From Trichosphaerium sp. ATCC 40318 (lineage: Eukaryota; Protista; Tubulinea), in NCBI GenBank assembly GCA_038496445.1, contig JALMLS010000268.1, positions 1 through 64,000 of the forward strand: a stretch of 64,000 nt of DNA. Direction: 5' to 3'. Shown piece by piece: positions 1 to 64,000 of this stretch. The notes beneath the pieces are model-generated. The model did not search any database, was not told where the DNA came from, and worked only from the letters and a program-made list of their open reading frames with translations. Each line of letters opens with the position of its first letter. Within the stretch, counting starts at the first letter, position 1. The position numbers and the translations under genes were made by a program.

Positions 1-786
1 TTCAAATGTGTGAATGTTTTTTAACGAAAAAACTACAAAAAAAGGTGTAATGGTTTTCTAGTCAAGAACTCTACAAACAATATATCCTCGTTTCAATTGG
101 GACACTAGAAGATTCATGTACCTTTAAACAATCATTAACTATTTCTAATTGACGCCTAGCAACGCTCCACAGAGATTCTGGCATGAAGAAGATAGTACTA
201 GTTTTCTTGATGAAGCAGAAGTAGCACTAGGTATTGACTCTCCGTATGATTGGTACGTTTTCTTTTGTTTTTTTCTTTTGGCCATCTTAATGGCCATAGG
301 TCTTTCTTGTCGCACTGCTAATGTTTAAGTATTCGTTTTACTTTATTTTTATAAAGCAGTGAAAATTTTATTTTTGGTGCTCTTCTAGAGTGCCAGTTTT
401 GGACGTTGTACAAGGTTTCAGCACCTAGGAAAAATTTATTTTATTACACAGGCCCTGTCACAATGCCGTTTCCATTCGCATGTTTTCTCTTTTTGACTCC
501 AACAGTCGAGTGTTTTATTTTTGTTTGAATGTAATGGTTTTTGATTTAACTACTGCCTACAGGCATTTTGTTGCCTCTAAGCATCTTGTTGATATTGGAG
601 GTGGTAGTATAATGCCAATACTACCACATGTACTTCAAAAGAGATATCCTGGCGTAGAATGGGAATTAGATAAATTTAGAAGCTCAAAAAAGGCGCAAAA
701 GTACACAACATTCTGAAAATACCGAATTTGGTTAACGATTATACGCTAGGAGTCTTGTACGACGTACAAAAACACTTGTAGGATAG
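1..786 (+). CDS. 3' part of a spliced gene of the amoebozoan-type 'YP..W...F...P..FW......F.D.....L.I....DW' repeat family; function unknown
   Basis: Manual splicing gives ...LQTIYPRFNWDTRRFINAPQRFWHEEDSTSFLDEAEVALGIDSPYDW|HFVASKHLVDIGGGSIMPILPHVLQKRYPGVEWELDKFRSSKKAQK|SLVRRTKTLVG* using GT-AG introns; the 5' end lies outside the window. Confidence 0.6.
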
Positions 787-1006
787 TAAGAAAAACAATC
801 AAAAACATTTTTTTAAAACTCGAACTTGTTCGTTTTGTGAGCCCATTTTCTTTTAAAAAAACGCTTTTATTCTCATCGTACATGATTGCTTTTGAAAATA
901 CGCGAATGTACCGTTTTGTAGAGTTCAGGTGAAAAAACACAAAAACATAATTACGCCGAGACCTTTTTTAGTTAACGCGTAGTGTACACAAAAGAACAAA
1001 GGGGCT

Positions 1007-1733
1007 ATGTGCGCTATGCTTAGTAGTAGTGCAAGTAGTGAAGGGCTGCAAGTAAAGAGAAAGAAAAAGCACTCGTATCGTAAAAGCAACGGTAGCAGTA
1101 GAAGCTTCACTCCAAAGCTTAGTAAGAAGCTTGCACGATCACAAAGCGATAATGCTTATCATTTGGATCATGAAAAACTCTCGAGAGTTGTAGACCGTAT
1201 GGATCGATTAGAAGCAGAATTAAGGAAATACAAACGAGAAATGACCATATGAAAGCTAAACTAAAGCAATATAGAAGTATCTTGTAGAGTAAAGTGGGTT
1301 AGGTTTATTATACACGACTCAGGTATACACGCGTACAGGATCATTTAAAACTTACATTCGTATTTGTACCAGCGAAAAACACAGTTTTTCATTTCCTTTT
1401 CTAGTTCACGATCTTATTACGTTATAGGGTTGTCCTGAAAGCAACAGTGGTAAACCAAGGCGTGTGATCAAGATTTTGGGGTCTGATGGTGTAGATGTAG
1501 TGACATACGAGAAACTAACGTTTAGTTCAAACCACTACGTTGTTTACTGGCGTCATTCATTCGCTGATCGCAAATACATGACCATAGGGTCTGGTGAAGA
1601 AAATATATACTTTGAATACCATACACCTGGTATGCTTGTATTCGAGATATTTCGTAAAAAGCATGACGGAGAAGACGAAAGAATGGATCCAGACAAGTTT
1701 GCTGGACCTGTCACAATTTTTGCGTATCGGTAA
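1007..1733 (+). CDS. Hypothetical protein (basic/coiled-coil N-terminus); gene model uncertain
   Basis: ORFs 1007-1252 and 1464-1733 look coding and have a GT-AG intron between them, but cannot be joined without a frameshift. Confidence 0.3.
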
Positions 1734-2096
1734 GCATTTTGCGTATCGACAGGCGTACTAGTGCAGGTACACTACAAAAAAAAATACCCCTTTGTAAGTA
1801 GTAAAAAGATGTTGCACAAGCAGTTGCACAAAACACTAAAGCGGGTTGGATTGTTTTTTAAACGTACATCAAAAAAAAACGGAATTGAGTTTTCGCTAAT
1901 TTCTTTTGCGTATTTTTTCAGTTTTAGCGGTTTCACCTAGATAAACTCAGAATTTAGAATGTAGTTTTACCCTTTGACACGTACGAATGTCAGTTATAGC
2001 ACGTGAACATTTGACATGCATTGAAAAACGTTAAATGTACTTATTTATCTCCAAGTTACTACTCAGTGTAGAATCATCTCGTTTTTGTAGTGCGTA

Positions 2097-2979
2097 ATGG
2101 TATTTTTTACAGCCAGCGATTTTGTCAAAAGAAGTACAAGTCGGGATTGCCTTAATCGCAATCTTTTCAAGTTATACAGCGTCAGTATCTCTTTCTAATG
2201 TATTACGATATCAACCGTGTATATCTCCTTGGAGAAAGGCAATTGTTGTAGTGCTATTACGTTTTTGGTGCGTTGGCGTCTAAATCCGTAGATACCACGT
2301 GATTAATGCTGCTCATAGGCAATTCTTGGCCTGCAGTTTGGTTTTGGTATTTTATCGCAAGTCAAGGAGAAGGCACGTGATATACATAGCTTTCTCGTAT
2401 TAAAGATGCTTGTAGTTTATATAGGGTTATTTGTTCTTTGTGTCTTTTACTTCTCCGCAGCTGGGTTAGGTATTGCCGCGACAAGATGGGAATCGGTGAC
2501 TCTTACAGTCTTAGTACGTTTAACGTTGTTTTTGTGTTCTAAAGAGAAGATCTTTTGCTGCTCTTTGAAGGCATAACGCTAACGCGATTTTGTTGTAGTA
2601 TATCGTTGTGTTATGTATTGGAGGCATTGGTATCTTTGCACAGTCATTGCTCGGAGTCCTTGGTATTACAGAATTAACAACCTACTGTGAACGCGGTATG
2701 CCTTTCTTTCCGATATCTAAACGTGTTACCTGACTAACGACAATTCAAGACAAAAAGTTCTTTCGCACATTGGCAATAGCATCGTTATTCTTTGTTGTGT
2801 TCTGTTGTGTACGCTCACATTTATTTTATTAATTTGGTAGTGACTTTTGTTGTATCTAGGCTGCTTGCGTAGCTACTGCAGCAAGGTATTGTTGTTTGAT
2901 TTCTAGAAAAAAGAAGTCCTTTCTATTAGCCACAGGTGTTAAAGTCGTAGAAGAGGACGTTGAGCTTGAAGATGTGTAA
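2097..2979 (+). CDS. Hypothetical multi-pass membrane protein
   Basis: Spliced hydrophobic exons (LFVLCVFYFSAAGLGIAATRWESVTLTVL; YIVVLCIGGIGIFAQSLLGVLGITELTTYCER; FFRTLAIASLFFVVFCC) ending ...VEEDVELEDV* at 2979; start approximate. Confidence 0.5.
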
Positions 2980-3713
2980 AACAAACCGATTTACCTTTGC
3001 TCAATCACGACTTTGTTTTCTTATTGTTTACTAACCAAAGGTGTACATGTTTGCACACAAAAACACAAAGGGAAAGGGTATACAATCATAGTGATAGCTG
3101 CAGTACAGATTTGTCTAAGTACATGTGTGGTAAAGCAATGTGTTGAGGGTGACAGTTAATACGTGCTGTTTGGGACACCCTTTTATTTGTACCTAAACTG
3201 TGTGCTAAAAGCGGTATGTATGTCTAATTTTATCACTGGTGTGGTTTTTATCGTTTTGCACAACAAGCTCGTTGGTGGTGGTGTCAGAGGAGGTGGTGAT
3301 GGTGGGGTTGGTTTTGTTGTTTGTTTTTTTTTCGTTCAATCAAGTGTTCCAAAAAACCACACTTGGTTGTCAGAGAGGTGGTGGGCAACCATGCTTTTTT
3401 TATTTGTTTTTTGAAACTGGTTGTAGAGCGAGCATGTGGGGGAGGGGTTCAAAAACAAAAAACAAGAAAAAAAAAAAGTACTTTAAAAACATTGCGTTGA
3501 GGTGTTTGTCTCAAAAAAAAAAGGGGTGGAATAATGACAAAAGGCAAAGGGGTGGTTGTTACACAAATGATGTACAAAAAAAATAAAAAGAAATGAAAAA
3601 ATGGAAAAATTTCAAAAGTGACGAAAACTGAAAAAAAGTTCCAAAAAGAAGCTGATTTGCGCTATACAGACGTTATAGGATGATACAAGTGAAATATGTA
3701 CAAATATATAACA

Positions 3714-3784
3714 GCGCCGGTGGTGTAGGGGTATCATATGTCCTTGCCATGGATGTGACCCGGGTTCAAATCCCGGCCGGTGCA
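3714..3784 (+). tRNA. tRNA-Gly(GCC)
   Basis: Acceptor stem GCGCCGG/CCGGTGC+A, anticodon arm ATGTCC-TTGCCAT-GGATGT, T arm CCGGG-TTCAAAT-CCCGG; T5 Pol III terminator at about 3792-3796. Confidence 0.95.
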
Positions 3785-4000
3785 ACTCAACTTTTTGCAA
3801 TTGCACATGCCACACACAACATGCTACAAATATTATTTTGCCTCTACAGTGTGCCCATGACCATAGCCTACATGCACAAACCTTTAATTTGGCGTTGCAT
3901 GATTTTGTAATGGCGTGACACTTGTGTGAAGCACTCCCCATATTTTTTACATTTTTTCAAAAAAACTCAAATTTCTGTGATTTCTGTGATTTTTCGAGCG

Positions 4001-4037
4001 GGGGTATCGCATGTCCTTGCCGTGGATGTGCTCCGGG
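4001..4037 (+). pseudogene. Partial tRNA-Gly copy (D-loop end, anticodon arm, 5' T-stem)
   Basis: GGGGTATCGCATGTCCTTGCCGTGGATGTGCTCCGGG matches tRNA 3728-3764 at 32 of 37 positions. Confidence 0.85.
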
Positions 4038-4412
4038 CACATTTTTTTTTTTTAATCGTTTTACCCCTCCCACCACCACCACCACAACAAGCACACCAAC
4101 ACCCCTCTTGCCACCTTTACACCTAAAAAAAAAAAAAAAAAAACTCCCCAAAAGGTATGTATATATTTAAATCCCATGTACTTCAAACCAGTAAACCACA
4201 ACGCGGCCGGGAAGAAAATTCTGATTTGTTTTAAAGCGGAGTAGGCAATATTGGTAACGTACGTGCGTTGCGGTTCGTTTACGGCAATTACAACATAAAA
4301 TTGTACCACACGCTCGCGTTAAATTGTGAGTCCTGAAGCGAGTAGCTGACACTTGGCTGTTCACTATTTTTTATTTATTTTGTACATTTGTGCTTACAGA
4401 AAATTTACACCG

Positions 4413-7400
4413 TCAGTCTGCTCTAGCCGCTACACCTAATTTTTCTAATCTGTCCAATATATCATTGAATGTAGGTCGGTTAGCAGGTTCTTCCTGCCAG
4501 CAATCTACAGCAAACTCAGAATCAAACATCAAGCACTACCACAGCTGTACCTTCCATCAATTTTTGATAATCTGGATTGCAGTGTTGCGGGATAGTTGGT
4601 CTAGCTCCCTGTGGCCATAGTCAAAGGCAAGGTGTGTGCTCACAATAACGTACTTGTGTACCCACCGCAAAAATCACTTGAAATGGTGGCATGCCGGAAA
4701 AAGGATCAGAACGCGAGACCATCTCCCACAATACAATAGCAAAAGAATAAACATCAGCGCTCTCAGTGTATCGGTTGTTACGCAAAATTTCAGGAGCTTA
4801 ACGAAGTAAGACAATGATTGTACAATATTCGCACCTGTCCAGCATGGTGTGCCACACGCTGTCATGGTAGTTGATTGCCTTTCGCCATAAATCCTACTAA
4901 GGCCAAAATCGCATACTTTTACTTTGTAGTTCTCATCAACAAGTAGATTGTGTCTACGCAGAAGTATTACGGTAAGAAAAACACACGCGGCTTACGTTTT
5001 AAGATCTCGGTGTATAATTACAGGGTTTGAATTGTGCAAGTAGGCCATGCCTTTAAATGTAAGTTGGATGGAGAAACCAAGTGGAATACCTCTAGCTGTG
5101 TCTATCATCATTCTCTTTATTAAATGCATTTCAAGAGAGAAAGTTTTATCGTGAATAATCCGATACAAACTACCCAAAGGCATAAACTCCATTACGATAC
5201 CTATCAGACATAAACGAGGGAAAAATTAGCTGCACGTACAAATGTCGGGTGGATCTGTACAGGCGCCAAGAAATTGTAGTATATTAGGGTGACGAAGAGA
5301 TCTAAGAAATATGGGTAAGAATACACACCGCAATAAAACGCACTTCATTATCATCGCTTCTCGAGAGAACTCACGAAAAAATTCTTCTGTCAATTTGTGC
5401 GCAGGTAACTTCTTTACAGCTACAATAGTTTTGCGCCATTCGCCTTTAAAAACTTCTCCAAAACTTCCTTTACCTATGATGAAATGTTACATTAATAAAT
5501 CAATAAACTGGTGTGCCTATTTTATGCAATAGCTTTATCTCAGTGCTGTTTATCTGTTTTACAAAATTTGCGAACTCTGGGTATCGCGGATCGCTACTGG
5601 AGGAACCTACATAACAATTAACATTAACTAGTAAGAAAGCACCATTACCTGCTGGAATAAAACTCTCTTGCTCAGCGCTGCCTTGGAATTGGGCATTGCG
5701 CTCTAAGCGCAACCTACACGCTTGCCACAACACTATTACACTGACAAACAGTATTATAGACACTAGTGTGATAAGCACAAAACGACAAGATGATCTCTGT
5801 ACCTGTGACAATAATCCACACATAAATAGTAATGCCGCCACGTTTGACTTGAAATTGTAGCGAATTCGAATACTGCTGGCCGTTGTTTGAAACATAAATC
5901 GGAATGCTTTTCTCTGTTATATTTAAGTTATCGCCCATAAAAATACAAATAATTCTCGTGCTATTCCTACATGTGTTGTGAGAGGAGAGATACAGAAAAA
6001 GCATGACGAAATTTTGGAAATGTACTAGTAAAAATCTGCGTACAATACTATTGTCTCTACTGAGTCACCATTTACGTAACAAACTGTCTCTAAAACGATG
6101 GTTTCGTTGTCTTGCGTAATATTACTTGAGAGAAAACCTGTTCCCCTAACTTTTTGTGAGCACCTAAATGCGGTCGAAAAATTAGCGATAGGTTTGCAAC
6201 GTACGTAACAGTTATACGAAGTTCTTTGTTAGGATGCCCAGATGGAGGCGATAAAGATATAATTTGTGCTTCATCTACAAGATAAGAAGGTTAGTGATAA
6301 CCTGAGCATCGATTTGTACCATAATACGCGAACTCAAAAGAGTAATTGTAGTCGAAGCTTGAACCAAAAGTGGCACTATTGGTAGGTCTGCATCACCAAT
6401 AGGGGCTTCGAACTTTGGAGTAACACAAGAAAATGTGTTCGCATTTACAAACGTTGCTATGCTTGGTTTGACTCCCGCAATGACACTAACTAAATGTAAG
6501 CACGTGCGTTTTAAGAATAGCATATGCGCACCAATAGACGTAGTCTTCAACCCACTGCTTATCAAAGAACCTCCCATGTATGTACACTATAGTACCACCT
6601 TTTTTTGGACCAGCGAGCGGCGTGGCACTTTCCAAGCAAGGCAAGGCTGTTTGAGGAAAAATTATTTTTTTGATTTCTTTGCTGACAATACGCACGTTGT
6701 AAATATGTCATATTCAACTGAACGCTGGAGATGCAGTAGTATGACAAGCATTCTTGTTGTGGGACATGAGATAGCGTCAACGTATTGTTTTCTCCCACTT
6801 TATAATCCAACCAGCCCTGTGGAGGCTGCTTGGTTGAAGAAATTACTGAAAAGGTGTTTGTGCAGCTCGCTAAGGATGTCAATAAAATGTAATTAAAATA
6901 TGGTACAAACAGTCATTAAATAGCGTCTGAGCGCAACAGCGCATGGTTTTAGAGTAAAATAATACAAAAAAAAAACGTTAGAAATTTCGTACAGCAATTA
7001 CAGCCATGTCTGTATGGTAGAGGTGGTACGCCATAGTATATAAGTCCACCGCCAAGAAGGAAAATAACAGAAGCTGGACAACGTTCTGAGCATGAAAGTG
7101 CGCCATGAACTGTCGCATTTACCTATTAAAGTAAATACAAGCTTTTCTTTGTGTCATACTTGAATTAATAGGTAACCCTGTTCCATTGGATCAATAAACG
7201 TTAATTGGCCGTCGAAATCGGGTATACACCCTGAATATGGCATCCACGTTTGATCAGACTGGCATTGGCCTCTACTACATTCTGCTTCTTTAAGAGCGAC
7301 CGGAATTGTCACTTGTCTTGTCTCTGTCTTACGGGTATCAGCACCACGTATGTTGTTTTGGGTATTACATGAAGGTAAAGTCTGCTGCGTTGAAAGTACT

Positions 7401-7432
7401 ACAATAAGCAATATCAATGCCGCTAGGCGCAT
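4413..7432 (-). CDS. Receptor-type tyrosine-kinase-like (TKL) kinase with signal peptide, IPT/TIG domain and TM helix (Dictyostelium DrkA/VSK-like)
   Basis: Signal peptide MRLAALILLIVV; TIG-like PLAGPKKGGTIVYIHG; TM segment about 5720-5840; kinase motifs GKGSFGEV, IIHRDLK, DFG, TACGTPCW, CWQEEPANRPTF; many short introns. Confidence 0.9.
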
Positions 7433-7549
7433 AGAGAATGGCGTACTGCCGCTCTGTATTCAAAAGGCTTGTTACTTAAAGTAGACAGTTTATTTAAGCT
7501 GTCGCGAAATCTTGCGATATTTATTAGGTAGGTGTCTGTCATACTTACA

Positions 7550-8381
7550 AAACCGTAAGTGCCTTCAAAGGCTTACCAAGGAAACGGGTATTGCCCGTCC
7601 AATGCCTGTTTTAAATAGCCTGGCCAACGAATTTTGCCTTTATCTTTATCACACAAATAGTTGAAGTACCGACCTTTTATCCGAAAGAAGAAGTGATGAT
7701 TGTTTTCCTTTATGAATTGCATGTTGTTCAGAGGTATCTTTTCGCCCTTTGTCCCTAGATAGATACTGAGACACTGTTAGAAGGAGATTTATGCTGTGTA
7801 CCCCACCACCTGTATGTTGACACTTCAATGTTCTTCTTGTTAACCAGCACAATTCTGGATACGAAGCGACACCCGTAAACGTACCTACCCGTCAATAGAG
7901 TACCAGCGGCAAAGGCACAGCTACAAGTGTCAGTTGCACAACGCATAACATGTTGCCTAGGGCGTACGCTAATGGAACTGTGACACGGTGGTAAGAGTTT
8001 CTATCAGTAAGCATCGCCCTGGCATACATATCCGCCGTGTTTGCTAGAAATAAAAGAGATAGACCTGCTCCGACCTGTTGCGGCGTCAAAACGATAAAAT
8101 AACGCGTTTGCATACAGTGAGTGTATTAAAGAAGGCAGATTGGTCAGTTTGAAATAAAATGACGTCTTCGACCTTGTGTTGCGTTCTCTTTATTTTTTTG
8201 AGCGTCTACACAGGATTTAGACAATTTTGAGTGTAACTTTAGTTTACTTGTCTTGTTGAGTGGTAAAAACTACAATGCGTTAATATTCGAGTCAGTATAA
8301 CTTCAAATACCTTCGTTGTAGCTTAATTCGTGATTGGCGTTGAATATTTGACACGCAGTGCGCGCTTACAAGGCCTATCAT
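7550..8381 (-). CDS. TMEM223/TMEM70-like mitochondrial inner-membrane protein; 3' end approximate
   Basis: Manual splicing gives MIGLLQRSFYHSTRQTLKK...DVILFQTDQSAFFNTLTVGAGLSLLFLANTADM...RFVSRIVLVNKKNIEVSTYRWWG: presequence-like N-terminus, two TM segments, and an R.V..I.L...V.T motif recalled from TMEM223. Confidence 0.5.
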
Positions 8382-8495
8382 ATTAGACAAGCATCGTGCG
8401 ACTACTTCAGTTGTCAATCTACACTACAAAATACGAATACAGTCGTGCTGTGTCAAAATACTGTTTTACATTTTTATTGTTAATTACTGTACATT

Positions 8496-9038
8496 TTATA
8501 GGATCGCTTCTGTTGTAGTGCGAAATACGTCACTGGCCACACAGTATTGGTTTGAATTTGTGGAATCTTGTATCAATACAAAAGTTTGGCTGAATTGATG
8601 AACACCAGCGCCATACTCTACTACTCCACTAACGGCTACCATAACCTCGCCTAATGCCAAGTAAGCATTAATTTAAAAACCAACAGCGAGCTAGCAACCT
8701 GCTCTTATGGGTTGTGCGTCTATGGACTGGACTCTATGCTTAGAAGCTGGTAATTCTTTCCACCAATTGCTAATTTCGTTTAACCCGTGTAAACTCCTTC
8801 CATTCCAAACCACTACGCGACATTAGCGTAATCTACTCTTTAGACGCACCTGAAGTAGCTTCCTTGTAGATATTTATTAATTGCTACACCAGAATTAGTC
8901 TTGTAGTCTCTTTTGTTGTTGTACCGCTCTTTTGGCTGAATCAAAGTACTTGTAAAAGTAATCCAGGACGAAAGTCTCGCCACGCCTTGCGTAGCTCGCT
9001 ATATCTTCTGGTGACAGCACTCTCCTCATTCCAAGCAT
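8496..9038 (-). CDS. NXT1: NTF2-related export protein (NXT1/p15)
   Basis: Spliced translation ...GETFVLDYFYKYFDSAKRAQLINIYKEATSVVWNGRSLHGLNEISNWWKELPASKHRVQSIDAQPI...VAVSGVVEY...FSQTFVL...VASDVFR carries the NXT signatures VWNG, LP.S.H, DAQP and SD.FR; three GT-AG introns. Confidence 0.88.
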
Positions 9039-9110
9039 TTGTAACAGATGTGCCTTATGATAGTTAAGCTACGAAGGTTTTGGGCCAAAGTTTTGGTACA
9101 ACGAACCACA

Positions 9111-9896
9111 ATGAGCACAGTATCTCCTTACGACATAAAGTATCTACTAAAAGAGGTTTGTAGTTGCTTTTTTGTTCCTTGTGCTTAGTACGCGTTACTA
9201 GGCTAAGATTCTCGGTGAATCAACTGGTGTACACATATGCTTGTTCGTGACGAGGGAAGGAAGAGTACGTATATCATAGCGCAGTGTAATTGCATTTTAA
9301 CGTTTATAAGTTGCACTCCTATGTCACAAGGAAGTTTTTACCGCTAGTACAAGATTATGCAAGTAAAGTTATGATTGCAAAACTATTAAAGTCTACCCTA
9401 CGTGGCGGCTTGGTACAAGGTACGTTACTCGTATGCAGCATAATCCGACAGCGCTTAGATGCCACTGATCAACCAATACCGGAAGACGAAGAAGCAGTTG
9501 CAGAGTTTATCAAAGATAGAACAGCTAGGCTAGCGAAATTCCAAACTTCACTACAAGCAATTAAAACGCGAGTAAGTCATTTACTCGGCATCCGGTGGTA
9601 TTTACTGTATCGTAGTTAACGCCAAGAATTAAACCAAGTCACCCAAATGGAGAAGAAGCATTATTGATTGTGGCTGCTCCAGGTGGTCAGATATTCAGGT
9701 AAGACAAATAAAGTATTTCGACGTCTTATAGTATTCCAGAGTGAGTTCTCCTGCTTTTGAACCTATGGTTGGCACACAGGAAGGTCAAAAGATGTTCCAA
9801 GCACTCCTATCAGCTCCCGATGATCACGAATACAAGCCTGCAATAACACCTAATCCAATTGAACATCTACACAAGAACTTTGATAAGCCAATTTAA
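9111..9896 (+). CDS. Protein with two tandem degenerate SRF/Mcm1-type MADS domains (189 aa)
   Basis: Exons 9111-9155, 9202-9264, 9311-9419, 9459-9571, 9616-9698 and 9740-9896 (all GT-AG) give a continuous 570-nt frame; both halves align by eye to the SRF/Mcm1 core. Confidence 0.75.
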
Positions 9897-10007
9897 ATGG
9901 TACCTTGTACAATAAACCCAAACATTTTGTGTTATAAAATGGAGCCACAGTTTACAGAAGCTGTCGTTCAGAGTGAGAATGTAAACATACTTATTGAAAC
10001 CTCACAT

Positions 10008-12243
10008 TTATTGAGATGGGATTGCACAAACATTTTCAACTTTCTCGATAAACTTGATGTTCATAGTTTCGAGTTCATCCAAAATTGGATTGTACAATTC
10101 AGGAATTGTTGGGATTTGTAATCCAGTGAGCTTGATTTTACCTTCCAAAACAAGACGGACAGTAATAGCAACAGGCAAAGAAACCTAAAAAGGCAAAACT
10201 AATAAATATTTGGAAACAACGAAAACTAAGACATACAGTTCTGCTCATTGATGAGTCACCGTTCTTAATACCAAAGTCAATCAATTTGGAGGTAATGGTC
10301 TAAATTACAATTAACACTTGTGACAGCTGGTTCAAAACGTACATGGCGCTCGTTCTTTTCTGGATAATCAGCAGTGAAGGTATGCTTCATCAACAACATG
10401 TCACGTTCACCTTTGACAAATGTTAACAAATCACTGCTATTGGAATGACTGTACCTTCAGCATATCTCATTTTATCAATCATAATGTGACACAAAGCGTC
10501 CAAAATGGTGTCAATACCAGCAGGTATCTAAAGAAAAAGTAAGATCTTTGAAAAATCGAAGGTTCAGCAATCAAAGCTCCTCACCTTTTCGTCTTCGTAC
10601 AAACCCAACCATGTCATGGCATCCTTGATGCTCTTTTCAGTTTCCTATAAATCACTAAATACAACATTCTACTAATAATACAAATAATGATACGTACAGC
10701 ATCCTTTGGTTTTACGGTACTACCAGATACAAGTTTTGTAGTAAGTTTATTGTATGTGGTACCAGACAAATCAGTCTTATCCAAAGAGAGGTACCCTTTT
10801 ATGGTTTGTTAGTTTACAAATCAACAGTATGGAATGGTCTACTCTATCTTCGAGTTTCGAATTTACCTCCAACTACTATCTCGTGGCAAGTCAAGGTGTT
10901 ACTTGAAGAGAAAACCTCAACAATACAACACACAGGCCAGAGAACTCTCGCGGAGGATACAAACAAAGATTTTCGATTACAAAGTAAAACGTCGCAAAAT
11001 CACGTGACAAAACTGTAAAACTTACCGATATCAGCGAACCTCTTCACAACAGCGCACCACCCTATTGAATAAATCAATGGAGAGAAATATAAGAAGAATA
11101 GTACCTTTGTTACGGTAAGTACCACGAATCATGGTCTTGCAGTCTTTAAGGCCGTAGATGTCTATGTATTTAGTGCTGTCGCGGTTAGGGTATACCTCGT
11201 ATTCACCCATATCACCGACGGATTCAACAGAGTAGCTATCAAACAAGTCTCCACCTCCAATAGTACATTTCTTACCATCTCTATTTCAGAATTAACATAG
11301 ATTGATTGGTGTCGTTCGTACTTGAGGAAAGTAGCAGAGTTTCGGCTCGCCAAAAGTACACCGCGAGGTGCCCAAGAAAATTTGTATCCGAAAGGGTTGT
11401 TGTTGTCTTCTGGAGCTGGGAGACCGCCGCAGTAGCTGGTAAAGCCAGTAATCTTACCGCCCTCCTTTGTCACAGAGTTGATGACGCGCATGGCACTAGA
11501 AGAGTGAGACGCGAAATAGGCGCATAAATTATAAAACGCAAAAAGATGTCAAAAACTCAGTGGGATTTTATAATCATAAGTCATTGGAAACCTGTGTTAT
11601 TCTATCATCGCATTTTAGGGAAATTTGTGGAAAATACAGCTATAATGCGAATTTTCAAGCGAATATAACGTTATACTATAGTGCGGCTATGACGAACCTC
11701 ATGTGATCGGTACCAGGGTCTACGCCACATTCGTTAAGGAGAATAATGCCAGCATCTTTAGCTTGTTGTTCGAGCTCTTTCATAGCATCTGACACGTATG
11801 AAGTGGTGAAAAAATTGATTCTAAAAGAAGTTAGTACATATTAAAGTAGGAAAAAAGTTGTGACACGCGTCTAGCAGTTTTGTAGTTTGCGAACGCCAAT
11901 AACGTAGAAACGTACTTGAATTCAATGGCGACTTTAGCGACAGCGACATGGTGGATGTATGGCAATAAGGAGACAATAGCAGAAAATTTTGTCTAGGCAG
12001 TGTTAAACGTGATAACATTGCGCAGAAAGGTACCTCAGCTAGCAATTTAGCGAGTTTTTCCAAACCGTCTTTCTCTACGTCGATTTGTACTGCTTTAGTG
12101 TTCTTAATGCCTGCGATTAGTTTTTGAGCTTTTTCTAAGCCTCTAGAACCAACATAGACGCTATAGTCATTGTCGGACATATATTGTACGATTGGCTTTG
12201 TGACATAGCCAGCACCAAGAATGAGAACGTTTCCTTTGGACAT
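10008..12243 (-). CDS. LYS9: Saccharopine dehydrogenase (NADP+, L-glutamate-forming)
   Basis: VLILGAGYV Rossmann motif, NECGVDPGTDHM, SYCGGLPAPEDNNNPFGYKFSWAPRGVLLA, YPNRDS, IRGTYR, SSMSRTVSLPVAI, LYNPILDEL. Confidence 0.95.
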
Positions 12244-12410
12244 CTTACTTCGTATTAAGAAAAAATGGTAACTGGAAGAGAAAGCGTTTGATTTATTTAT
12301 TAATTTTATTTGGAACGTTTATGACAACACGCCACTCTACGAATAGTATGTGCACTACGCTATTCTGTTAAATATCTCAGTAGTGCAGGGTGTTTTTATT
12401 GTTTTTTCGC

Positions 12411-13133
12411 ATGACAACTATACAACTCAAAAGCGGTTGCGTTATTACAAGTTACGAGCAGTTCTTAACACAAAAAGAAGCCACGGAGCTGTTTAACGTG
12501 CTAGAAAAAAAACCGAGTTGTACAATAGACTGGAGGCAAAAGAAGGTTCATGTTGGCGATCGAGAGGTGACTGAACCACGATTTACGGCTTTCTTGGGAG
12601 AACGAGATGGCTTAGACTACAAATACAGTGACACTGTAAATACATCGCAAAAGTGGCCTGCTGCGGTTGAAGAGGTGAAAGATAAGATAGAAAAGGTGAC
12701 TGACCAATGTTTTAATGTGGTGTTGCTTAATTGGTACCAAAACGGGTCTCATCACGTTGGATGGCATGCTGACGCTGAAGAGGATCTTGTAGAAGGTGCT
12801 GTTATAGCTTCCCTCTCGTTAGGTGCAACGCGTACGTTTCAGCTGCGACACCTTGATGACAGCCAAAAGGGCGCGTTAAAAACTCAAGCGCATACTAAAA
12901 GAAGGAAAGGTATTGCCTTGACGCCGCAAGAGACCGAAGTGCTGGATTACGCTCCTGGTGAAGATCCTGAAATGAATCGATCAATGCTTGTTTGTCACGG
13001 AGATTTGTTGATTATGGGTAATACTTTGCAGCGTTACTGGAGGCACCGTGTTCCTCGTGAAAAAGGTGATGTTGGTCCACGCATTTGTATGACTTTTAGG
13101 CTTGTCAAACAATCAAGTATAGATAGTAAGTAG
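12411..13133 (+). CDS. AlkB-family Fe(II)/2OG dioxygenase (ALKBH2/3-like), intronless
   Basis: FNVVLLNWY, WHAD (HxD), IASLSLGATRTF, WRHRVP, RICMTFR; first ATG at 12411. Confidence 0.92.
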   Translation: MTTIQLKSGCVITSYEQFLTQKEATELFNVLEKKPSCTIDWRQKKVHVGDREVTEPRFTAFLGERDGLDYKYSDTVNTSQKWPAAVEEVKDKIEKVTDQCFNVVLLNWYQNGSHHVGWHADAEEDLVEGAVIASLSLGATRTFQLRHLDDSQKGALKTQAHTKRRKGIALTPQETEVLDYAPGEDPEMNRSMLVCHGDLLIMGNTLQRYWRHRVPREKGDVGPRICMTFRLVKQSSIDSK

Positions 13134-13352
13134 CGTAAATAAATTATTAAAGTGTGTAAAATCAGAATTTTCTTCCCGGCCGCGTTGTGGTTTACTGGTT
13201 TGAAGTACATGGGATTTAAATATATACATACCTTTTGGGGAGTTTTTTTTTTTTTTTGTTTTGTAGGTGTAAAGGTGGCAAGAGGGGTGTTGGTGTGCTT
13301 GTTGTGGTGGTGGTGGTGGGGAGGGGTAAAACGATTAAAAAAAAAAAATGTG

Positions 13353-13389
13353 CCCGGAGCACATCCACGGCAAGGACATGCGATACCCC
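13353..13389 (-). pseudogene. Partial tRNA-Gly copy in the right arm
   Basis: Reverse complement of 4001-4037. Confidence 0.85.
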
Positions 13390-13605
13390 CGCTCGAAAAA
13401 TCACAGAAATCACAGAAATTTGAGTTTTTTTGAAAAAATGTAAAAAATATGGGGAGTGCTTCACACAAGTGTCACGCCATTACAAAATCATGCAACGCCA
13501 AATTAAAGGTTTGTGCATGTAGGCTATGGTCATGGGCACACTGTAGAGGCAAAATAATATTTGTAGCATGTTGTGTGTGGCATGTGCAATTGCAAAAAGT
13601 TGAGT

Positions 13606-13676
13606 TGCACCGGCCGGGATTTGAACCCGGGTCACATCCATGGCAAGGACATATGATACCCCTACACCACCGGCGC
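13606..13676 (-). tRNA. tRNA-Gly(GCC), second copy
   Basis: Exact reverse complement of 3714-3784. Confidence 0.95.
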
Positions 13677-14374
13677 TGTTATATATTTGTACATATTTCA
13701 CTTGTATCATCCTATAACGTCTGTATAGCGCAAATCAGCTTCTTTTTGGAACTTTTTTTCAGTTTTCGTCACTTTTGAAATTTTTCCATTTTTTCATTTC
13801 TTTTTATTTTTTTTGTACATCATTTGTGTAACAACCACCCCTTTGCCTTTTGTCATTATTCCACCCCCTTTTTTTTTTGAGACAAACACCTCAACGCAAT
13901 GTTTTTAAAGTACTTTTTTTTTTTTCTTGTTTTTTGTTTTTGAACCCCTCCCCCACATGCTCGCTCTACAACCAGTTTCAAAAAACAAATAAAAAAAGCA
14001 TGGTTGCCCACCACCTCTCTGACAACCAAGTGTGGTTTTTTGGAACACTTGATTGAACGAAAAAAAAAACAAACAACAAAACCAACCCCACCATCACCAC
14101 CTCCTCTGACACCACCACCAACGAGCTTGTTGTGCAAAACGATAAAAAAACGCCCTTGTAAAGACAAACTTTGCACAATGTTCCACACCCAAACAACACA
14201 GACAACGGCACAAGATTATGAGGAAAGCCAGCAAAAAACAACACAGTGCGCACCACACGTGGTTTGTAACACATGTCATAGTCTTGTGCCGTTAAACTAG
14301 CTGTGTTGGTTTGGTATGAGTGAGCCTTTCACCGTGACCTGTATTGACAACAATTGTAACGGCAAACCTCAACG

Positions 14375-15486
14375 ATGGCACCACACATACCACGAGTTGT
14401 AATATACGCTACGTTGATGGCGTGCGTATTTATTGGTTCCATTTCTTGCGATGGTAGGTAATATTTCCTCAGCACTAACTAATGTGCGCCGCGATAGTAT
14501 TCTACGAGAGCGATTGGGCATTAGACTTCCCTGAGGTAAATTCATCATGTAGCGCATTTGAGAATTGTTCCTCGTGTGTTAAAGCTAAGAACTGTGGATT
14601 CTGTAATGATAAGTACGCAATTGCGTTGGTAGAACAACTTTTCGAAATGTCAAATACGATTTCGCTTTCTTTGTCCTAATACGCGTTGATATTTACAAAT
14701 ATAACCATAGGTTATATTGCAACGCGCCTTGTATTAATTATTTACCAGATACGCTTTATCTAATTTATTTTAGGTTTTTATGCGTGCCAACTACTCCTGA
14801 CGGTAAACAACCATTGAACATGACGTGTGAAAGATGGATGGTAACAGAAAAAGAATGCACGGAAGGCACGTTTAGTTTAATAGTCTCGCACGCCCGCAAA
14901 ATAACTTGCAAGCGTTATACCAGTATTTAAGGGGCAGTACATATTTTTTTTTATTTCTGTCGCTTACAAATCAGTAAAGGTGTTTGTACTACCACTGCAG
15001 GATGTAAAGTATGCTCTCAAAGGCCTTATTGCGTATGGTGTGAAAAACAAAAGTTGTGCGCTTCTGGTGGTGTATTTGGACCTTACAAGAGTCATCCTAC
15101 GTGTAACGATTGGCGTTGGATGCGTTGTAGTGGATGTATGTTCGCCTAAAAGGCTTAAATACACTTCTTTTTGATATCGAGCAAAATGAGCATGATTTAA
15201 CCTTGTTTCTCTTAGTACATGGACCAGAGACACTTTACATCATTGGATCAATGCTTGCCATAGTACTCATAGCAATATGCGTAGCAATTTTCCTCATTAA
15301 ACGCCGGTATGATAATAATAAAAAATTCTTCAGAAAAAAAAAAACCAAACAAACCACTGACGTTTCTTAATTAGGAACAGACGACGTGCTATACGCACAA
15401 GAGAATTGACTATTGATGCCGACTTTAGTGCGACATTCAGTGGGACGGATGGTGGAGTACTAGCAACTACACCATTCATAAACTGA
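14375..15486 (+). CDS. Single-pass membrane protein with two PSI-like Cys-rich domains (PTTG1IP-like)
   Basis: Signal peptide; CSAFENCSSCVKAKNCGFC and CKVCSQRPYCVWCEKQKLC...DWRWMRC; TM IIGSMLAIVLIAICVAIFLI followed by KRR. Confidence 0.75.
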
Positions 15487-15786
15487 CGGCGCAGCAAATA
15501 ATTTTAATCAAAAAAAAGAAGAAACCATTTTTCACCCTGCCTCTTCTTTTTAACCGTGACACTAATGAGACTAAACCAACCAAAGATTGTGTTACACAAC
15601 ACTTGTAAATTATAGAATAAAAGTCCTTTGACAGGAAAAAAGCTCAAGCTTCAAAAGACAAAACAAGACCAGCTCCGAATGTCAGTCTTGACATTTCTCA
15701 AACTTTTGAGCATCAAAAGCGATACAAAATAAAAGGTGGAAGTGTTAGGTATCTATTAGACTTAATTTTGTCACGGGTCGAATTTC

Positions 15787-18097
15787 ATGATGATATTTCG
15801 CGTACTCACACTCTGGTGTTGCGTCACTTCATCTCTATTTGCAATATTAGCGCGTACTCGTATGGCAAAAAACAAAAAAAAACAACTTCCCTGAACTAGG
15901 TTTCTAATGCGTATATAAAGCTAGTAATCAGTGTAATTCTAATAACCAAGACGGAGAAGTAATAGAGGTCCCTTTAAGGTACGAAAATGACTATCCACGT
16001 GATACCAAAAGGCAAAAACGTGATAATAAGACCTTGTTGTTTTTTACACTTATTTTTAAAGGGCGTTGGTATACTCGCCATCCACAATAGGATTGGATCC
16101 AGGTAGCCTCAAGGGTTTTTTATGTTAAACAGTCATTTTTGTTAACTTGATATCCTTTAGACGGCAACAAAGTAGATCTTTATAGTAACTACTTTGCACC
16201 TCTTCACGAAGTGCGCTTTGGCTGTTTTGTTAAATAACTACAAAGATTGAGCGTTAACTTCTTTTCTTAGCGAGATATAGAGCTTATTGCTGCTACTGGT
16301 GCTAATGCCGTATGGGCTACTTCTAACTGGGTCCCTGGAGGTGATCATTCAAGTTTTTTAAACACGCTAAAGAAGCACAATATTAAGCTTATAACAAGCT
16401 TTGCGTTCCCAAGTTTAGCAGTGATAGAAAAAGCAGATGTTAGTTTTCATTTTATCATTTTTATCACGTGATGTGAACCTGTTTTTTAGAATGTTGTAGA
16501 AACAAAGCTAATTTGTTTTATTACAGACGAGAGATTTGGTTAGGAAACAATTTAGAAAATTGTTAAAAGAGTTTGACGCTACTGATACACCACTTGAGAT
16601 GTACACAATAGAGGCTCCTCCTGCTAAAGGATTCTCTACCGATACCTTGTGTACGAAATTACAATTATAAGCTCTTTGTTTAGTGTAAAAATGACGCGAT
16701 TCTTCAAATTTTTACTTATCAATGTAGCGTCATATTACTCTTTGGCTCAAGATATGAAAACTGAGATTATTCATGCCAAACAAGACTATCCTTTGGGACT
16801 TGGGTTACCTTATGACCAGCAACAGATGCCTGATATGAAAATAGAGCACTACGATGACGTAAGTATCGAAACTACGTCCTATTTGTGTTATTAACTTTTG
16901 CTTTGGTTTTAGTTGCAGCATGATTTTTGGACAATTAACTTTTTTCATACGAATATTACAGCTCTAGAAGATTTCTATATAAGTGATAAACCTATTATGC
17001 TTACCGTTGGAGCAGATAATTGGAATGTTCAAACCGTACGAGACTCCAAAAAAGCAGTTGAAAAATCAACTAAAAAAACTTTGATAGCAAACAACAGATG
17101 ATGAGCAACAAACAATACTACTCAAACAAATGATGGATTCTCTTTGTGATGTATTAACTTATTGGAGTGATTTACCTACTGGTCAACGGTTTCTTCATGC
17201 GTTAGCATTTCATGAAGTAATTTACTTGAAACATTATCTAATATCCAGAAAATCTTCATTCATTATTTTTTTTTAGTTCTCAGATGAATGGTGGCGTGGT
17301 AAACTTGCGACAAATGGATATGATCCTGAAGGATGTCCAAATAATGATCCGTACGTGTTTTTTTGCTTCAAGTTTATAACACAAGCACTGAAAGTACTCT
17401 TACTTTTCCTTTTACGCTCTTGTTGTTATAACATTTTATTATTAATACTGTTGTTACAGATACGCACATACGTCATGTGGGGTACTTACTGATCTTAACA
17501 ATATAAGTGCGCACAATTATACAAAAGATTTGGCCGTATTGGAGTACATGGGCTTGTTTCAGATATGGTATGTACTTTTGCTGGATTACCTAAATTTAAA
17601 GTTGTGTTTTCTTAAAGTATTTTATAGGGATGAACCGTATCACTATTGTCAACAAGCCAAGGATTCTGCATTATTTATAGCATCCCTATGGAATTGCTCT
17701 CATGATCCAGGTCGTAATTTTACACTCAGGATACACAAAGTCTGTGCAGAAGGTGAGAACTTAATTCAATGTGTTTTCTATCTATTGACGTCTTTACCCC
17801 TCTTTCGCTTATTAATGTTTCAGGTTCACTATTCTTGGGCGTATACCCCATAGCGGGTATTTTCGGTATAATCTAGTTCTATTTCCTTTTTTTCTTCCTG
17901 AGGTTGACGTTTCTTACTTTTTTCTGATAGCATCTTTTTTGGTTCTTGTGCTACTGTCTATAATGCTTCCAAACCCATGTACACGCTATTCAATATAGTT
18001 TATGTATTTATTGTTTGTTATAGGGTGTTGTACAGGTGGACATGACTATTCATTACTGCCTCAAGTACTTAATCAAAATCAAGACGCTGTTAATTGA
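15787..18097 (+). CDS. Membrane-anchored GH-A clan (GH2-like) TIM-barrel protein, possibly inactive
   Basis: Spliced segments ALVYSPSTIG, RDIELIAATGANAV...DHSSFLN, KPIMLTVGADNWN, FHEFSDEWWRG, EYMGLF; signal peptide and C-terminal TM. Confidence 0.6.
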
Positions 18098-19288
18098 TGC
18101 GTTTTGTTTTCTACTTCTCAAAAAAAAAAAAAATGTACAGCAAAGAAAAACAAAAATTGTTACACTTACGAGTTTGTTTTCTTGTTTTTACCTTTTTTTA
18201 TAAAGCGCACATATAAATATTGTACGCCATTATCTTTTGCCTGGAAAGTGACGGAGAATCAAATTGGCAAGCAAGAAATACGATGTTTTTATTGCTGTGT
18301 GTCTCTGTCTATTGGTCGGATTTTCTCTGATCTGTTGACACGCTATACATTACGGTTGTAATTATATATTCCGTTAGTTTCGGGAGCATGTGAGTTTCAC
18401 GTTTTTCATTTATGATTTTGAGAAGAAAATCAGTTCCTGTCGCGCAAATAGTTTAGACACATAACCTTAACAATCCTAGTAAACCATATATATCAGCAAT
18501 AAGGTATTGAGTTATTTATTTTAAGAAAAGGTGTAGCTAATTCTCAATAAGCCCTTCAAGTTACCCATTGACGTACCAAAACAGTGTAGTTAAGTAGATT
18601 GAACAGCTGTATTAATAGCGAGTTGAAAAGGCTATATTGTGACGTTTCATAAGATTTTGTAAAATATCCTTTGTTGGAAAAATTGGCACGTTTGCCACGT
18701 GTGCGCAACAGTCAACACTTCTCAAACAAACATTGCGATGTCAGATACTGCACTACGGTGTTTAGTTGCTTCGTTTGGCACTGCTGTAAGAAGAAATCAT
18801 ACAGGCACCTATGGTTGCCACTATCAACGCTGTGGTATCACAAAATAGCTCAAGAAGGTAAGCGCCTACTATTACCACGGCTTTTACTAACTCACTGGTT
18901 TTGAGAAAACCAAGAAACTGTTTAGATCATCTGTACAGTACTATTGCAAGCTAGCCACCACGCCATTAAAACGTACGCGCGCTCACAAACCATTAATCGT
19001 TCAACGAGGTCGTCACAAAGTCGGCCTCCAAAAAGTCACCAGTGCCTTACTAGCAAAATGAAAGCGTTTACTACTTGTTTATTGTTTATTCGTATCAACC
19101 ATGGTTTCATGCGTATTAACTTCCAAGTTAGCATACTTCATTCCTAATTTTGGTAATCTCTTGCTTAGAAGCAAGCCAGTTAACTTCTCTGGAAAAACAA
19201 AGGATCAAGTTCGTAACATCAGAGGATTTCGTGCAGCCGGAAGTCAAAAGAATTCAGATTATCAGGTACTAATTATTAATAGAACAAT

Positions 19289-21244
19289 ATGCACAACAGC
19301 TACCTGTTTATAATACTTTTAAGCGCCTCCATAGCGTTCGGCACGTTTTCGTCCAACCATAACCCTACTTTTGGAAGAGGAACTAAACCCCACATCGTTT
19401 ACCTCTTAGCAGATGTACACGTGATTTTTTTAACAATAACTAAGCGTTACGTAGGATTTGGGCTGGAACAACGTTGGTTGGAGAAACCCAGACATGATAA
19501 CGCCAGTTCTAGATGACATGAAGCACAATGGTATTGAACTAGACCGTCACTACACAGCGCTTGTAAGAATCTAATGGAGTGTTTTGGGTTTTAATTAACT
19601 TGAAAAGGTTTGTGGTCCTACGCGCTCTTCTTTGATGACTGGACGTGTCCCTATACATGTAAGAGAGGTAAATAATAACGTTGCTATACAAGATATTGGA
19701 CCAGAGCTAGAGATGACATTCTTATCCGAAAAAATGCAAGAAGCAGGCTATGAAACGCATTATTATGGTATCTCATTCTATTTTGTGAATTTACACTATT
19801 TTTTGAAAAGCTTTTCTAAAAATACTTTCACAGGCAAATGGCATCTTGGTATGGGTACACCCGAATATCTCCCAATAAATAGAGGATTTAATAAGTCATT
19901 GTTCTTTTTCTCTGGAGCAACAGACTATAACACCCAAGCACGTGATAACAGGGTTTGCGCTGGCGAATTATTTGTAGATCTATGGGAGGTACGTACCGTA
20001 GTTTTGAAGACTTTTTATGGATCACGTGATCACACAGAAATTACAAATGGGTAAAAACTTCTTAGGACGATAACTTTTCCACTAAAAATGGGACGTACAT
20101 GGGATTCACGTTCAACGACGCGGCTGTAGACGCAATTGAAAACCATGACGTTAACAAACCTATGTTCCTTTTCGTGAGCTTCCCTCACCCCCACTGTACG
20201 TAATTACTTATTTTCAAACGCGTTGTGTGCTTTTTCAGAAAATCTCCTTTTGTTAACTTCATGGAGTTCTTATTTTATGTAGCGCCACTGCAAGTCCCTC
20301 AAGAATATGTCGATCGCTATGCTGATAACTTGCCTGTGAATATAAACAGACAATTATATCAAGCTATGGTCACGTTTATGGATGAATCAATTGGTAATAT
20401 AACACAGGCGTTAAAAGACAAAGGAATGTACGATGATACTCTTATAGTCTTTTCTTCTGATAATGGAGGGTACGTTCGACTTTGTGTTACCCTTTCAACC
20501 CAACTCTTACATTCTTTTAGACCTACTCCATTCAGAGGTCTAGAAAGCTTTACTAACGGTGGAGCCAGTAACTTCCCTCTTAAAGGCGGTAAACAGTCAG
20601 ACTGGGAAGGTGGTATCCGTACCGTTGGCCTTGTTGGCGGTGGTATCATTCCAAACAAAATGCGTGGAACAGTGCAAAAGGGATACGTTCACGTGGCTGA
20701 TTGGTATTCAACATTTTGCTTTCTTGCTGGCGTAGACCCAGAAGATACAAGAGCTGCTCTTGTGGGATTACCACCGATAGACTCGAAGAACATGTGGGGT
20801 CTATTTTCAGGACAACAGAGGTTTTCCTACCGGATAGAAATTCCAATATCCTCCAACCCTACTTTCAGAGGCTGGTTAGAAGAACCAACAGGTTTTATCA
20901 ACTTTATACGTGGTCCCTACAAGTTCCTTGTGGGAGAGGGAATCCCATTCGCTGGCCATACTGGCCCAGTGTACCCTAACGCAACAGAAGTATACTTGAC
21001 TCAGACAATGGTGCAAGATTGTCCAAACGGTTGTTTATACAATATCTGGACTGACCCTGAGGAAAGGTTTGACTTGGCACCAACACGTCCATTTCTACTG
21101 CACCTTATGAAGTGGCGATCTCGAACACTTGAAGCTGGTGCTTTTAGAAGAACATATTTAGACCCAGCAGTAGAAGCATGCGATGCAGCAAGAGATAGAG
21201 GAGGATGGTGGGGACCTTTTGATTTGACTTCAACTGCACCTTGA
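19289..21244 (+). CDS. Secreted/lysosomal arylsulfatase (ARSB/I/J-like)
   Basis: KPHIVYLLAD|DLGW, CGPTRSSLMTGR (CxPxR), GKWHLG, FSSDNGG, NFPLKGGK..WEGGIR, HVADWY. Confidence 0.95.
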
Positions 21245-21609
21245 GTATTGAAGAGCCTATGTATCAAAGTCACGTGACGCTTTTGTTTGTTTGTAGTAAT
21301 AAAACCAATGTTTGTTGTAGAAGGATCCATTTATTTTGGAAACAAGGTAAGAAGTACCTTGCGACAAACAATCACACAAGCCTTTTACATTAGTCTCAAG
21401 AGTTAGAGGTGTTAGCGAACGGTCCTGTTAACAATAGCAGTTTCGTCTATGTCAAAAAATCCTGTTTGTTAGCAAGAGCGTTTCACAAACTTTTTAACCT
21501 CTTTTGGCATTACCGTATGTACAATCTTTCAACTTTAGCACAAGCTAAAAATGTCAGTACCCGTTCTAATTAAGACAATAAATTGCTTTTTACTTTTTAC
21601 ATGTGGTTC

Positions 21610-22613
21610 TTATTCATTGGACTTTCGACTAAAAGCCTCTTTGTAAACAGCTTGGATTTTGCCGTGTGAGAACGTGTAGTGTGCCATTAATTCACCATCC
21701 CAAGTCCACAACTTGTACTCTCCTTCTACTATACCATTGACATAATGACTATGTTGTTTTAATACCCCATCTTTATACCATGTCTTATATTCTCCATTCT
21801 TCTTGCCATGTACACAAGTATACAATTCCTTTAATGTACCATTATTATGCCATACTTTTACTTCTCCGTGTTGTTTCCCATTAACATATGTACATTGCAG
21901 TGCCATATTGCCATTTGTATACCACTCCTTGTACTCTCCGTCAAGCTTACCATTAGTATAATTATACAACTTTGAAAGGCGGTTTGTGAGATACTTATGT
22001 TTGAATTCTCCATCAAGTTTACCATTTGAGTAATTACTCTTACAATACAAAAATCCCTTCTTTGTCCACTTCTTAAACTCCCCTTCAAGTTTACCATTCA
22101 TATAATTACATTGTTTGTACATTTGACCATTGTCATACCATTCATTATACTCTCCATCAAGAACATCGTTGACATAGGTTGATTGAATGGCCATTTGACC
22201 ATTTGGATACCAATTTTTGTACAATCCTTCAAGTTTACCATTGACATATGTACACTCGTTGACTATGTTACCATTTCGATGCCACTTTTTGTGATATCCT
22301 TCTGTTTTACCATTGACATAGCTACATTGCTCAAACAATTGGCCTGTAGGTTTCTTTTTCAACCATTTGCCATGCTTTTTAATGTCGCCATCAAACCTTG
22401 TTGAAGTTGCTGTGTATTTTGATAAAAGAGGTAGCTTTAAATACATTTCATGATCTAAATCGGCGATATCAAGAAGTAGCTCAACCGGAAGGGACAACAA
22501 GTGGCAAGGCTTTGTAAGTTAGTATTAGTTTACTAAATGTACGATTTAGTACTTACAGCGTGTTTAGGGTTAAAAAATTGGTTTAAAAAGCTAAATAGAG
22601 AAGCTTGTGACAT
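21610..22613 (-). CDS. F-box-like + MORN-variant (YwqK-like) repeat protein, copy A
   Basis: Exon 1 22613-22557 (MSQASLFSFLNQFFNPKHA), 47-nt intron, then LLSLPVELLLDI and about ten 24-aa NGKL.GEYK.WY.NG repeats. Confidence 0.88.
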
Positions 22614-22749
22614 TGTTTCGATGTTTGTGTTTTTGTGATAACAACAATAATAACTGTTTTTCAAAGAAAATGTCTATTCAAGTAAAAATACTGACGTTAT
22701 GAGGCAGAAATAGAGCCTTACTATTGTCATCGAGTTGAGAAAATCTAAT

Positions 22750-22830
22750 ATTTCACAGCTTGAAATTATCGATCTAGACCACGAAGTGTACATATCATGG
22801 CAGGATTTATTCGCTATCAACAAAGAAAAC
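22750..22830 (+). pseudogene. Remnant of the F-box/MORN gene family N-terminus
   Basis: QLEIIDLDHEVYISW resembles LLDIADLDHEMYLK (copies A/B) and QLDIIDIDFEAFIIW (copy C); no repeats follow. Confidence 0.5.
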
Positions 22831-23161
22831 AAGGGCTTTGAAGACTTTTCTCAAACAAGACATTGTCTGGATGTATGCAACGACAATACTTTGGTACAAT
22901 GCATATCTATTTGGCTTTCAAGTATTTCTGGCTACTGACTTGTACGTACAGAGTTTTATGCAGGGACTACAGAACAAAAGGTATAGAGGGGAGGTTGAAG
23001 GTGTTAGGAAATCATCTTATGCTTGAACAACACAGTAAATAATTATTTACAATATAGTTTTATTAAGCATAAGTTTTATGCTACCTTTCTTTGTATTTTC
23101 TTTGTTTTGTGTTTGTATATCCAAATGGGTTTTTCGTTATAGTTTTTAAATACATTATTAT

Positions 23162-25513
23162 TTACCAAGCATTACGGAGTCTAGATGATACATATTCATA
23201 AGCTAAGAAACCAGTAGCATTTGAAGGAAAAGCTCTAGCAACACAAGGTATAAAACCACGCCAAAGACCACGCCAACCGTTTGCTTTAACAATCTGTTTG
23301 TAAGCATCGATTATTCTACCATCAAAAGGAAGAACTAAGAAGTAAATAGAGTAAGTTAATGGGTCACGTGCTGAAACTTGTTGTTTGACATGAAATGAAA
23401 AAATTAACAACAAAAAAGTTTTGGTACCTTGTTTGTACTTTGAAGGTTTGTTGTGAGGTTCTGCTTGTAGTTTTGATTTTATAACATCTAAAGGGTAACT
23501 AACTACCCATGCACTTATACCAGCAATACCACCTATAATAAAAAAATAATGAGAAAGCGAACGATTAAATAAGTTTTTTCATAGCTAAAACTATTTTTAC
23601 GACGCACCTGCAAACATGAGTTGGTACGGCTTTAGATCATCTTCTGTTTGACCTGGCCGTATCATCATCTTTCTGATACTCTCGTAGGCATAGAACTGAG
23701 CAGCATACGCTAGGAATAGACTTAGTCTTTTATAACCATGCCTAAACAACACTCGTTTTTCTCCTTAACTTTACCTGGAACTTCACGATATATGGTAGAT
23801 GACATGCCCATGAACAAACCTCTCGGTCCTTGTTCGCGTAATATTTGACTCATACAATCCATAGGTCCTCTATATAACTCCTTTGCAACTGTCTTACCGT
23901 ATTGTACTTGCAAACGCGTTTTGATCAATTCAACTGGACCAACAACAAATGAGTTAACAAATCCTGCCCAAGATGCTGCAAGAAGCAATTGAAATGTAGT
24001 AATCTCTTTGTTTTCTTCTGTAAGACTAAGAGTTAATGATTAGTAGATGAATTTCAACAACAAAAAAGAGATTGAGAATTAGGAAAAAAAAATGCAGAAA
24101 AGACGTACAATCGTTTTGCTGATCCATAAGATGCAAATACAACAGCATTGATAACAGGAACAGTTGCTAAAGGTGATCCCATACCTGTAATATTATTGTT
24201 TGAATAAACTTTCTTTTACTACTACCAGTAGTAGGTACCCTTGTATAGTCCAAAAAACTTAAAAAAACCCGTAAGCAAAACATTGTTGGTTGCACGTGAA
24301 AAATTCAACAGTTGATTTTTATGAAAACAAAGACGTACTCCTTCTTTTCTGATAGTTTGTGCAATACAATCAAACAATCCATTGAATTGGCCCGGAGGAC
24401 ATGTCTGTAGCCGTACTTTAATTGTATCGAAGGGATGTCCAACCTTTTATTTTCTTAGTATTCTTGTCTTCATGGTAGTATATCAAAAATGCTGCGTACC
24501 AAAGTAATAGCTACACCAGCAGCTGTACCAGCAATAAAATCTTGAGAATCTGTCAACTCTACGCAAAATGTCAATGAGAAATGATTTACAAGACAAACTC
24601 AACCAATCAACTAATTAATTATGTCATGTTTCTTGCCTTGAGATTTTGGAATAGCTTCTCTACTAGATCTCCACCATGTTGTAAGGAAAGGAAGCGGATG
24701 AGGGTGGAATGTATTCTCATAATCAGCAAGGTATATAGTAAGAAAGTCTTGGATTGATAGTAACCCTTTATTATCACCAGACGATGCCTTCTCTATCATT
24801 GCTTGCACTTCAGCCTGTTTTCATAAAAGTCAAACATACGGCAAAAAAAACAATGAAAGATTCATCTCACCATTGATGGAGTGAATCCTGCTTCCTCGAG
24901 CGATGATTGTAGATCCTGAGGTAATAGATGGGCTCCTTTACCATTTGCTAGTTTGTAAAATATGGTAGTGCCCAAAAATAAGCTAGAAGGGGAGTGTTAA
25001 CCTTTGTTTTATTTAATGACTTGATACTTGCCTATAAAATTCATAAAAATCAATCTGAGTTGAGCTTGAAATGGTAGACGCGCGTACTACGTCTCGGAGT
25101 TCGTCCTATCATTTTGTTAATGTTCTGTCATCAAACAAAGCAAAAATAGATAAAACCGCTCGTTACGCAACTAATTAGCGTGTAGATAACGAAGCAGGAG
25201 GTAAAACGTACATTGGGTACCGGGACATTCAAATCATGTAATGCGGCGCCTAACTCTGGTATTGTCACTGTGTGAGACTTCCTACCCATATGCGTCACGA
25301 ACGCATCAAATGCCTGCGTTTGTTTTTAGTATGCTTTGCTGAACTGCTCAAAGGAGCTATATGGCACTAGTACGTTACCTGTTGTACTAATGGGCCTCCT
25401 CTACTTGACACTGTCTCTTTCACTTTCAACGGATCGAAATCATTCCTGCTCGCGATTGCGTCGTCCACCACGCGTTGCGAGGGTACGACAGCTTCGTTTG
25501 CTTCACTTGCCAT
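23162..25513 (-). CDS. Mitochondrial carrier (carnitine/basic amino acid clade) with N-terminal degenerate EF-hand region
   Basis: Three PxDxxK-type motifs ([33 protein letters not shown]), [28 protein letters not shown]; upstream exons are calmodulin-like; the carrier part has no ATG of its own. Confidence 0.8.
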
Positions 25514-25672
25514 GATGTTTAGCGGTTGTCCATCTGTTATGTATAGCCGTCAACCACTGACTTGTGCAGTAACTATCGATTGTATATCAAGACTAAGAAG
25601 CAGTGTTGACTCGAATTTCAGTCAGCGAAAAAAAATACACTCATAATACTATTGTTGTCAGTTACGCACAGT

Positions 25673-26453
25673 ATGGAGAAGCATGTCATTGTTGTACGTT
25701 AATAAAACGTCTATTCGCGCTTATAAGCTTAAAGTTTGGCATTGGAGGCGCAACAAGCTCTGGAAAGAGTACCATAACGAAGCTGCTTCGAGATGAAAAC
25801 GGTACGCCTTTAGCATTTAAAAATGCTAACTTTCGCTAGATTGCATAGTAATAAGTATGGATGACTATTTTAAAGAGTCTCTGTCAGAATTTGTTGAAAT
25901 AGGGCCAAGGTATTCATAAATTACCATCTAACCAATTAAAACAATTAGAACTGCAAACTTTGAGACCCCAGAAGGCATAGATTTTGATAAACTGAATAAA
26001 GCCATAAAAGCAGCTAAACAACGTGCTCTTTCCGATGACAAGCGTATTATTATTGTAGAAGGGTTTCTATTGTACTATAACACAGATACTATTGGTTTAC
26101 TAGACGCCAAGGTGCGCATAAACAACCTTCAAAAGTGGGAACGCTAAAATGCTAACAAAACTATAGATCATGCTAAGCGTGTCAAAGGAGACGTGCCTTT
26201 CGCGTAGATTAGGGCGCCGTGAGCGATCTGAGGAGAACACACAACATTTTTGTAAATACTTTGAAGAGTACGATTGGGTCTGATGTATTGTTTGATACTA
26301 ATAGTGTATAGGTACATCTGGCCAAGCTACCAGCTATACAACAAGCTTGCTTTTGAGCGTAAAGACATAATCGTCATAGACGCAAATAAATCGCTTGAAT
26401 CTGTCTTAGCAGAAGCACGAGCGCTTCTCAGCGCGTCACAATCACAAACATAA
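25673..26453 (+). CDS. Nicotinamide riboside kinase / uridine kinase family P-loop kinase
   Basis: GIGGATSSGKST, ISMDDYFK, NFETPEGIDF, IIIVEGFLLY, CLSRR, YFEEYIWPSY. Confidence 0.85.
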
Positions 26454-26541
26454 ACACATGAGCCCAGTGTAATATCGCAATTGAACAATTTTGTTGTCTA
26501 ACCAAAAAAACAACGTGGAGCTTTTCAGAAACAAAAGTACG

Positions 26542-27943
26542 TCATAATACTACTTCATTTACATAACATGAATCTAGGGTTCTACTCCAACGATAACTTG
26601 CTTCATAATTTGATGATCTCTCCAAATACTGTGAGAATTCTTGAAGAAACTTATTGTATAGTTCCTCAGGTACAAACGCCGATAACTGTGGTTGTAGTCC
26701 AAACAGACAGTAATAAACTACAGACCACTCACGTTTTGTTGCGAGTACCATATTACTTAAGTTATTCGCAATAGCGTCAAGAGGAAAAGCTACAAAAGAA
26801 ATTAATTGGTTGAATTCTTTTTTTTTTTTGAAACGCGAAATGACATTTTGACGCCTGTCATTTTGTTTCATGAATTTTTGAATGCTTTCGTACCTTTTTT
26901 TTCATTTTTAATGACGTTGAGTAACCCATATCTTAGTTCGTTATAAACACTTTCTCTAAGCTCTTTTATACCTAGAGATTTATCTGTAATACATTGCAAT
27001 GACGACCAGTCGTCAAGTATTATTTGTTTGTCATACTCTGTTGATTGCTGTCCATTGTCATGCCCTGTTCCTAATACTTATAAGATTTCTTAGATAGTTG
27101 TTATCTATGCAACGTACCTTGGGGTAAAGTATACCAATATTCCTTCATACGATTACCATAGGCTGTCCAAAGAAGTGGTTCAAGAAATTCTACGAATTTC
27201 GTAAAATTAACAGGAAATGTTTGAAATGATTCAATTGGAGACCCACTTTGGGCCCAGTAGTGAGCCCATAAGCTCATACTTTGCTCATGTATCCATTTTT
27301 TAGTAGCATGAGGATAAATAATCAAGAGCTTTACAACGTGAAGTTGAAATTCAGTTACTCCGCCTAAGAAATTTTTAATTAGTTTTCATCAGTCAAACAT
27401 AATAGCGAACCTTTGAAAGGGCCGTTACTACGTAGTATTGTGTACCAACCTTTACGTATAGACGTATCTATCGGTTGGAGTTGTACTTTAAGGGTATTGG
27501 CTACTGAATACATGTGAATTCCTGTTGGTAAGCGCTTATTCCATTGTCTCTTTGAAAGAGCCGTTAACGCTCTTCTCTCGTCACAGGGAAGGTGCTGGCG
27601 TATTTCTAAAAGCATCTCGTCTGGTAACTCGCTAAACGAGATAAATTAGTTTAACTCTGTGAATCTAAAGTTAAAGCCTAGAACGTACCAAACACATCCT
27701 AACAGGTTACTACGGGTTTGTCTACAAAGAAAAACACGTTAGCACTAAAGCGAGTTTACAAAACCTGTTTACCTTCTCTTTCGCAAGCAAGAAGTACGAA
27801 GTGTTGTTTGCAACTATTGTGAAGGTTAGGTTTAGAATTAACCTTCAGTTCACTTTTAAATGCAAATCAGTCTACAAAAACCGTACACTACTATAACGTT
27901 GTGAATTATTATCTGAGGAAGCTGTATTGTTGACGTGATGCAT
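26542..27943 (-). CDS. F-box protein with unknown C-terminal domain
   Basis: FSELPDEMLLEIRQHLPCDERRALTALSK followed by spliced exons 27379-27615, 27101-27325 and 26542-; start approximate. Confidence 0.6.
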
Positions 27944-28774
27944 GATACTATTATCCGACGGAAAAATGTCTGTAAAAAAGGCGGAACATTTGTTTTTTTC
28001 CCGTATTTCCACACATCACGTGATACGTTCATGATAAGTGTTATCGATGAAATAAATACCTGATAGCGCGATAGAATAGTTTATTTCGAAACATACTTGA
28101 TTTGGAGCGACTATTTTCACTTCATACGCGATTAGGCAATGTTATGCGCTAGCACTTTTTTTGCGATTTCTTAAAACACATAAGTTGTGTCAAAAATAAC
28201 GTGGTCTTAGGAAAAAAGTGTTTTTTGTACTACATTCTGCGTTTGTCAAGCTTGTACACAAGCGCTATTGTACTGACTAGTGAAAGAGAAATCACTAGTT
28301 GATGTCAAAAGAATTGAAAGAATAGTTGTAAAGCGATTGAGATTTTATATTTGTACAAAAGGGGTACTAGATAGCTTATCCTAGTATTTATAAATAGACT
28401 TGAAATATAATTCCGCAATTATGTTTTTTTTAATTGCAGAGATTTCTTTTGATCTAAGCACTTCAAGCAAAGCAGCTACATATTTCTCAATCTCGTATAT
28501 TTGCCGTTATTTTAGCGTCGGGTTGTTGGTACAACTCTAAGATCAGCTGTTAAATGGCCACGCATATTCCAGGTAAGTCTATCAAGACCAGATTTTTTAA
28601 ATTGGAAGTTTAAAAACAAACATCGCTTTCCGCGCCAAGAAATAATTGTTTGGTGAATTGAGTATGAACCTTATGTGACAATCGTATTCTCGACGTCAGT
28701 TTTTTACTTGAATTGAACTTTTCTTTGAAAACAGTTACTATTGTTGTCATCACAAAAACACAAACATCGAAACA

Positions 28775-29767
28775 ATGTCACAAGCTTCTCTATTTAGCTT
28801 TTTTAATCAATTTTTTAACCCTAAACACCATGTAAGTACTAAATATCTTCTAATAAGTAACTAATAGTAACTTACAAAGCCTTGCTATTTGTTGTCCCTT
28901 CCGGTTGAGCTACTTCTTGATATCGCCGATTTAGATCATGAAATGTATTTAAAGCTACCTCTTTTATCAAAATACACAGCAACTTCAACAAGGTTTGATG
29001 GCGACATTAAAAAGCATGGCAAATGGTTGAAAAAAACCCCTGCAGGCCAATTGTTTGAGCAATGTAGCTATGTCAATGGTAAAACAGAAGGATATCACAA
29101 AAAGTGGCATCGAAATGGTAACATAGTCAATGAGTGTACATATGTCAATGGTAAACTTGAAGGATTGTCCAAAAATTGGTATCCAAATGGTCAAATGTCC
29201 ATTCAATCAACCTATATCAACGATGTTCTTGATGGAGAGTATAATGAATGGTATGACAATGGTCAAATGTACAACCAATGTCATTACGTGAGTGGTATAC
29301 TTGAAGGGGAGTTTAAGAAGTGGACAAAGAAGGGATTTTTGTATTGTAAGAGTAATTACTCAAATGGTAAACTTGATGGAGAATTCAAACATAAGTATGT
29401 CACAAATCGCCTTTCAAAGTTGTATAATTATACTAATGGTGAGCTTGATGGAGAGTACAAGGAGTGGTATACAAATGGCAATATGGCAATACAATGTACA
29501 TATGTTAATGGGGAACAACACGGAGAAGTAAAAGTATGGCATAATAATGGTACACTAAAAGAGTTGTATACTTGTGTACATTGCAAAAAGAATGGAGAAT
29601 ATAAGGCATGGTATAAAGATGGGGTATTAAAACAACATAGTCATTATGTAAATGGTATAGTAGAAGGAGAGTACAAGATGTGGAATGTAATTGGGTATTT
29701 AATTGTGCATAACATGTACGCACATGGCAAAATTGTAGTTGAGAATAAAATTAACTATGTACCATAG
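28775..29767 (+). CDS. F-box-like + MORN-variant repeat protein, copy B
   Basis: Exon 1 28775-28831, intron 28832-28879, exon 2 in frame with ORF 28889-29767; inverted near-identical paralogue of copy A. Confidence 0.88.
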
Positions 29768-30612
29768 TCAATAATTAAAAATCGACTAAAATTAGATTGC
29801 AACACTTTGTATAAAACAACCTAAAAGCATTAATTGTAAAAGTTAATAAATTACAAGTACGACACTGCAAATCCAAATGAAGAGCTTTCTCCACAGCATA
29901 AGTGCCACGAAAAAAAGTGCGCCCGTTTCAGATGAAAGCATAAACGGAGGTCACACAAGTCTAACGTATTAACATCCTGCTTCGTTTAAAAACAAACGTC
30001 AAACTCATTACCTATAATACATTGTTATTTGAGAGTAGATTTATGTGCAAATGGGAATAGTATTCTGTTAAAATGAGTTAATAGATCTCACTTTGATTCG
30101 CCGTGCTAGTTCATAAAAAACTGCTAGAATTCTTGCTTCAATTACGCTGCACTAATGGCAGTATACAGGTGATTGTGATGAAGTATGTATGCATTTAATG
30201 TAATGAAGCACTTTGGAGCTTAGCACTATGCTTCATGCAGCACCTGTTGGTGCACAGTACTCATAGTTACTGTTAATACTGCGAACTATCCTGGTACAGG
30301 GGCTTTAGCATTGGCAAGGTCATTGTAGCTAAAATTATGACGAAAGAACGTATTGAGAAAATGTTGAAAGAATCAACTTATCGCTTCTTTATTAGAAGCT
30401 TTTGGCAGTTGACAATACACTGATTTTTGTTTGTAATACATTGTTCTGTAGGTTGTCCTTGACAGACAATAGATAGAAAAAGTAGTTATGCCCAACGTTT
30501 CATGACAGTTATTTTTTGTTTGTTCATAAAATCATGACTCTCAAGAGTAGTCCATCTGTGGTTGTCTGAGCCAAACTAAGATACGGATCTACTTCAAGGT
30601 TGTCAATATCAG

Positions 30613-32543
30613 TTATATCCCATATCCATAAAAATCATCGTCATCACTACCATATGCTTGCGCAGAAAATACCGAATTTGTTAAATCTGCACGTGTAAAG
30701 GGATTCTGCCTTTTGAACTCTTTCATTGTACTTTTAAACATTGATACACTAAGTAGCTCGTTCCATTGATGGCAAACTCTCCTAGATATACCCATACTGC
30801 GTGGATCCAGATTTTTGAATATGATTAGTGTCACTTCAGGAGGAAATGTGAGATGAGAACTGAAGCTTGGTTCAACTTTGAATCGCCAAGATTTTGCCCA
30901 AACTTGCTTGAAGTTATCAGAAGGCTTATACCCCGGAATCTCATTATTTAAAGGCTTGATACTTTCTAGGTGTACTCGCTTTTGATCTCCTGTAACCCAC
31001 TGGTTAAATGTATCAGCAAGCCTATCGAGAAGCAATTCTTTCACTCCTTCAATACGTCTCACTGTTGCAAAGTAATCTATCAACGGGTGAGCACATAGGG
31101 TATTCTTATACAGAACATACCCACTACAGGTGTCATAGGTGTAGCCTTTTCGCAGAGAACCTTTCTCAGTGCAGATCGCTAAACGTGTTAATAAGGGTAG
31201 CCACAAGGCATCACATACTACGAGTCTAGAGCGCCATTTTTGTTCAAACTCTTTTGGTAGTAGTTTCCTATGAAGAGACTTAAAGGGATATTAAAGCTTG
31301 ATGTCGTACTTTAATGCTTCATTCGCTACTTGGTAAACGGTGTCAATATTAGAGGCTACGCGACGATTCACTTTGCCTCCTTTGTCAGCTATAGATAGTA
31401 TCGTTAAGTATACTAAAACCTTTGGAGACACATTATGCTGCAATAACAGACTGGAGAGCTGAACCTCTAAAGCTACACGAATGGCATCAAATTCGCGCAG
31501 ATGTATAACATTGCGGATGGAACTGCGAAATGTTTCTACTCGGTTATATCTCATCAGTTGCCATATATACAACGGGTATATTTTCGACGCTATGTTGCTT
31601 CCTATCTTCCATTCCTTTTTAGTAAACTTCAAGCGAGTGTTGGTACTTTTGATTTTAACGACATAACCTAAAAAATCACGTGTGAAAAGCGAGAATTTGG
31701 AGTACATTTACGGTACCTTCTGTATTTATACTCTTATCGTTTATCTTATTGCGAAGCTCTTTTAGACTCATTTCAATGGGAGAGATACATTTGACGCCAA
31801 GAAATTCTGCTATTTTTTGGACTTTGTTAAGGTCTTTCTCTAATCCGTTATGGTCGTAGACTGACAACAATACACAACCTAAAACATCCTTAGTAATACT
31901 AAAGTGGTAACATGGATTACTAATACCTTCGAAATTGTAGTCTACAACTACAGTATTTTCTTTATAAATTGCTTCAAACACATACGAAAATCCGTCTTTC
32001 ATGCACCCAATTTTTGCATTTTTTTGTAGCCATTTCTTAGCCCAAATAGCTTGCTTTGATCCCATATTTCCTTTTGTCGTAGCCATGAGTTGCCCGTGCC
32101 ATAGAAACGCTACAATCATTGACCCTTTTTCGAAGAACTTTGTTAAAACGATCTTTTTAAAAAACACGTGTACCATCAAATTTTTCGGTAACTTCAAGTA
32201 CCTCACCATACAGTTTTGATTCTTCTTTGGAGGTATATTGAAAGAACTTTTGGAACCCATGTGCGACAACTCTCTCAGAGACTTTATGAATTACTAGCGC
32301 TCTACATATGTTGCCTACTGCGTTTGGCTCGTTTGGAGAAAGAGAACCATAGTTGTACCGATACACCTCTAAACCAGTGCTGCCATGTAGTCTACAACTT
32401 ATAGCTAGCGATAGTTAACTAATGGAGCACTAGATGTCCTAAAGAGTCTTCTAACCGTTGTTTTTGACAGCTTCATCTAGACGCTCAACGAGGGTTTTAA
32501 AGGGTATTATTCTTGATGGATGAACGCTGGTATGTGTTGACAT
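30613..32543 (-). CDS. T4 Rnl1-type RNA ligase fused to a C-terminal F-box
   Basis: Nucleotidyltransferase motifs across exons: YRYNY, ICRALV, FQKFF, TEKFDG|SM (I), VFEAI (III), VLLSV (IIIa), TEG|YVV (IV), RLKF (V); an in-frame intron at about 31268-31309 joins the last exon containing LTFPPEVTLIIFKNLDPRSMGISRRVCHQWNELL. Confidence 0.85.
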
Positions 32544-32914
32544 GGTGCTACAAAGTATAGATACTCGTCGCTTGCAGCGATTAAGTTTTTTGTTCATTAA
32601 GTGTATGTTTGTATGTGATGCACTAGCATTGTCATAAGCTGACTAATCTTGTAATTCTCCTTAGTCTCAAACATCTGTCAACCACGGTTTGTAGCCCTTG
32701 AATTATAATAGAGGGTTTCTATTGATTAGTTTACTGACCGTGCGTTCTACAACAGACTGTGAGCATTTTGTTGTTTGTAAATTGTTTCGCGGAGTTGAAC
32801 ACAGATTTTGTACAGAACAAACTTTCTCTTTTTTTTCTTGTTAGACTGTTATTGACTTTAGGTACTTTAGTTGTGAAAACGAGAAAGCTTCAATAGCCAC
32901 AATATTGATTAATT

Positions 32915-34194
32915 ATGGGTTCAAAAGAGTCTAAGAACCGCAGAGAGAAAACAAGCGCACGAGGAAAACAATCACATACTAATTGGCCTGCAACGCTCTT
33001 TAATGATAGAACACTACACGAAATGGGTATTTCTGATACAAACAATCCGGAAATTCTACAAAATAGCCAAATACAGCCAACAATGATGAACAAGACAAGA
33101 AATGGACGAGGAGATTGTATTGAAGAAATAAAAGAGTCGCTGGCTGAAAACGACCATCAAAACGAGGCATTAGAGTATTCAGACTGGATAGTCGTTAAAG
33201 AAGGAGAAGAAGTACTGTTAGATCTCTTTCCAGTAGAGATATGGGACTTAATCTTGTCATACCTAACACCACAACAACGTGCATTATCTTGTATTGTATC
33301 ACGTGATTTTCACATGCTATGTACTAAATAATGTCATATCAAAAGTATCTTGGATTGATGACGATGTTTTTATTTTTGGAGGGAATGCCATGGCTGGGAT
33401 TATTCGATTACCTAATTCTGAGGTGATTCAAGAATTCAAGGTAAGTTGTTCTTTATATAAACATGCGGCGAGAAATCAAACATCCTTTCTTTGTTTGTCT
33501 GTTTGTGCAGAATGATTGTCCTAACACTTTTTCTCCAAGTTGCCAGTCACAACCCGAGGAAATGCAAGTGGTATTGTATCAGGTGTTAGTTATAACAATG
33601 GTAGAGTGCTTCTAGCTGCAAGAGAAGGGACAATGGCAATTTATGATGTTGAAAAAAATGAATCCATTTGGATAGGTCCTGTTTCTTCAATGAGTGATGT
33701 TGAAACAAGCGCAACTTGGTGTGATGAAAACGTATTCAGTGTAGCTTTGTGTCCTCGTCAAAAACAAGGAAACATGCATATTTGGGATTTACGTGCAAAA
33801 CCACGTGTTGCAATAGAACTACCACGTGGACAATTTGCATACAGAGACTGTTTATATTTTTGGGAAAATGAGTTGGTTCTTGCGTCAACACACAGGGTCG
33901 ACTTATATGACATGCAAGCTATCACAAGAACCTTCAAGAAGTGTTCAAGCTCGTAGTGATTGCAAAGGGTATTGTAAGGATGGTGTTATACTGGCAGGAT
34001 CTGATAGAGTTCAAGTCATTGATTTTAAAACACTTGAAGATTTAGCAATATTAGAAACACCAAAGCGTTGTAGTATGGTGTATTCTCTAGGTTGGACAGG
34101 CAGGTATTGTATGGCAAATTGTGGTCACACAGTATTCTTTTGGGATTTTGACGCCAGCACTACTGAAATTATAGACACTACACCAACTGAGTAG
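32915..34194 (+). pseudogene. F-box + WD40-like gene with N-terminal MGSKES myristoylation-type motif; disrupted reading frame
   Basis: F-box LFPVEIWDLILSYLTPQQRALSCIVSRDF; WD-like IYDVE, IWDLR, LYDM, FWDF; frame breaks near 33330 and 33930 with no usable intron (pseudogene or assembly indels). Confidence 0.6.
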
Positions 34195-34842
34195 TACATA
34201 GTGGTTGAAATCAATGATTCCTCCATATTTTGTACTATTAGAACCTGACCAGAGCCTTTCCACAAACCTAAGTCAGCAAGGCAATCTTTGGATAATAGTT
34301 TGAAAGCAAAATGAACATGTGGATTTACAAACTATCACAAAAGCAACAGAATTTTTTCAAAATAAACAGAAATGTTTCACTAAGATGAGCTTGATTTCTG
34401 CTTGCTATCCTGAAACTGTCATTCAATATTGCAGGTTGGTGTATAAGTCTATCCAACTCAAATGCCCAAAATATCTGTCTTCAGTCAAACGATTACCAAG
34501 AAACAAACAAACAGGCCAGTCATGTGTTTTTATTGACCTATTTAAGTTCTTTGTTGTGGTAAGAGATATGACACAATCTATACTAGTATGGTATTGGTAA
34601 TTGCTATAAAATGTGTGTGATATATCAACATGTGTTGGTTACAAGAGGTAGATGGTTATCAGTGGTAGTAGTAATTTAGATTTATTTACTTATTTTTTGA
34701 TTTATTAGATCATTGGAAGTACTTCCATTACCTCAAAAGAAAACCTGACTAGTGTTAGGCGTACAAACGCAGGGATTGAATCTGCTTGACAGTATGAAAT
34801 TGACAGGATCAGCACCTATGACTGTCACAATGTTTTATTTAC

Positions 34843-36173
34843 CTATAGAGATGTGATAACATCTTCTCCTGCTGGACAAGAGAAGTCCAGCGTATATTCA
34901 CCACCATACAATGTATTATCAAATACATGACTACCAATATTTTGTCTTCTTAAACATCCAGTCCATTTCCCAGTCACTGGATCAGATACAGAGATTGAAT
35001 AACTGTGGCCATTTCTATACTTCTTTATACTCCAAAACTTGCCATTGTCTGTATCTACAATACCGTCCTTCTTATCTATTACAGTTGAAGTATTCCGGAG
35101 ATCTATATAAGCAGCGCCATGAGTAGGATAATGAACCGAATGTAGAATAACCATATTGTCTCTGAAAGTTATGCTATTTCTGAGTGTCAAGTTAGATGCT
35201 TTTCTGAATAGCTCTTGTTTTTTCTTTGCCCTCCTATCACGGATCTTTATGCCTCTCTTTTGAACTGCTATTATCATCCTATCGTCATAAGTAACATTAG
35301 AACACATAGCATTCTTGAATCCTACTGAAGATAACCCTGTATTCAAATCAATTATATCAACTTGTCCTTTTGTGTTGAATGTGACACATGAATCTTGATT
35401 ATTGACATAAATTATTGCTTGCCTGTCTTTGAACTTTGGACCAACAGATGTGAATGATGTCTCTCCGTTCTTCATAAAAGATACTTGTTGACTTACTTCT
35501 TTAAAGAACATGATATCACCATTATGTGATCCAAAAAAAGTGGTATCACATAGTTGTGCACCTTTAACTGTCATTACAATTTTTCTTTTTTTACCATCAT
35601 AACAAAAATAATCATATGGCTGTAAAACACGTGCTGCATCATTAAAGGTTGGTTTTACCTTTTTATCACTACTAGGGCGTCTAAATGAAATGTATTTCCC
35701 ATTGACTATGTTGAAAAAGGGTGAGTAATTGTGAGAACAAAGTGAGAATGTAAAGTTGCTTTTTAGCAAAAATAAATTGCTTTGTTAGTTGTTCATACCG
35801 TTTTTACAATAACCTGGTGATGGGCGTTTAGAAATACGACAATTTACCATATTTCTTCTGGCCCTTAATTCATTGCTGATGATACTTTCATTATTTTCAA
35901 AGTCACATACTCTCAGTATGTTTAAAGAGTCTTTGTATCTTTGTTTTTCTATATTGAGCATTTGTAACACCTTGCTTGACATAGTAAGTGACAACCAATC
36001 ATTTACATTTAAGAATGTAGTGACAAAGGTAAGTATTTCTAGTGGCATTGGCGATAAAAAATCTAAAGTAAGTGTCAATAGTGTTTATGTGAAAAAGCTA
36101 AAGTTGTAATTGTACCTTCCCCAGAAGTGTTAATGATTGCTGCATCTGAGAGCACAGCAGGAGTTAATAGCAT
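34843..36173 (-). CDS. F-box protein with beta-propeller-like C-terminus
   Basis: DFLSPMPLEILTFVTTFLNVNDWLSLTMSSK followed by the 34843-35769 exon with WD-like ends (IIDLNTG, IRDRR, YIDLRN). Confidence 0.6.
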
Positions 36174-37607
36174 TGGATAATATCCTTTATAAGCAAAGCA
36201 TAAGTATTTGTTCCAATGGAGTAAGTAGTTAAACAAGAAAGAAAAAATGCCAATGTGAAGTAACCTTGAGATAGCAAGTTCAAAAAAAAAAAGAAGAAAA
36301 AAAAAGAGATACCTTTGGATGCCTCCTTAAAAGTTTCTGACTGTGATACTAGTTTCATCTGTTTTTCTCTATTGCTAGAAAGGAATAATAATCTAGCAAA
36401 ACTTTCATTTGTTGTCTCATTCACCATCAAGTCTATTGGAACATCATCCGCTTTTTCTCCATGATGGAGTAAAAATGAAATCATTGCATTGTTTTTGTTT
36501 TGTATAGCGTATGTCAATGCATCTCCTTTGATATCTTCTTTAAAAGCAGTTATGAGTCTCTTTAGACAAGGTAATTTATCTGAAATGCCGAACACTTCAG
36601 AGAACGCATTAATAACACTTGAGTACTTAAAGTTTTTGTTTGATTTTGCTTCATCTGAACAAAGAATACCAATAATATCTTCTACTTCATTAAGCCTTAT
36701 GAAAGCATCAAGATTATTCCTAACATACAACCCCAGAAGCTACATAATATAAATATTTTAAAATAAGACAAAAGAAAAGAAAACGAAGAAAAGCAAAGTT
36801 ACATGAGGTAAAAAGCTCAATAACCGTACCCTTGTGTGTGTTTCTGTCCATGGATTTTTTGATCTTGATCGGTGTCTCAGAAATGCAATCAAAGGGAGAT
36901 CGCCATTTCCATCAACATAATCTTTTAGACTTTCCAGCATTCTGTAGCAAGTACAGAGATCGTTTTCATCACTATTTTTGTCTGACAATAAAAAAGAAGT
37001 AAAAACTGTTCTTCCCCCTACCAACCACGGTATAAACTTAGTGTTTTTGGACTTAACATATTACATACCTTTATTTATTATCCGAGAAATAGATTGTGTA
37101 TTATTTAGTAGTATCCTAGGTGAACCGTTAAACAATTTTTTCAAAAAAAAAAACAGTAACTCGAGTTTTTAAAATGAGTCAAACTTTAGTCGTTTGCACC
37201 ATGTACCTGATGAATTTGGAGGAGTGAACCTCACTAGCCAAGTGCATTAAATAATATGTACTTGTTAGATCCTCTATAGATGCATTTCGAGCGGAAGAAA
37301 CAGAATTCAAAATTTTGAGTGTCAAATTAGATTTTACGGTTTCCTTCCATTCACTCTCCCAAATGCTTCTGAGGAGCTGCGCTAGTTTAATTTAGGAAAT
37401 AATTGTCCATTCTAGCCTATTTAACGTACCTAAATCGCATTGTTTGAAGTACTCAGTTGTGGAATGATCGAGAAGTATAAGCGCGGTTTCGTACAACCCT
37501 TTATGTATAAACACAAGCAAGGGATCACCTTTTTCATCCGCTATAAGCTTTTTATCCTCTTCGCTTATTTTACACTGCCCAAAGTACCGCGTGTCCAAAT
37601 AACTCAT
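36164..37607 (-). CDS. Helical/ankyrin-like repeat protein; may be the 5' part of the adjacent F-box gene
   Basis: GDPLLVFIHKGLYETALILLDH, GDLPLIAFL and DALTYAIQNKNNAMISFLLHHG resemble ankyrin repeats; spliced. Confidence 0.5.
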
Positions 37608-38026
37608 GATTTGTGCTAGTTGAGGCGCGTTTTCTTATTCACTACAAACTTCAAAGAAACGTTAAGTCAATTTTATTGCAGCTAAGCGACCGTTGTGAAA
37701 TTACTACGCTGTCTAGCAGATGTCTAAATAGCGTGGCGTTAACACTCGTTTTTGTATAGATACATAAGGTGGCCACTGAATGAGGAAAGTACCAGTGTTT
37801 GGTTAGAAACAGTGAATAATCAAAGCCATAAATGTTGAATTACTGATGTGTTTTAAACAGGTGTACAAATATTGTGAGGATCTTCGTGTTTTATGTCGTT
37901 GATATCATATTTATTTCTTTGTGTACAAGTATGCACGTGCGAGTTTACAAAAATAGTAAGGGTATTCAAGGTATAAACTGTTGAAACAAATTAATAAAAA
38001 ATTAAATACATTTTATGAATTCTCTT

Positions 38027-41000
38027 TTAATGCTGGTCTATTGTACGTCTAGTGACATATTTGACTATAAGTATTACACTGACAATAATAATGACAGCTG
38101 TGGCGAGTGCAACAATTGGTATTATCACAAGCAATTTTGAAACCTGAGCGGAAAAAAGATTAGAAACCAAAAAAAGAGTATTAACAGCAAGCGTACCCTG
38201 TTAGGCGTCTCAATACCTATAGGTTTAGAGAAGGTGCTCTGAGGTGATTCTGTAGGTGTAGATCCTGTGGGTGCGGTCGAATTTGCATCAGGTACAGTAC
38301 GTTCGCCTACGGAGCAAGGTTAAACAAATGACTAAAATTTTCTTTCATACCAATGCCGTAGAATGTCAACGACCATGATTTTAATGTGACATCCAATGAG
38401 TCTCTGCTTTCTATACGAAGAGTCCAGTCTCCCTAAGAATAATACATATAAATACTATATAGAAGACTGCTTTTGTAATCACCTTTATGTTCATGCCCCA
38501 AAAAGCAAGAGAGTTAAATGTCCAATCAGGTCCAATATTAGCAGCGCGATCAGCACCTCTTTGGATTGCAAGAACTGATGGTGTGTTATCAGGTCCTATA
38601 AGAGTAACTTTCAATGCCCCTCTGTTTCCATGAATGATCTCTGGAGAGAGAGTCACGTGATGTACAATCATATCATCCTTTGTTTGCAAATGAGAAAAAA
38701 AAATACATAACAGTAAAATTTGTTCGTTGACGTACAGGCACAGTGATGACATTCACAGCTTCTGTTTTAAAAACTGCGTTTGGTTCTGTTGAGTAAGTTT
38801 TAGATGCCTCAACGATAGTTTCTTCCCATGCAAGTGCGTTTTGAACAAGCTACCATGGTTATTAGCATATATCTCAACAGCCATAAAGTACTTACCTTTG
38901 TTGCATTGAGAAGGCCAAATCCGTATGCGTTTGAGTGCCAGATACCTAAACTAGTTAGGCGACAAGCTGACTATCAAAATAGTACTTACCTGCAGCATTC
39001 TTGTGCCATTCTGATCCAGATTGGGTCGTGTGTACTGGAGTACTTGACTCTTGAATTAGATATTGTACCTTTGGATTAAATGCGTTAGCACAAACTCATG
39101 AAGAAAACAAAAAGTACCTCAAGCCAACTCAAGTCGGGATTGGCTTCAAGCATAAGTGCCAATATACCTGCAGCCAAAGGAGCTGCAGCTGATGTTCCTT
39201 TGAACCCTTCATTACACGTAAAAGGTTTACCAACCTTACAAGTAGTGATACCTAAATAATAATCAAACACATCCTAACTTCGTAGAATTTTTGGTTTTGA
39301 TACAAGAAAACGGCTAAGCGAGCCCCGAAGAATTTGTGGACTAAAGAAACCACTAAGAACATGATAAAAATATCGTACCAGATCCAGATAATGCACCGCC
39401 AGGAACTACAGCAATAACGCCAGAGCATGCCTGGTAAAATAAAGTTAAAAATATTGTATTGTCTGAAAATCGTACCTCACTGTAAACTGCTACTGTTGCT
39501 TGTGATGTTGAAGCACCAACAGTGATTGTGTAACGTGAAGAAGCATACCCATCAAATGCACAGCTGTCACCACTGGAAAGTGTTAGTTTTTTTCTTCTTT
39601 TCTTTCTTTCTTTCTTGTTATCACTTACGAGCGTTTACCATTTCCACTAGCCCATATAATGAGTCTACCTTTACCTCCACGAGCATTTTTAATAGTGTGT
39701 TCAATCGCTTTTGTTGCTAACGGCTATGGAATGTGAGATTTTTGAGGAAGTTGTCGAAGTGAATACAAGCAAATAGCTCAATAAGTGCACGTGTTTCAAA
39801 AAATATTGGTTACCTTTGGATTAGACATTGTTTTACCATCGTCATTAGGTCCCCAACTACAACTAATAATAGACACATCATCTGGTTTCCACGTGAATGC
39901 AGCAGCCTATTAATTTAACACTGAGTAATGATTTTTTTTTTTCTTGATTGTTTTCCAATTACCTCTTCAGCATCTGTTGAGCACTCACAAGGAGTTCTTT
40001 GTAGAATAGCCATACCAGCCAAACGCGCATTAAAAGCTGCACCAACACCACAACTCTCTTGTGATACAGCTGCGGCTACACCACTGCATTCAGTACCTTA
40101 ACTCAATAAGTAATTTCTAGCGTGCCAAAAAAATGTAGTATGAAAGCTCACCGTGATAATCCCGCGAGTAGTTTTCTGGGTATGGGTTGCTATTATTATG
40201 ATTGAAATTCCAACTAGCCTAAACATCAAAAAGGTGTCAATAAAAACACAATGTACACCTACTAACATCCGCATCGTAGTTATCCTTTAAATCAGGATGA
40301 TCATGTTGTAAACCATCATCAGCGATACCAATAATTACACCCTTTCCTGTAATATCCATACTCCAAGCACCAGGTGCGCTTACCTATTTAGGAATGAGAT
40401 TAAATTAAAAACATTTAACAAAACAAAAAAAAAGCAGTTTCCAAAAAAAAAAGTGCGTACGCCTCCTATTGTGTCGTATAGGTGCCATTGTTTGGAGAAT
40501 AAAGGATCTGTAGGTATACGTTTTCCTTCTAACCACCATGATTCAGTGCTTTCATGTCCACGCTTCGAGTGGTGGTTGAGTTGCTAAAAAAAGAGTTAAA
40601 ACGTTTATCGTAAAATGTGTGAAGAGGCGCAAAGGTACCTGTCGTTGATGAGATAATATTCCATACGTTGTGTGGAGCCCTCTCTTTGGGTTTTGATCAA
40701 ACGACGCGAGAACATTCAGAAATTCTTGATGTTGTTCTGGAAGCGTGTTAATGCTTCTTTTTGATTCCCATGGCTCGTTAGATGGTGAGTTCTTGAATTT
40801 GAATAAATGGTAGTTATCTAAAGCGCCAACAGGACCCCAATATTGCAAACCATGCTTTCTGGCAAACGATGAAGCAATTGATCCATCCTTAGGCGATGTT
40901 AGATTATTTACAACGAAAAACAGTTACAACAGATCGGCAAACGCGCCAATACAATTGATTAAAAGAATAAACCAGAAAAGAAGCAAAATACGTAATAGTA

Positions 41001-41140
41001 CCTCAAACTCGATAACCCATTCGTCTACGTAGTCTCCACTGTCTATTTGAGTGTTAAACAAAGACTTTAGTACGAATAGCACCTGTGGTAGCAATAGCTT
41101 GTAGCACAATCAACGATAGCGTCAGTAACACCAATTTCAT
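38027..41140 (-). CDS. Kexin/furin-like proprotein convertase (S8B) with P-domain and TM anchor
   Basis: [13 protein letters not shown] (Asp), HGTECSG (His), [13 protein letters not shown] (oxyanion), [11 protein letters not shown] (Ser), P-domain [11 protein letters not shown]-terminal TM. Confidence 0.93.
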
Positions 41141-41242
41141 TGTGATTCAGGTTCTAATGGCCCTTTGGTGTCAACGCACTATTTACAACTTCAGTCAAAG
41201 TCAAGAGAAGCATACGTAAAACACTGTTAACTTACGACACAT

Positions 41243-42804
41243 ATGGCAACAAGTACGCCTACCACAACCAATCTCGCGTTTTATGTTGTTTTATAAAAGA
41301 TCTGTGTTTGACGTTTTGTAACGCCATCACCACAGATACACACTAAGTTAAAGACGGCGAATCTTAGCTTTTATTTTGATTCCCAATCTAATTTTGAACC
41401 AATGCCATTTTAATGCTTGTAGCCATTACCATTGACGCCAGCGTGGACGACGAAACGTCTAGCAACCAAAGTGACTCCATTACCGTAGATGAGGACGATG
41501 AATCAAGCGTTGATGTTAAATCTTCTCTTAACGGCGATATAGAGTTAGACGACGGAGTAAAACGCTTTTTCTCCGTTACGTGTTATTGAATTCTTTATTT
41601 AGGCTTCTGGTGATGAATCTATTTCTCAATATCCAGCTTATACAAAGGTACAAAAAGCACTAAAATATAAACAACATACTCCATTGGTGGTTGTTATTGG
41701 ATGATCATTCGCTGTGGTGATAGCTATTTTGAGTTGCAGTAAAAATGATTGTGGACCTCTTTTTTTTCATTATTGCCGCTCCCACGATTAAGCAATAACA
41801 GTTTTTTAGGCAACGTGGGTTAAATGTGCTTTAGTAGCATCATGGATATCTATTGTTCTCACGTTGCTCGCTGGCGTAGGTGGCATTGTAGCAGCAATCA
41901 TAATTAAAAGTAAGTTTTGTCTCAAGTTCAAAAAAATGATTCTCATGCTCTTTTCTTTAGGTTCAGCAATGCTTGGTTTTGCATTAGAATCTTTCGTTGA
42001 TGTGTTTTCTTCTGTTTTAGTGTTATGGCGTTTCTGGCATGGAGGTTCTAAAGACCCTGTAAGTAAAACTTTTGAAGATTTACAAGTCCTATTATGGTTC
42101 TTACTATTTTGTTTACTATTACTAGGCTGTCGCAGCAAAATTAGCTAGTAGGGAGAAAAGAGCTTCTGTTGGTATTGCTATCACATTTATTCTGATTTCT
42201 ATTGTTGTTGGTATTCAAGTACGTGTTATTTTACGAAATCTTTTTTCGGTTATTATTTCCTCCGCTTTATCTCGTTCTCTCTTTCTACAATCACGTGTTA
42301 TGTCCAAACTTATAGCTAACTTTTTACTAAGGCTATTGTCCATCTTGCCAAAAAAACAGAACCTGAAGAAGCTACACATTGATCATTATAGCATCTTGTT
42401 GTCTAGTTGCTTTTCTAGTTCTTGCTGTTGTTAAATTCCGTATTTCATTTGCTTTGCATTCGTCTGCGATGAGGAAAGGTATTACGCAACCCCTTGTTTT
42501 TTAAGTACTCACAATATGCTTTAGACGCAGTTACAAGTGCTGCAGTAGCTATATTATCAGGTGGAATAATAGTGTATCCAAAACAACCCTTCATTATGTT
42601 TTCTCCTTTTTTTCTTTCTTTTTTTCGGATTACGCTGTTAACTCATTAAGATCTGCTTCAGTTCATAAACATCATAGCAACGTATGGTTCCTGGATGCTA
42701 TAGTAGCAATTGTTGTATCATTAATACTTGTTGTCTATGCTTGCAAAACGTTATTTACAACAAAGTGGATTTCAAAAGATTTTTGGACTGGAAAAATCAA
42801 TTGA
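41243..42804 (+). CDS. TMEM163: TMEM163-like cation (Zn) efflux transporter
   Basis: ALVASWISIVLT, SAMLGFALESFVDVFSSVLVLWRF, REKRASVGIA, SSAMRKDAVTS, WFLDAIVA; one apparent indel near 42375. Confidence 0.8.
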
Positions 42805-43249
42805 ACTCTTGGAGTTAAATTGAAACATAGCGAAGATGTCATAAATAAAACATATTTTGTAAGACTTATCCTCTCTTCTTTGACTTTTTCTTTTAATAGC
42901 AACGTGATCACACTCTAAGTGTACAAGGACTTGTTCAAAAAGCGAAAGATCAAATAAAGCAATTTGAACTGACTGACAAATATCAGCCAGTTTATGTATG
43001 TACGTTGTTCAAAATAGTGATTGTAAATAAATGGCTCATAGCCACAACAGCACCAGTGTGTCTTTTTAAGGTAGCTCTACCTAATTCACAAGAATGCATG
43101 TCTTGCTTATACCACTACTTATTACCTTGTCAAAGAATTTATACTTAATAGTATTGTTTGTACAAGATAACTCTTCTTAAGTTCAGAGAAGCACATCAAG
43201 CCGATAAAATTTAACTTGTGACTAAAATTAATTGCTTTATTTATTTTTC

Positions 43250-45108
43250 TCATGCAGTGTATTGGCAAATCCTGAAATGGAATGGTTCAAGCAAAGGATA
43301 TTGTTGTAAAAGCTTATTTCTTCCTGACTCCATACCAATACATGTAACAGTTGGACATGAGAGAACAGCCAATGAAGCTAAAAACATTATACTATCTACA
43401 CATGAAGGCGATTCTTTTGGAGTGATGTCTTTCAATGTGTTCCAAACCTCAGCAGGTACATCAGATCTCTGTTTAATTGTTGTTCCACTGTCTTGAGTTT
43501 GTATTGATTCTCCAACAAGAGGTACATTATCAAAGCTTACATCAAGTGTAAAGGCATCGTAATGGTGAGCTTCAACAGTGCAGTGAACAATATGACCATT
43601 GTACCAATACACAGCATCAAGAAAATCGTGTACCTGAAAGGTATTAAAAGAAGATTACAAATGAACCACTCCAAGCAAGCAAAAACAAAGGATTGTATTA
43701 AAAAAATGGGAAAAAACAAAAAACATGTATGAAGTATGGATCGTACCAAACAGTATTCCTGACCACCTATCATCCTTGAGTCACATGATATCAATTCAAT
43801 TGATGAAAGTTGATCTTTGTGGATTAATGGGAAACCTCTGTTTGAAGATTTTAGATTTTTTGATAGCATAGCCTGAAGTAAACAAGCAGTTATCCTCTTT
43901 CTAACAAAACTATGTAATGATTGCCTTAATAGTGCTGTAATAAATGAAGGCATTCTAGGTCTTTGTCTATCTTCTAAAATGACTCCAGAGGTTGAAAAAT
44001 CCATAAGCATAGTATTATTAGGTACCATGTAATTGATGATGTCATTGATGCCGTTGATGCCAACATCTTTTAAAATTTGAATACAAAACTCAGAATCATT
44101 CAAATGTTGATATTCACATGCAGCTGTCATCTTTGATCTCAGACTTGCTGAAAGTCCTGGATCAAAATTTGCGTTGTATTTGTCAAACACAAGGAAAAGT
44201 GGTGTTAGCTGCTTGTCCACCACTATTTCTATTCTGACCGAAATTTGTTGAGAATCTAATAAAAAGGCGATTTAGTTGCTCTCCTTTTGAACAAGACTAT
44301 ACAACAGTCTAGCATAGGTATTGGATTATATATATATAAACCTTAACTAGTTCTGACATACACAGCAGATGTCGAAATGTTGATAAAAAAGCTGAAAAAA
44401 CACAACATGGTTGTGAATAAATGATAGAAAAGTGAAACAGCAGGAACACATACTGTTACGATAGTTCAATATTTCATCATAGTTAACAAGTCCATAAACT
44501 TCATCCTTATCATCGCATGTATCCATTTGAAACTCACAATATAGTCCCTTTCCTTCAAAAGGTTCTTTTACCTCTCCACGGTACCATGATAAATATCTCT
44601 TAATGGTACCTTTTAACAGTTAGTTGTTCAAATAGTGAAATTGAAATGATGTTTTTTTGACAATGTCTGTTCAAAAGGTCCAATAAATAACACGTGGCAC
44701 TTTTAAATCACAGAAGCCAAGTTGCAAAAAGGCGTTCAATAATACAACAGTTAAAAATAACATACCTTTTGGCTTTGGAGCAAGCTCCAGCTGAATAGCT
44801 TCGTTCAAATCATGTAGATCATTCATTGTTTTAGTACCCAAGTTGTTTTTGATGATACTAGAGTCCTTGTGGTGTCTATCCAGTGTTTCGTTTAGATATT
44901 GTCTGAGCTGTATGATATGTCTCAAGTAAGACTTGCTGCTGCCTTGAAAACATCGTTTAGAAGTCAACCGAAAAGATAGTATCGAGTTGATTGTTAAATA
45001 GTCGCAAAATGTCGCAATCGCATCTAGTGCTAGTGTATTTAGTGTTGTAGGGTTTGTAGTCATGTTGTTCGGTTGAAATATAGCTTTAGGCCTTTGTGAT
45101 TGTTCCAT
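43250..45108 (-). CDS. F-box-like protein, unknown C-terminal domain
   Basis: LNTLALDAIATFCDYLTINSILSFRLTSKR near the N-terminus; further spliced exons 43537-44223 and 43250-43612. Confidence 0.55.
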
Positions 45109-45681
45109 TCAATAAACGATAGCGTCAATTGAACGTATCAACTACTGTTATGTTCAGCTAGTGTCGCGCAGGCTTACAAGTTAAGTTTGTTGCCAGCCTT
45201 AAAATCAAGCTCCTGGTTTTACAAGAACACGGAATTTCACGCAAACTACCTTGGAACTTGGAGATATTTTGCTACTTTCATTTCCAGAAGTTTAGCTTAG
45301 AGACGTAGGCTCTTAATTAATGAACAGCCGCTTGGTGACCACCTAAATACTTGCTCAAAAGTAGCGTTTTATCGTTACACTATGCCATTGCCTACTTACA
45401 ATCCACACAAGAGCGCGGCTCTACTCAATTATATATTTTTGAGCCTTGCTGTCTGTTACAGTTTATGCTATACACAGAAAAAAACAAGAAAACTAACAAG
45501 GCACAAGTCAGAACATTATGTAAATACTTACCTTGTATCTCTAACTCTATTAATCCTCTGGTCCATTATAATTTAACTTCAAATGTACATATAGCCAGCA
45601 TTACATGATGCTAGTTAAGGAGGCTCCATTTAAGTAGAGTTTACCAACTCAGCGTATTACTAAGAATTACCTTTCAACAAA

Positions 45682-46464
45682 ATGAATACCATAGAGAAAC
45701 CTCTTTGTGGCAATTTACTACACCTTCCAATGGAACTACAACTAGATATTATCGATATAGACTTTGAAGCGTTTATAATTTGGCCATTGTTATCAAAACA
45801 AGCAGCAATGACAACAAGATTTAATGACAAGCTTGAAAAACATGGTAAATGGTTACGACAAAAAACTAACTCTTATTGTAAACGTATCATACGTAAGGAG
45901 TATTGGAAGCACGGTAAAAAGCATGGAGAAGAAGTTGTTTGGTATACCGATGGTCAATTACGCTCTAGGCGATATTTTATTGATAATGTAGTTGAGGGAG
46001 AGTGGAAACGTTGGCATTGTAATGGTACTATTTGGCAGCGTCGTTTTTTCGTGAAGAACAGATTAAATGGCGAAGTAAGGAAATGGCATCCTGATGGTAA
46101 ACTGTTGGAACTTTGTCATTATATTCACGGTAGGTTAGAAGGAGAGCACAAGCAATGGTATAAATGTGGAAGCTTGTGGCTGCAAACTTATTATGTCAAT
46201 TACAAACAAGAAGGTGAAAGGAAGTTGTGGTATCGCAGTGGCCAATTAAGGGAGCAAGGGAGTTACGTTAAAGGTGTATTACATGGAGAGTATAGAATGT
46301 GGAATGAAAATGGCCAATTAAAAATACATTGTCACTATGCTGATGGTAAGAAAGATGGCGCGTACTTGGAGTTTTATAATGGTACATTGAAGTCTAAAAG
46401 CTACTATGTAAAGGGTAGGCTGCAACAGTTTAAGATAAGGTTTAAGGACAAGTTATCACCTTAA
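45682..46464 (+). CDS. F-box-like + MORN-variant repeat protein, divergent copy C (intronless)
   Basis: LLHLPMELQLDIIDID...PLLSK...TRF....KHGKWL shared with copies A/B, followed by G..EGE.K.W..NG repeats. Confidence 0.85.
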   Translation: MNTIEKPLCGNLLHLPMELQLDIIDIDFEAFIIWPLLSKQAAMTTRFNDKLEKHGKWLRQKTNSYCKRIIRKEYWKHGKKHGEEVVWYTDGQLRSRRYFIDNVVEGEWKRWHCNGTIWQRRFFVKNRLNGEVRKWHPDGKLLELCHYIHGRLEGEHKQWYKCGSLWLQTYYVNYKQEGERKLWYRSGQLREQGSYVKGVLHGEYRMWNENGQLKIHCHYADGKKDGAYLEFYNGTLKSKSYYVKGRLQQFKIRFKDKLSP

Positions 46465-46746
46465 ATTTCGAGTAAAATCAAACAGTGTTAGGACTTGACA
46501 ATAAAGAAATCACTTTTTTTTAATTGTTCAACAAATGTAGTGTACGCTGATGACTAAAGCGTTGAATGAAGACTAAAAAGGTCTCTTTTTCTAGCATCAA
46601 GAGGTTCACTTTCACTGTTATGTGTGTCATGGTGTACAAAAAAGTCACGTAATAAGAGATAATGGGAAGTCGTGTTCATTAGTCTTTTTCGAATGTTTTC
46701 TTTTAAATATCAATCACAAATCATGCACAGTTGATGCCTCTTCGTT

Positions 46747-49317
46747 TTATTGTACAGAATCAGAAATTATGAGTGCGGTGTCTTCACTATCACTAGGTTC
46801 TTCGTCATTATTAATTTGTGGTTTTACTGTCTCACATAATTGACCTCCTTTAAATTGATCGACAAGTGTTAACACAATAACAACCATAAAAGTGAAAGCT
46901 TCCAAAGCAACTAAATATAACATCGCAATATTCCATTTATAAGTGCCTCTTGGCACTACACATTTATCCGGAGAATCAGGAATGTCACCTTTGAAAAAAA
47001 AATTAACGCACGTGTTCAAGTTAAAGAAAAAAGAAAGAAAACGTTGCTGAACTTTGTGGAGTAAGAAATGACTTAATCGAACGCAATGCAATTTATCCTT
47101 TGCGTCTTATGCTCAACCTCGTAATGAGAGGTTTTTTTAAAACCTCAATCTTACCTTGAGCTAAAGCAGTGATTACTACGCTGTTTATCATTCCCAAGTT
47201 TAAACCAGCCATCTAAAAAAACAAACAAAACTGTGAGCATAACTAGTCTTGCAAGTGACTATTTTTCTCGCAGAACTGCGTACAAATATTCCGTATGCTG
47301 TAGACGTATATTCTTCAGGTATTATCATGGGTATTGCAGGCCATACACAAGCTTGAACCAACGCCAAACTGAGCCTGTACAAAGCTAAGATAAGAAGAAC
47401 AACAAAGTTACAAAGACTCAATTACCCGAGTATTGAAAAACACAATATTGGAGGTACGCTTTGAGCAAACCCGAGGCATCCATGTGCAATAATTAGTAGA
47501 AGTATACTCACAAGCACTATGTTGAAATAAGTCAAAACAAAGAAAAAAAGAAGAAATAAAGAAACTTAAACATTAAACGTACACAAGTACGTCCTCCTTC
47601 CAACACAATCAACTAGTCTTCCAATAATAGGAGATAATATCATTGATGAAACAGAAATAGCACTACAAGTATATCCAGCATGTGTTGAATCGTATTGGAA
47701 TTGGTCTTGTAAAAAATCGCTAAAACAGTGTCAGAAGAAATACTTGAACAAACAGCATTAAGGCCATCTCAGTTTTTGATGATTCTTTGGCGTTCAAAGA
47801 ATAAAATTTTATGAAGAAAGCGTACCTTGCTGTTGTCGTAAAAGCAGATATTTCTGCATAGTACAAAGTGACAATGAGTGAAAGTAACCAAAACCTACTA
47901 TCAAAGTTCCATATTGCACCAAAGTTTAGTTTTCTCTCTTCGGTGCTTTTCAGTTCTAGTCTTCTTCTTCCGTAGTTATCCATTAGTACATATATTCCAT
48001 GAAATAAAAGACAAACGAATGAAAGAATACCGCCTAAGCATAGAAATTAAACATGATTCATGATTTAATCATTTCATAAAAGATTAGTTGGTGTCTACTT
48101 TTCGCTCTTTAACGACTGAGATTATTTGTGTGGTAAAAAAAAGGGACGCGATATTGGATGTTAATGACTAGTTTAGAAACATAAATATCATTTACACTAC
48201 AAGTAGTAGCGATAAAAATAGGTTATAAAATGAGAATATTGTAAGAATAGTTGTACGCTAAAGATAAATCTGTACCTATCCACAGAACCCACTTGTAGTC
48301 TCCGAGATCTTTTGCAATAACAGCAGGCATAGCGAGAGCTAAAAAATCAGCCTTATTTCAAATATATTAAAAAAACCATAGTGCTACACTGTGTTTCTTT
48401 AATGACACGTACCAGTCGTAGAAAAAAAAAAGAAACACCAAATGCTGTCGACAGTATAGCTGTTCCTGAAAAATACCGAACCAACATTGAGATGTTAACA
48501 ATGTAGTATATATCAGCACCAACACTTGGAAAGAAAACAAGTTAGTAAGAGGCCAATAAAGCAAGAAAATGTCAAAGACACATTTTGTAAAATGCATGTT
48601 AGATTTGTTGTACCCAAAAAGAAAGCGTCCTATCATCATTACAATAAAAGGTGTCTCCGTGCCATGAGTATAAGCTGCTCCAGCTACCAAAAAATTCCCA
48701 ACTGTCACCAAACCATTAAGTATAATACCATACCAACGAAGTCCTTAAACAAAACCAAGTCAACAAAAAAAAAGACGAAAGAAATTCTTCAAAAAGAAAA
48801 AAAACATTGTCATTTCTACAAAAACAGACACAATGTGACACTATATTTTCTCACCTAGTTTATCTGCTAAAGCGCCTCCAAATAATGCAAGAACTATATT
48901 TGGCGCAGAGTATATCTAAGGTGACGTCACAATTTGAAACGCACATGAAAAAAAAAAGCTCTAACCATAAAGAGTGAACCAAATCTAGTCTTATCAATAT
49001 GCAACTCCTGAGACACTAACAGTTAGAAGTAATAAAGATGGGAACATACCTCGCATAGCTCTTTTGAAAGAGGTTGTATCTCAAAGTAAGCAAAGTATGC
49101 TCCAGTAGGTATAACTGCAATTATACACAAAAGCGTATACCTTCGTTAAAGTTATGCCAAAAAAAAACGTGAATAAAACGTAAACATCATAACGTTCACG
49201 TGAAAAAGTATGTAAGCGTAATATATAACGCACATACCTAAATAATCTTGATTTCACACTAAAAAAGCTTCTTTTACGAATACGCTTCCTAACTATAGGT
49301 TCTTGGCGTGCTTTCAT
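46747..49317 (-). CDS. MFS transporter, MFSD1-like
   Basis: GAYFAY, IYSAPNIVLALFGGALADKL, MMIGRFLFG, FWLLS, SPIIGRLVDCVGRR, CVWPAIPMIIPEEYTSTAYG, LVDQFKGGQL. Confidence 0.85.
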
Positions 49318-49479
49318 TATTAATGTATAGTTTTTCAATACCAACACATTCGGTAGTAATAAAGTAAGGGTAAATTTCCGAAAATCATGTGCGGTCCGAA
49401 GAAAGTCACGTGGCACAAAAAGTCACAAGAAATCATAAAAATTCGAGTTGGAGTTGTTTTCAAATAGCCTGCAATAAGA

Positions 49480-52031
49480 ATGATACTTAGGGGTACTACA
49501 TGGTTAGTACTTTTTGCTCTCGTCGCTGTTTGTAATGCTGCTGTTGTAAAATACAATTTTCTAGTGAAATGGCAACCGTATAACCCAGGCACGTGATATT
49601 TTTGACATCATTCTACTGTTTGGAAACATCTTTTACATTTTCAATCGTTCTTACTACTCTTACGCATGAAAACGTTTACATAACGCGCAGTAAGTCAACA
49701 CAAAACCACTTTCTTGCAGTTCCTTTTTTTTTTGGTTTCGTAAAGTTCACCTACTTGTTAGCTAACATTAGTTTTTGCTTAAAGATGGCTTCCCACGCCC
49801 TGTAATTGCTGTTTTTGACAAAGATTTGTATGACAACGCTGTCGGACCGTATTACGCACAACCTTTTCCTGGACCTACCATTCGCGCTACAATAGGAGAT
49901 CAAGTCGAAGTAACAGTACATAATCAATTGGACGAAGCAGAAGTCAGTATTCATTTCCACGGATTGCACATGGTAAACAATCCGTGGATGGACGGTGTGG
50001 ACGGTATAACAGAGTGTGGAGTACAGCCTCGTCTCTCGTTTACTTATCGCTTTAATACCACCCAAACTGGTACTTATTGGTACCACTCTCATTCTGGTGC
50101 ACAGTACGCTGATGGTATGCTTGGACCTATCGTAATAGAACCTAAAGGTACGTATAAACCGCACGTGGGAGCATTTTCGAACCTTCCAAAACAAAAAAAG
50201 ATAGGTCAACTTTTATTAAAACTTTTCCTTCAAGGTAAGGATCCTCTTCAACAACATTACGAGTACCAAGATGACTATACTGTGATGCTTCAAGACTGGC
50301 TTCATGAAACGCACACTATAATTTCGTTACATTACAAGGGACCTTACGGAGCATACCCAGGTAAAACAGCTAAACGATCCAAAACACCTCATTGTTTACA
50401 CTTTTTTTTTAAATTCGGTGTCACATCACGTGCGTTTTCTAAAATTTATTTCAGGATACGGACCTAAATATCCTTGGCCTCAAACACAGCTTCTTATAAA
50501 TGGTGTTGGAAGATACGACTGCAACAAGACTGTTACGGAAGAAGACTGTATTAAACTAAGATCAGAAAGCGACGGATACATTCAATGTATACCATTCAGA
50601 AGACCTTATTTGGGTGTTTGTAATGTTACAGCTGCGCCAAAGATACCAAACTTTGTTTGTAGAGGACCAACTATGAGACTAAGAATCATAAACGCAGCTA
50701 ACAATATGGTGATGAGATTTTGGATCGATCATCATAATTTCAGTATCGTTGAACGCGATGGTGTTCGTACAAAACCTTTCAATAGATCGGTTATTTCAAT
50801 ACCAGTAGCTTCTCGTTATGATATTATAGTACCTTGTAATCAAGATCCAACACAAAGATACAGATTATGGCAAACAATAGCTCCTGAATACAATCCACTA
50901 TTCTGGCCTCAAATGTCGAACTATGCTTATATTTCATACGAAGATGACAGTGAGAAACCAGTAGCACCAATGCAACGTAATGTATCGGATTTGGAAGGAC
51001 CTGATTTCGACGAAGATAAAGATATTATGCAAGAGTTTGATATACGTCCCTATGAAGATAAAATAGCTCCACGTGCAGAAAGAATGCTTGTTGTTGAATA
51101 CGGAGAGTATTACGATGAAGACTTTGGTAGTCCTTTAGGCACGTGACCAACAAAAAAGAAAGTTTCAAAAAAAACCCAAATCGCACGTGACTTTTTTGTT
51201 TTAATTCGGTTTTGTTAGAGTACTGGACTATTGGACCAGATGAAAAGTCTTGGAGGTATCCTTTAAATCCTGCTCTTCAAAGCAGGTATAGAGGAGAACC
51301 TATTATTGATAGAAATCATTTTGCAGAAAACGAAACATTTCAGCCTATTGTGGAGACTCTAGAGTATGATAAGATGTATCAAATAGTAATACTTGCGAAT
51401 TCATGGCAGCCACATCCATGGCACTTACATGGATATTGGTTAGAGTTCATAGGTACGCCAAACGCACCAGAAACAGTTGAACCTTTGATTTTTTTTTACG
51501 AAATAATCTTTTTTTTGGTCTGACGACTTTGTTGCAGAATTTGGTTACTACAATAAAACTAATCCTGGATGCCCTATTGGTAAAATCAACGTAACAGAGC
51601 TTATAAAGTACCAACCACATGAAGAGGCGCCTGTTATTATGATAGCTGATTCTTTCACCTTGCCAGAATGGGGTTACGCTGTTGCTCGTTTTAGAACAAG
51701 TAACCAAGGACCATGGTTTTTCCATTGTCACGTTGAGTGGCACATGATCTTAGGTATGGCTTTCCTTCTATCAGTAGAAAGAGATGGATCCTACCCAGAT
51801 ATTGAACCACCACCGTCAGATTTTATTACTTGTGGTACTCTAGCTGAGTATCATAATCTTGAAGCACCAAAGAAAGAGTACGAAATTTGGGAGATTGCTG
51901 TTGCTTCAGGTGCTGGTTTTGTAATTATTGTATTGATCATATGCGTCATTGTATTAGCAATTTTCATGAGAAGGTATAAGAGACGTGCTATGTATGAAGA
52001 AATACATGAAGAGACCACTCTAAATCAATAA
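49480..52031 (+). CDS. Membrane-anchored multicopper oxidase (laccase/Fet3-like)
   Basis: Copper motifs HFHG, YWYHSH, HPWHLHG, WFFHCHVEWHMILGM; signal peptide; C-terminal TM. Confidence 0.95.
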
Positions 52032-52318
52032 AAAATAGATATCAATTCAAAATGAAAACACAAATTATACACAAACAGTACATCTCAAGTTGGCCGTTGA
52101 CTTTTGGCTCAGAAAAAGCATTTTTTGGGTGCTGTTTTGACCAACAAAATTTGTTTCAGTGGCGTAATTTGAGTGAAACGCACAACAGCAGTAAAAAATT
52201 AACTTTTACATAAACTTTTACTTTTGTACATGGTTTTTTGTACAAATGACATTCATCACAGCGTATCACTAGAATTCATCGTCACTGTCGATCATCTTTA
52301 GATAAGTTGTGGTAGACT

Positions 52319-53867
52319 TTATTTTGTACAAGGTTTTTTTAAAATGAATATCTCAGCATCACTAGAATCATCGTCACTGTCGATATCTTTAGATTCTTTA
52401 TTTTCAATGGAATCATCACTGGAATCATCATCACTGGAATCATCATTATCACTATCTTCAGAATCTTTATCTTCATTAGACTCATCGTCTCCTTCTTCTT
52501 CATCATCAAACCGTGAATCAAATTCATCTGTAAATATGCCAGCAGTCTTGTTGGAAAAAGAGTTAGCTCATGGCGTGTAAGAATACAAAACTCAGGAGCC
52601 TTGTTGTCGATTATTAAGACGTACCAGAGAATCAAAATTTGTGTATCGTATAACATTGAGTTGATCATGTTTACATGATTGATCAAAGTGTATTGCAGCA
52701 TCAAACATAATCCTTGCACAACGTGGTTTTGGAAAACCAAAAATACCACTTGAAATAGCTGGTATAGATAATGAAGGTAAATTCATCCTTTCAGCCTGCT
52801 TACAAGACTCCAATGTACATGATCTACAAATAGTTAAAAAGTCACATGAAAGCTCAAGAGAAGTGAGAAGTCAGTGCTACAAACTCTGATCTGAGATGTG
52901 ATGTTGTTTGTACTAACCTCAGCTCTGCGTCACATTTTGCTTCTTTCCCTCTTCGCCAAATAGGACCCACAGCATGTATAACCCATGATGTATATGGTAT
53001 ATCATACGCAGCTGTGTAAGCACATGATCCTGTCTCTACTGGTCCATGCTCTCTAACCCATCTATCACTTGCTACTTGTATGCGACTACCTGCTGCGCGT
53101 CTTATAGCGCCTGCAACTCTATAAAAGAAGTTAAGAAACCTCACAAAAGTAGTCACGAAAAAGATGAAAAAAGAAAGAAAAAAAGAAGAACAAAGAAAGT
53201 TTTACCCTCCACCATGAGCTAAGTGAGAATTAGCTGCATTTACTACAGCACCAACATCTTCATAGCAAATATCCCCCATACGTACTATAGTAATCGATAA
53301 GAAAACGCATATAATGTCGCAACACTACCTTCAAGTACTGTCCCATTAGGCAATCTCACTGATCGCAAGAGTCTAGAGCGTGATCTATCTGGATTACGTT
53401 GACGAGGACGCGGTCGGAGTCGTGGATCCTCTGTTGTTGTGTTTGCTTGCTCTGGCTCGACTGTGGAAGGGTTAGGGGCGCTCAACTGAAATGTTTTGTC
53501 ATACGTGAAGTTTTGCTTCTTTGAAGTGCTGGTTTACGCTTTTTTTTACGTTGAGAAGTAGTTGGAGGTGAACGCGGTTTCTTTTCTTCTTTTTGTTCAG
53601 ATTTTACTTCATTTTGCTCGTCTTCGTCTAGTTGTGATATACGTGAGCGTTTGATAGGTTTTTTGATCGGTTCGTCGTCTTCTTCATCTTTTGTAACCGA
53701 AACTTCTGCTCTCTTTCTTTTTTGGCGCCTTTGGCGCTGGGGGGCGTTGATTGGGGTCGTAAGAGCTCTTTACAAATTAAATAATTGTAGAATACAATTA
53801 AAACGCACCTAGCCAACTGTGGCTTCTTTTTCTTAAAGAAACTAGTAATTTGCGCCTGCTCTGACAT
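52319..53867 (-). CDS. MacroD-type macrodomain protein with N-terminal PIP-box and acidic tail
   Basis: GDI, VVNAANSHLAHGG|GVAGAI, VIHAVGP, IPAISSGIFGFP; begins MSEQAQITSFFKKK; D/E/S-rich C-terminus; one apparent frame break near 53500-53550. Confidence 0.8.
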
Positions 53868-54614
53868 TTTTGTAAAGTTTTGTGTAATTACAAACAACCA
53901 AATTATGCAAAGAGATTACGGAGCAGTGGTTTAAAACACCGTTGCAGCAACTATTATTTGACACTCAGTCAATACATTTCTTAAAAGCCTTTTGAAGAAC
54001 ACGTTCTCTGGGCTGGTGCTTGTTAACCCAGAGAACGATTAATACTTTAGGAGGTTTCAATTCATCAGGATGCATGTTGTTACTGATGATACAAGTGATA
54101 CTCGGATGAATGCAAGAAAGCGGAGTTTGAAGAACAATGTAAACAATTTCATTCCTAAATGTCGCAAGTGGTCTTATCTTCTCATTACTGTGTCATTGTT
54201 GTCGCTGTTGCTGCTATTGCAAACTTACACATTATGCCCAGCACACTCGTATCAATTTGTTGGACATCTTGTATTCAGTTCATCACGTGATTTTTGATTG
54301 CAAAGGTTGTTTGAGCTGAACGGAGTGTGCATGTCTCTTGCTTCAAAATTTCTGAAGCTGGCAGGCTCAAACTTGCCCTTTCATTCTAGATATAGTCCAC
54401 AACCACATGGATACAGCTGAATGCAAGTTTTCAGCCCTAAACAAAAGCTTCTTATTGTACATTGTTGGGTAAATTGTCAAAGACTCGTCTTCACCTAGAG
54501 ACTATTGGAGAGATAGGAAACCTTATGTAATAATGTAATAGAACTTAGTTAATGTCCATGTGACTTATTAAAAAATACCGCGTTTGACTTATTGGTACTA
54601 CTAAATCTACCACA

Positions 54615-55541
54615 ATGGAGGGGACTGCCATAAAACAATCGAAAAAACATCAATTATCAATAATAGAACTAGCAACACTTCAGTGGCTACCATCAGAGAC
54701 ATTGACACATATTTTAAAGTATTTAACAAAACACCATCGTATTAGAGCGTCTATGGTATCACACCTATTTAATAACATAATTCGTAACAATATTGGACTT
54801 GAGCGTCTCCGTTTACAAAGCTCATTAGATTGTTTGGCTCTTAAAGGCAGTCCCTTGCTTAAGAACACAGAGATTTGTTGTACGTACTTTGATCTATCCC
54901 CAAAAGATATATCGTACCTTGTTGGTGTGCATACTATAAATCTTCATGGTGCTTTTGGTATTAATGAAAGAAGTATAAAATATCTTGCTGGTGCTCACAC
55001 AATAAACCTGGCATTCACAGGTGTGAATGACAAATGTATTCTATCATATGTGAGTGCTGTGCGAGAGGCAAATGAGCGATTTGTTCATGATATAGACTTG
55101 GGATATTCACCAATAACAGATGTTTCTTTGGAAGCACTTAAAAGTGTAAATACAATGAGACTTCGTGGTGTACAAGGTATAACTATTGAAGGTATTAAAT
55201 TATTGAAAGATGTGACACATATTGCTTTGCATAAACCAAAAGACTCTTGGCTTGAACACCTTTCAAATGTTTCAACAGTTCATATTCGTGGAAATACAAT
55301 AACTGATAAAGGTATACAGTCTTTGTTAAGTGTAAAGAGACTAAGACTTATTGGTAGTACACAAATAACAGATCAAAGTATTAAACATTTGGTACATTTA
55401 GAACATATTGATGTTTCTTATTGTGATAAGATTACAACAGCTGCTTTGAAGAAAATTCAACATCTTAAAAGTATTAAAGTGAACGGCTTTGGTTTACGTA
55501 CTGTTGCAAACCTGCGTTGTCGTTTAACTCGTCCTGTGTAG
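54615..55541 (+). CDS. F-box + leucine-rich repeat protein, intronless
   Basis: WLPSETLTHILKYL...ASMVSHLFN; repeats such as L.GVHTINL.G, ITD..I..L and IDVSYCDKIT. Confidence 0.85.
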   Translation: MEGTAIKQSKKHQLSIIELATLQWLPSETLTHILKYLTKHHRIRASMVSHLFNNIIRNNIGLERLRLQSSLDCLALKGSPLLKNTEICCTYFDLSPKDISYLVGVHTINLHGAFGINERSIKYLAGAHTINLAFTGVNDKCILSYVSAVREANERFVHDIDLGYSPITDVSLEALKSVNTMRLRGVQGITIEGIKLLKDVTHIALHKPKDSWLEHLSNVSTVHIRGNTITDKGIQSLLSVKRLRLIGSTQITDQSIKHLVHLEHIDVSYCDKITTAALKKIQHLKSIKVNGFGLRTVANLRCRLTRPV

Positions 55542-56016
55542 AAAAAACAAAATAAAAACATGAGGATCTTAGTACACAGCCCCTAGTCCATGTTGTGAAA
55601 CACAGCGCACTTTCAGTGGAAATATAATATTTTTTTTAGTATTTATTGCAATAAATACTTCAACTTACACGTGGCCATGTAGTTTGCCTTTAAAAAAACC
55701 AAATATTCCTACAAACATCCCGCATCAGATGGTAGCTACTTTAACCTAAACTTCAGATTGGGACTGTCAAGATTCGTGGATTTACTGGGCACCAGATTGC
55801 AAGAAATTCTTTACTAGCGCCGATTGTTCTTGGAATACAGTGTAATGTGTTTCTAAAAAAAGAATACAGGGTTTATTTCAAAACAAACACATCTCCTGTT
55901 TATGTACACTTGAAAGGCAACCTTTTGGTGAGGTTTTAAGCTGAATTTTTTGTTGTTCAATGAAGTAAGAACTCTATGTTTACCAAAGCAAAATTACACT
56001 TCAACAACTGCTCTCC

Positions 56017-57628
56017 TTACTTGCAACACGTTGTTGAACCGTCTGGTTTTCCAGTAGGTTGCCTAGGTTGCAAATTCACATGATCACCAGATTCGCTAGG
56101 AGGTCTACATAACAACAAAGTAAGTCATGTTGGTTCAAATCAAATAGAAGAAAAAAATAGGTAAAAACAACTTACGACATTGGCGCAAGTCCTGAAGGAA
56201 GTTGAACGCCTGATTTTCTTGCGTCTATTAATTGCTTTGCAATATCCAAAAATACGTCATCGATACCTTAGAATCATTCAGTACTAATAAGCACCTATTT
56301 AAAGCTTACCATAGTTAGTCTTGGCTGATACTTCATAAAACTTTGCTGATACTGATTTTGCATAGTTTTCACCAGTTTCATACTCGATTTCTCTATTTAT
56401 CGATCACGTGAGTACCCATAGGTGTTTTGAAAAGAAGAAAATAAAATTCCACGCGACAACTGTTTTTTTCTACCAACGTGTACTGCTCGCATAGTTTCAC
56501 CCAAAATGTTGGTACAAAAAAAACTCACCTCATAGATTGATCTGCTTTATCCAATTTATTACCAACAACAACCAGAACTAAAAAAGAAATAAATATAGAG
56601 CTTATAAAATGCATACAAGATAAACGTTCTAATCTTGACGTTCCGTTATAAACATGCGATGAATCCAAAAAAAAAAGCACGTGAAAATACCAAAAAAAGA
56701 ATAAAAAGTCAGTTATTGTTGAGGCACGACATGACAACACTGTAAATTCTTGACTTCTCTTTAATCACGTGAATATTGAAGTGATTATAATAATCGGATG
56801 GATATCGTGGATACAAGCATCCACAAAATCAAAAACGAAAAAAAATAAAAAAAAACGTTTATGGGAAAAATGAAAATAATTACGTACTTATTTCTTCTGG
56901 TACATTAGTTTGAAGCTCTAAAATAAACCTTAGAATTCGAACAAAAAATTCGAACCCGAATTATTTGAAAAAAAATCAAAAAAAAGACGCAATAAGCCCA
57001 AAATAATAGGAATGAAGTTTTGGGCTATTGAGCTGTCTGTTCGTACCTCTTACCCAATCCTGCATCTTTGAAAAGGATATTTTGCTACATAGGTCGTATA
57101 CAAGTATAGCAGATACTGCTCCGCGGTAGTACATTGGCGCTAGAGATCTGAAGCGTTCTTGGCCTTTAAAAATATTAATACGTTAATGTACGCGTATGAT
57201 AACATGCCAGCAGTATCCCTATAACGTGTATAAGCATAAAAAAAGAATTACAGCTAGAAAAATTTTGCAGGCGTTTTGCAACGCGTTTGCGTACCATATT
57301 TGGAGCTTTATACGATAGTCGTCCATTACCCTGTACAATTAGATGTAAGAAAAGTACGTAGAAAGTGAAATAGGCAAAAAGAGCTCTAGAACATCTGATA
57401 ATACGTACAAATTCTTAACAAGGAACGAGGCACCAATAGTTGGGTGGGAACGTCCTGTAAATGTTCCTTTTGCGAATCGCAAGGCAATACCTGAAATACA
57501 TTAAAAACGGCGTAACTAGGCGTAACTTTTGGTTAGTACGTACTTGTTTTACCAACCGAACTGTCACCAAGCAGTACAATCTTGGCGTCAAAAAACTTGT
57601 TGTTGACAGGGTTATCTAGATCTCCCAT
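56017..57628 (-). CDS. Rab GTPase, Rab5/Rab22 group
   Basis: [45 protein letters not shown], C-terminal CCK. Confidence 0.93.
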
Positions 57629-57782
57629 TACTGCTCTTTGTTATGTGTTTTTTTGAAAATCAGAATAAGAAAATCACTGACTGGCGGTTGTATTATCTCT
57701 CGTTAATGCACTACGCGTCGCTTGTACGTCAGTAATAGTTAGAGACAAAAGGTTCAGTATTTTATTTTATTGACGCTGATTT

Positions 57783-58355
57783 ATGGCCGATCTTACATTA
57801 CCAAAGAGCACGGTTAAACGCTTTTTGGTATATTCTAATACGCTACAGGCAAAATTAAGGCAATAGCGAAGGGTGCTCTGCCAAAAGACTTGTTACTTGC
57901 TGGTGACACGCAAAATGTATTGGTAGCATCATGTAGTGGTATGCAAGCGTAGTCACAAATTATTTAATTCATTTTGTTTTTGGTCTGTTGTTTAAGTTGT
58001 TGTACACGTTTGTGGCTCATTGCTTTGTAGAATTCATCCAAATGTTGACAGCAGAGGCTAACGAGCTGGCTGACAAGCAAAAAAAAAATACAATCTCTTC
58101 ACAACACATTTACAAAGCATTAGAGGTAGTCCCTTTTCCAGACTGGACCATATTAACTATCCATAGACTTTAGGATATGGCAATTTTGCGGAGGATCTCA
58201 AAGCTAGCTTATCCGAGTACAAAGCAACAGTGGCATCAAAGCCAAAGATGAAAAAGAAGCCTTTAGACCAGAGTGATGCAGATGAACAACAAGCATTATT
58301 CGCTGCTGCTCGCGCAAGGATGCAGGCTAAATTACAAGCTTCGCAAGGACAGTAG
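57783..58355 (+). CDS. DR1: Negative cofactor 2 beta (Dr1)
   Basis: DLTLPKSTV, EFIQMLTAEANE...KKNTIS.QHIYKALE.LG, EQQALFAAAR. Confidence 0.9.
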
Positions 58356-58527
58356 ACCAGCAAAGGCAAGCCATCAAGACAGTGCCTCTCGGTTTGTACA
58401 TATTATGGCAACAACGTGTAAAGTACATGCAACTAGGCCGTTGAAAGGTTGCCAAAAAATCTCTGGCACGACCTTAATAAAATTGCTTGTATTACTTAGC
58501 AAGTGTCACAATTTATTGTAAATCACC

Positions 58528-60151
<1,624 letters not shown>

Positions 60152-60340
60152 TGTTTTACGGGAGACAGACCCAATTTTACGGTTGTAATTCCATTTACGG
60201 TTTAGTTTTGAGAAGAAACAAGAACTAGCAAATGTACCGCACTTAAGAATAAAAAAGTTTAAGTAATGCACTTTGACTTTTACTTGACTTACTGACGTGT
60301 CAGCCATATTGCCCAATCTGCTACTAAACTAACACCTACT

Positions 60341-60688
60341 ATGCCAGTACGTCCTTTAACCACCCGAAGGAACCTGTTATTCCATACACTTTTCCGTTCC
60401 CTCCTACTGTTTTTGTAACCTCTATGTTAGTCTGGAGGAAACGTACGCCGCGCTAGACAAAGAAGTGACCAATTCAGCAAGAAAACAGGCACCAGTGTCG
60501 CAAAGGTACCTAAATCAGCACGTCTCGCATCTCCTCATAGTCGCAAATAGAAAAAGAGCGATTTCCAAGTCGGACCTGTTGTCATTGGCTTTTTCTTGTT
60601 CGTTGTGGTTGGTTCTGGTACGTTAAAATTGCATTATAATTGTACTTACACATCTGTAGCACTCTTGCAAATCATTCGAGGCTATTAG
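60341..60688 (+). CDS. SERP1: RAMP4/SERP1 ER stress-associated protein
   Basis: Four exons give MPSGGNVRRARQRSDQFSKK...FQVGPVVIGFFLFVVVGSALLQIIRGY*. Confidence 0.9.
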
Positions 60689-61082
60689 AAACCGAATATA
60701 CGCGAGTTATACCAAAATTTTTAATTTACCACCCATTAATGTACCAATATCAAAGATAATCCTCTTATCTACTGGCTGTCTTATTTTATCTCTATCCTTT
60801 CGAAATATCTTAGTACACTATTCCATTTACAAGTAATTGCTTCATACGCGTCTACGCGAACTGAATCAAAACCTCACAGCAATTATGACGCTTTCTGATA
60901 GCAAATTACAAAAAAAAAAAGTAAATGAGCCACACAGTCGATTTCCAATTAAAAAAATTCAATTCTACTATGCGGGAGACTACGAGATAATTTTTCTCAA
61001 GCTGAAAAGCTTTCTGACTATAATTGACTGCCTCTTTGCTTACCTTTTGATTGGCGTGTCATTTTAAATTAAAAAAACCGTT

Positions 61083-62114
61083 ATGGAGGTGGCATGTACT
61101 GTCAAACCATCATCATTAATATTCGAAGAGGTAAACAAACTGTTCAGAAAACTATTTTTGAGTTCCTTTCATCTTCGCGTCTACCACACGTTTTGGGGCA
61201 CGTTGAGGTGATTTTGAGTAAAAAGCCATAAAGTAGTCTGAATTCCAGCAATGTGCTTTTAACGCCATCAATAGGACAACAAAGAACAGGAAATTAACCT
61301 CTATAACCCGAATGACTTTCGTGTGGCGTACACAATCCAAACAACCTCCAAAGAACTATATAAGTTCCCTGACGGCTACAAGGTACATTACCATAACTAT
61401 TACGCGTTTTAAAGCCGGTTTACTTAACTATTCCTACTAACGCGTTATCAGGGCTTTCTGAGCTCCAAAAAGCAACTTACCGTGTTCGTTTTTCTCCAAC
61501 TTATTGACATTAAACCAATTATTGTCAAACGCGTTTATTAACTCTCGCCAACAGGAAAGTCGTTCTTAAACAAGATAAAATCCAAGACGTGAAGACAGAC
61601 AAATTGAGAGTAAAATTCACCCATCACGAAAGTAAAATAAGCGGAGAAGCGAATAAAATCATAAAGGTTAGCTTGAGCGTTCATTTTTTTTAATATAACG
61701 TACCTGTAGATGGAATTAAAACCACCTGCTATCGCTGGGACCTCTTTATTGCAAGTACGTTATACTACAGATCAAGATATTTTAAAATGTTTGAAAGCAG
61801 TATTTTTATGTCCGTTCAAATAACGTGTCAACCTTTCTCTTCATTTTTCTCATCTACTGAGACATGTGTCAAAGTGAAAGACTTATTGTTATTATCATAG
61901 TTATTACCATTCTTGGTTGGTATTGTATTTGTTTCTGCATTGATAAATATACCACCATCATCGTCCTTTGCAGTTTTGTCAAATGCTTGGTTGTTTTATA
62001 TCATAGGTTCGTATTTTGTTGTTCCTTTTTGTTTGAAGTCAGTTGATTTAATTCGCTTTGTTTTAAGGAGTGCTATCCACATTTATGTGTTTCAAAAGTC
62101 ATTGGTTGTACTGA
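61083..62114 (+). CDS. Motile sperm domain protein (MOSPD1/3-like)
   Basis: VKPSSLIF, QEINLYNPNDFRVAYTIQTT, DKLRVKF, C-terminal TM segments ending FYII|GVLSTF. Confidence 0.7.
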
Positions 62115-62363
62115 CGTTATATTAACGTCACAAGGAAGTGTTAAAAGTTGTAAATAAAAAGTACTAAATGAGATGTACTCAGTCGAACTTGGTCGCCACT
62201 TGACTAGGTTATCACTAAATTCGACACATGCAAATCACAGGTTGCACCAAGTATCTAATGCGTAGTAATCCCTTACGTGATTAAATGAACGTAACAGTGG
62301 AGTTGTGGTGCACTAAACAGTTAAGTGAGTGTCAAAGCTTGTGTACTAAGCCAAGTATTCGAA

Positions 62364-64000
62364 ATGCCGCCAAAGAGAGTATCAAAGCGTAAAAAGAAAG
62401 CTAGTAAATCTAAAAGCAAACCTGACCCTGCCAACAACTCGCCAGATGAGATAGTGCTTCATATACAAAGTTACGTGCCTTTTAAAACTCGTAGTAATTG
62501 CGCTATCGTAAACGTACGTAAAACTTTGTTAAATCGCTTAAAAATAAACTACTTCATTATTCCTGGAACTCCTTTTGTGTTTTTCGCCCAACAAACGTTT
62601 TTAATTTTATCGAAATTTCAAAAAAAATCACGCTTGACTAACGTGACTTTCAGAAACAATGGCATCGCGTGTCACGTACGAAAAGCTTGGGATGGGTTAA
62701 TATATTATCTATTGGCAAGTTTGGAAAAGCAAGGGCGCCTTTTAAGCCTCCAGACAAGGTGCGTGAACGACTTCGACAAATGAGTGTTTTCGCCATATTT
62801 TTTTTCTTTCACGTATGTTCTTTGCATATTGATGATCTTGTTGTACGTAGGATTCTTCTGAAGAACGTAAAGACGGGCTGTTGTATAAAAAGAAATATGA
62901 ACCGCCAAAGAAATTGAAAATGTATCGATCTAAAAAAGCAGCTTATTTTGGCTTTGTGGAACCTTCTTATCTTCAGGTACAATTTATTTTTAAATTCTAG
63001 TTTAATATGTTTTCTAAAACGAAATTGTGGTACTCTTTATTGAAATACCAATAAACTCTGAAGCACTAAACTTCCAAAAACAATCAAAAGTGCAAAATTC
63101 TTTTCTCCATTTTTTTTTGTTGTAGCTGTCATCGTTCTGAAGTGTAATATTTTTACCTTACTTATTGTACACTTGTAAGATTGATTTACATACGTGACTA
63201 TAATAGTGTAACAGATCAACAACGTTAGTTTATGAACGTAGAACAGCTACACATTCAGAATTTTTTTTTTTTTCACATGTTTTTTTTTTGATAGATTACT
63301 AACAGTTTACCACAAGTTCTATGATGAAAATGATCTTCCACTTCGTTGTTTTAATCTTCAATGGGATAACATCCAATTATTTAAATCAAATGATTGGAAG
63401 AGTCTTCGTGAACATGTTGGCCTGTGGCGTTTTAAAATCGGAACTGGACATAAAATAGATATGTACATAAACTGGACATGGTACGATGTACTCTTTGCTT
63501 CAAGTTACATTCCCCTTTATCACAGATTAGACACAAGAAAATTATGAGAATGGCTTTATTGTTTGCTAAGTTTTTTCTAGTCTTGAAGATTTGGTTTCTG
63601 CTGGGCAACCCATACCTGGTATAAAAGGGATGATGACAATACTCCGAAACGAGATTGCAAAAAAGAAGAAAAATATATACATGCAGTTCGCTGTAGTAAG
63701 TAGTTGACAAAACACCCTTCTTTGAGTTTCTCAAATTCTGACCAACTTTTTTTTGTTGTAGGGACAATATATCACTTGGAAAAAACCAACACTTTGCTTT
63801 GATATTGCTTCAAACGTAATAATAACAGCAGAAATGGTATGAGGTTATTAAATAATAATTTTAAGGGATGTATTAGGCGTCACTTATTGGGCATGGTAAA
63901 ACATCGCAGTATTGTTGTGGTGGAAAACTAGCAGGAATCAAACCTGTTACTATATTTTATGAGGATGTAGAAGGAAACAGTTCATTCTTTACTCTACCTG
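62364..64000 (+). CDS. F-box protein with basic N-terminus, 3'-truncated by the window
   Basis: MPPKRVSKRKKK...SPDEIVLHIQSYVPFKTRSNCAIVN|KQWHR; spliced exons continue to the window end. Confidence 0.6.

Follow-up and report, generated by a model that had tools for sequence, protein, structure and literature searches.

A tRNA-Gly cassette pair in inverted orientation around an 8.9-kb gene block of Trichosphaerium, most likely marking the breakpoints of a young inversion

The gene block and its inverted-repeat arms

The window analyzed here is a stretch of 64,000 nucleotides from Trichosphaerium sp. ATCC 40318, in whose first part a block of ordinary cellular genes lies between the two arms of an inverted repeat, each carrying a tRNA-Gly gene. 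A GC content of 38% and genes with introns mark the locus as nuclear. Its features are the following, the domain assignments of the block genes resting on individual exon ORFs that were each searched alone.

1-3244, no strand: outer flank A, starting at the contig end C27:1; a second copy, reversed relative to the block, at C36:11291-14540
3245-4227, plus: inverted-repeat arm on the left, 983 bp, with 3245 as its outer and 4227 as its inner end
3591-3594, no strand: site of a pogo-like DNA transposon of ~1.98 kb in the arm on contig C36; both window arms are empty
3714-3784, plus: tRNA-Gly(GCC) of the left arm (ARAGORN and Rfam, 54.6 bits)
4001-4053, plus: degenerate tRNA-Gly fragment with a T12 run, left arm; fragment proper 4001-4037
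4228-13158, no strand: single-copy gene block, 8.9 kb, ordinary cellular genes
4621-5192, minus: protein kinase exons (Pfam PK_Tyr_Ser-Thr), the 3' end of the gene toward the left arm
8496-8660, minus: NTF2-domain exon, NXT1-like
11162-12243, minus: saccharopine dehydrogenase exons, LYS9-like
12411-13133, plus: AlkB-type 2OG-Fe(II) oxygenase, its stop 25 bp ahead of the right arm
13159-14148, minus: inverted-repeat arm on the right, 990 bp, with 13159 as its inner and 14148 as its outer end
13353-13389, minus: degenerate tRNA-Gly fragment, right arm
13606-13676, minus: tRNA-Gly(GCC) of the right arm (ARAGORN and Rfam, 54.6 bits)
14149-20000, no strand: outer flank C, present once in the assembly

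The initial annotation had described near-identical inverted repeats of ~1 kb with tRNA-Gly genes, and the repeat search, MAFFT, ARAGORN and Rfam all bear this out. Of the six genes that it placed in the block, the kinase, NXT1-like, LYS9-like and AlkB genes were likewise recovered as domains on single exon ORFs, the TMEM223-like and tandem-MADS genes being putative, and the ORF end at 13133 confirms the short gap it reported between the AlkB stop and the right arm.

The arms were compared by a repeat search of the window and a MAFFT alignment that included 100-bp flanks. They are mutual reverse complements whose identity breaks off abruptly at both ends. Their differences comprise four 1-base changes in homopolymer length (in T, A, G and C runs), one 3-base indel heading an A-run and one A/C difference within that same A-run; outside homopolymer runs the alignment contains zero substitutions between the two ~985-bp arms. 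A near-perfect inverted repeat of 985 bp cannot be due to chance.

The two tRNA-Gly(GCC) genes are identical and convergent and lie 9.8 kb apart. A T5 run at 3792-3796 is the likely Pol III terminator of the left gene. The fragment downstream has 86% identity to tRNA-Gly positions 15-51, lacks the acceptor stem and the B box, and by its sequence looks like the remnant of an older tandem tRNA copy. Within the arms, the ncRNA search (Rfam) returned nothing besides the tRNA, and the Pfam search of ORFs gave no domain match and no transposase; around each arm and around the whole unit, no direct repeat was found that could be a target-site duplication. The initial annotation's remark that neither transposase nor target-site duplication is visible thus agrees with both the flank alignment and the Pfam search.

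A second copy of the locus with the block flipped

The genome-wide copy-number search that had been proposed with the initial annotation yielded three copies of the 1-kb unit in the 70-Mb assembly, namely the two window arms and one on contig C36. Other tRNA-Gly(GCC) genes of the assembly share with the unit the ~75-87-nt gene alone and have none of the arm flanks, a pattern that does not fit a tRNA-derived SINE or another mobile tRNA unit. With all three copies at this locus or on C36, the duplicated arm sequence is neither a dispersed repeat nor a transposon.

On C36 the locus is arranged differently. Window positions 4848-13799 match C36 1-8931 on the plus strand with 98.9% identity; the block part of this match (4848-13158) covers C36:1-8300 and the match continues into the arm. 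Beyond an insertion of 1,977 bp, window positions 3594-1 match C36 10908-14540 on the minus strand with 94% identity. One arm on C36 therefore joins flank A, at the outer end of the arm, to the end of the block, and the block is flipped relative to the window. The junctions of flank A with the outer arm end and of the inner arm end with the block end occur both in the window and on C36, while those of the inner arm end with the block start and of the outer arm end with flank C occur in the window only.

Several features bear on how the two contigs are related. The block start (4228-4847) is unique in the assembly, and it is single-copy together with flank C and the DNA beyond flank A on C36; since the outer neighbors are single-copy, the topology is that of a heterozygous bubble. 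Divergence between the two contigs is patchy, with 0-3% substitutions and locally 10%, and the end of each lies on or close to the outermost variant that tells them apart, as haplotigs would. Another contig, C389, is a haplotig of C104 with 96-97% identity, so the assembly does retain haplotigs. From this we infer that C27 and C36 are alleles.

An intact pogo-like transposon sits in the C36 arm alone, ~120 bp upstream of the tRNA, which makes that arm distinct DNA and not a product of re-used reads. At seven or more substitutions and many indels the window arms agree against the C36 arm, and these differences reach within ~40 bp of the outer end and ~100 bp of the inner end. The two window arms are thus sisters relative to the C36 arm. 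A single C36-type arm is present in the assembly. The contig itself runs out at window position 4848, and the far junction, where the block would meet either a second arm or flank C, lies a further 620 bp on; the presumed one-arm state of the C36 haplotype would show there.

How the inverted repeat may have arisen

The repeat most likely marks both breakpoints of a young inversion of ~9-10 kb that is polymorphic between two haplotypes. That a real inversion polymorphism bounded by the repeat exists is, in our judgment, probable; that inversion and repeat arose together in one step from staggered breaks is plausible, though we place it a little short of probable. The C36 haplotype would have preserved the ancestral order, namely flank A, a single cassette, the block running from end to start, and flank C. 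Breaks flanking the cassette, staggered by ~985 nt, and one further break between block start and flank C would have been followed by fill-in and by rejoining with the middle piece reversed. Such a break-and-fill-in mechanism would give flank A, cassette, block from start to end, inverted cassette and flank C, and this product order is exactly the arrangement of the window. Under the model the two junctions common to both contigs would be old and the two restricted to the window new. A duplication that postdates the split of the haplotypes should be heterozygous. With no gene disrupted, the haplotype would have gained another tRNA-Gly(GCC) gene, probably functional, and an arm pair open to later gene conversion or re-inversion. 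Arm-to-arm conversion occurs at a tRNA-Lys locus of the same genome, so identical arms need not be young, an observation that speaks against a one-step origin.

The same Lys locus is pertinent to the reverse order of events, in which the inverted repeat predates the haplotype split, both haplotypes have two arms that gene conversion keeps identical within each, and a crossover inverted the block in one of them. The tRNA-Lys pair shares derived variants within a haplotype in mid-arm, so that conversion between arms does operate, and at the Gly locus the arms are long and practically identical and both block orientations are present in the assembly. Precedents exist in a yeast flip/flop region (PMC9731477) and in the tRNA-flanked yeast inversions described in a passage of PMC3302566. 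Yet conversion at the Lys locus is merely partial, whereas here the window arms would have had to be homogenized from edge to edge, leaving the C36 arm with its 2-13% divergence. The assembly lacks a second C36-type arm, whose diverged outer third should not collapse onto C27; in addition, two steps (duplication, then inversion) are demanded where one is enough. We therefore consider this order of events unlikely. The initial annotation had proposed an invertible block with arms kept alike by gene conversion. The two orientations relative to flank A on C27 and C36 and the conversion at the Lys pair agree with that proposal; the inversion may, on the other hand, have produced the repeat instead of resulting from it, and a chimera of amplification or assembly could account for the flipped copy.

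A chimeric C36 end would mean that the repeat is real and the locus has one fixed orientation, the flip being an artefact of MDA-amplified DNA. A displaced 3' end in one arm would snap back on the other arm and copy outward, producing molecules that run from the block in plus orientation through an arm into flank A in minus orientation, and the assembler would have retained these as a contig-end spur. The published Trichosphaerium sp. draft, made from MDA-amplified nuclei and assembled with Canu, Pilon and Redundans (PMC10521059), is the probable source assembly. MDA chimeras are mostly inverted, with >85% both inverted and intramolecular (PMC1855051), what is flipped on C36 is its terminal 8.3 kb, and in the same assembly low-GC mitochondrial DNA forms a perfect palindrome without spacer, contig C318, that is likely a foldback artefact. 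Against this, the C36 tail has clustered haplotype-specific SNPs, as true allelic DNA does, and the switch would have to lie within the 637 bp that separate the inner arm end from the pogo insertion. Chimeric molecules should moreover be outnumbered by true reads, and the C36 haplotype would need two arms, which the sisterhood of the window arms relative to the C36 arm disfavors; the MDA origin itself depends on a source assembly whose identity is probable. On this evidence an artefactual flip is improbable. As a general warning, any true inverted repeat can yield false flipped isomers in assemblies from MDA-amplified DNA.

The repeat itself was also considered as an artefact and rejected. A foldback chimera leads from flank and unit into their own reverse complements (A-U-U'-A') and does not yield a 1-kb inverted insert after which the original strand resumes, and two exact false junctions in the contig interior would be required. 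The junction of block end and arm recurs on C36, on another haplotype background, and the block end shares no microhomology with the sequence past 4227 that might yield a recurrent chimera. Sibling tRNA pairs with 2-5% diverged arms indicate that the class is biological. The mis-assembled arm that the initial annotation feared is for these reasons unlikely.

Could C27:1-14148 and C36:1-14540 instead be paralogues, products of a segmental duplication of ~14 kb with the flip as a fixed difference between them? Both copies do sit at contig ends, where assemblers break at long repeats, but here flank A is broken where it diverges most (2-10%), and long reads easily cross that part. The outer neighbors are both single-copy and bubble-like, the extra flanks that a paralogue requires are on no contig, and the assembly holds other haplotigs; we regard paralogy as very unlikely. 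A mobile element is scarcely credible, whether one takes the 1-kb unit alone or regards all 10.9 kb as a composite transposon ending in 1-kb terminal inverted repeats, since solely the long terminal inverted repeats speak for it, whereas copy number (three, all at the locus or its presumed allele), the missing target-site duplication, the missing transposase or any other Pfam domain in the arms, a cargo of housekeeping genes and the arms of other tRNA pairs, unrelated outside the tRNA, lead to its rejection. The mobile or amplifying tRNA unit of the initial annotation was therefore not borne out, the unit being confined to the locus and the C36 copy and devoid of transposase, terminal structure and target-site duplication.

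Paired tRNA genes and comparison with known inversions

Besides this locus the nuclear genome holds at least three same-anticodon tRNA pairs; those examined are a Gly pair on contig C30, an Asn pair on C12 and the Lys locus. Apart from the tRNA itself, their arms are unrelated to the tRNA-Gly arms. All four nuclear pairs tested, this locus included, are convergent; as 63 of 3,648 tRNA candidates were scored with Rfam, pair frequency and orientation bias are rough. The symmetric staggered-break model leaves the convergence of all four unexplained. A flank-only search found no haplotig of the C30 Gly pair. Clusters of tRNA genes on C291, C318 and C369, which resemble giant versions of the locus, were set aside as mitochondrial (bacterial-type SSU rRNA, GC 29-31%).

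One conceivable view, which we hold to be distinctly unlikely, is that the amoeba's tRNA genes act as fragile sites with a polarity, and that breaks there repeatedly yield convergent inverted duplications and micro-inversions, for example through Pol III-replication collisions or a tRNA-directed nuclease. If true, this would be a lineage-wide mechanism that multiplies tRNA genes and reshuffles neighboring gene order, with the present locus as its youngest, still heterozygous example. If the flipped copy is real, a single assembly captures the two alleles of a very young inversion along with its duplicated breakpoint, and the question of whether the inversion made the repeat or the repeat made the inversion, usually debated from old and decayed cases, could be decided directly. 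Small inversions associated with tRNA genes would then be known from Amoebozoa as well as from yeasts.

Pairing of this kind is known from Dictyostelium, where same-anticodon tRNA genes likewise form close, near-identical pairs; the likeness considered here is in the pairing. Amoebozoan pairs are defined by an identical anticodon, near-identical sequence and a distance below 20 kb, and the window tRNA-Gly genes are such a pair. The paired tDNA insulator that the initial annotation raised as a possibility would call for TFIIIC/TFIIIB occupancy and barrier activity. Large inverted repeats of plastids and some mitochondria similarly bracket a single-copy segment with an RNA-gene-bearing repeat, but these are organellar, multi-copy and continuously isomerizing, whereas the amoeba locus is nuclear.

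Among yeasts, the flip/flop region of S. cerevisiae chromosome XIV is a gene block bounded by a homogenized kb-scale inverted repeat and known in both orientations (PMC9731477), as is the block described here. The yeast repeat, however, is ancient and consists of 4 kb of sporulation genes, and re-inversion has occurred in many strains, in contrast to one observation per orientation and a tRNA cassette in the amoeba. Inversions of 1-30 kb in Saccharomyces sensu stricto, all tRNA-flanked according to the passage of PMC3302566 that cites Kellis et al. (2003), are similarly small with tRNA genes at their ends. In yeast the homology amounts to roughly the tRNA gene or nearby Ty/delta elements, whereas the amoeba duplicates 985 bp, of which ~900 bp are unique flank.

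The closest parallel comes from Drosophila, where Ranz et al. (2007, PMC1885836) found inverted duplications of ancestrally unique breakpoint sequence in 17 of 29 inversions, often from one breakpoint only and ranging from 46 bp to ~1.9 kb, a range that the 985-bp arms fit. In both systems the flipped segment is bounded by inverted copies of a unique sequence, which the other arrangement carries once in Drosophila and presumably once in the amoeba, the duplication derives from one breakpoint, and the breakpoints are without a transposon. Differences lie in the duplicate itself, in the amoeba a tRNA cassette and not a protein gene, and in the setting, as the amoeba locus was read in one assembly from presumed haplotypes, its arms show zero divergence, and the single-copy state at the far breakpoint would fall outside the contigs. 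Taken together, the locus is most likely an inversion of this known kind, with a duplicated breakpoint, and not a mobile element.

The inverted arms and the genes between them

A repeat search and an alignment that took in 100 bp of flank around each arm confirm the initial annotation in its description of near-identical inverted arms of about 1 kb, each with a tRNA-Gly gene: the sequence at 13159-14148 is the reverse complement of that at 3245-4227. The left arm measures 983 bp and the right arm 990 bp. Apart from four homopolymer runs whose lengths differ by one base, a 3-base indel heading an A-run and one A/C difference within that run, they are identical. Similarity is lost abruptly past both ends of the arms, and no target-site duplication was found in the same alignment. 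Searches of the arms against Rfam and Pfam returned no Rfam family besides tRNA and no Pfam domain. We are highly confident that the repeat itself is real, since it could be an artefact only if two precise but false joins lay inside the contig, one of them recurring on C36, a second contig of the assembly.

The two tRNA-Gly(GCC) genes are convergent, each with a T5 run 8 nt downstream, and each arm also carries a truncated fragment with 86% identity to tRNA-Gly positions 15-51, followed by T12.

3714-3784, + strand: tRNA-Gly(GCC), left arm
4001-4037: degenerate tRNA-Gly fragment, left arm, about 215 bp further downstream of the tRNA gene, with the T12 run reaching 4053
13353-13389: degenerate tRNA-Gly fragment, right arm
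13606-13676, - strand: tRNA-Gly(GCC), right arm

The fragment looks like what is left of an earlier tandem duplication of the tRNA gene, comparable to the intact tandem on contig C30. The enclosed 8.9 kb consists of ordinary genes with introns. Searches of exon ORFs bore out four of the proposed genes, namely the kinase, the NTF2/NXT1-like protein, saccharopine dehydrogenase and the AlkB-type oxygenase, as identities resting on single exon ORFs rather than spliced models. The 3' ends of the kinase and AlkB genes both face the arms.

A flipped copy of the block

BLAST of window positions 1-20000 against C36:1-30000 revealed a second copy of the region in a different arrangement.

C36 1-8931: window 4848-13799, same strand, 98.9%
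C36 ~8932-10907: 1,977-bp insertion directly after this match, a pogo/Tigger-like DNA transposon of ~1.98 kb (ORF 466-2292 within C36:8501-12400, segment L016)
C36 10908-14540: window 3594-1, opposite strand, 94%

With A for the outer flank (1-3244), U for the tRNA cassette, B for the block (4228-13158) and C for the right flank (from 14149), C36 read backwards runs beyond - A - U(with insertion) - B(end..4848). The outer end of its single arm lies on flank A, like that of the window's left arm, and the inner end on the block end, like that of the right arm. This arm joins A to the block end, so that, compared with the window, the block is flipped with respect to A. The insertion, about 120 bp upstream of the C36-arm tRNA, is an intact element with a 608-aa ORF containing HTH_Tnp_Tc5 and DDE_1 and with terminal inverted repeats of about 46 bp. 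At least eight full-length copies at 99% identity occur on other contigs, so the element is probably still active. With a transposon of its own in the arm, C36 is distinct DNA.

The window makes up the first 64 kb of contig C27, and several observations bear on how C27 relates to C36. Three stretches occur only once in the assembly: flank C (14149-20000), the block start (4228-4847) and the DNA that lies past A on C36. A heterozygous bubble with collapsed flanks has this topology. Divergence between C27 and C36 is patchy: it is 0% over stretches of kilobases, other parts of the block differ by 1-3%, and A differs by up to 10%. C27 starts where variants are dense, C36 starts 115 bp beyond the last indels that tell the two apart, and the assembly retains another haplotig, C389 (27 kb), a 96-97% copy of part of contig C104. 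On these grounds we take C27 and C36 to be separate haplotypes; that they are paralogues on the same chromosome is possible, less likely than allelism and, in our estimation, quite improbable.

In a three-way alignment the inner 637 bp contain no fewer than seven substitutions, and the outer 350 bp many indels, at which the window arms agree against the C36 arm, an agreement that stops only about 40 and 100 bp short of the ends. These shared differences make the window arms sisters: they are either younger than the haplotype split or were fully homogenised after it.

Other tRNA pairs in the assembly

A partial survey, combining a partial Rfam scan with inspection of fetched loci, covered four pairs including the window. 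It yielded three further nuclear convergent same-anticodon pairs with arms longer than the gene.

C104, segment L038, 4506-5516: Lys(TTT) pair, arms 311 bp, 95.6% identity, spacer 390 bp
C389:14001-24000, segment L039, 2025-7908: haplotig copy of the Lys(TTT) pair
C12: Asn(GTT) pair, arms 155 bp, 97.4% identity, spacer 2.2 kb
C30: Gly(GCC) pair, arms 1,127 and 519 bp, 99.4% identity, spacer 2.5 kb

Arms from different loci are unrelated apart from the tRNA. The pairs reflect a recurrent process rather than an element family. None of the four nuclear same-anticodon pairs checked in this partial survey (C27, C30, C104/C389 and C12) is divergent, a convergent bias that a symmetric break model leaves unexplained. 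The four Lys arms of C104 and C389 form a mosaic: their centres share derived variants within each haplotype, including an 8-bp deletion, and their edges retain orthologous signal. This pattern indicates that the inverted tRNA arms have undergone partial gene conversion.

Some of these loci have further features. In C389, a 4.9-kb insertion missing from C104 (L039 2338-7203) lies 56 bp downstream of the left tRNA-Lys; it has terminal inverted repeats of about 118 bp (89%) and ORFs without Pfam matches, and is possibly a tRNA-associated transposon. The C30 pair has an additional tandem tRNA-Gly copy in its left arm, and its spacer holds a repeat of about 1,030 bp (L044, C30:79601-89600, 4587-5617) with at least 40 copies genome-wide at 96-98% identity. 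On C81:222701-232700 (L045, 4257-5808) two tRNA-Trp(CCA) genes lie in direct orientation 1.4 kb apart, in 143-bp units of 93.7% identity, so tRNA duplication here is not solely inverted. Same-anticodon tRNA pairs have also been reported in Dictyostelium (PMC8163159).

Three small contigs, C291 (L041/L042), C318 (L043) and C369 (L046), have a GC content of 29-31%, a bacterial-type SSU rRNA and a tRNA Cys/Trp/Met/Asp cluster; they are mitochondrial DNA. The arms on C291 span at least 7.7 kb and flank a 3.8-kb spacer; C318 is a perfect palindrome without spacer across at least 10 kb, either a foldback artefact or an unusual form of mitochondrial DNA.

Possible origins of the flipped arrangement

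The account that we tentatively favour, with confidence somewhat short of even, is the staggered-break model (Ranz et al. 2007, PMC1885836), here as a one-step inversion, which accounts for everything seen. The ancestor would be the C36 haplotype, carrying a single cassette in the order A - U - B(end..start) - C. Breaks flanking U on each side with a 985-nt stagger, plus one break at B-start|C, fill-in of the staggered ends and reversed rejoining of the middle piece would give A - U - B(start..end) - U(inverted) - C. The junctions A|U-outer and U-inner|B-end would be old, and both contigs show both; U-inner|B-start and U-outer|C would be new, and are seen in the window only. The model predicts duplication at one breakpoint, zero arm divergence and heterozygosity.

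Classically, recombination between pre-existing arms would have flipped the block. This stays viable because the tRNA-Lys pair shows true arm-to-arm gene conversion, but it would take two steps and homogenisation of the arms over their full length, and it calls for a second C36-type arm, of which the assembly contains none, and we consider it doubtful.

Equally doubtful is that the repeat is real and fixed and that the C36 flip arose as an artefact, by snap-back between the arms during MDA. The assembly studied here may be the published draft of Trichosphaerium sp. Am-I-7 (70.87 Mb, 710 scaffolds, 37.69% GC), which was built with Canu, Pilon and Redundans from Nanopore and PacBio reads of MDA-amplified nuclei (PMC10521059), and most chimeras that MDA produces are inverted and intramolecular (PMC1855051). 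A true inverted repeat lends itself perfectly to snap-back priming, the expected product block(+) - arm - A(-) matches the C36 end, and the mitochondrial C318 is a perfect spacer-less palindrome in the same assembly. However, the C36 haplotype must then have two arms, and the artefact could not form if the repeat is young and heterozygous.

The proposal of a mobile unit is refuted, and we give it almost no credence: the eukaryotic assembly searched (70.3 Mb, 642 contigs) holds only three copies of the 1-kb unit, the two window arms and the interrupted one on C36, there is no target-site duplication around the arms, and the remaining tRNA-Gly(GCC) matches (three on C30, a 76% match on C44) have only the 75-87-nt gene in common, so the unit is not a dispersed or mobile family.

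The proposed invertible block is partly supported: the flipped orientation is present on C36, but it is likelier that the inversion left the repeat behind as a scar than that the repeat caused it. Comparable duplications accompany 17 of 29 Drosophila inversions, range from 46 bp to about 1.9 kb and often affect one breakpoint only (PMC1885836). In yeast, recombination between inverted repeats has a precedent in the chromosome XIV flip/flop (PMC9731477), and inversions flanked by tRNA genes are described by Kellis 2003, as cited in PMC3302566. The locus studied here is a further case of two known kinds, the inversion-associated inverted duplication and the tRNA-flanked micro-inversion.

Follow-up and report, generated by a model that had tools for sequence, protein, structure and literature searches.

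The window, a stretch of 64,000 nt of DNA, contains what is probably a real, lineage-restricted gene, in which two diverged SRF/Mcm1-type modules stand in one chain and would form an intramolecular pseudo-dimer with a regulatory role. MADS factors work only as dimers, and the symmetry of their DNA sites derives from that of the dimer. Judged by its sequence, the product is a new architectural variant of the known MADS family, whose mechanism we infer.

The coding sequence lies in six GT-AG exons on the plus strand (9111-9896). Joining them reproduces the gene model of the original prediction, a 570-nt CDS that encodes a 189-aa product and ends in TAA. Five introns (46, 46, 39, 44, and 41 nt) are removed, each of them GT..AG. 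The peptides that had been named half 1 and half 2 match residues 12-62 and 88-165 letter for letter. A codon log-odds model, for which the window's other long stop-free stretches served as the training set, scores the CDS at +49.9 bits in frame, compared with -99 and -109 out of frame, and all six exons are positive in their own frame. The surrounding DNA is AT-rich and eukaryotic (GC about 0.34-0.41) with very short introns. Splice junctions 1, 2, and 5 are supported independently of RNA, because the homology described below is ungapped or nearly so across them. Exon 1 is the least supported exon, and the SRF alignment takes in only LLKE of it (residues 12-15). The coordinates of the exons, the two modules, and the neighbouring genes are listed in Table 1.

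Table 1. Features of the MADS-like gene and its neighbours (positions in the window)
Feature	Position	Strand	Remarks
Leader, 21 codons in frame, own ATG	9048..9110	+	MCLMIVKLRRFWAKVLVQRTT; 10 bp away from the start codon (ATG) of the divergent NTF2-like gene
Exon 1 (residues 1-15)	9111..9155	+	ATG at 9111; donor GTTTGT; coding score +2.7 in frame
Exon 2 (residues 16-36)	9202..9264	+	end of helix 1, TG turn, and strand 1 of half 1; both junctions crossed by the SRF alignment
Exon 3 (residues 37-72)	9311..9419	+	strand 2, TRKFLP kink, and SAM helix of half 1; then start of the linker
Intron 3	9420..9458	+	39 nt, GTACGT..TTAG; in frame, without stops
Exon 4 (residues 73-110)	9459..9571	+	acidic linker DQPIPEDEEAVA; N-terminal part of helix 1 of half 2 EFIKDRTARLAKFQTSLQAIKTR
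Exon 5 (residues 111-137)	9616..9698	+	proline-rich LTPRIKPSHPNG replacing KKAYELSVLTG; then strands 1 and 2 of half 2
Exon 6 (residues 138-189 and TAA)	9740..9896	+	SSPAFEPMVGTQEGQKMFQALLSAPDD, SAM region of half 2; 23-aa tail
MADS-like module 1 (residues 12-65)	9144..9397	+	shortened; starts at the position of SRF IMKKAYELS
MADS-like module 2 (residues 86-166)	9497..9824	+	full length relative to Mcm1 residues 22-99
NTF2-domain (NXT1-like) gene	8499..9038	-	ATG at 9038; Pfam NTF2 E=1.3e-5
Saccharopine dehydrogenase, downstream neighbour	10001-10300 region	-	intron 10183-10234, 52 nt, spliced in RNA
AlkB-type 2OG-Fe(II) dioxygenase	12411-13130		single exon

When the whole protein was compared with the PDB sequences, only three distinct sequences were matched, and all of them are SRF-type MADS cores. 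No MEF2-type chain was among the PDB matches at E≤10 for either half. The match of half 2 to Mcm1 (1mnm_A) has E=1.9e-8 and 37.6 bits, with residues 86-166 of the query on residues 22-99 of the chain. SRF follows at E=7e-4 (1k6o_B) and E=2.4e-3 (1hbx/1srs). The pairwise score of half 2 with Mcm1 is 121 (p about 3e-14 in a shuffle test), and hhalign with a two-sequence Mcm1+SRF profile gives 97%, E 1.1e-10, over 76 columns. From the TG turn on, half 2 is very Mcm1-like: SSPAFEPMVGTQEGQKMFQALLSAPDD and STPKFEPIVTQQEGRNLIQACLNAPDD are 59% identical over 27 aa, and exon 6 is found by tblastn with Mcm1 at E=3.6e-7. By these alignments half 2 is a clear homologue of the SRF-type MADS+SAM module.

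In half 1 the likeness is shorter. With residues 1-84 alone as the query against the PDB sequences, SRF is the top match (E=0.009 and 0.013), and Mcm1 appears further down (0.64). The register is the expected one, residues 12-65 lying on SRF IMKKAYELS...CLNS. The Smith-Waterman score against SRF is 75 vs 24.4±4.7 for 5000 shuffles (fitted p about 6e-7); against Mcm1 it is 59 (p about 5e-5). The same two-sequence profile in hhalign gives 70%, E 4e-5, over 53 columns. Half 1 starts with the last third of helix 1 (LLKEAKILGESTG on IMKKAYELSTLTG) and retains strand 1, strand 2, TRKFLP (TRKLQP in SRF), and the SAM helix. Its residues 1-11 have no match in the SRF/Mcm1 alignments. As originally described, the N-arm and the start of helix 1 are missing; in the PDB alignment no N-arm can be recognised, and helix 1 has lost its first two thirds. 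The homology of half 1 to SRF-type MADS is weaker than that of half 2 but real.

Both halves were said to keep the beta-hairpin and the SAM helix. The alignments cover both elements and the conserved Pro kink too, and in each half they run through the SAM-type second helix of SRF/Mcm1, ..P(M/I)(I/V)....G..(L)IQ.CLN... The Pfam model PF00319 (SRF-TF) weights, and is centred on, the basic helix. This profile had been proposed as a check on each half, with the lack of a hit counted against the prediction, and the outcome was unfavourable: hmmscan found no match to PF00319 in residues 1-97 or 81-189 at E≤10. A match to a Pfam phage tail tube family (E=0.22) was set aside as chance. We do not take the PF00319 blank as refuting the assignment, because the phmmer and hhalign matches to the solved Mcm1 and SRF are significant, and they are in register for both halves. 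A possible explanation of the blank is that the best-kept part of the protein is the hairpin and SAM region, away from the basic helix on which the model is centred. The SRF class is defined by a second helix of the SAM type after the hairpin, not of the MEF2 type (PMC10484287). We conclude from the alignments that both halves descend from SRF-type MADS+SAM modules.

The two halves are encoded in one ORF. The bridge between them (exon 3, intron 3, and exon 4) is one stop-free stretch (ORF 9290-9619). As intron 3 is in frame and free of stops, the halves are linked whether it is spliced or retained. When it is retained, 13 aa (GTLLVCSIIRQRL) are added to the inter-module linker and the architecture is unchanged; this form is a possible alternative isoform. 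No Met is present between M57 and M146. Half 2, which lacks a start codon, is therefore not easily made alone. The linker (residues 66-87) has about 20-22 residues and a net charge of -5. Aligned locally with each other, the halves show a weak likeness (p=0.08), and through the SRF register they are about 24% identical by hand count. Their intron positions differ as well. The weak mutual likeness and the differing intron positions suggest that the halves arose by an ancient duplication or from the fusion of two paralogues and not as a recent repeat. No further MADS-like coding piece and no canonical MADS gene was found elsewhere in the window.

It was claimed originally that there is no room for an upstream exon. 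The 72 bp between the ATG of the MADS-like gene and that of NXT1 are exact (9039-9110, with starts at 9111 and 9038), and a search for the missing N-terminal MADS exon in the plus-strand frames of 7900-9110 and in the rest of the window found none. A qualification is the in-frame ATG at 9048, which would extend the gene by 21 codons, so that the 5' end is less firmly fixed than had been stated. This leader may be untranslated (5' UTR), may provide an alternative start, or may be what is left of the lost N-terminus of half 1. In the register of the downstream alignment, its KVLVQRT falls on Mcm1 KFIENKT, scoring +6 over 10 positions (p about 0.025) and -10 over all 21. The PDB alignment of half 1 did not extend into the leader (9048-9110). 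This likeness to the Mcm1 N-terminus is not significant, and we do not claim the leader as a relic of the N-arm.

The upstream ATG also bears on the possibility that the gene model is wrong, with the halves ending up in separate products because of an alternative promoter or alternative splicing, or with extra exons in the true protein. RNA joints within the gene were not observed, and exon 1 gives only four aligned residues. We consider such an error very unlikely. The bridge from exon 3 to exon 4 is open in either form, half 2 lacks a start codon, and the plus-strand frames of 7900-9110 and the rest of the window hold no MADS N-terminal peptide. Furthermore, the only flanking intron confirmed by RNA is 52 nt and the modelled ones are 39-46 nt, so that one long enough to span the NTF2 gene would be out of the ordinary.

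In the SRF and Mcm1 dimers, each chain contributes its hairpin to a common sheet, the SAM helices lie on top of it, and the pair of helices 1 lies on the DNA (1SRS, 1MNM, 1HBX). In half 2 of the 189-aa protein, an acidic segment (PEDEEAVA) takes the place of the basic N-arm. The alignment with Mcm1 has QTSL for SKRK and TR for KK, in agreement with the loss of these DNA-contact residues in the original prediction. A 3-residue insertion and three prolines (LTPRIKPSHPNG) stand at the place of KKAFELSVLTG, the C-terminal part of helix 1. The residues that contact DNA are R143, K163, R164, and K165 in SRF, and R18-K20 and K38-K40 in Mcm1. These canonical contacts, the basic N-arm and those of helix 1, are replaced in half 2, and half 1 lacks the region altogether. 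In half 2, the stretch corresponding to helix 1 (residues 88-122) is still basic, with a net charge of +6 and a pI of 11.6; the same stretch has +7 in Mcm1 and +5 in SRF. This weakens the proposal that the protein may no longer bind CArG DNA: the canonical contacts have gone, but a basic surface is left, and a loss of binding does not follow. With a net charge of +6 in this region, the term non-DNA-binding may be wrong.

The upper surface of SRF/Mcm1 binds cofactors, and its layout is that of a two-chain sheet with a SAM layer (PMC10484287, together with the structure papers). In the single-chain protein, the two hairpin-plus-SAM layers would pair inside the chain to give a MADS-like pseudo-dimer, and the linker of ~22 residues should be long enough to join both modules. 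The top surface, made of the sheet and the SAM helices and serving as the cofactor side in SRF/Mcm1, would be intact. The DNA-binding layer would be lopsided, since module 1 keeps the last third of helix 1 and the interface part of helix 1 in module 2 is broken by the three prolines. The idea that the helix-1 pieces left in the two halves are those in mutual contact in the dimer was considered and dropped, as it depends on coordinates for the way in which the helices cross. Such a lopsided protein presumably could not read a palindromic CArG box as the canonical dimer does. The most likely function, as far as sequence can indicate it, is a regulatory one, in which the protein would either sequester or scaffold partners of the organism's canonical MADS factors or bind DNA via the single remaining basic helix, with an altered, half-site-like specificity.

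The retention of both dimerisation layers in the alignments, with the DNA-contact positions lost, would also suit a protein that acts between molecules. Each half could pair with a canonical SRF-type monomer and make DNA-binding-defective heteromers, so that the protein would be a dominant negative. Natural SRF-type heterodimers exist, for example Mcm1-Arg80. Dominant-negative MADS isoforms are discussed in PMC5853260, and a role of this kind has been proposed for FLM-delta. We regard this poisoning of canonical factors as unlikely, because tethering makes the local concentration of the partner very high, and such a partner would normally out-compete free monomers. The organism's canonical MADS gene, moreover, was not found in the window.

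The original prediction had proposed a search for two-MADS orthologues. Such searches were possible in limited databases, and in the protein databases covered neither an orthologue nor another tandem-MADS protein was found. A word-based homologue search among 5.8 billion proteins gave no match, whether the query was the full protein or region 86-168; this is largely explained by the E-value scale at that number of proteins, as the match to Mcm1 itself has ~38 bits. A scan of JGI metagenomes for orthologues gave 416 pattern matches, of which none was confirmed. Two repetitive proteins were returned by an exhaustive phmmer search with an 87-aa piece (exons 3-4 with intron 3) and proved to be unrelated in a local phmmer comparison with the full protein. 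Phage matches at 0.61 in the ESM Atlas, obtained with exon 6 alone, are meaningless. As evidence that orthologues are absent, these blanks are weak; the protein collection does not include this genome, and the nearest relatives sampled are distant. Since no orthologue was found, conservation, and so function, is unproven. For Dictyostelium, the best-studied amoebozoan, four ordinary MADS genes are described (PMC3640940).

The RNA evidence consists of assembled contigs from four RNA runs. Over the gene there is one 151-nt contig (9817-9965, depth 2). These contigs cover only 9817-9965, at the 3' end, and contain no splice joints of the gene, so the RNA check that had been suggested for the six exons did not show them joined. 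In the same runs, the neighbouring saccharopine dehydrogenase gene has a depth of about 47, with its 52-nt intron removed. The 151-nt contig comes from a slightly different strain. It has two differences in the CDS, at 9851 and 9867, and both are synonymous (P175 and L181), which is suggestive, at two sites only.

Shallow RNA and the lack of orthologues in the protein-database and JGI metagenome searches would be expected of a decaying or neutral lineage-specific duplicate, in which part of a MADS gene was duplicated and fused to a diverged copy, with an open frame and no function. The shortening of half 1 and the disruption of helix 1 of half 2 by prolines fit this as well, and RNA support is almost nil. 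We nevertheless find decay improbable, as the frame is intact over six exons and five canonical introns, the coding score is positive in every exon, and the hydrophobic core positions are kept in both halves. That both coding differences between strains are synonymous (2/2) argues in the same direction, from a very small sample.

The neighbourhood of the gene offers some further observations. RNA of the saccharopine dehydrogenase gene, at 99-100% identity, occurs in runs that carry three different organism labels. Possibly the source organism is a passenger or contaminant in the libraries of other organisms, or is filed under several names. The best eukaryotic relatives of the AlkB-like gene are 45-53% identical and are found in EukProt transcriptomes, including that of Pharyngomonas kirbyi (45%), and on eukaryote contigs of JGI metagenomes. 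The remaining matches are all bacterial (31-38%), and a bacterial ancestry of this gene is therefore possible. The AlkB-like gene was tried as a route to synteny and the route was abandoned; a 183-kb JGI contig with a relative shares no other gene with the region. A ~9-kb block with the MADS-like, NTF2-like, saccharopine dehydrogenase, and AlkB-like genes is bracketed by near-identical inverted repeats (3304-4227 and 13159-14088). Their 559-nt core is 100% complementary and their further arms 89-99%. Each repeat contains a tRNA-Gly(GCC), at 3714-3784 on the plus strand and at 13606-13676 on the minus strand.

A bolder form of the pseudo-dimer reading can be put forward tentatively, with the balance somewhat against it. 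The protein may be a natural single-chain MADS pseudo-dimer and the first obligate MADS homodimer internalised through duplication or fusion, with one DNA-reading half deleted. It might then be an asymmetric half-site reader, or a pure cofactor-binding decoy for the canonical SRF pathway of an amoebozoan-like protist. A tethered asymmetric MADS protein, if true, would show the scope of the fold once the symmetry constraint is lifted. It would be a test of which layer, helix 1 or the sheet and SAM helix, serves partner binding and which serves DNA binding. It would also bring MADS into the short list of dimeric DNA binders turned into single-chain pseudo-dimers. If the gene is an unexpressed orphan, it is just a curiosity of gene birth and decay.

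Full-text literature was searched for tandem, double, single-chain, or pseudo-dimeric MADS proteins, and it returned only remarks in plant surveys and unrelated uses of the phrases. The statement that no protein of such architecture has been described holds for the databases and literature searched, where the only remark concerns almond PdMADS15 (PMC9601849). PdMADS15 is similar in having two MADS matches in one predicted protein. It differs in that its domains are canonical and Pfam-positive; moreover, it is an annotation from a gene-family survey, made without a structural or functional claim, and may be a fused gene model.

Id proteins are dominant-negative inhibitors of bHLH proteins. FLM-delta (PMC5853260) and Id-type HLH inhibitors resemble the 189-aa protein in that the dimerisation surface is kept and DNA contact is lost, and a decoy or inhibitor role is possible in its case. 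Unlike it, they are single-module proteins which act by heterodimerising, and none of them has two MADS modules.

The closest likeness in detail is to Mcm1 and SRF (PDB 1MNM, 1SRS, 1HBX, 1K6O). Half 2 aligns to Mcm1 22-99 at 37% identity, with the FEP..QEG...Q..L.APDD block nearly intact, and in half 1 the SRF alignment runs from IMKKAYELS to CLNS and takes in TG, the hairpin, and TRK..P. While Mcm1 and SRF have one homodimerising module, the 189-aa protein has two per chain and lacks both the basic N-arm and a long C-terminal activation region. It is PF00319-negative in both halves. QTSL stands for SKRK in half 2, a region that half 1 lacks, and the helix-1 interface segment of half 2 has three prolines.

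TBP, with its two repeats, and the doublet histones are single-chain pseudo-dimers derived from dimeric DNA binders. There, as would be the case here, an obligate dimer became a single chain through duplication or fusion, and its halves were free to diverge asymmetrically. The fold is a different one, and for the 189-aa protein the pseudo-dimer is a conjecture. Another comparison is offered by yeast Mcm1-Arg80, two paralogues of SRF type which are separate polypeptides and both bind DNA. In both systems two diverged SRF-type units would act as one functional pair, as is established for the yeast heterodimer and supposed for the 189-aa protein, whose halves, unlike those of Mcm1-Arg80, are covalently linked and one of which is shortened.

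What the first reader, a model, noticed from the sequence alone, without database searches (positions are those of the whole stretch)
30613..32543. Phage-type RNA repair ligase (Rnl1) fused to an F-box
Seen: ligase motifs I, III, IIIa, IV and V, with the KxDG lysine intact (EKFDGS after splicing). An intron AA|gtacga...catag|G keeps the frame into an exon ending in a clear F-box and an acidic/aromatic tail (DDDDFYGYGI). Known: T4 Rnl1 reseals anticodon-nuclease-cut tRNA, and F-boxes bind Skp1 of SCF ubiquitin ligases and are normally N-terminal. Inference: an intron-containing, probably horizontally acquired RNA ligase linked to the SCF system. It could couple RNA break repair to ubiquitination, for example in antiviral defence or ribosome/tRNA quality control. 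Motif V reads KFT rather than the usual KxK, so activity may be altered.
Basis: partly seen in the sequence, partly recalled or inferred. Interest (0 to 1): 0.8.

Follow-up and report, generated by a model that had tools for sequence, protein, structure and literature searches.

The report
RNA ligase joined to an F-box
This amoeba-type genome has an intact six-exon gene that joins a phage-type RNA-joining enzyme to a ubiquitin-ligase docking motif (F-box); the same layout recurs in corals, green algae and slime moulds, I found no paper on it, and its function is untested.

Summary
On the minus strand, 32543-30613, there is a six-exon gene of 1689 coding bases (563 codons). It has five GT..AG introns of 51, 49, 48, 49 and 42 nt.

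- **Ligase part.** Exons 1-6 encode a T4 Rnl1-type RNA ligase. Its lysine motif, EKFDG|S, is split by intron 2.
- **F-box part.** The last exon also holds an F-box that scores above both Pfam cut-offs, then an acidic Tyr/Gly tail.
- **The junction.** The ligase's own C-terminal signature (GYKPSDNF) and the F-box lie in that one exon, which cDNA contigs cover. The fusion therefore does not depend on the 42-nt intron.
- **Relatives.** At least 62 database protein clusters share the ligase, the signature motif and the F-box. About half end in GYGS plus one residue. They include two octocorals, two volvocine algae and Physarum.

A recent horizontal transfer is not supported. The closest relatives are eukaryotic and the gene has the local introns and base composition.

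The link to ubiquitination is inferred, not shown. I found no paper describing this fusion.

The scan has noted similar ligase-F-box genes on other pieces of this genome; none has been followed up.

By rule, the joined protein was never searched or folded.

The parts
32456..32543 (-). Exon 1 (ATG at 32543; 88 nt, ends in phase 1). N-terminal helix of the ligase, HPSRIIPFKTLVERLDEAVKNN.
   Evidence: Matches HPARLMPF...EAVKDG of relatives P0079 and P0168. Frame and phase.
32405..32455 (-). Intron 1, 51 nt, GTTAGA...GCTAG.
   Evidence: The acceptor was placed by homology. The following TGLEVYRYNY aligns with TGLEVF/TGLEMF of P0144, P0006 and P0030.
32174..32404 (-). Exon 2. Rnl1 N-terminal elements ICRALVIH (32286-32309) and FQKFFQY (32235-32255). 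Motif I EKFD (32175-32186) with the Lys codon at 32183-32181.
   Evidence: PHROG 562 profile positions 38-105. Weak PF09511 hit, E 0.0077. BLAST to family members.
32125..32173 (-). Intron 2, 49 nt, GTACAC...AAAAG. It splits the Gly codon of KxDG.
   Evidence: PHROG 562 positions 105 and 107 flank it, so the match is colinear. Without splicing the frame stops at 32159-32157.
31927..32124 (-). Exon 3. Motif Ia TTKGNMGSKQAIWA (32039-32080) and motif III YVFEAIY (31964-31984).
   Evidence: PHROG 562 E 2e-10. 46-52% identity over 62-65 aa to the twelve best family members.
31879..31926 (-). Intron 3, 48 nt, in frame and without a stop codon, GTATTA...TTTAG.
   Evidence: Most of the 150 listed hits end at query residue 67, or skip about 16 residues there. 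In the family alignment FEG is followed directly by (C/L)VLL.
31717..31878 (-). Exon 4. Motif IIIa CVLLSVYD (31853-31876). It ends with the NTEG of motif IV.
   Evidence: Aligns with the family's LVLLAxxDxxGxEL block. BLAST hits.
31668..31716 (-). Intron 4, 49 nt, GTACCG...TTTAG. It splits motif IV (EG|YVVK).
   Evidence: The family has an uninterrupted EGWVVK here. Phases.
31310..31667 (-). Exon 5. The rest of motif IV and the variant motif V, YVVKIKSTNTRLKFTKKEW (31609-31665), then the helical start of the ligase C-terminal region.
   Evidence: Aligns with EGWVVKFxDGxRQKIV...HPQIVW of the family. 34.7% identity over 72 aa to Physarum P0044.
31268..31309 (-). Intron 5, 42 nt, GTACGA...CATAG. 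It contains the in-frame TAA at 31293-31291.
   Evidence: Canonical ends, and the same frame on both sides. The downstream frame stays open for 225 codons with no ATG before the F-box. Not covered by reads.
30613..31267 (-). Exon 6 with the stop codon (30613-30615). It holds the end of the ligase body, the F-box and the tail.
   Evidence: Pfam F-box hits above both cut-offs. Colinear BLAST hits to the C-terminal modules of P0163, P0008, P0162, P0044 and others. cDNA contigs cover 30431-31060 at 100% identity.
30886..30933 (-). Ligase C-terminal signature GYKPSDNFKQVWAKSW. The family consensus is GYxPSxNFxQTWxKGW.
   Evidence: Y, P, F, Q, K and W are invariant in 15 sequences. 21 of 64 stand-alone Rnl1-like relatives end with RPTxNxLEGYxPS about 10 residues before their C-terminus. 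Phage and bacterial Rnl1 models align up to this motif.
30745..30852 (-). F-box, LTFPPEVTLIIFKNLDPRSMGISRRVCHQWNELLSV.
   Evidence: PF12937 27.7 bits and PF00646 25.5 bits, both above their cut-offs. The C-module profile finds only F-box proteins in the PDB, with FBXW7 best at E 3.7e-5.
30616..30654 (-). Acidic/aromatic C-terminal tail YGSDDDDFYGYGI.
   Evidence: It aligns with the family's SD-rich stretch and terminal GYGS plus one residue. 29 of 62 members end exactly in GYGSx.
30431..30612 (-). 3' untranslated region, as far as the cDNA contig reaches.
   Evidence: Contig record 1 spans 30431-30869 with no differences.

Best explanation
SHOWN. This is one intact eukaryotic gene of six exons and 563 codons. 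Exons 1 to the middle of exon 6 encode a complete Rnl1-type RNA ligase. It has the N-terminal CR.LV and KFF elements and motifs I, Ia, III, IIIa and IV. Motif V keeps its first lysine but lacks the second. It ends with the C-terminal GYxPS signature of a bacterial/phage Rnl1 subfamily. Directly after that signature, in the same exon, come a canonical F-box and a short acidic Tyr/Gly tail. The gene is the short form of a conserved eukaryotic family. The long forms carry, in front of the ligase, a P-loop kinase and a capping-enzyme-like nucleotidyltransferase.

INFERRED. The F-box docks the protein on Skp1 of an SCF-type ubiquitin ligase. The ligase domain is adenylylated on the motif I lysine and binds 5'-phosphate/3'-OH RNA breaks, most likely in stem-loops such as tRNA anticodon loops, as T4 Rnl1 does. 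The protein would therefore work like the F-box DNA helicase Fbh1: an enzyme that acts on a nucleic-acid lesion and brings an SCF complex to it. The RNA would be resealed, and a protein at the break (a nuclease, a stalled ribosome component, or the ligase itself) would be ubiquitinated.

The conserved acidic/aromatic tail may act as an RNA-mimicking regulatory or partner-binding element. This is speculation.
For: Gene model:
- Phases close to 1689 nt, and all five introns are GT..AG and 42-51 nt long.
- Every exon has colinear matches in the same relatives.

Ligase identity:
- PHROG 562 is colinear over intron 2, E 2e-10.
- tblastn finds phage 'tRNA ligase' genes.
- The family profile finds only T4 Rnl1 in the PDB, 2c5u at E 4.6e-7, with K99, E227, G228 and K240 aligned.
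- The AlphaFold model of relative P0153 (NTase region pLDDT mostly above 85) has T4 Rnl1 as its best Foldseek match, E 2.9e-10. It aligns with phage and bacterial PF09511 clusters over residues 1-383.
- Relatives P0166, P0162 and P0041 pass the PF09511 cut-off.

Active-site conservation:
- KxDG is present in 58 of 62 members. E, EG, R and K are invariant in the family alignment.

F-box:
- Pfam scores above cut-off here and in relatives.
- Only Skp1-binding F-box proteins are found in the PDB.

Fusion:
- The signature motif and the F-box are in one exon covered by cDNA contigs. One contig carries a template-switch-oligo end that fixes the transcript to the minus strand (the identity of the oligo is from my own knowledge).
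- P0001 is a single 1530-nt ORF, and P0044 is a Physarum transcript.

RNA-repair context:
- The long forms have a kinase, a capping-enzyme-like NTase, the Rnl1 domain and the F-box.
Against: - No biochemical or genetic data exist for any member.
- The second motif V lysine (T4 K242) is Val in 44 of 46 family members and Thr here. From memory, K242 is essential in T4 Rnl1, so adenylylation may be weak or altered.
- The Pfam PF09511 score of the window's own pieces is below the cut-off, because the domain is split over exons.
- RNA evidence covers only 30431-31060, so no intron is confirmed by reads.
- Skp1 binding, substrates and the tail's role are pure inference.
- The model of the window's last exon was poor (pLDDT 56).
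Confidence: 0.55

Rival explanations
1. The ligase domain is no longer a working ligase. It serves only as an RNA-end or nucleotide-binding receptor that gives an SCF complex its target, a pseudo-enzyme substrate receptor.
For: The second motif V lysine is lost across the family: RxKxV in 44 of 46 members, against RxKxK or KxKxK in 57 of 64 stand-alone relatives. In the alignment, T4 K242 faces Val. The long forms carry a second, capping-enzyme-like NTase that could do the chemistry.
Against: KxDG, motif III Glu, motif IV EG, and the Arg and first Lys of motif V are invariant or nearly so over very distant taxa. That is the pattern expected of a working active site. RLIG1, an active RNA ligase, is described with a single motif V lysine (PMC11494293). 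The short form in this window has no second NTase.
Confidence: 0.2
2. It is an ordinary RNA repair or splicing ligase. The F-box only controls the ligase's own abundance or location, by self-ubiquitination or by Skp1 binding outside an SCF complex. No other protein is targeted.
For: F-box proteins are commonly turned over by their own SCF complex, and some bind Skp1 outside SCF (general knowledge). The F-box sits at the C-terminus with only about 40-60 residues after it, so no classical substrate-binding domain follows it.
Against: The module has been kept for a very long time together with a conserved terminal GYGS tail. That suggests a more specific partner interaction. Nothing tested here separates this reading from the main one.
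Confidence: 0.15
3. These are two separate units, or a decaying gene. Translation stops at the TAA at 31291, and the F-box ORF is a separate or dead piece.
For: The 42-nt intron is not covered by reads. The cDNA contig starts at 31060, inside the last exon. This genome is full of F-box genes, with at least six F-box-like ORFs in the window.
Against: The downstream frame is open for 225 codons with no ATG before the F-box. The ligase's own C-terminal signature lies downstream of the intron, in the same exon as the F-box. Relatives carry both halves in one ORF or transcript. The intron has canonical ends and the local size.
Confidence: 0.04
4. This is a recent horizontal acquisition of a phage or bacterial ligase by this amoeba, followed by local fusion to one of its many F-boxes.
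For: The ligase module belongs to a subfamily common in phages and Actinomycetota. Viral contigs hold NTase-only relatives at 22-41% identity.
Against: The best matches are eukaryotic proteins with the same ligase-signature-F-box-tail order, from Cnidaria, Chlorophyta, Physarum and marine protists. The gene has five spliceosomal introns and host-like GC. No viral contig carried the C-terminal module.
Confidence: 0.05

Closest known systems
Bacteriophage T4 RNA ligase 1 (gp63, Rnl1; Pfam PF09511; PDB 2C5U, 5TT6, 9DO4)
   Same: Same nucleotidyltransferase family. It shares KxDG, the K119-equivalent Lys, motif III Glu, motif IV EG, the first motif V Lys, and the N-terminal CRG and KFF elements. 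It is the only PDB family found by the family profile, and the best structural match of a modelled relative.
   Different: Identity is only about 15-25%. The second motif V lysine is missing. The C-terminal region differs and ends in a GYxPS signature that T4 Rnl1 was not shown to have. An F-box and a tail are appended. The gene is eukaryotic and has introns.
Stand-alone bacterial/phage Rnl1-like ligases of 350-400 aa ending in RPTxNxLEGYxPS (for example P0064, P0081, P0086; Streptomyces and Bacillus phage 'tRNA ligase')
   Same: Closest non-fused relatives. They have the same core motifs and the same C-terminal signature.
   Different: They keep RxKxK in motif V and stop about 10 residues after the signature. 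They have no F-box and no GYGS tail.
Uncharacterised homologues: Dendronephthya gigantea XP_028392639.1, Paramuricea clavata '2-5 RNA ligase', Gonium pectorale KXZ47387.1, Tetrabaena socialis PNH03221.1, Physarum polycephalum EukProt P001247
   Same: Same family. They have the Rnl1-like domain with RxKxV, the GYxPSxNFxQTWxKGW motif, the F-box and a Tyr/Gly/Ser tail.
   Different: Most are long forms, with an extra P-loop kinase and a capping-enzyme-like NTase in front. The window's protein is a short form with a longer helical linker, Thr instead of Val in motif V, and GYGI instead of GYGSx at the end.
F-box DNA helicase 1 (Fbh1; PDB 9XZJ)
   Same: A nucleic-acid enzyme and an F-box in one chain. 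It is a functional precedent for an enzyme that also recruits SCF. Its F-box is among the PDB hits of the C-module profile.
   Different: The enzyme is unrelated (an SF1 helicase acting on DNA) and the F-box is N-terminal. This is a resemblance of logic only.
Fungal/plant tRNA ligase Trl1/RNL and the seven Rnl1 paralogues of Naegleria gruberi
   Same: These are eukaryotic Rnl1-family ligases. Trl1 also combines a ligase with a kinase. Naegleria shows that protists can hold many Rnl1 genes (PMC4408790). Trl1 ligase domains are structural matches.
   Different: Trl1 has the order ligase-kinase-CPDase and no F-box. No F-box is mentioned for the Naegleria genes in that paper.
Human RLIG1 (C12orf29)
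   Same: An animal 5'-3' RNA ligase with a KxDG lysine. Only one motif V lysine is discussed for it (PMC11494293).
   Different: It is a minimal NTase without the Rnl1 N- and C-terminal elements and has no F-box. It was not found by any search here.

Membership tests
Rnl1 family of ATP-dependent RNA ligases (PF09511, T4 gp63 type) | Motif I KxDG with the lysine nucleophile | tested here: met
   EKFDG with the Lys codon at 32183-32181. It aligns with T4 K99 through the family profile.
Rnl1 family of ATP-dependent RNA ligases (PF09511, T4 gp63 type) | Motifs III, IIIa and IV (Glu; hydrophobic/aromatic; EG) | tested here: met
   YVFEAIY, CVLLSVYD and NTEG|YVVK. They align with invariant family columns and with T4 E227-G228.
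Rnl1 family of ATP-dependent RNA ligases (PF09511, T4 gp63 type) | Motif V with two lysines (T4 K240 and K242) | tested here: not met
   RLKFT. The first Lys is present and the second is Thr. The family has RxKxV in 44 of 46 members, while stand-alone relatives have RxKxK. The essential role of K242 is from my memory of the T4 mutational work and was not checked here.
Rnl1 family of ATP-dependent RNA ligases (PF09511, T4 gp63 type) | Rnl1-specific N-terminal elements (equivalents of T4 R54, K75/F77 and K119) | tested here: met
   ICRALV, FQKFFQY and TTKGN are present. K119 is aligned. PHROG 562 covers profile positions 38-180. The T4 residue numbers for R54, K75 and F77 are from memory.
Rnl1 family of ATP-dependent RNA ligases (PF09511, T4 gp63 type) | Significant match to the curated family profile | tested here: inconclusive
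   The window's pieces give PF09511 at 16.5 bits, below the 28.3 cut-off, because the domain is split by introns. PHROG 562 gives E 2e-10. Relatives P0166 (45.8 bits), P0162 (39.1) and P0041 (56.3) pass. By rule, the joined protein was not scanned.
Rnl1 family of ATP-dependent RNA ligases (PF09511, T4 gp63 type) | Rnl1 fold | tested here: met
   Tested for relative P0153, not for the window's own chain. The best Foldseek hits are 2c5u, 5tt6 and 9do4. Atlas PF09511 clusters give TM 0.64-0.72 by target.
Rnl1 family of ATP-dependent RNA ligases (PF09511, T4 gp63 type) | ATP-dependent self-adenylylation and sealing of 5'-P/3'-OH RNA ends | not testable with these tools
   This needs biochemistry.
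F-box proteins (PF00646 / PF12937) | Profile match above the curated cut-off | tested here: met
   PF12937 27.7 bits against 24.3, and PF00646 25.5 bits against 20.5. The same holds in relatives.
F-box proteins (PF00646 / PF12937) | Conserved (L/F)P.E(I/V) start, hydrophobic helix pattern and VC..W | tested here: met
   FPPEVTLIIFKNLD...RRVCHQWNELL. The Cys column is invariant in 15 sequences. The profile aligns with the FBXW7 F-box.
F-box proteins (PF00646 / PF12937) | Binding to Skp1 and assembly into an SCF complex | not testable with these tools
   No complex modelling or experiment is available here.
Conserved eukaryotic 'Rnl1-like + F-box + GYGS tail' family (unnamed) | GYxPSxNFxQTWxKGW motif directly before the F-box | tested here: met
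   GYKPSDNFKQVWAKSW at 30886-30933. All seven invariant columns are kept.
Conserved eukaryotic 'Rnl1-like + F-box + GYGS tail' family (unnamed) | Extreme C-terminus GYGS plus one residue, after an acidic Ser/Asp stretch | tested here: inconclusive
   The window's protein ends in YGSDDDDFYGYGI. The acidic stretch and GYG are present, but the Ser is missing and only one residue follows. 29 of 62 members end exactly in GYGSx.

The most novel reading that the evidence does not exclude
The family is an undescribed, widely conserved eukaryotic link between RNA-break repair and the SCF ubiquitin system. In this reading the Rnl1-type domain recognises and seals broken RNA, for example ribotoxin-cut tRNA or rRNA. 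The appended F-box brings an SCF ligase to ubiquitinate whatever protein sits at the break. The invariant terminal GYGS tail and the family-specific loss of the second motif V lysine would then be parts of a regulatory switch, such as a pseudo-substrate tail that gates adenylylation.
Probability: 0.2. Interest if true: 0.8.

Novelty: new variant of a known kind. Interest (0 to 1): 0.6.

Why it matters
RNA ligases of the Rnl1 type are known as repair enzymes in the conflict between phages and bacteria, and as tRNA splicing ligases in fungi and plants. F-box proteins pick the targets of SCF ubiquitin ligases.

A single protein that holds both would point to a direct connection between RNA damage and protein ubiquitination. 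This one is conserved from slime moulds and amoebae to green algae and corals, and it has its own signature changes. I did not find that connection described in the searchable literature.

The family offers simple tests:
- self-adenylylation;
- Skp1 binding;
- removal of the tail;
- putting the second lysine back into motif V.

The short amoeba form is the minimal version on which to do these.

If the ligase domain proves inactive, the family would instead be an example of a repair enzyme turned into a target-recognition module.

Tried and rejected
- **Word search with the last exon:** no hits. The length window excludes the full-length relatives.
- **ESM Atlas feature search of the last exon:** nothing usable; the best score was 0.82.
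- **phmmer of single exons against the PDB:** uninformative. The one exception was a weak resemblance to a single PPR-like repeat in exon 5, made up of summed scores of about 3 bits. I do not trust it.
- **NCBIfam:** nothing.
- **AlphaFold of the window's last exon with 15 sequences:** poor, pLDDT 56. Its Foldseek search found nothing.
- **Sequencing runs:** a single run, held as contigs, covers only 30431-31060.
- **The look-up of encoding contigs:** no DNA was returned for P0001. An ORF of the window was not on record.
- **Burroughs and Aravind 2016 (PMC5062991):** the paper most likely to mention such a fusion, but it is not held. Three literature searches found no description.
- **My first acceptor for intron 1 (32369, an 87-nt intron):** rejected after homology showed that TGLEV is coding.
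- **Tail as a proteasome HbYX motif or a PDZ ligand:** considered and dropped, because the Tyr and Ser positions do not fit.
- **Phylogeny:** not built. The window's ligase is split over exons that I was not to join, and most relatives have no taxon label.
Full report
**What is there**

The feature lies on the minus strand. Three-frame translation and the sequence itself show a series of open segments joined by short GT..AG gaps.

Exact positions:

| Element | Coordinates | Length |
|---|---|---|
| Exon 1 | 32543-32456 | 88 nt |
| Intron 1 | 32455-32405 | 51 nt |
| Exon 2 | 32404-32174 | 231 nt |
| Intron 2 | 32173-32125 | 49 nt |
| Exon 3 | 32124-31927 | 198 nt |
| Intron 3 | 31926-31879 | 48 nt |
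| Exon 4 | 31878-31717 | 162 nt |
| Intron 4 | 31716-31668 | 49 nt |
| Exon 5 | 31667-31310 | 358 nt |
| Intron 5 | 31309-31268 | 42 nt |
| Exon 6 | 31267-30616 | 652 nt |
| Stop codon | 30615-30613 | 3 nt |

The phases close to 1689 nt, or 563 codons. In my working notes exons 3, 4, 5 and 6 were called E3a, E3b, E4 and E5.

**Support for each junction**

- Intron 1. I first placed the acceptor at 32369. Relatives then aligned with TGLEVYRYNY, which that model would have removed. The acceptor at 32406-32405 restores it and gives a 51-nt intron like the others.
- Intron 2. PHROG 562, the family of T4 gp63/Rnl1, matches exon 2 at profile positions 38-105 and exon 3 at 107-180 (E 2e-10). The match is colinear across the intron.
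- Intron 3. It is in frame and has no stop, so it could have been coding. However, most of the 150 listed hits of the big search end at query residue 67 or skip about 16 residues there. In the family alignment FEG is followed at once by (L/C)VLL.
- Intron 4. It splits EG|YVVK, which is EGWVVK without interruption in the relatives.
- Intron 5. It has canonical ends and the same frame on both sides, and it contains the TAA at 31293-31291. By my reading, the other nearby GT and AG sites break the frame.
- No intron is confirmed by reads.

**RNA evidence**

One run (kind not on record, held as contigs) holds part of the stretch. Its contigs cover 30431-30869 and 30850-31060 without a single difference.

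At 31060 one contig runs on into CCCGTACTCTGCGTTGATAC. From my own knowledge this is the reverse complement of the end of the SMART template-switch oligo. That marks the material as cDNA and fixes the transcript to the minus strand.

The covered part holds the 3' untranslated region, the tail, the F-box and the ligase's C-terminal signature. It does not reach intron 5.

**The ligase**

Read directly from the sequence:
- ICRALVIH, FQKFFQY and EKFDG in exon 2
- TTKGNMGSKQAIWA and YVFEAIY in exon 3
- CVLLSVYD and NTEG in exon 4
- YVVKIKSTNTRLKFTKKEW in exon 5

Evidence that this is an Rnl1-type ligase:
- Pfam on single exons gives only a weak PF09511 hit (16.5 bits), because the domain is cut into four pieces.
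- tblastn finds 'tRNA ligase' and 'RNA ligase' genes of Bacillus and Streptomyces phages at about 24-25% identity over 93% of the piece.
- The big search with the exon 3-4 piece found 379 proteins at E<=1e-3.
- A profile of the closest relatives finds only T4 Rnl1 in the PDB (2c5u, E 4.6e-7). In that alignment the family's K, EG and K face T4 K99, E227-G228 and K240, and a Val faces K242.
- An AlphaFold model of relative P0153 (mean pLDDT 75.9, ligase part mostly above 85) has T4 Rnl1 as its best Foldseek match, followed by Rnl3 and Trl1 ligase domains.

**The F-box and the junction**

Exon 6 scores above both Pfam F-box cut-offs. A profile of the C-terminal module finds only F-box proteins among solved structures: FBXW7, Fbh1, FBXO31, beta-TrCP, FBXL17, Skp2, TIR1 and KDM2A/B.

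Just before the F-box lies GYKPSDNFKQVWAKSW. Its Y, P, F, Q, K and W are invariant in 15 sequences.

This motif is not a linker. It is the end of the ligase.
- 21 of 64 stand-alone Rnl1-like relatives of 360-407 aa finish with RPTxNxLEGYxPS about 10 residues before their C-terminus.
- Phage and bacterial PF09511 clusters align with the P0153 model up to residue 380-386, which includes this motif.

The ligase body therefore runs into exon 6, and the F-box is attached to its very end within one exon that cDNA covers. The fusion does not rest on intron 5.

**A conserved family**

Seven of the ten best-matching proteins of similar size that I scanned carry a C-terminal F-box. Among the 181 proteins fetched, 62 have the complete module of signature motif plus F-box.

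Named members:
- Dendronephthya gigantea XP_028392639.1
- Paramuricea clavata '2-5 RNA ligase'
- Gonium pectorale KXZ47387.1 and Tetrabaena socialis PNH03221.1
- a Physarum polycephalum transcript
- MMETSP and EukProt transcripts

Further points:
- P0001 is encoded by one uninterrupted 1530-nt ORF.
- In P0166 and P0162, PF09511 and the F-box both pass their cut-offs in the same chain.
- Long forms of about 930-1480 aa add a P-loop kinase and a capping-enzyme-like nucleotidyltransferase in front. This gives the family the look of an RNA end-healing and sealing machine.
- Viral contigs hold relatives of the ligase part only.

**Two family signatures**

1. Motif V is RxKxV in 44 of 46 members where it could be found. 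It is RxKxK or KxKxK in 57 of 64 stand-alone relatives. The window has RLKFT.
2. 29 of 62 members end in GYGS plus one residue, usually after an Asp/Ser-rich stretch. The window ends in YGSDDDDFYGYGI.

The other catalytic residues are invariant or nearly so.

**How it most likely works**

Shown: a complete Rnl1-type ligase, with one deviating motif, carries an F-box and a conserved tail.

Inferred: the F-box binds Skp1 and so places the ligase in an SCF complex, while the ligase domain engages broken RNA. The nearest precedent in logic is Fbh1, a DNA helicase with an F-box.

I cannot tell which of these applies:
- the ligase seals RNA;
- it only senses RNA ends;
- it is merely regulated through the F-box.

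The strict conservation of the active site favours an enzyme. The lost lysine leaves room for an altered or regulated first step. RLIG1, an active RNA ligase, is described with a single motif V lysine (PMC11494293).

**Horizontal transfer**

The ligase module belongs to a subfamily common in phages and Actinomycetota, so a deep prokaryotic or viral origin is plausible.

This gene, however, has five introns of 42-51 nt and host-like GC (0.384 against 0.370). Its closest relatives are eukaryotic members of the same fusion family. A recent transfer is not supported.

**Known or new**

Protists with many Rnl1 genes are known. Naegleria gruberi has seven (PMC4408790). F-box fusions to translation quality-control enzymes in Naegleria and ciliates have also been noted (PMC6514570).

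I found no paper that describes an RNA ligase-F-box fusion. The most relevant review is not held, so prior description cannot be excluded. Database members are labelled hypothetical or uncharacterised.

Earlier notes of this scan list similar ligase-F-box genes on other pieces of this genome. None has been followed up, and I could not read them.

**Left out**

All searches used single exons by reference, or relatives returned by the tools.

Noticed in passing
window 32915-33328 (+): An ORF with an F-box-like motif (PF12937 19.3 bits, below the cut-off) starts about 370 bp upstream of the ligase gene's ATG, on the opposite strand. The two F-box genes are therefore head to head.
   Followed up: partly
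window 21613-22518 (-), 28889-29764 (+), 45682-46461 (+): Three paralogous ORFs with MORN_2 repeats (E 2e-26 to 8e-24). Each begins with an F-box-like LP(V/M)EL(L/Q)LDI motif. This looks like a local family of F-box-like MORN proteins.
   Followed up: partly
window 54615-55538 (+): An F-box (29.9 bits) followed by leucine-rich repeats. It is an ordinary FBXL-type gene, and part of the F-box expansion visible in this window.
   Followed up: no
window 12390-13130 (+): An AlkB-type 2OG-Fe(II) oxygenase ORF (PF13532, E 1.4e-29). It lies inside the block bracketed by two inverted tRNA-Gly(GCC) genes at 3714-3784 (+) and 13606-13676 (-).
   Followed up: no
window 20225-21241 (+): An ORF that matches only the C-terminal part of the sulfatase profile (PF00884, positions 177-301). 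It is probably one exon of a larger gene.
   Followed up: no
window 31360-31470 (-), exon 5: The segment LEVQLSSLLLQHNVSPKVLVYLTILSIADKGGKVN weakly resembles a single pentatricopeptide repeat. The hits are to designer PPR proteins, at about 3 bits per repeat. It is probably chance, but it lies in the ligase's RNA-facing C-terminal region.
   Followed up: partly
relatives P0047, P0166, P0063, P0044 and others: The long forms of the family combine an adenylate-kinase-like P-loop kinase, a capping-enzyme-like NTase with its own KxDG, the Rnl1-like ligase and the F-box in one chain of 930-1480 residues. P0003 has leucine-rich repeats instead of the kinase.
   Followed up: partly
relatives; the last five residues of 29 of 62 family members: An extreme C-terminal GYGS plus one variable residue is conserved from corals to green algae. 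It resembles the [G/S]Y[G/S] units of FUS-type low-complexity regions, but its fixed position at the chain end is unexplained.
   Followed up: partly
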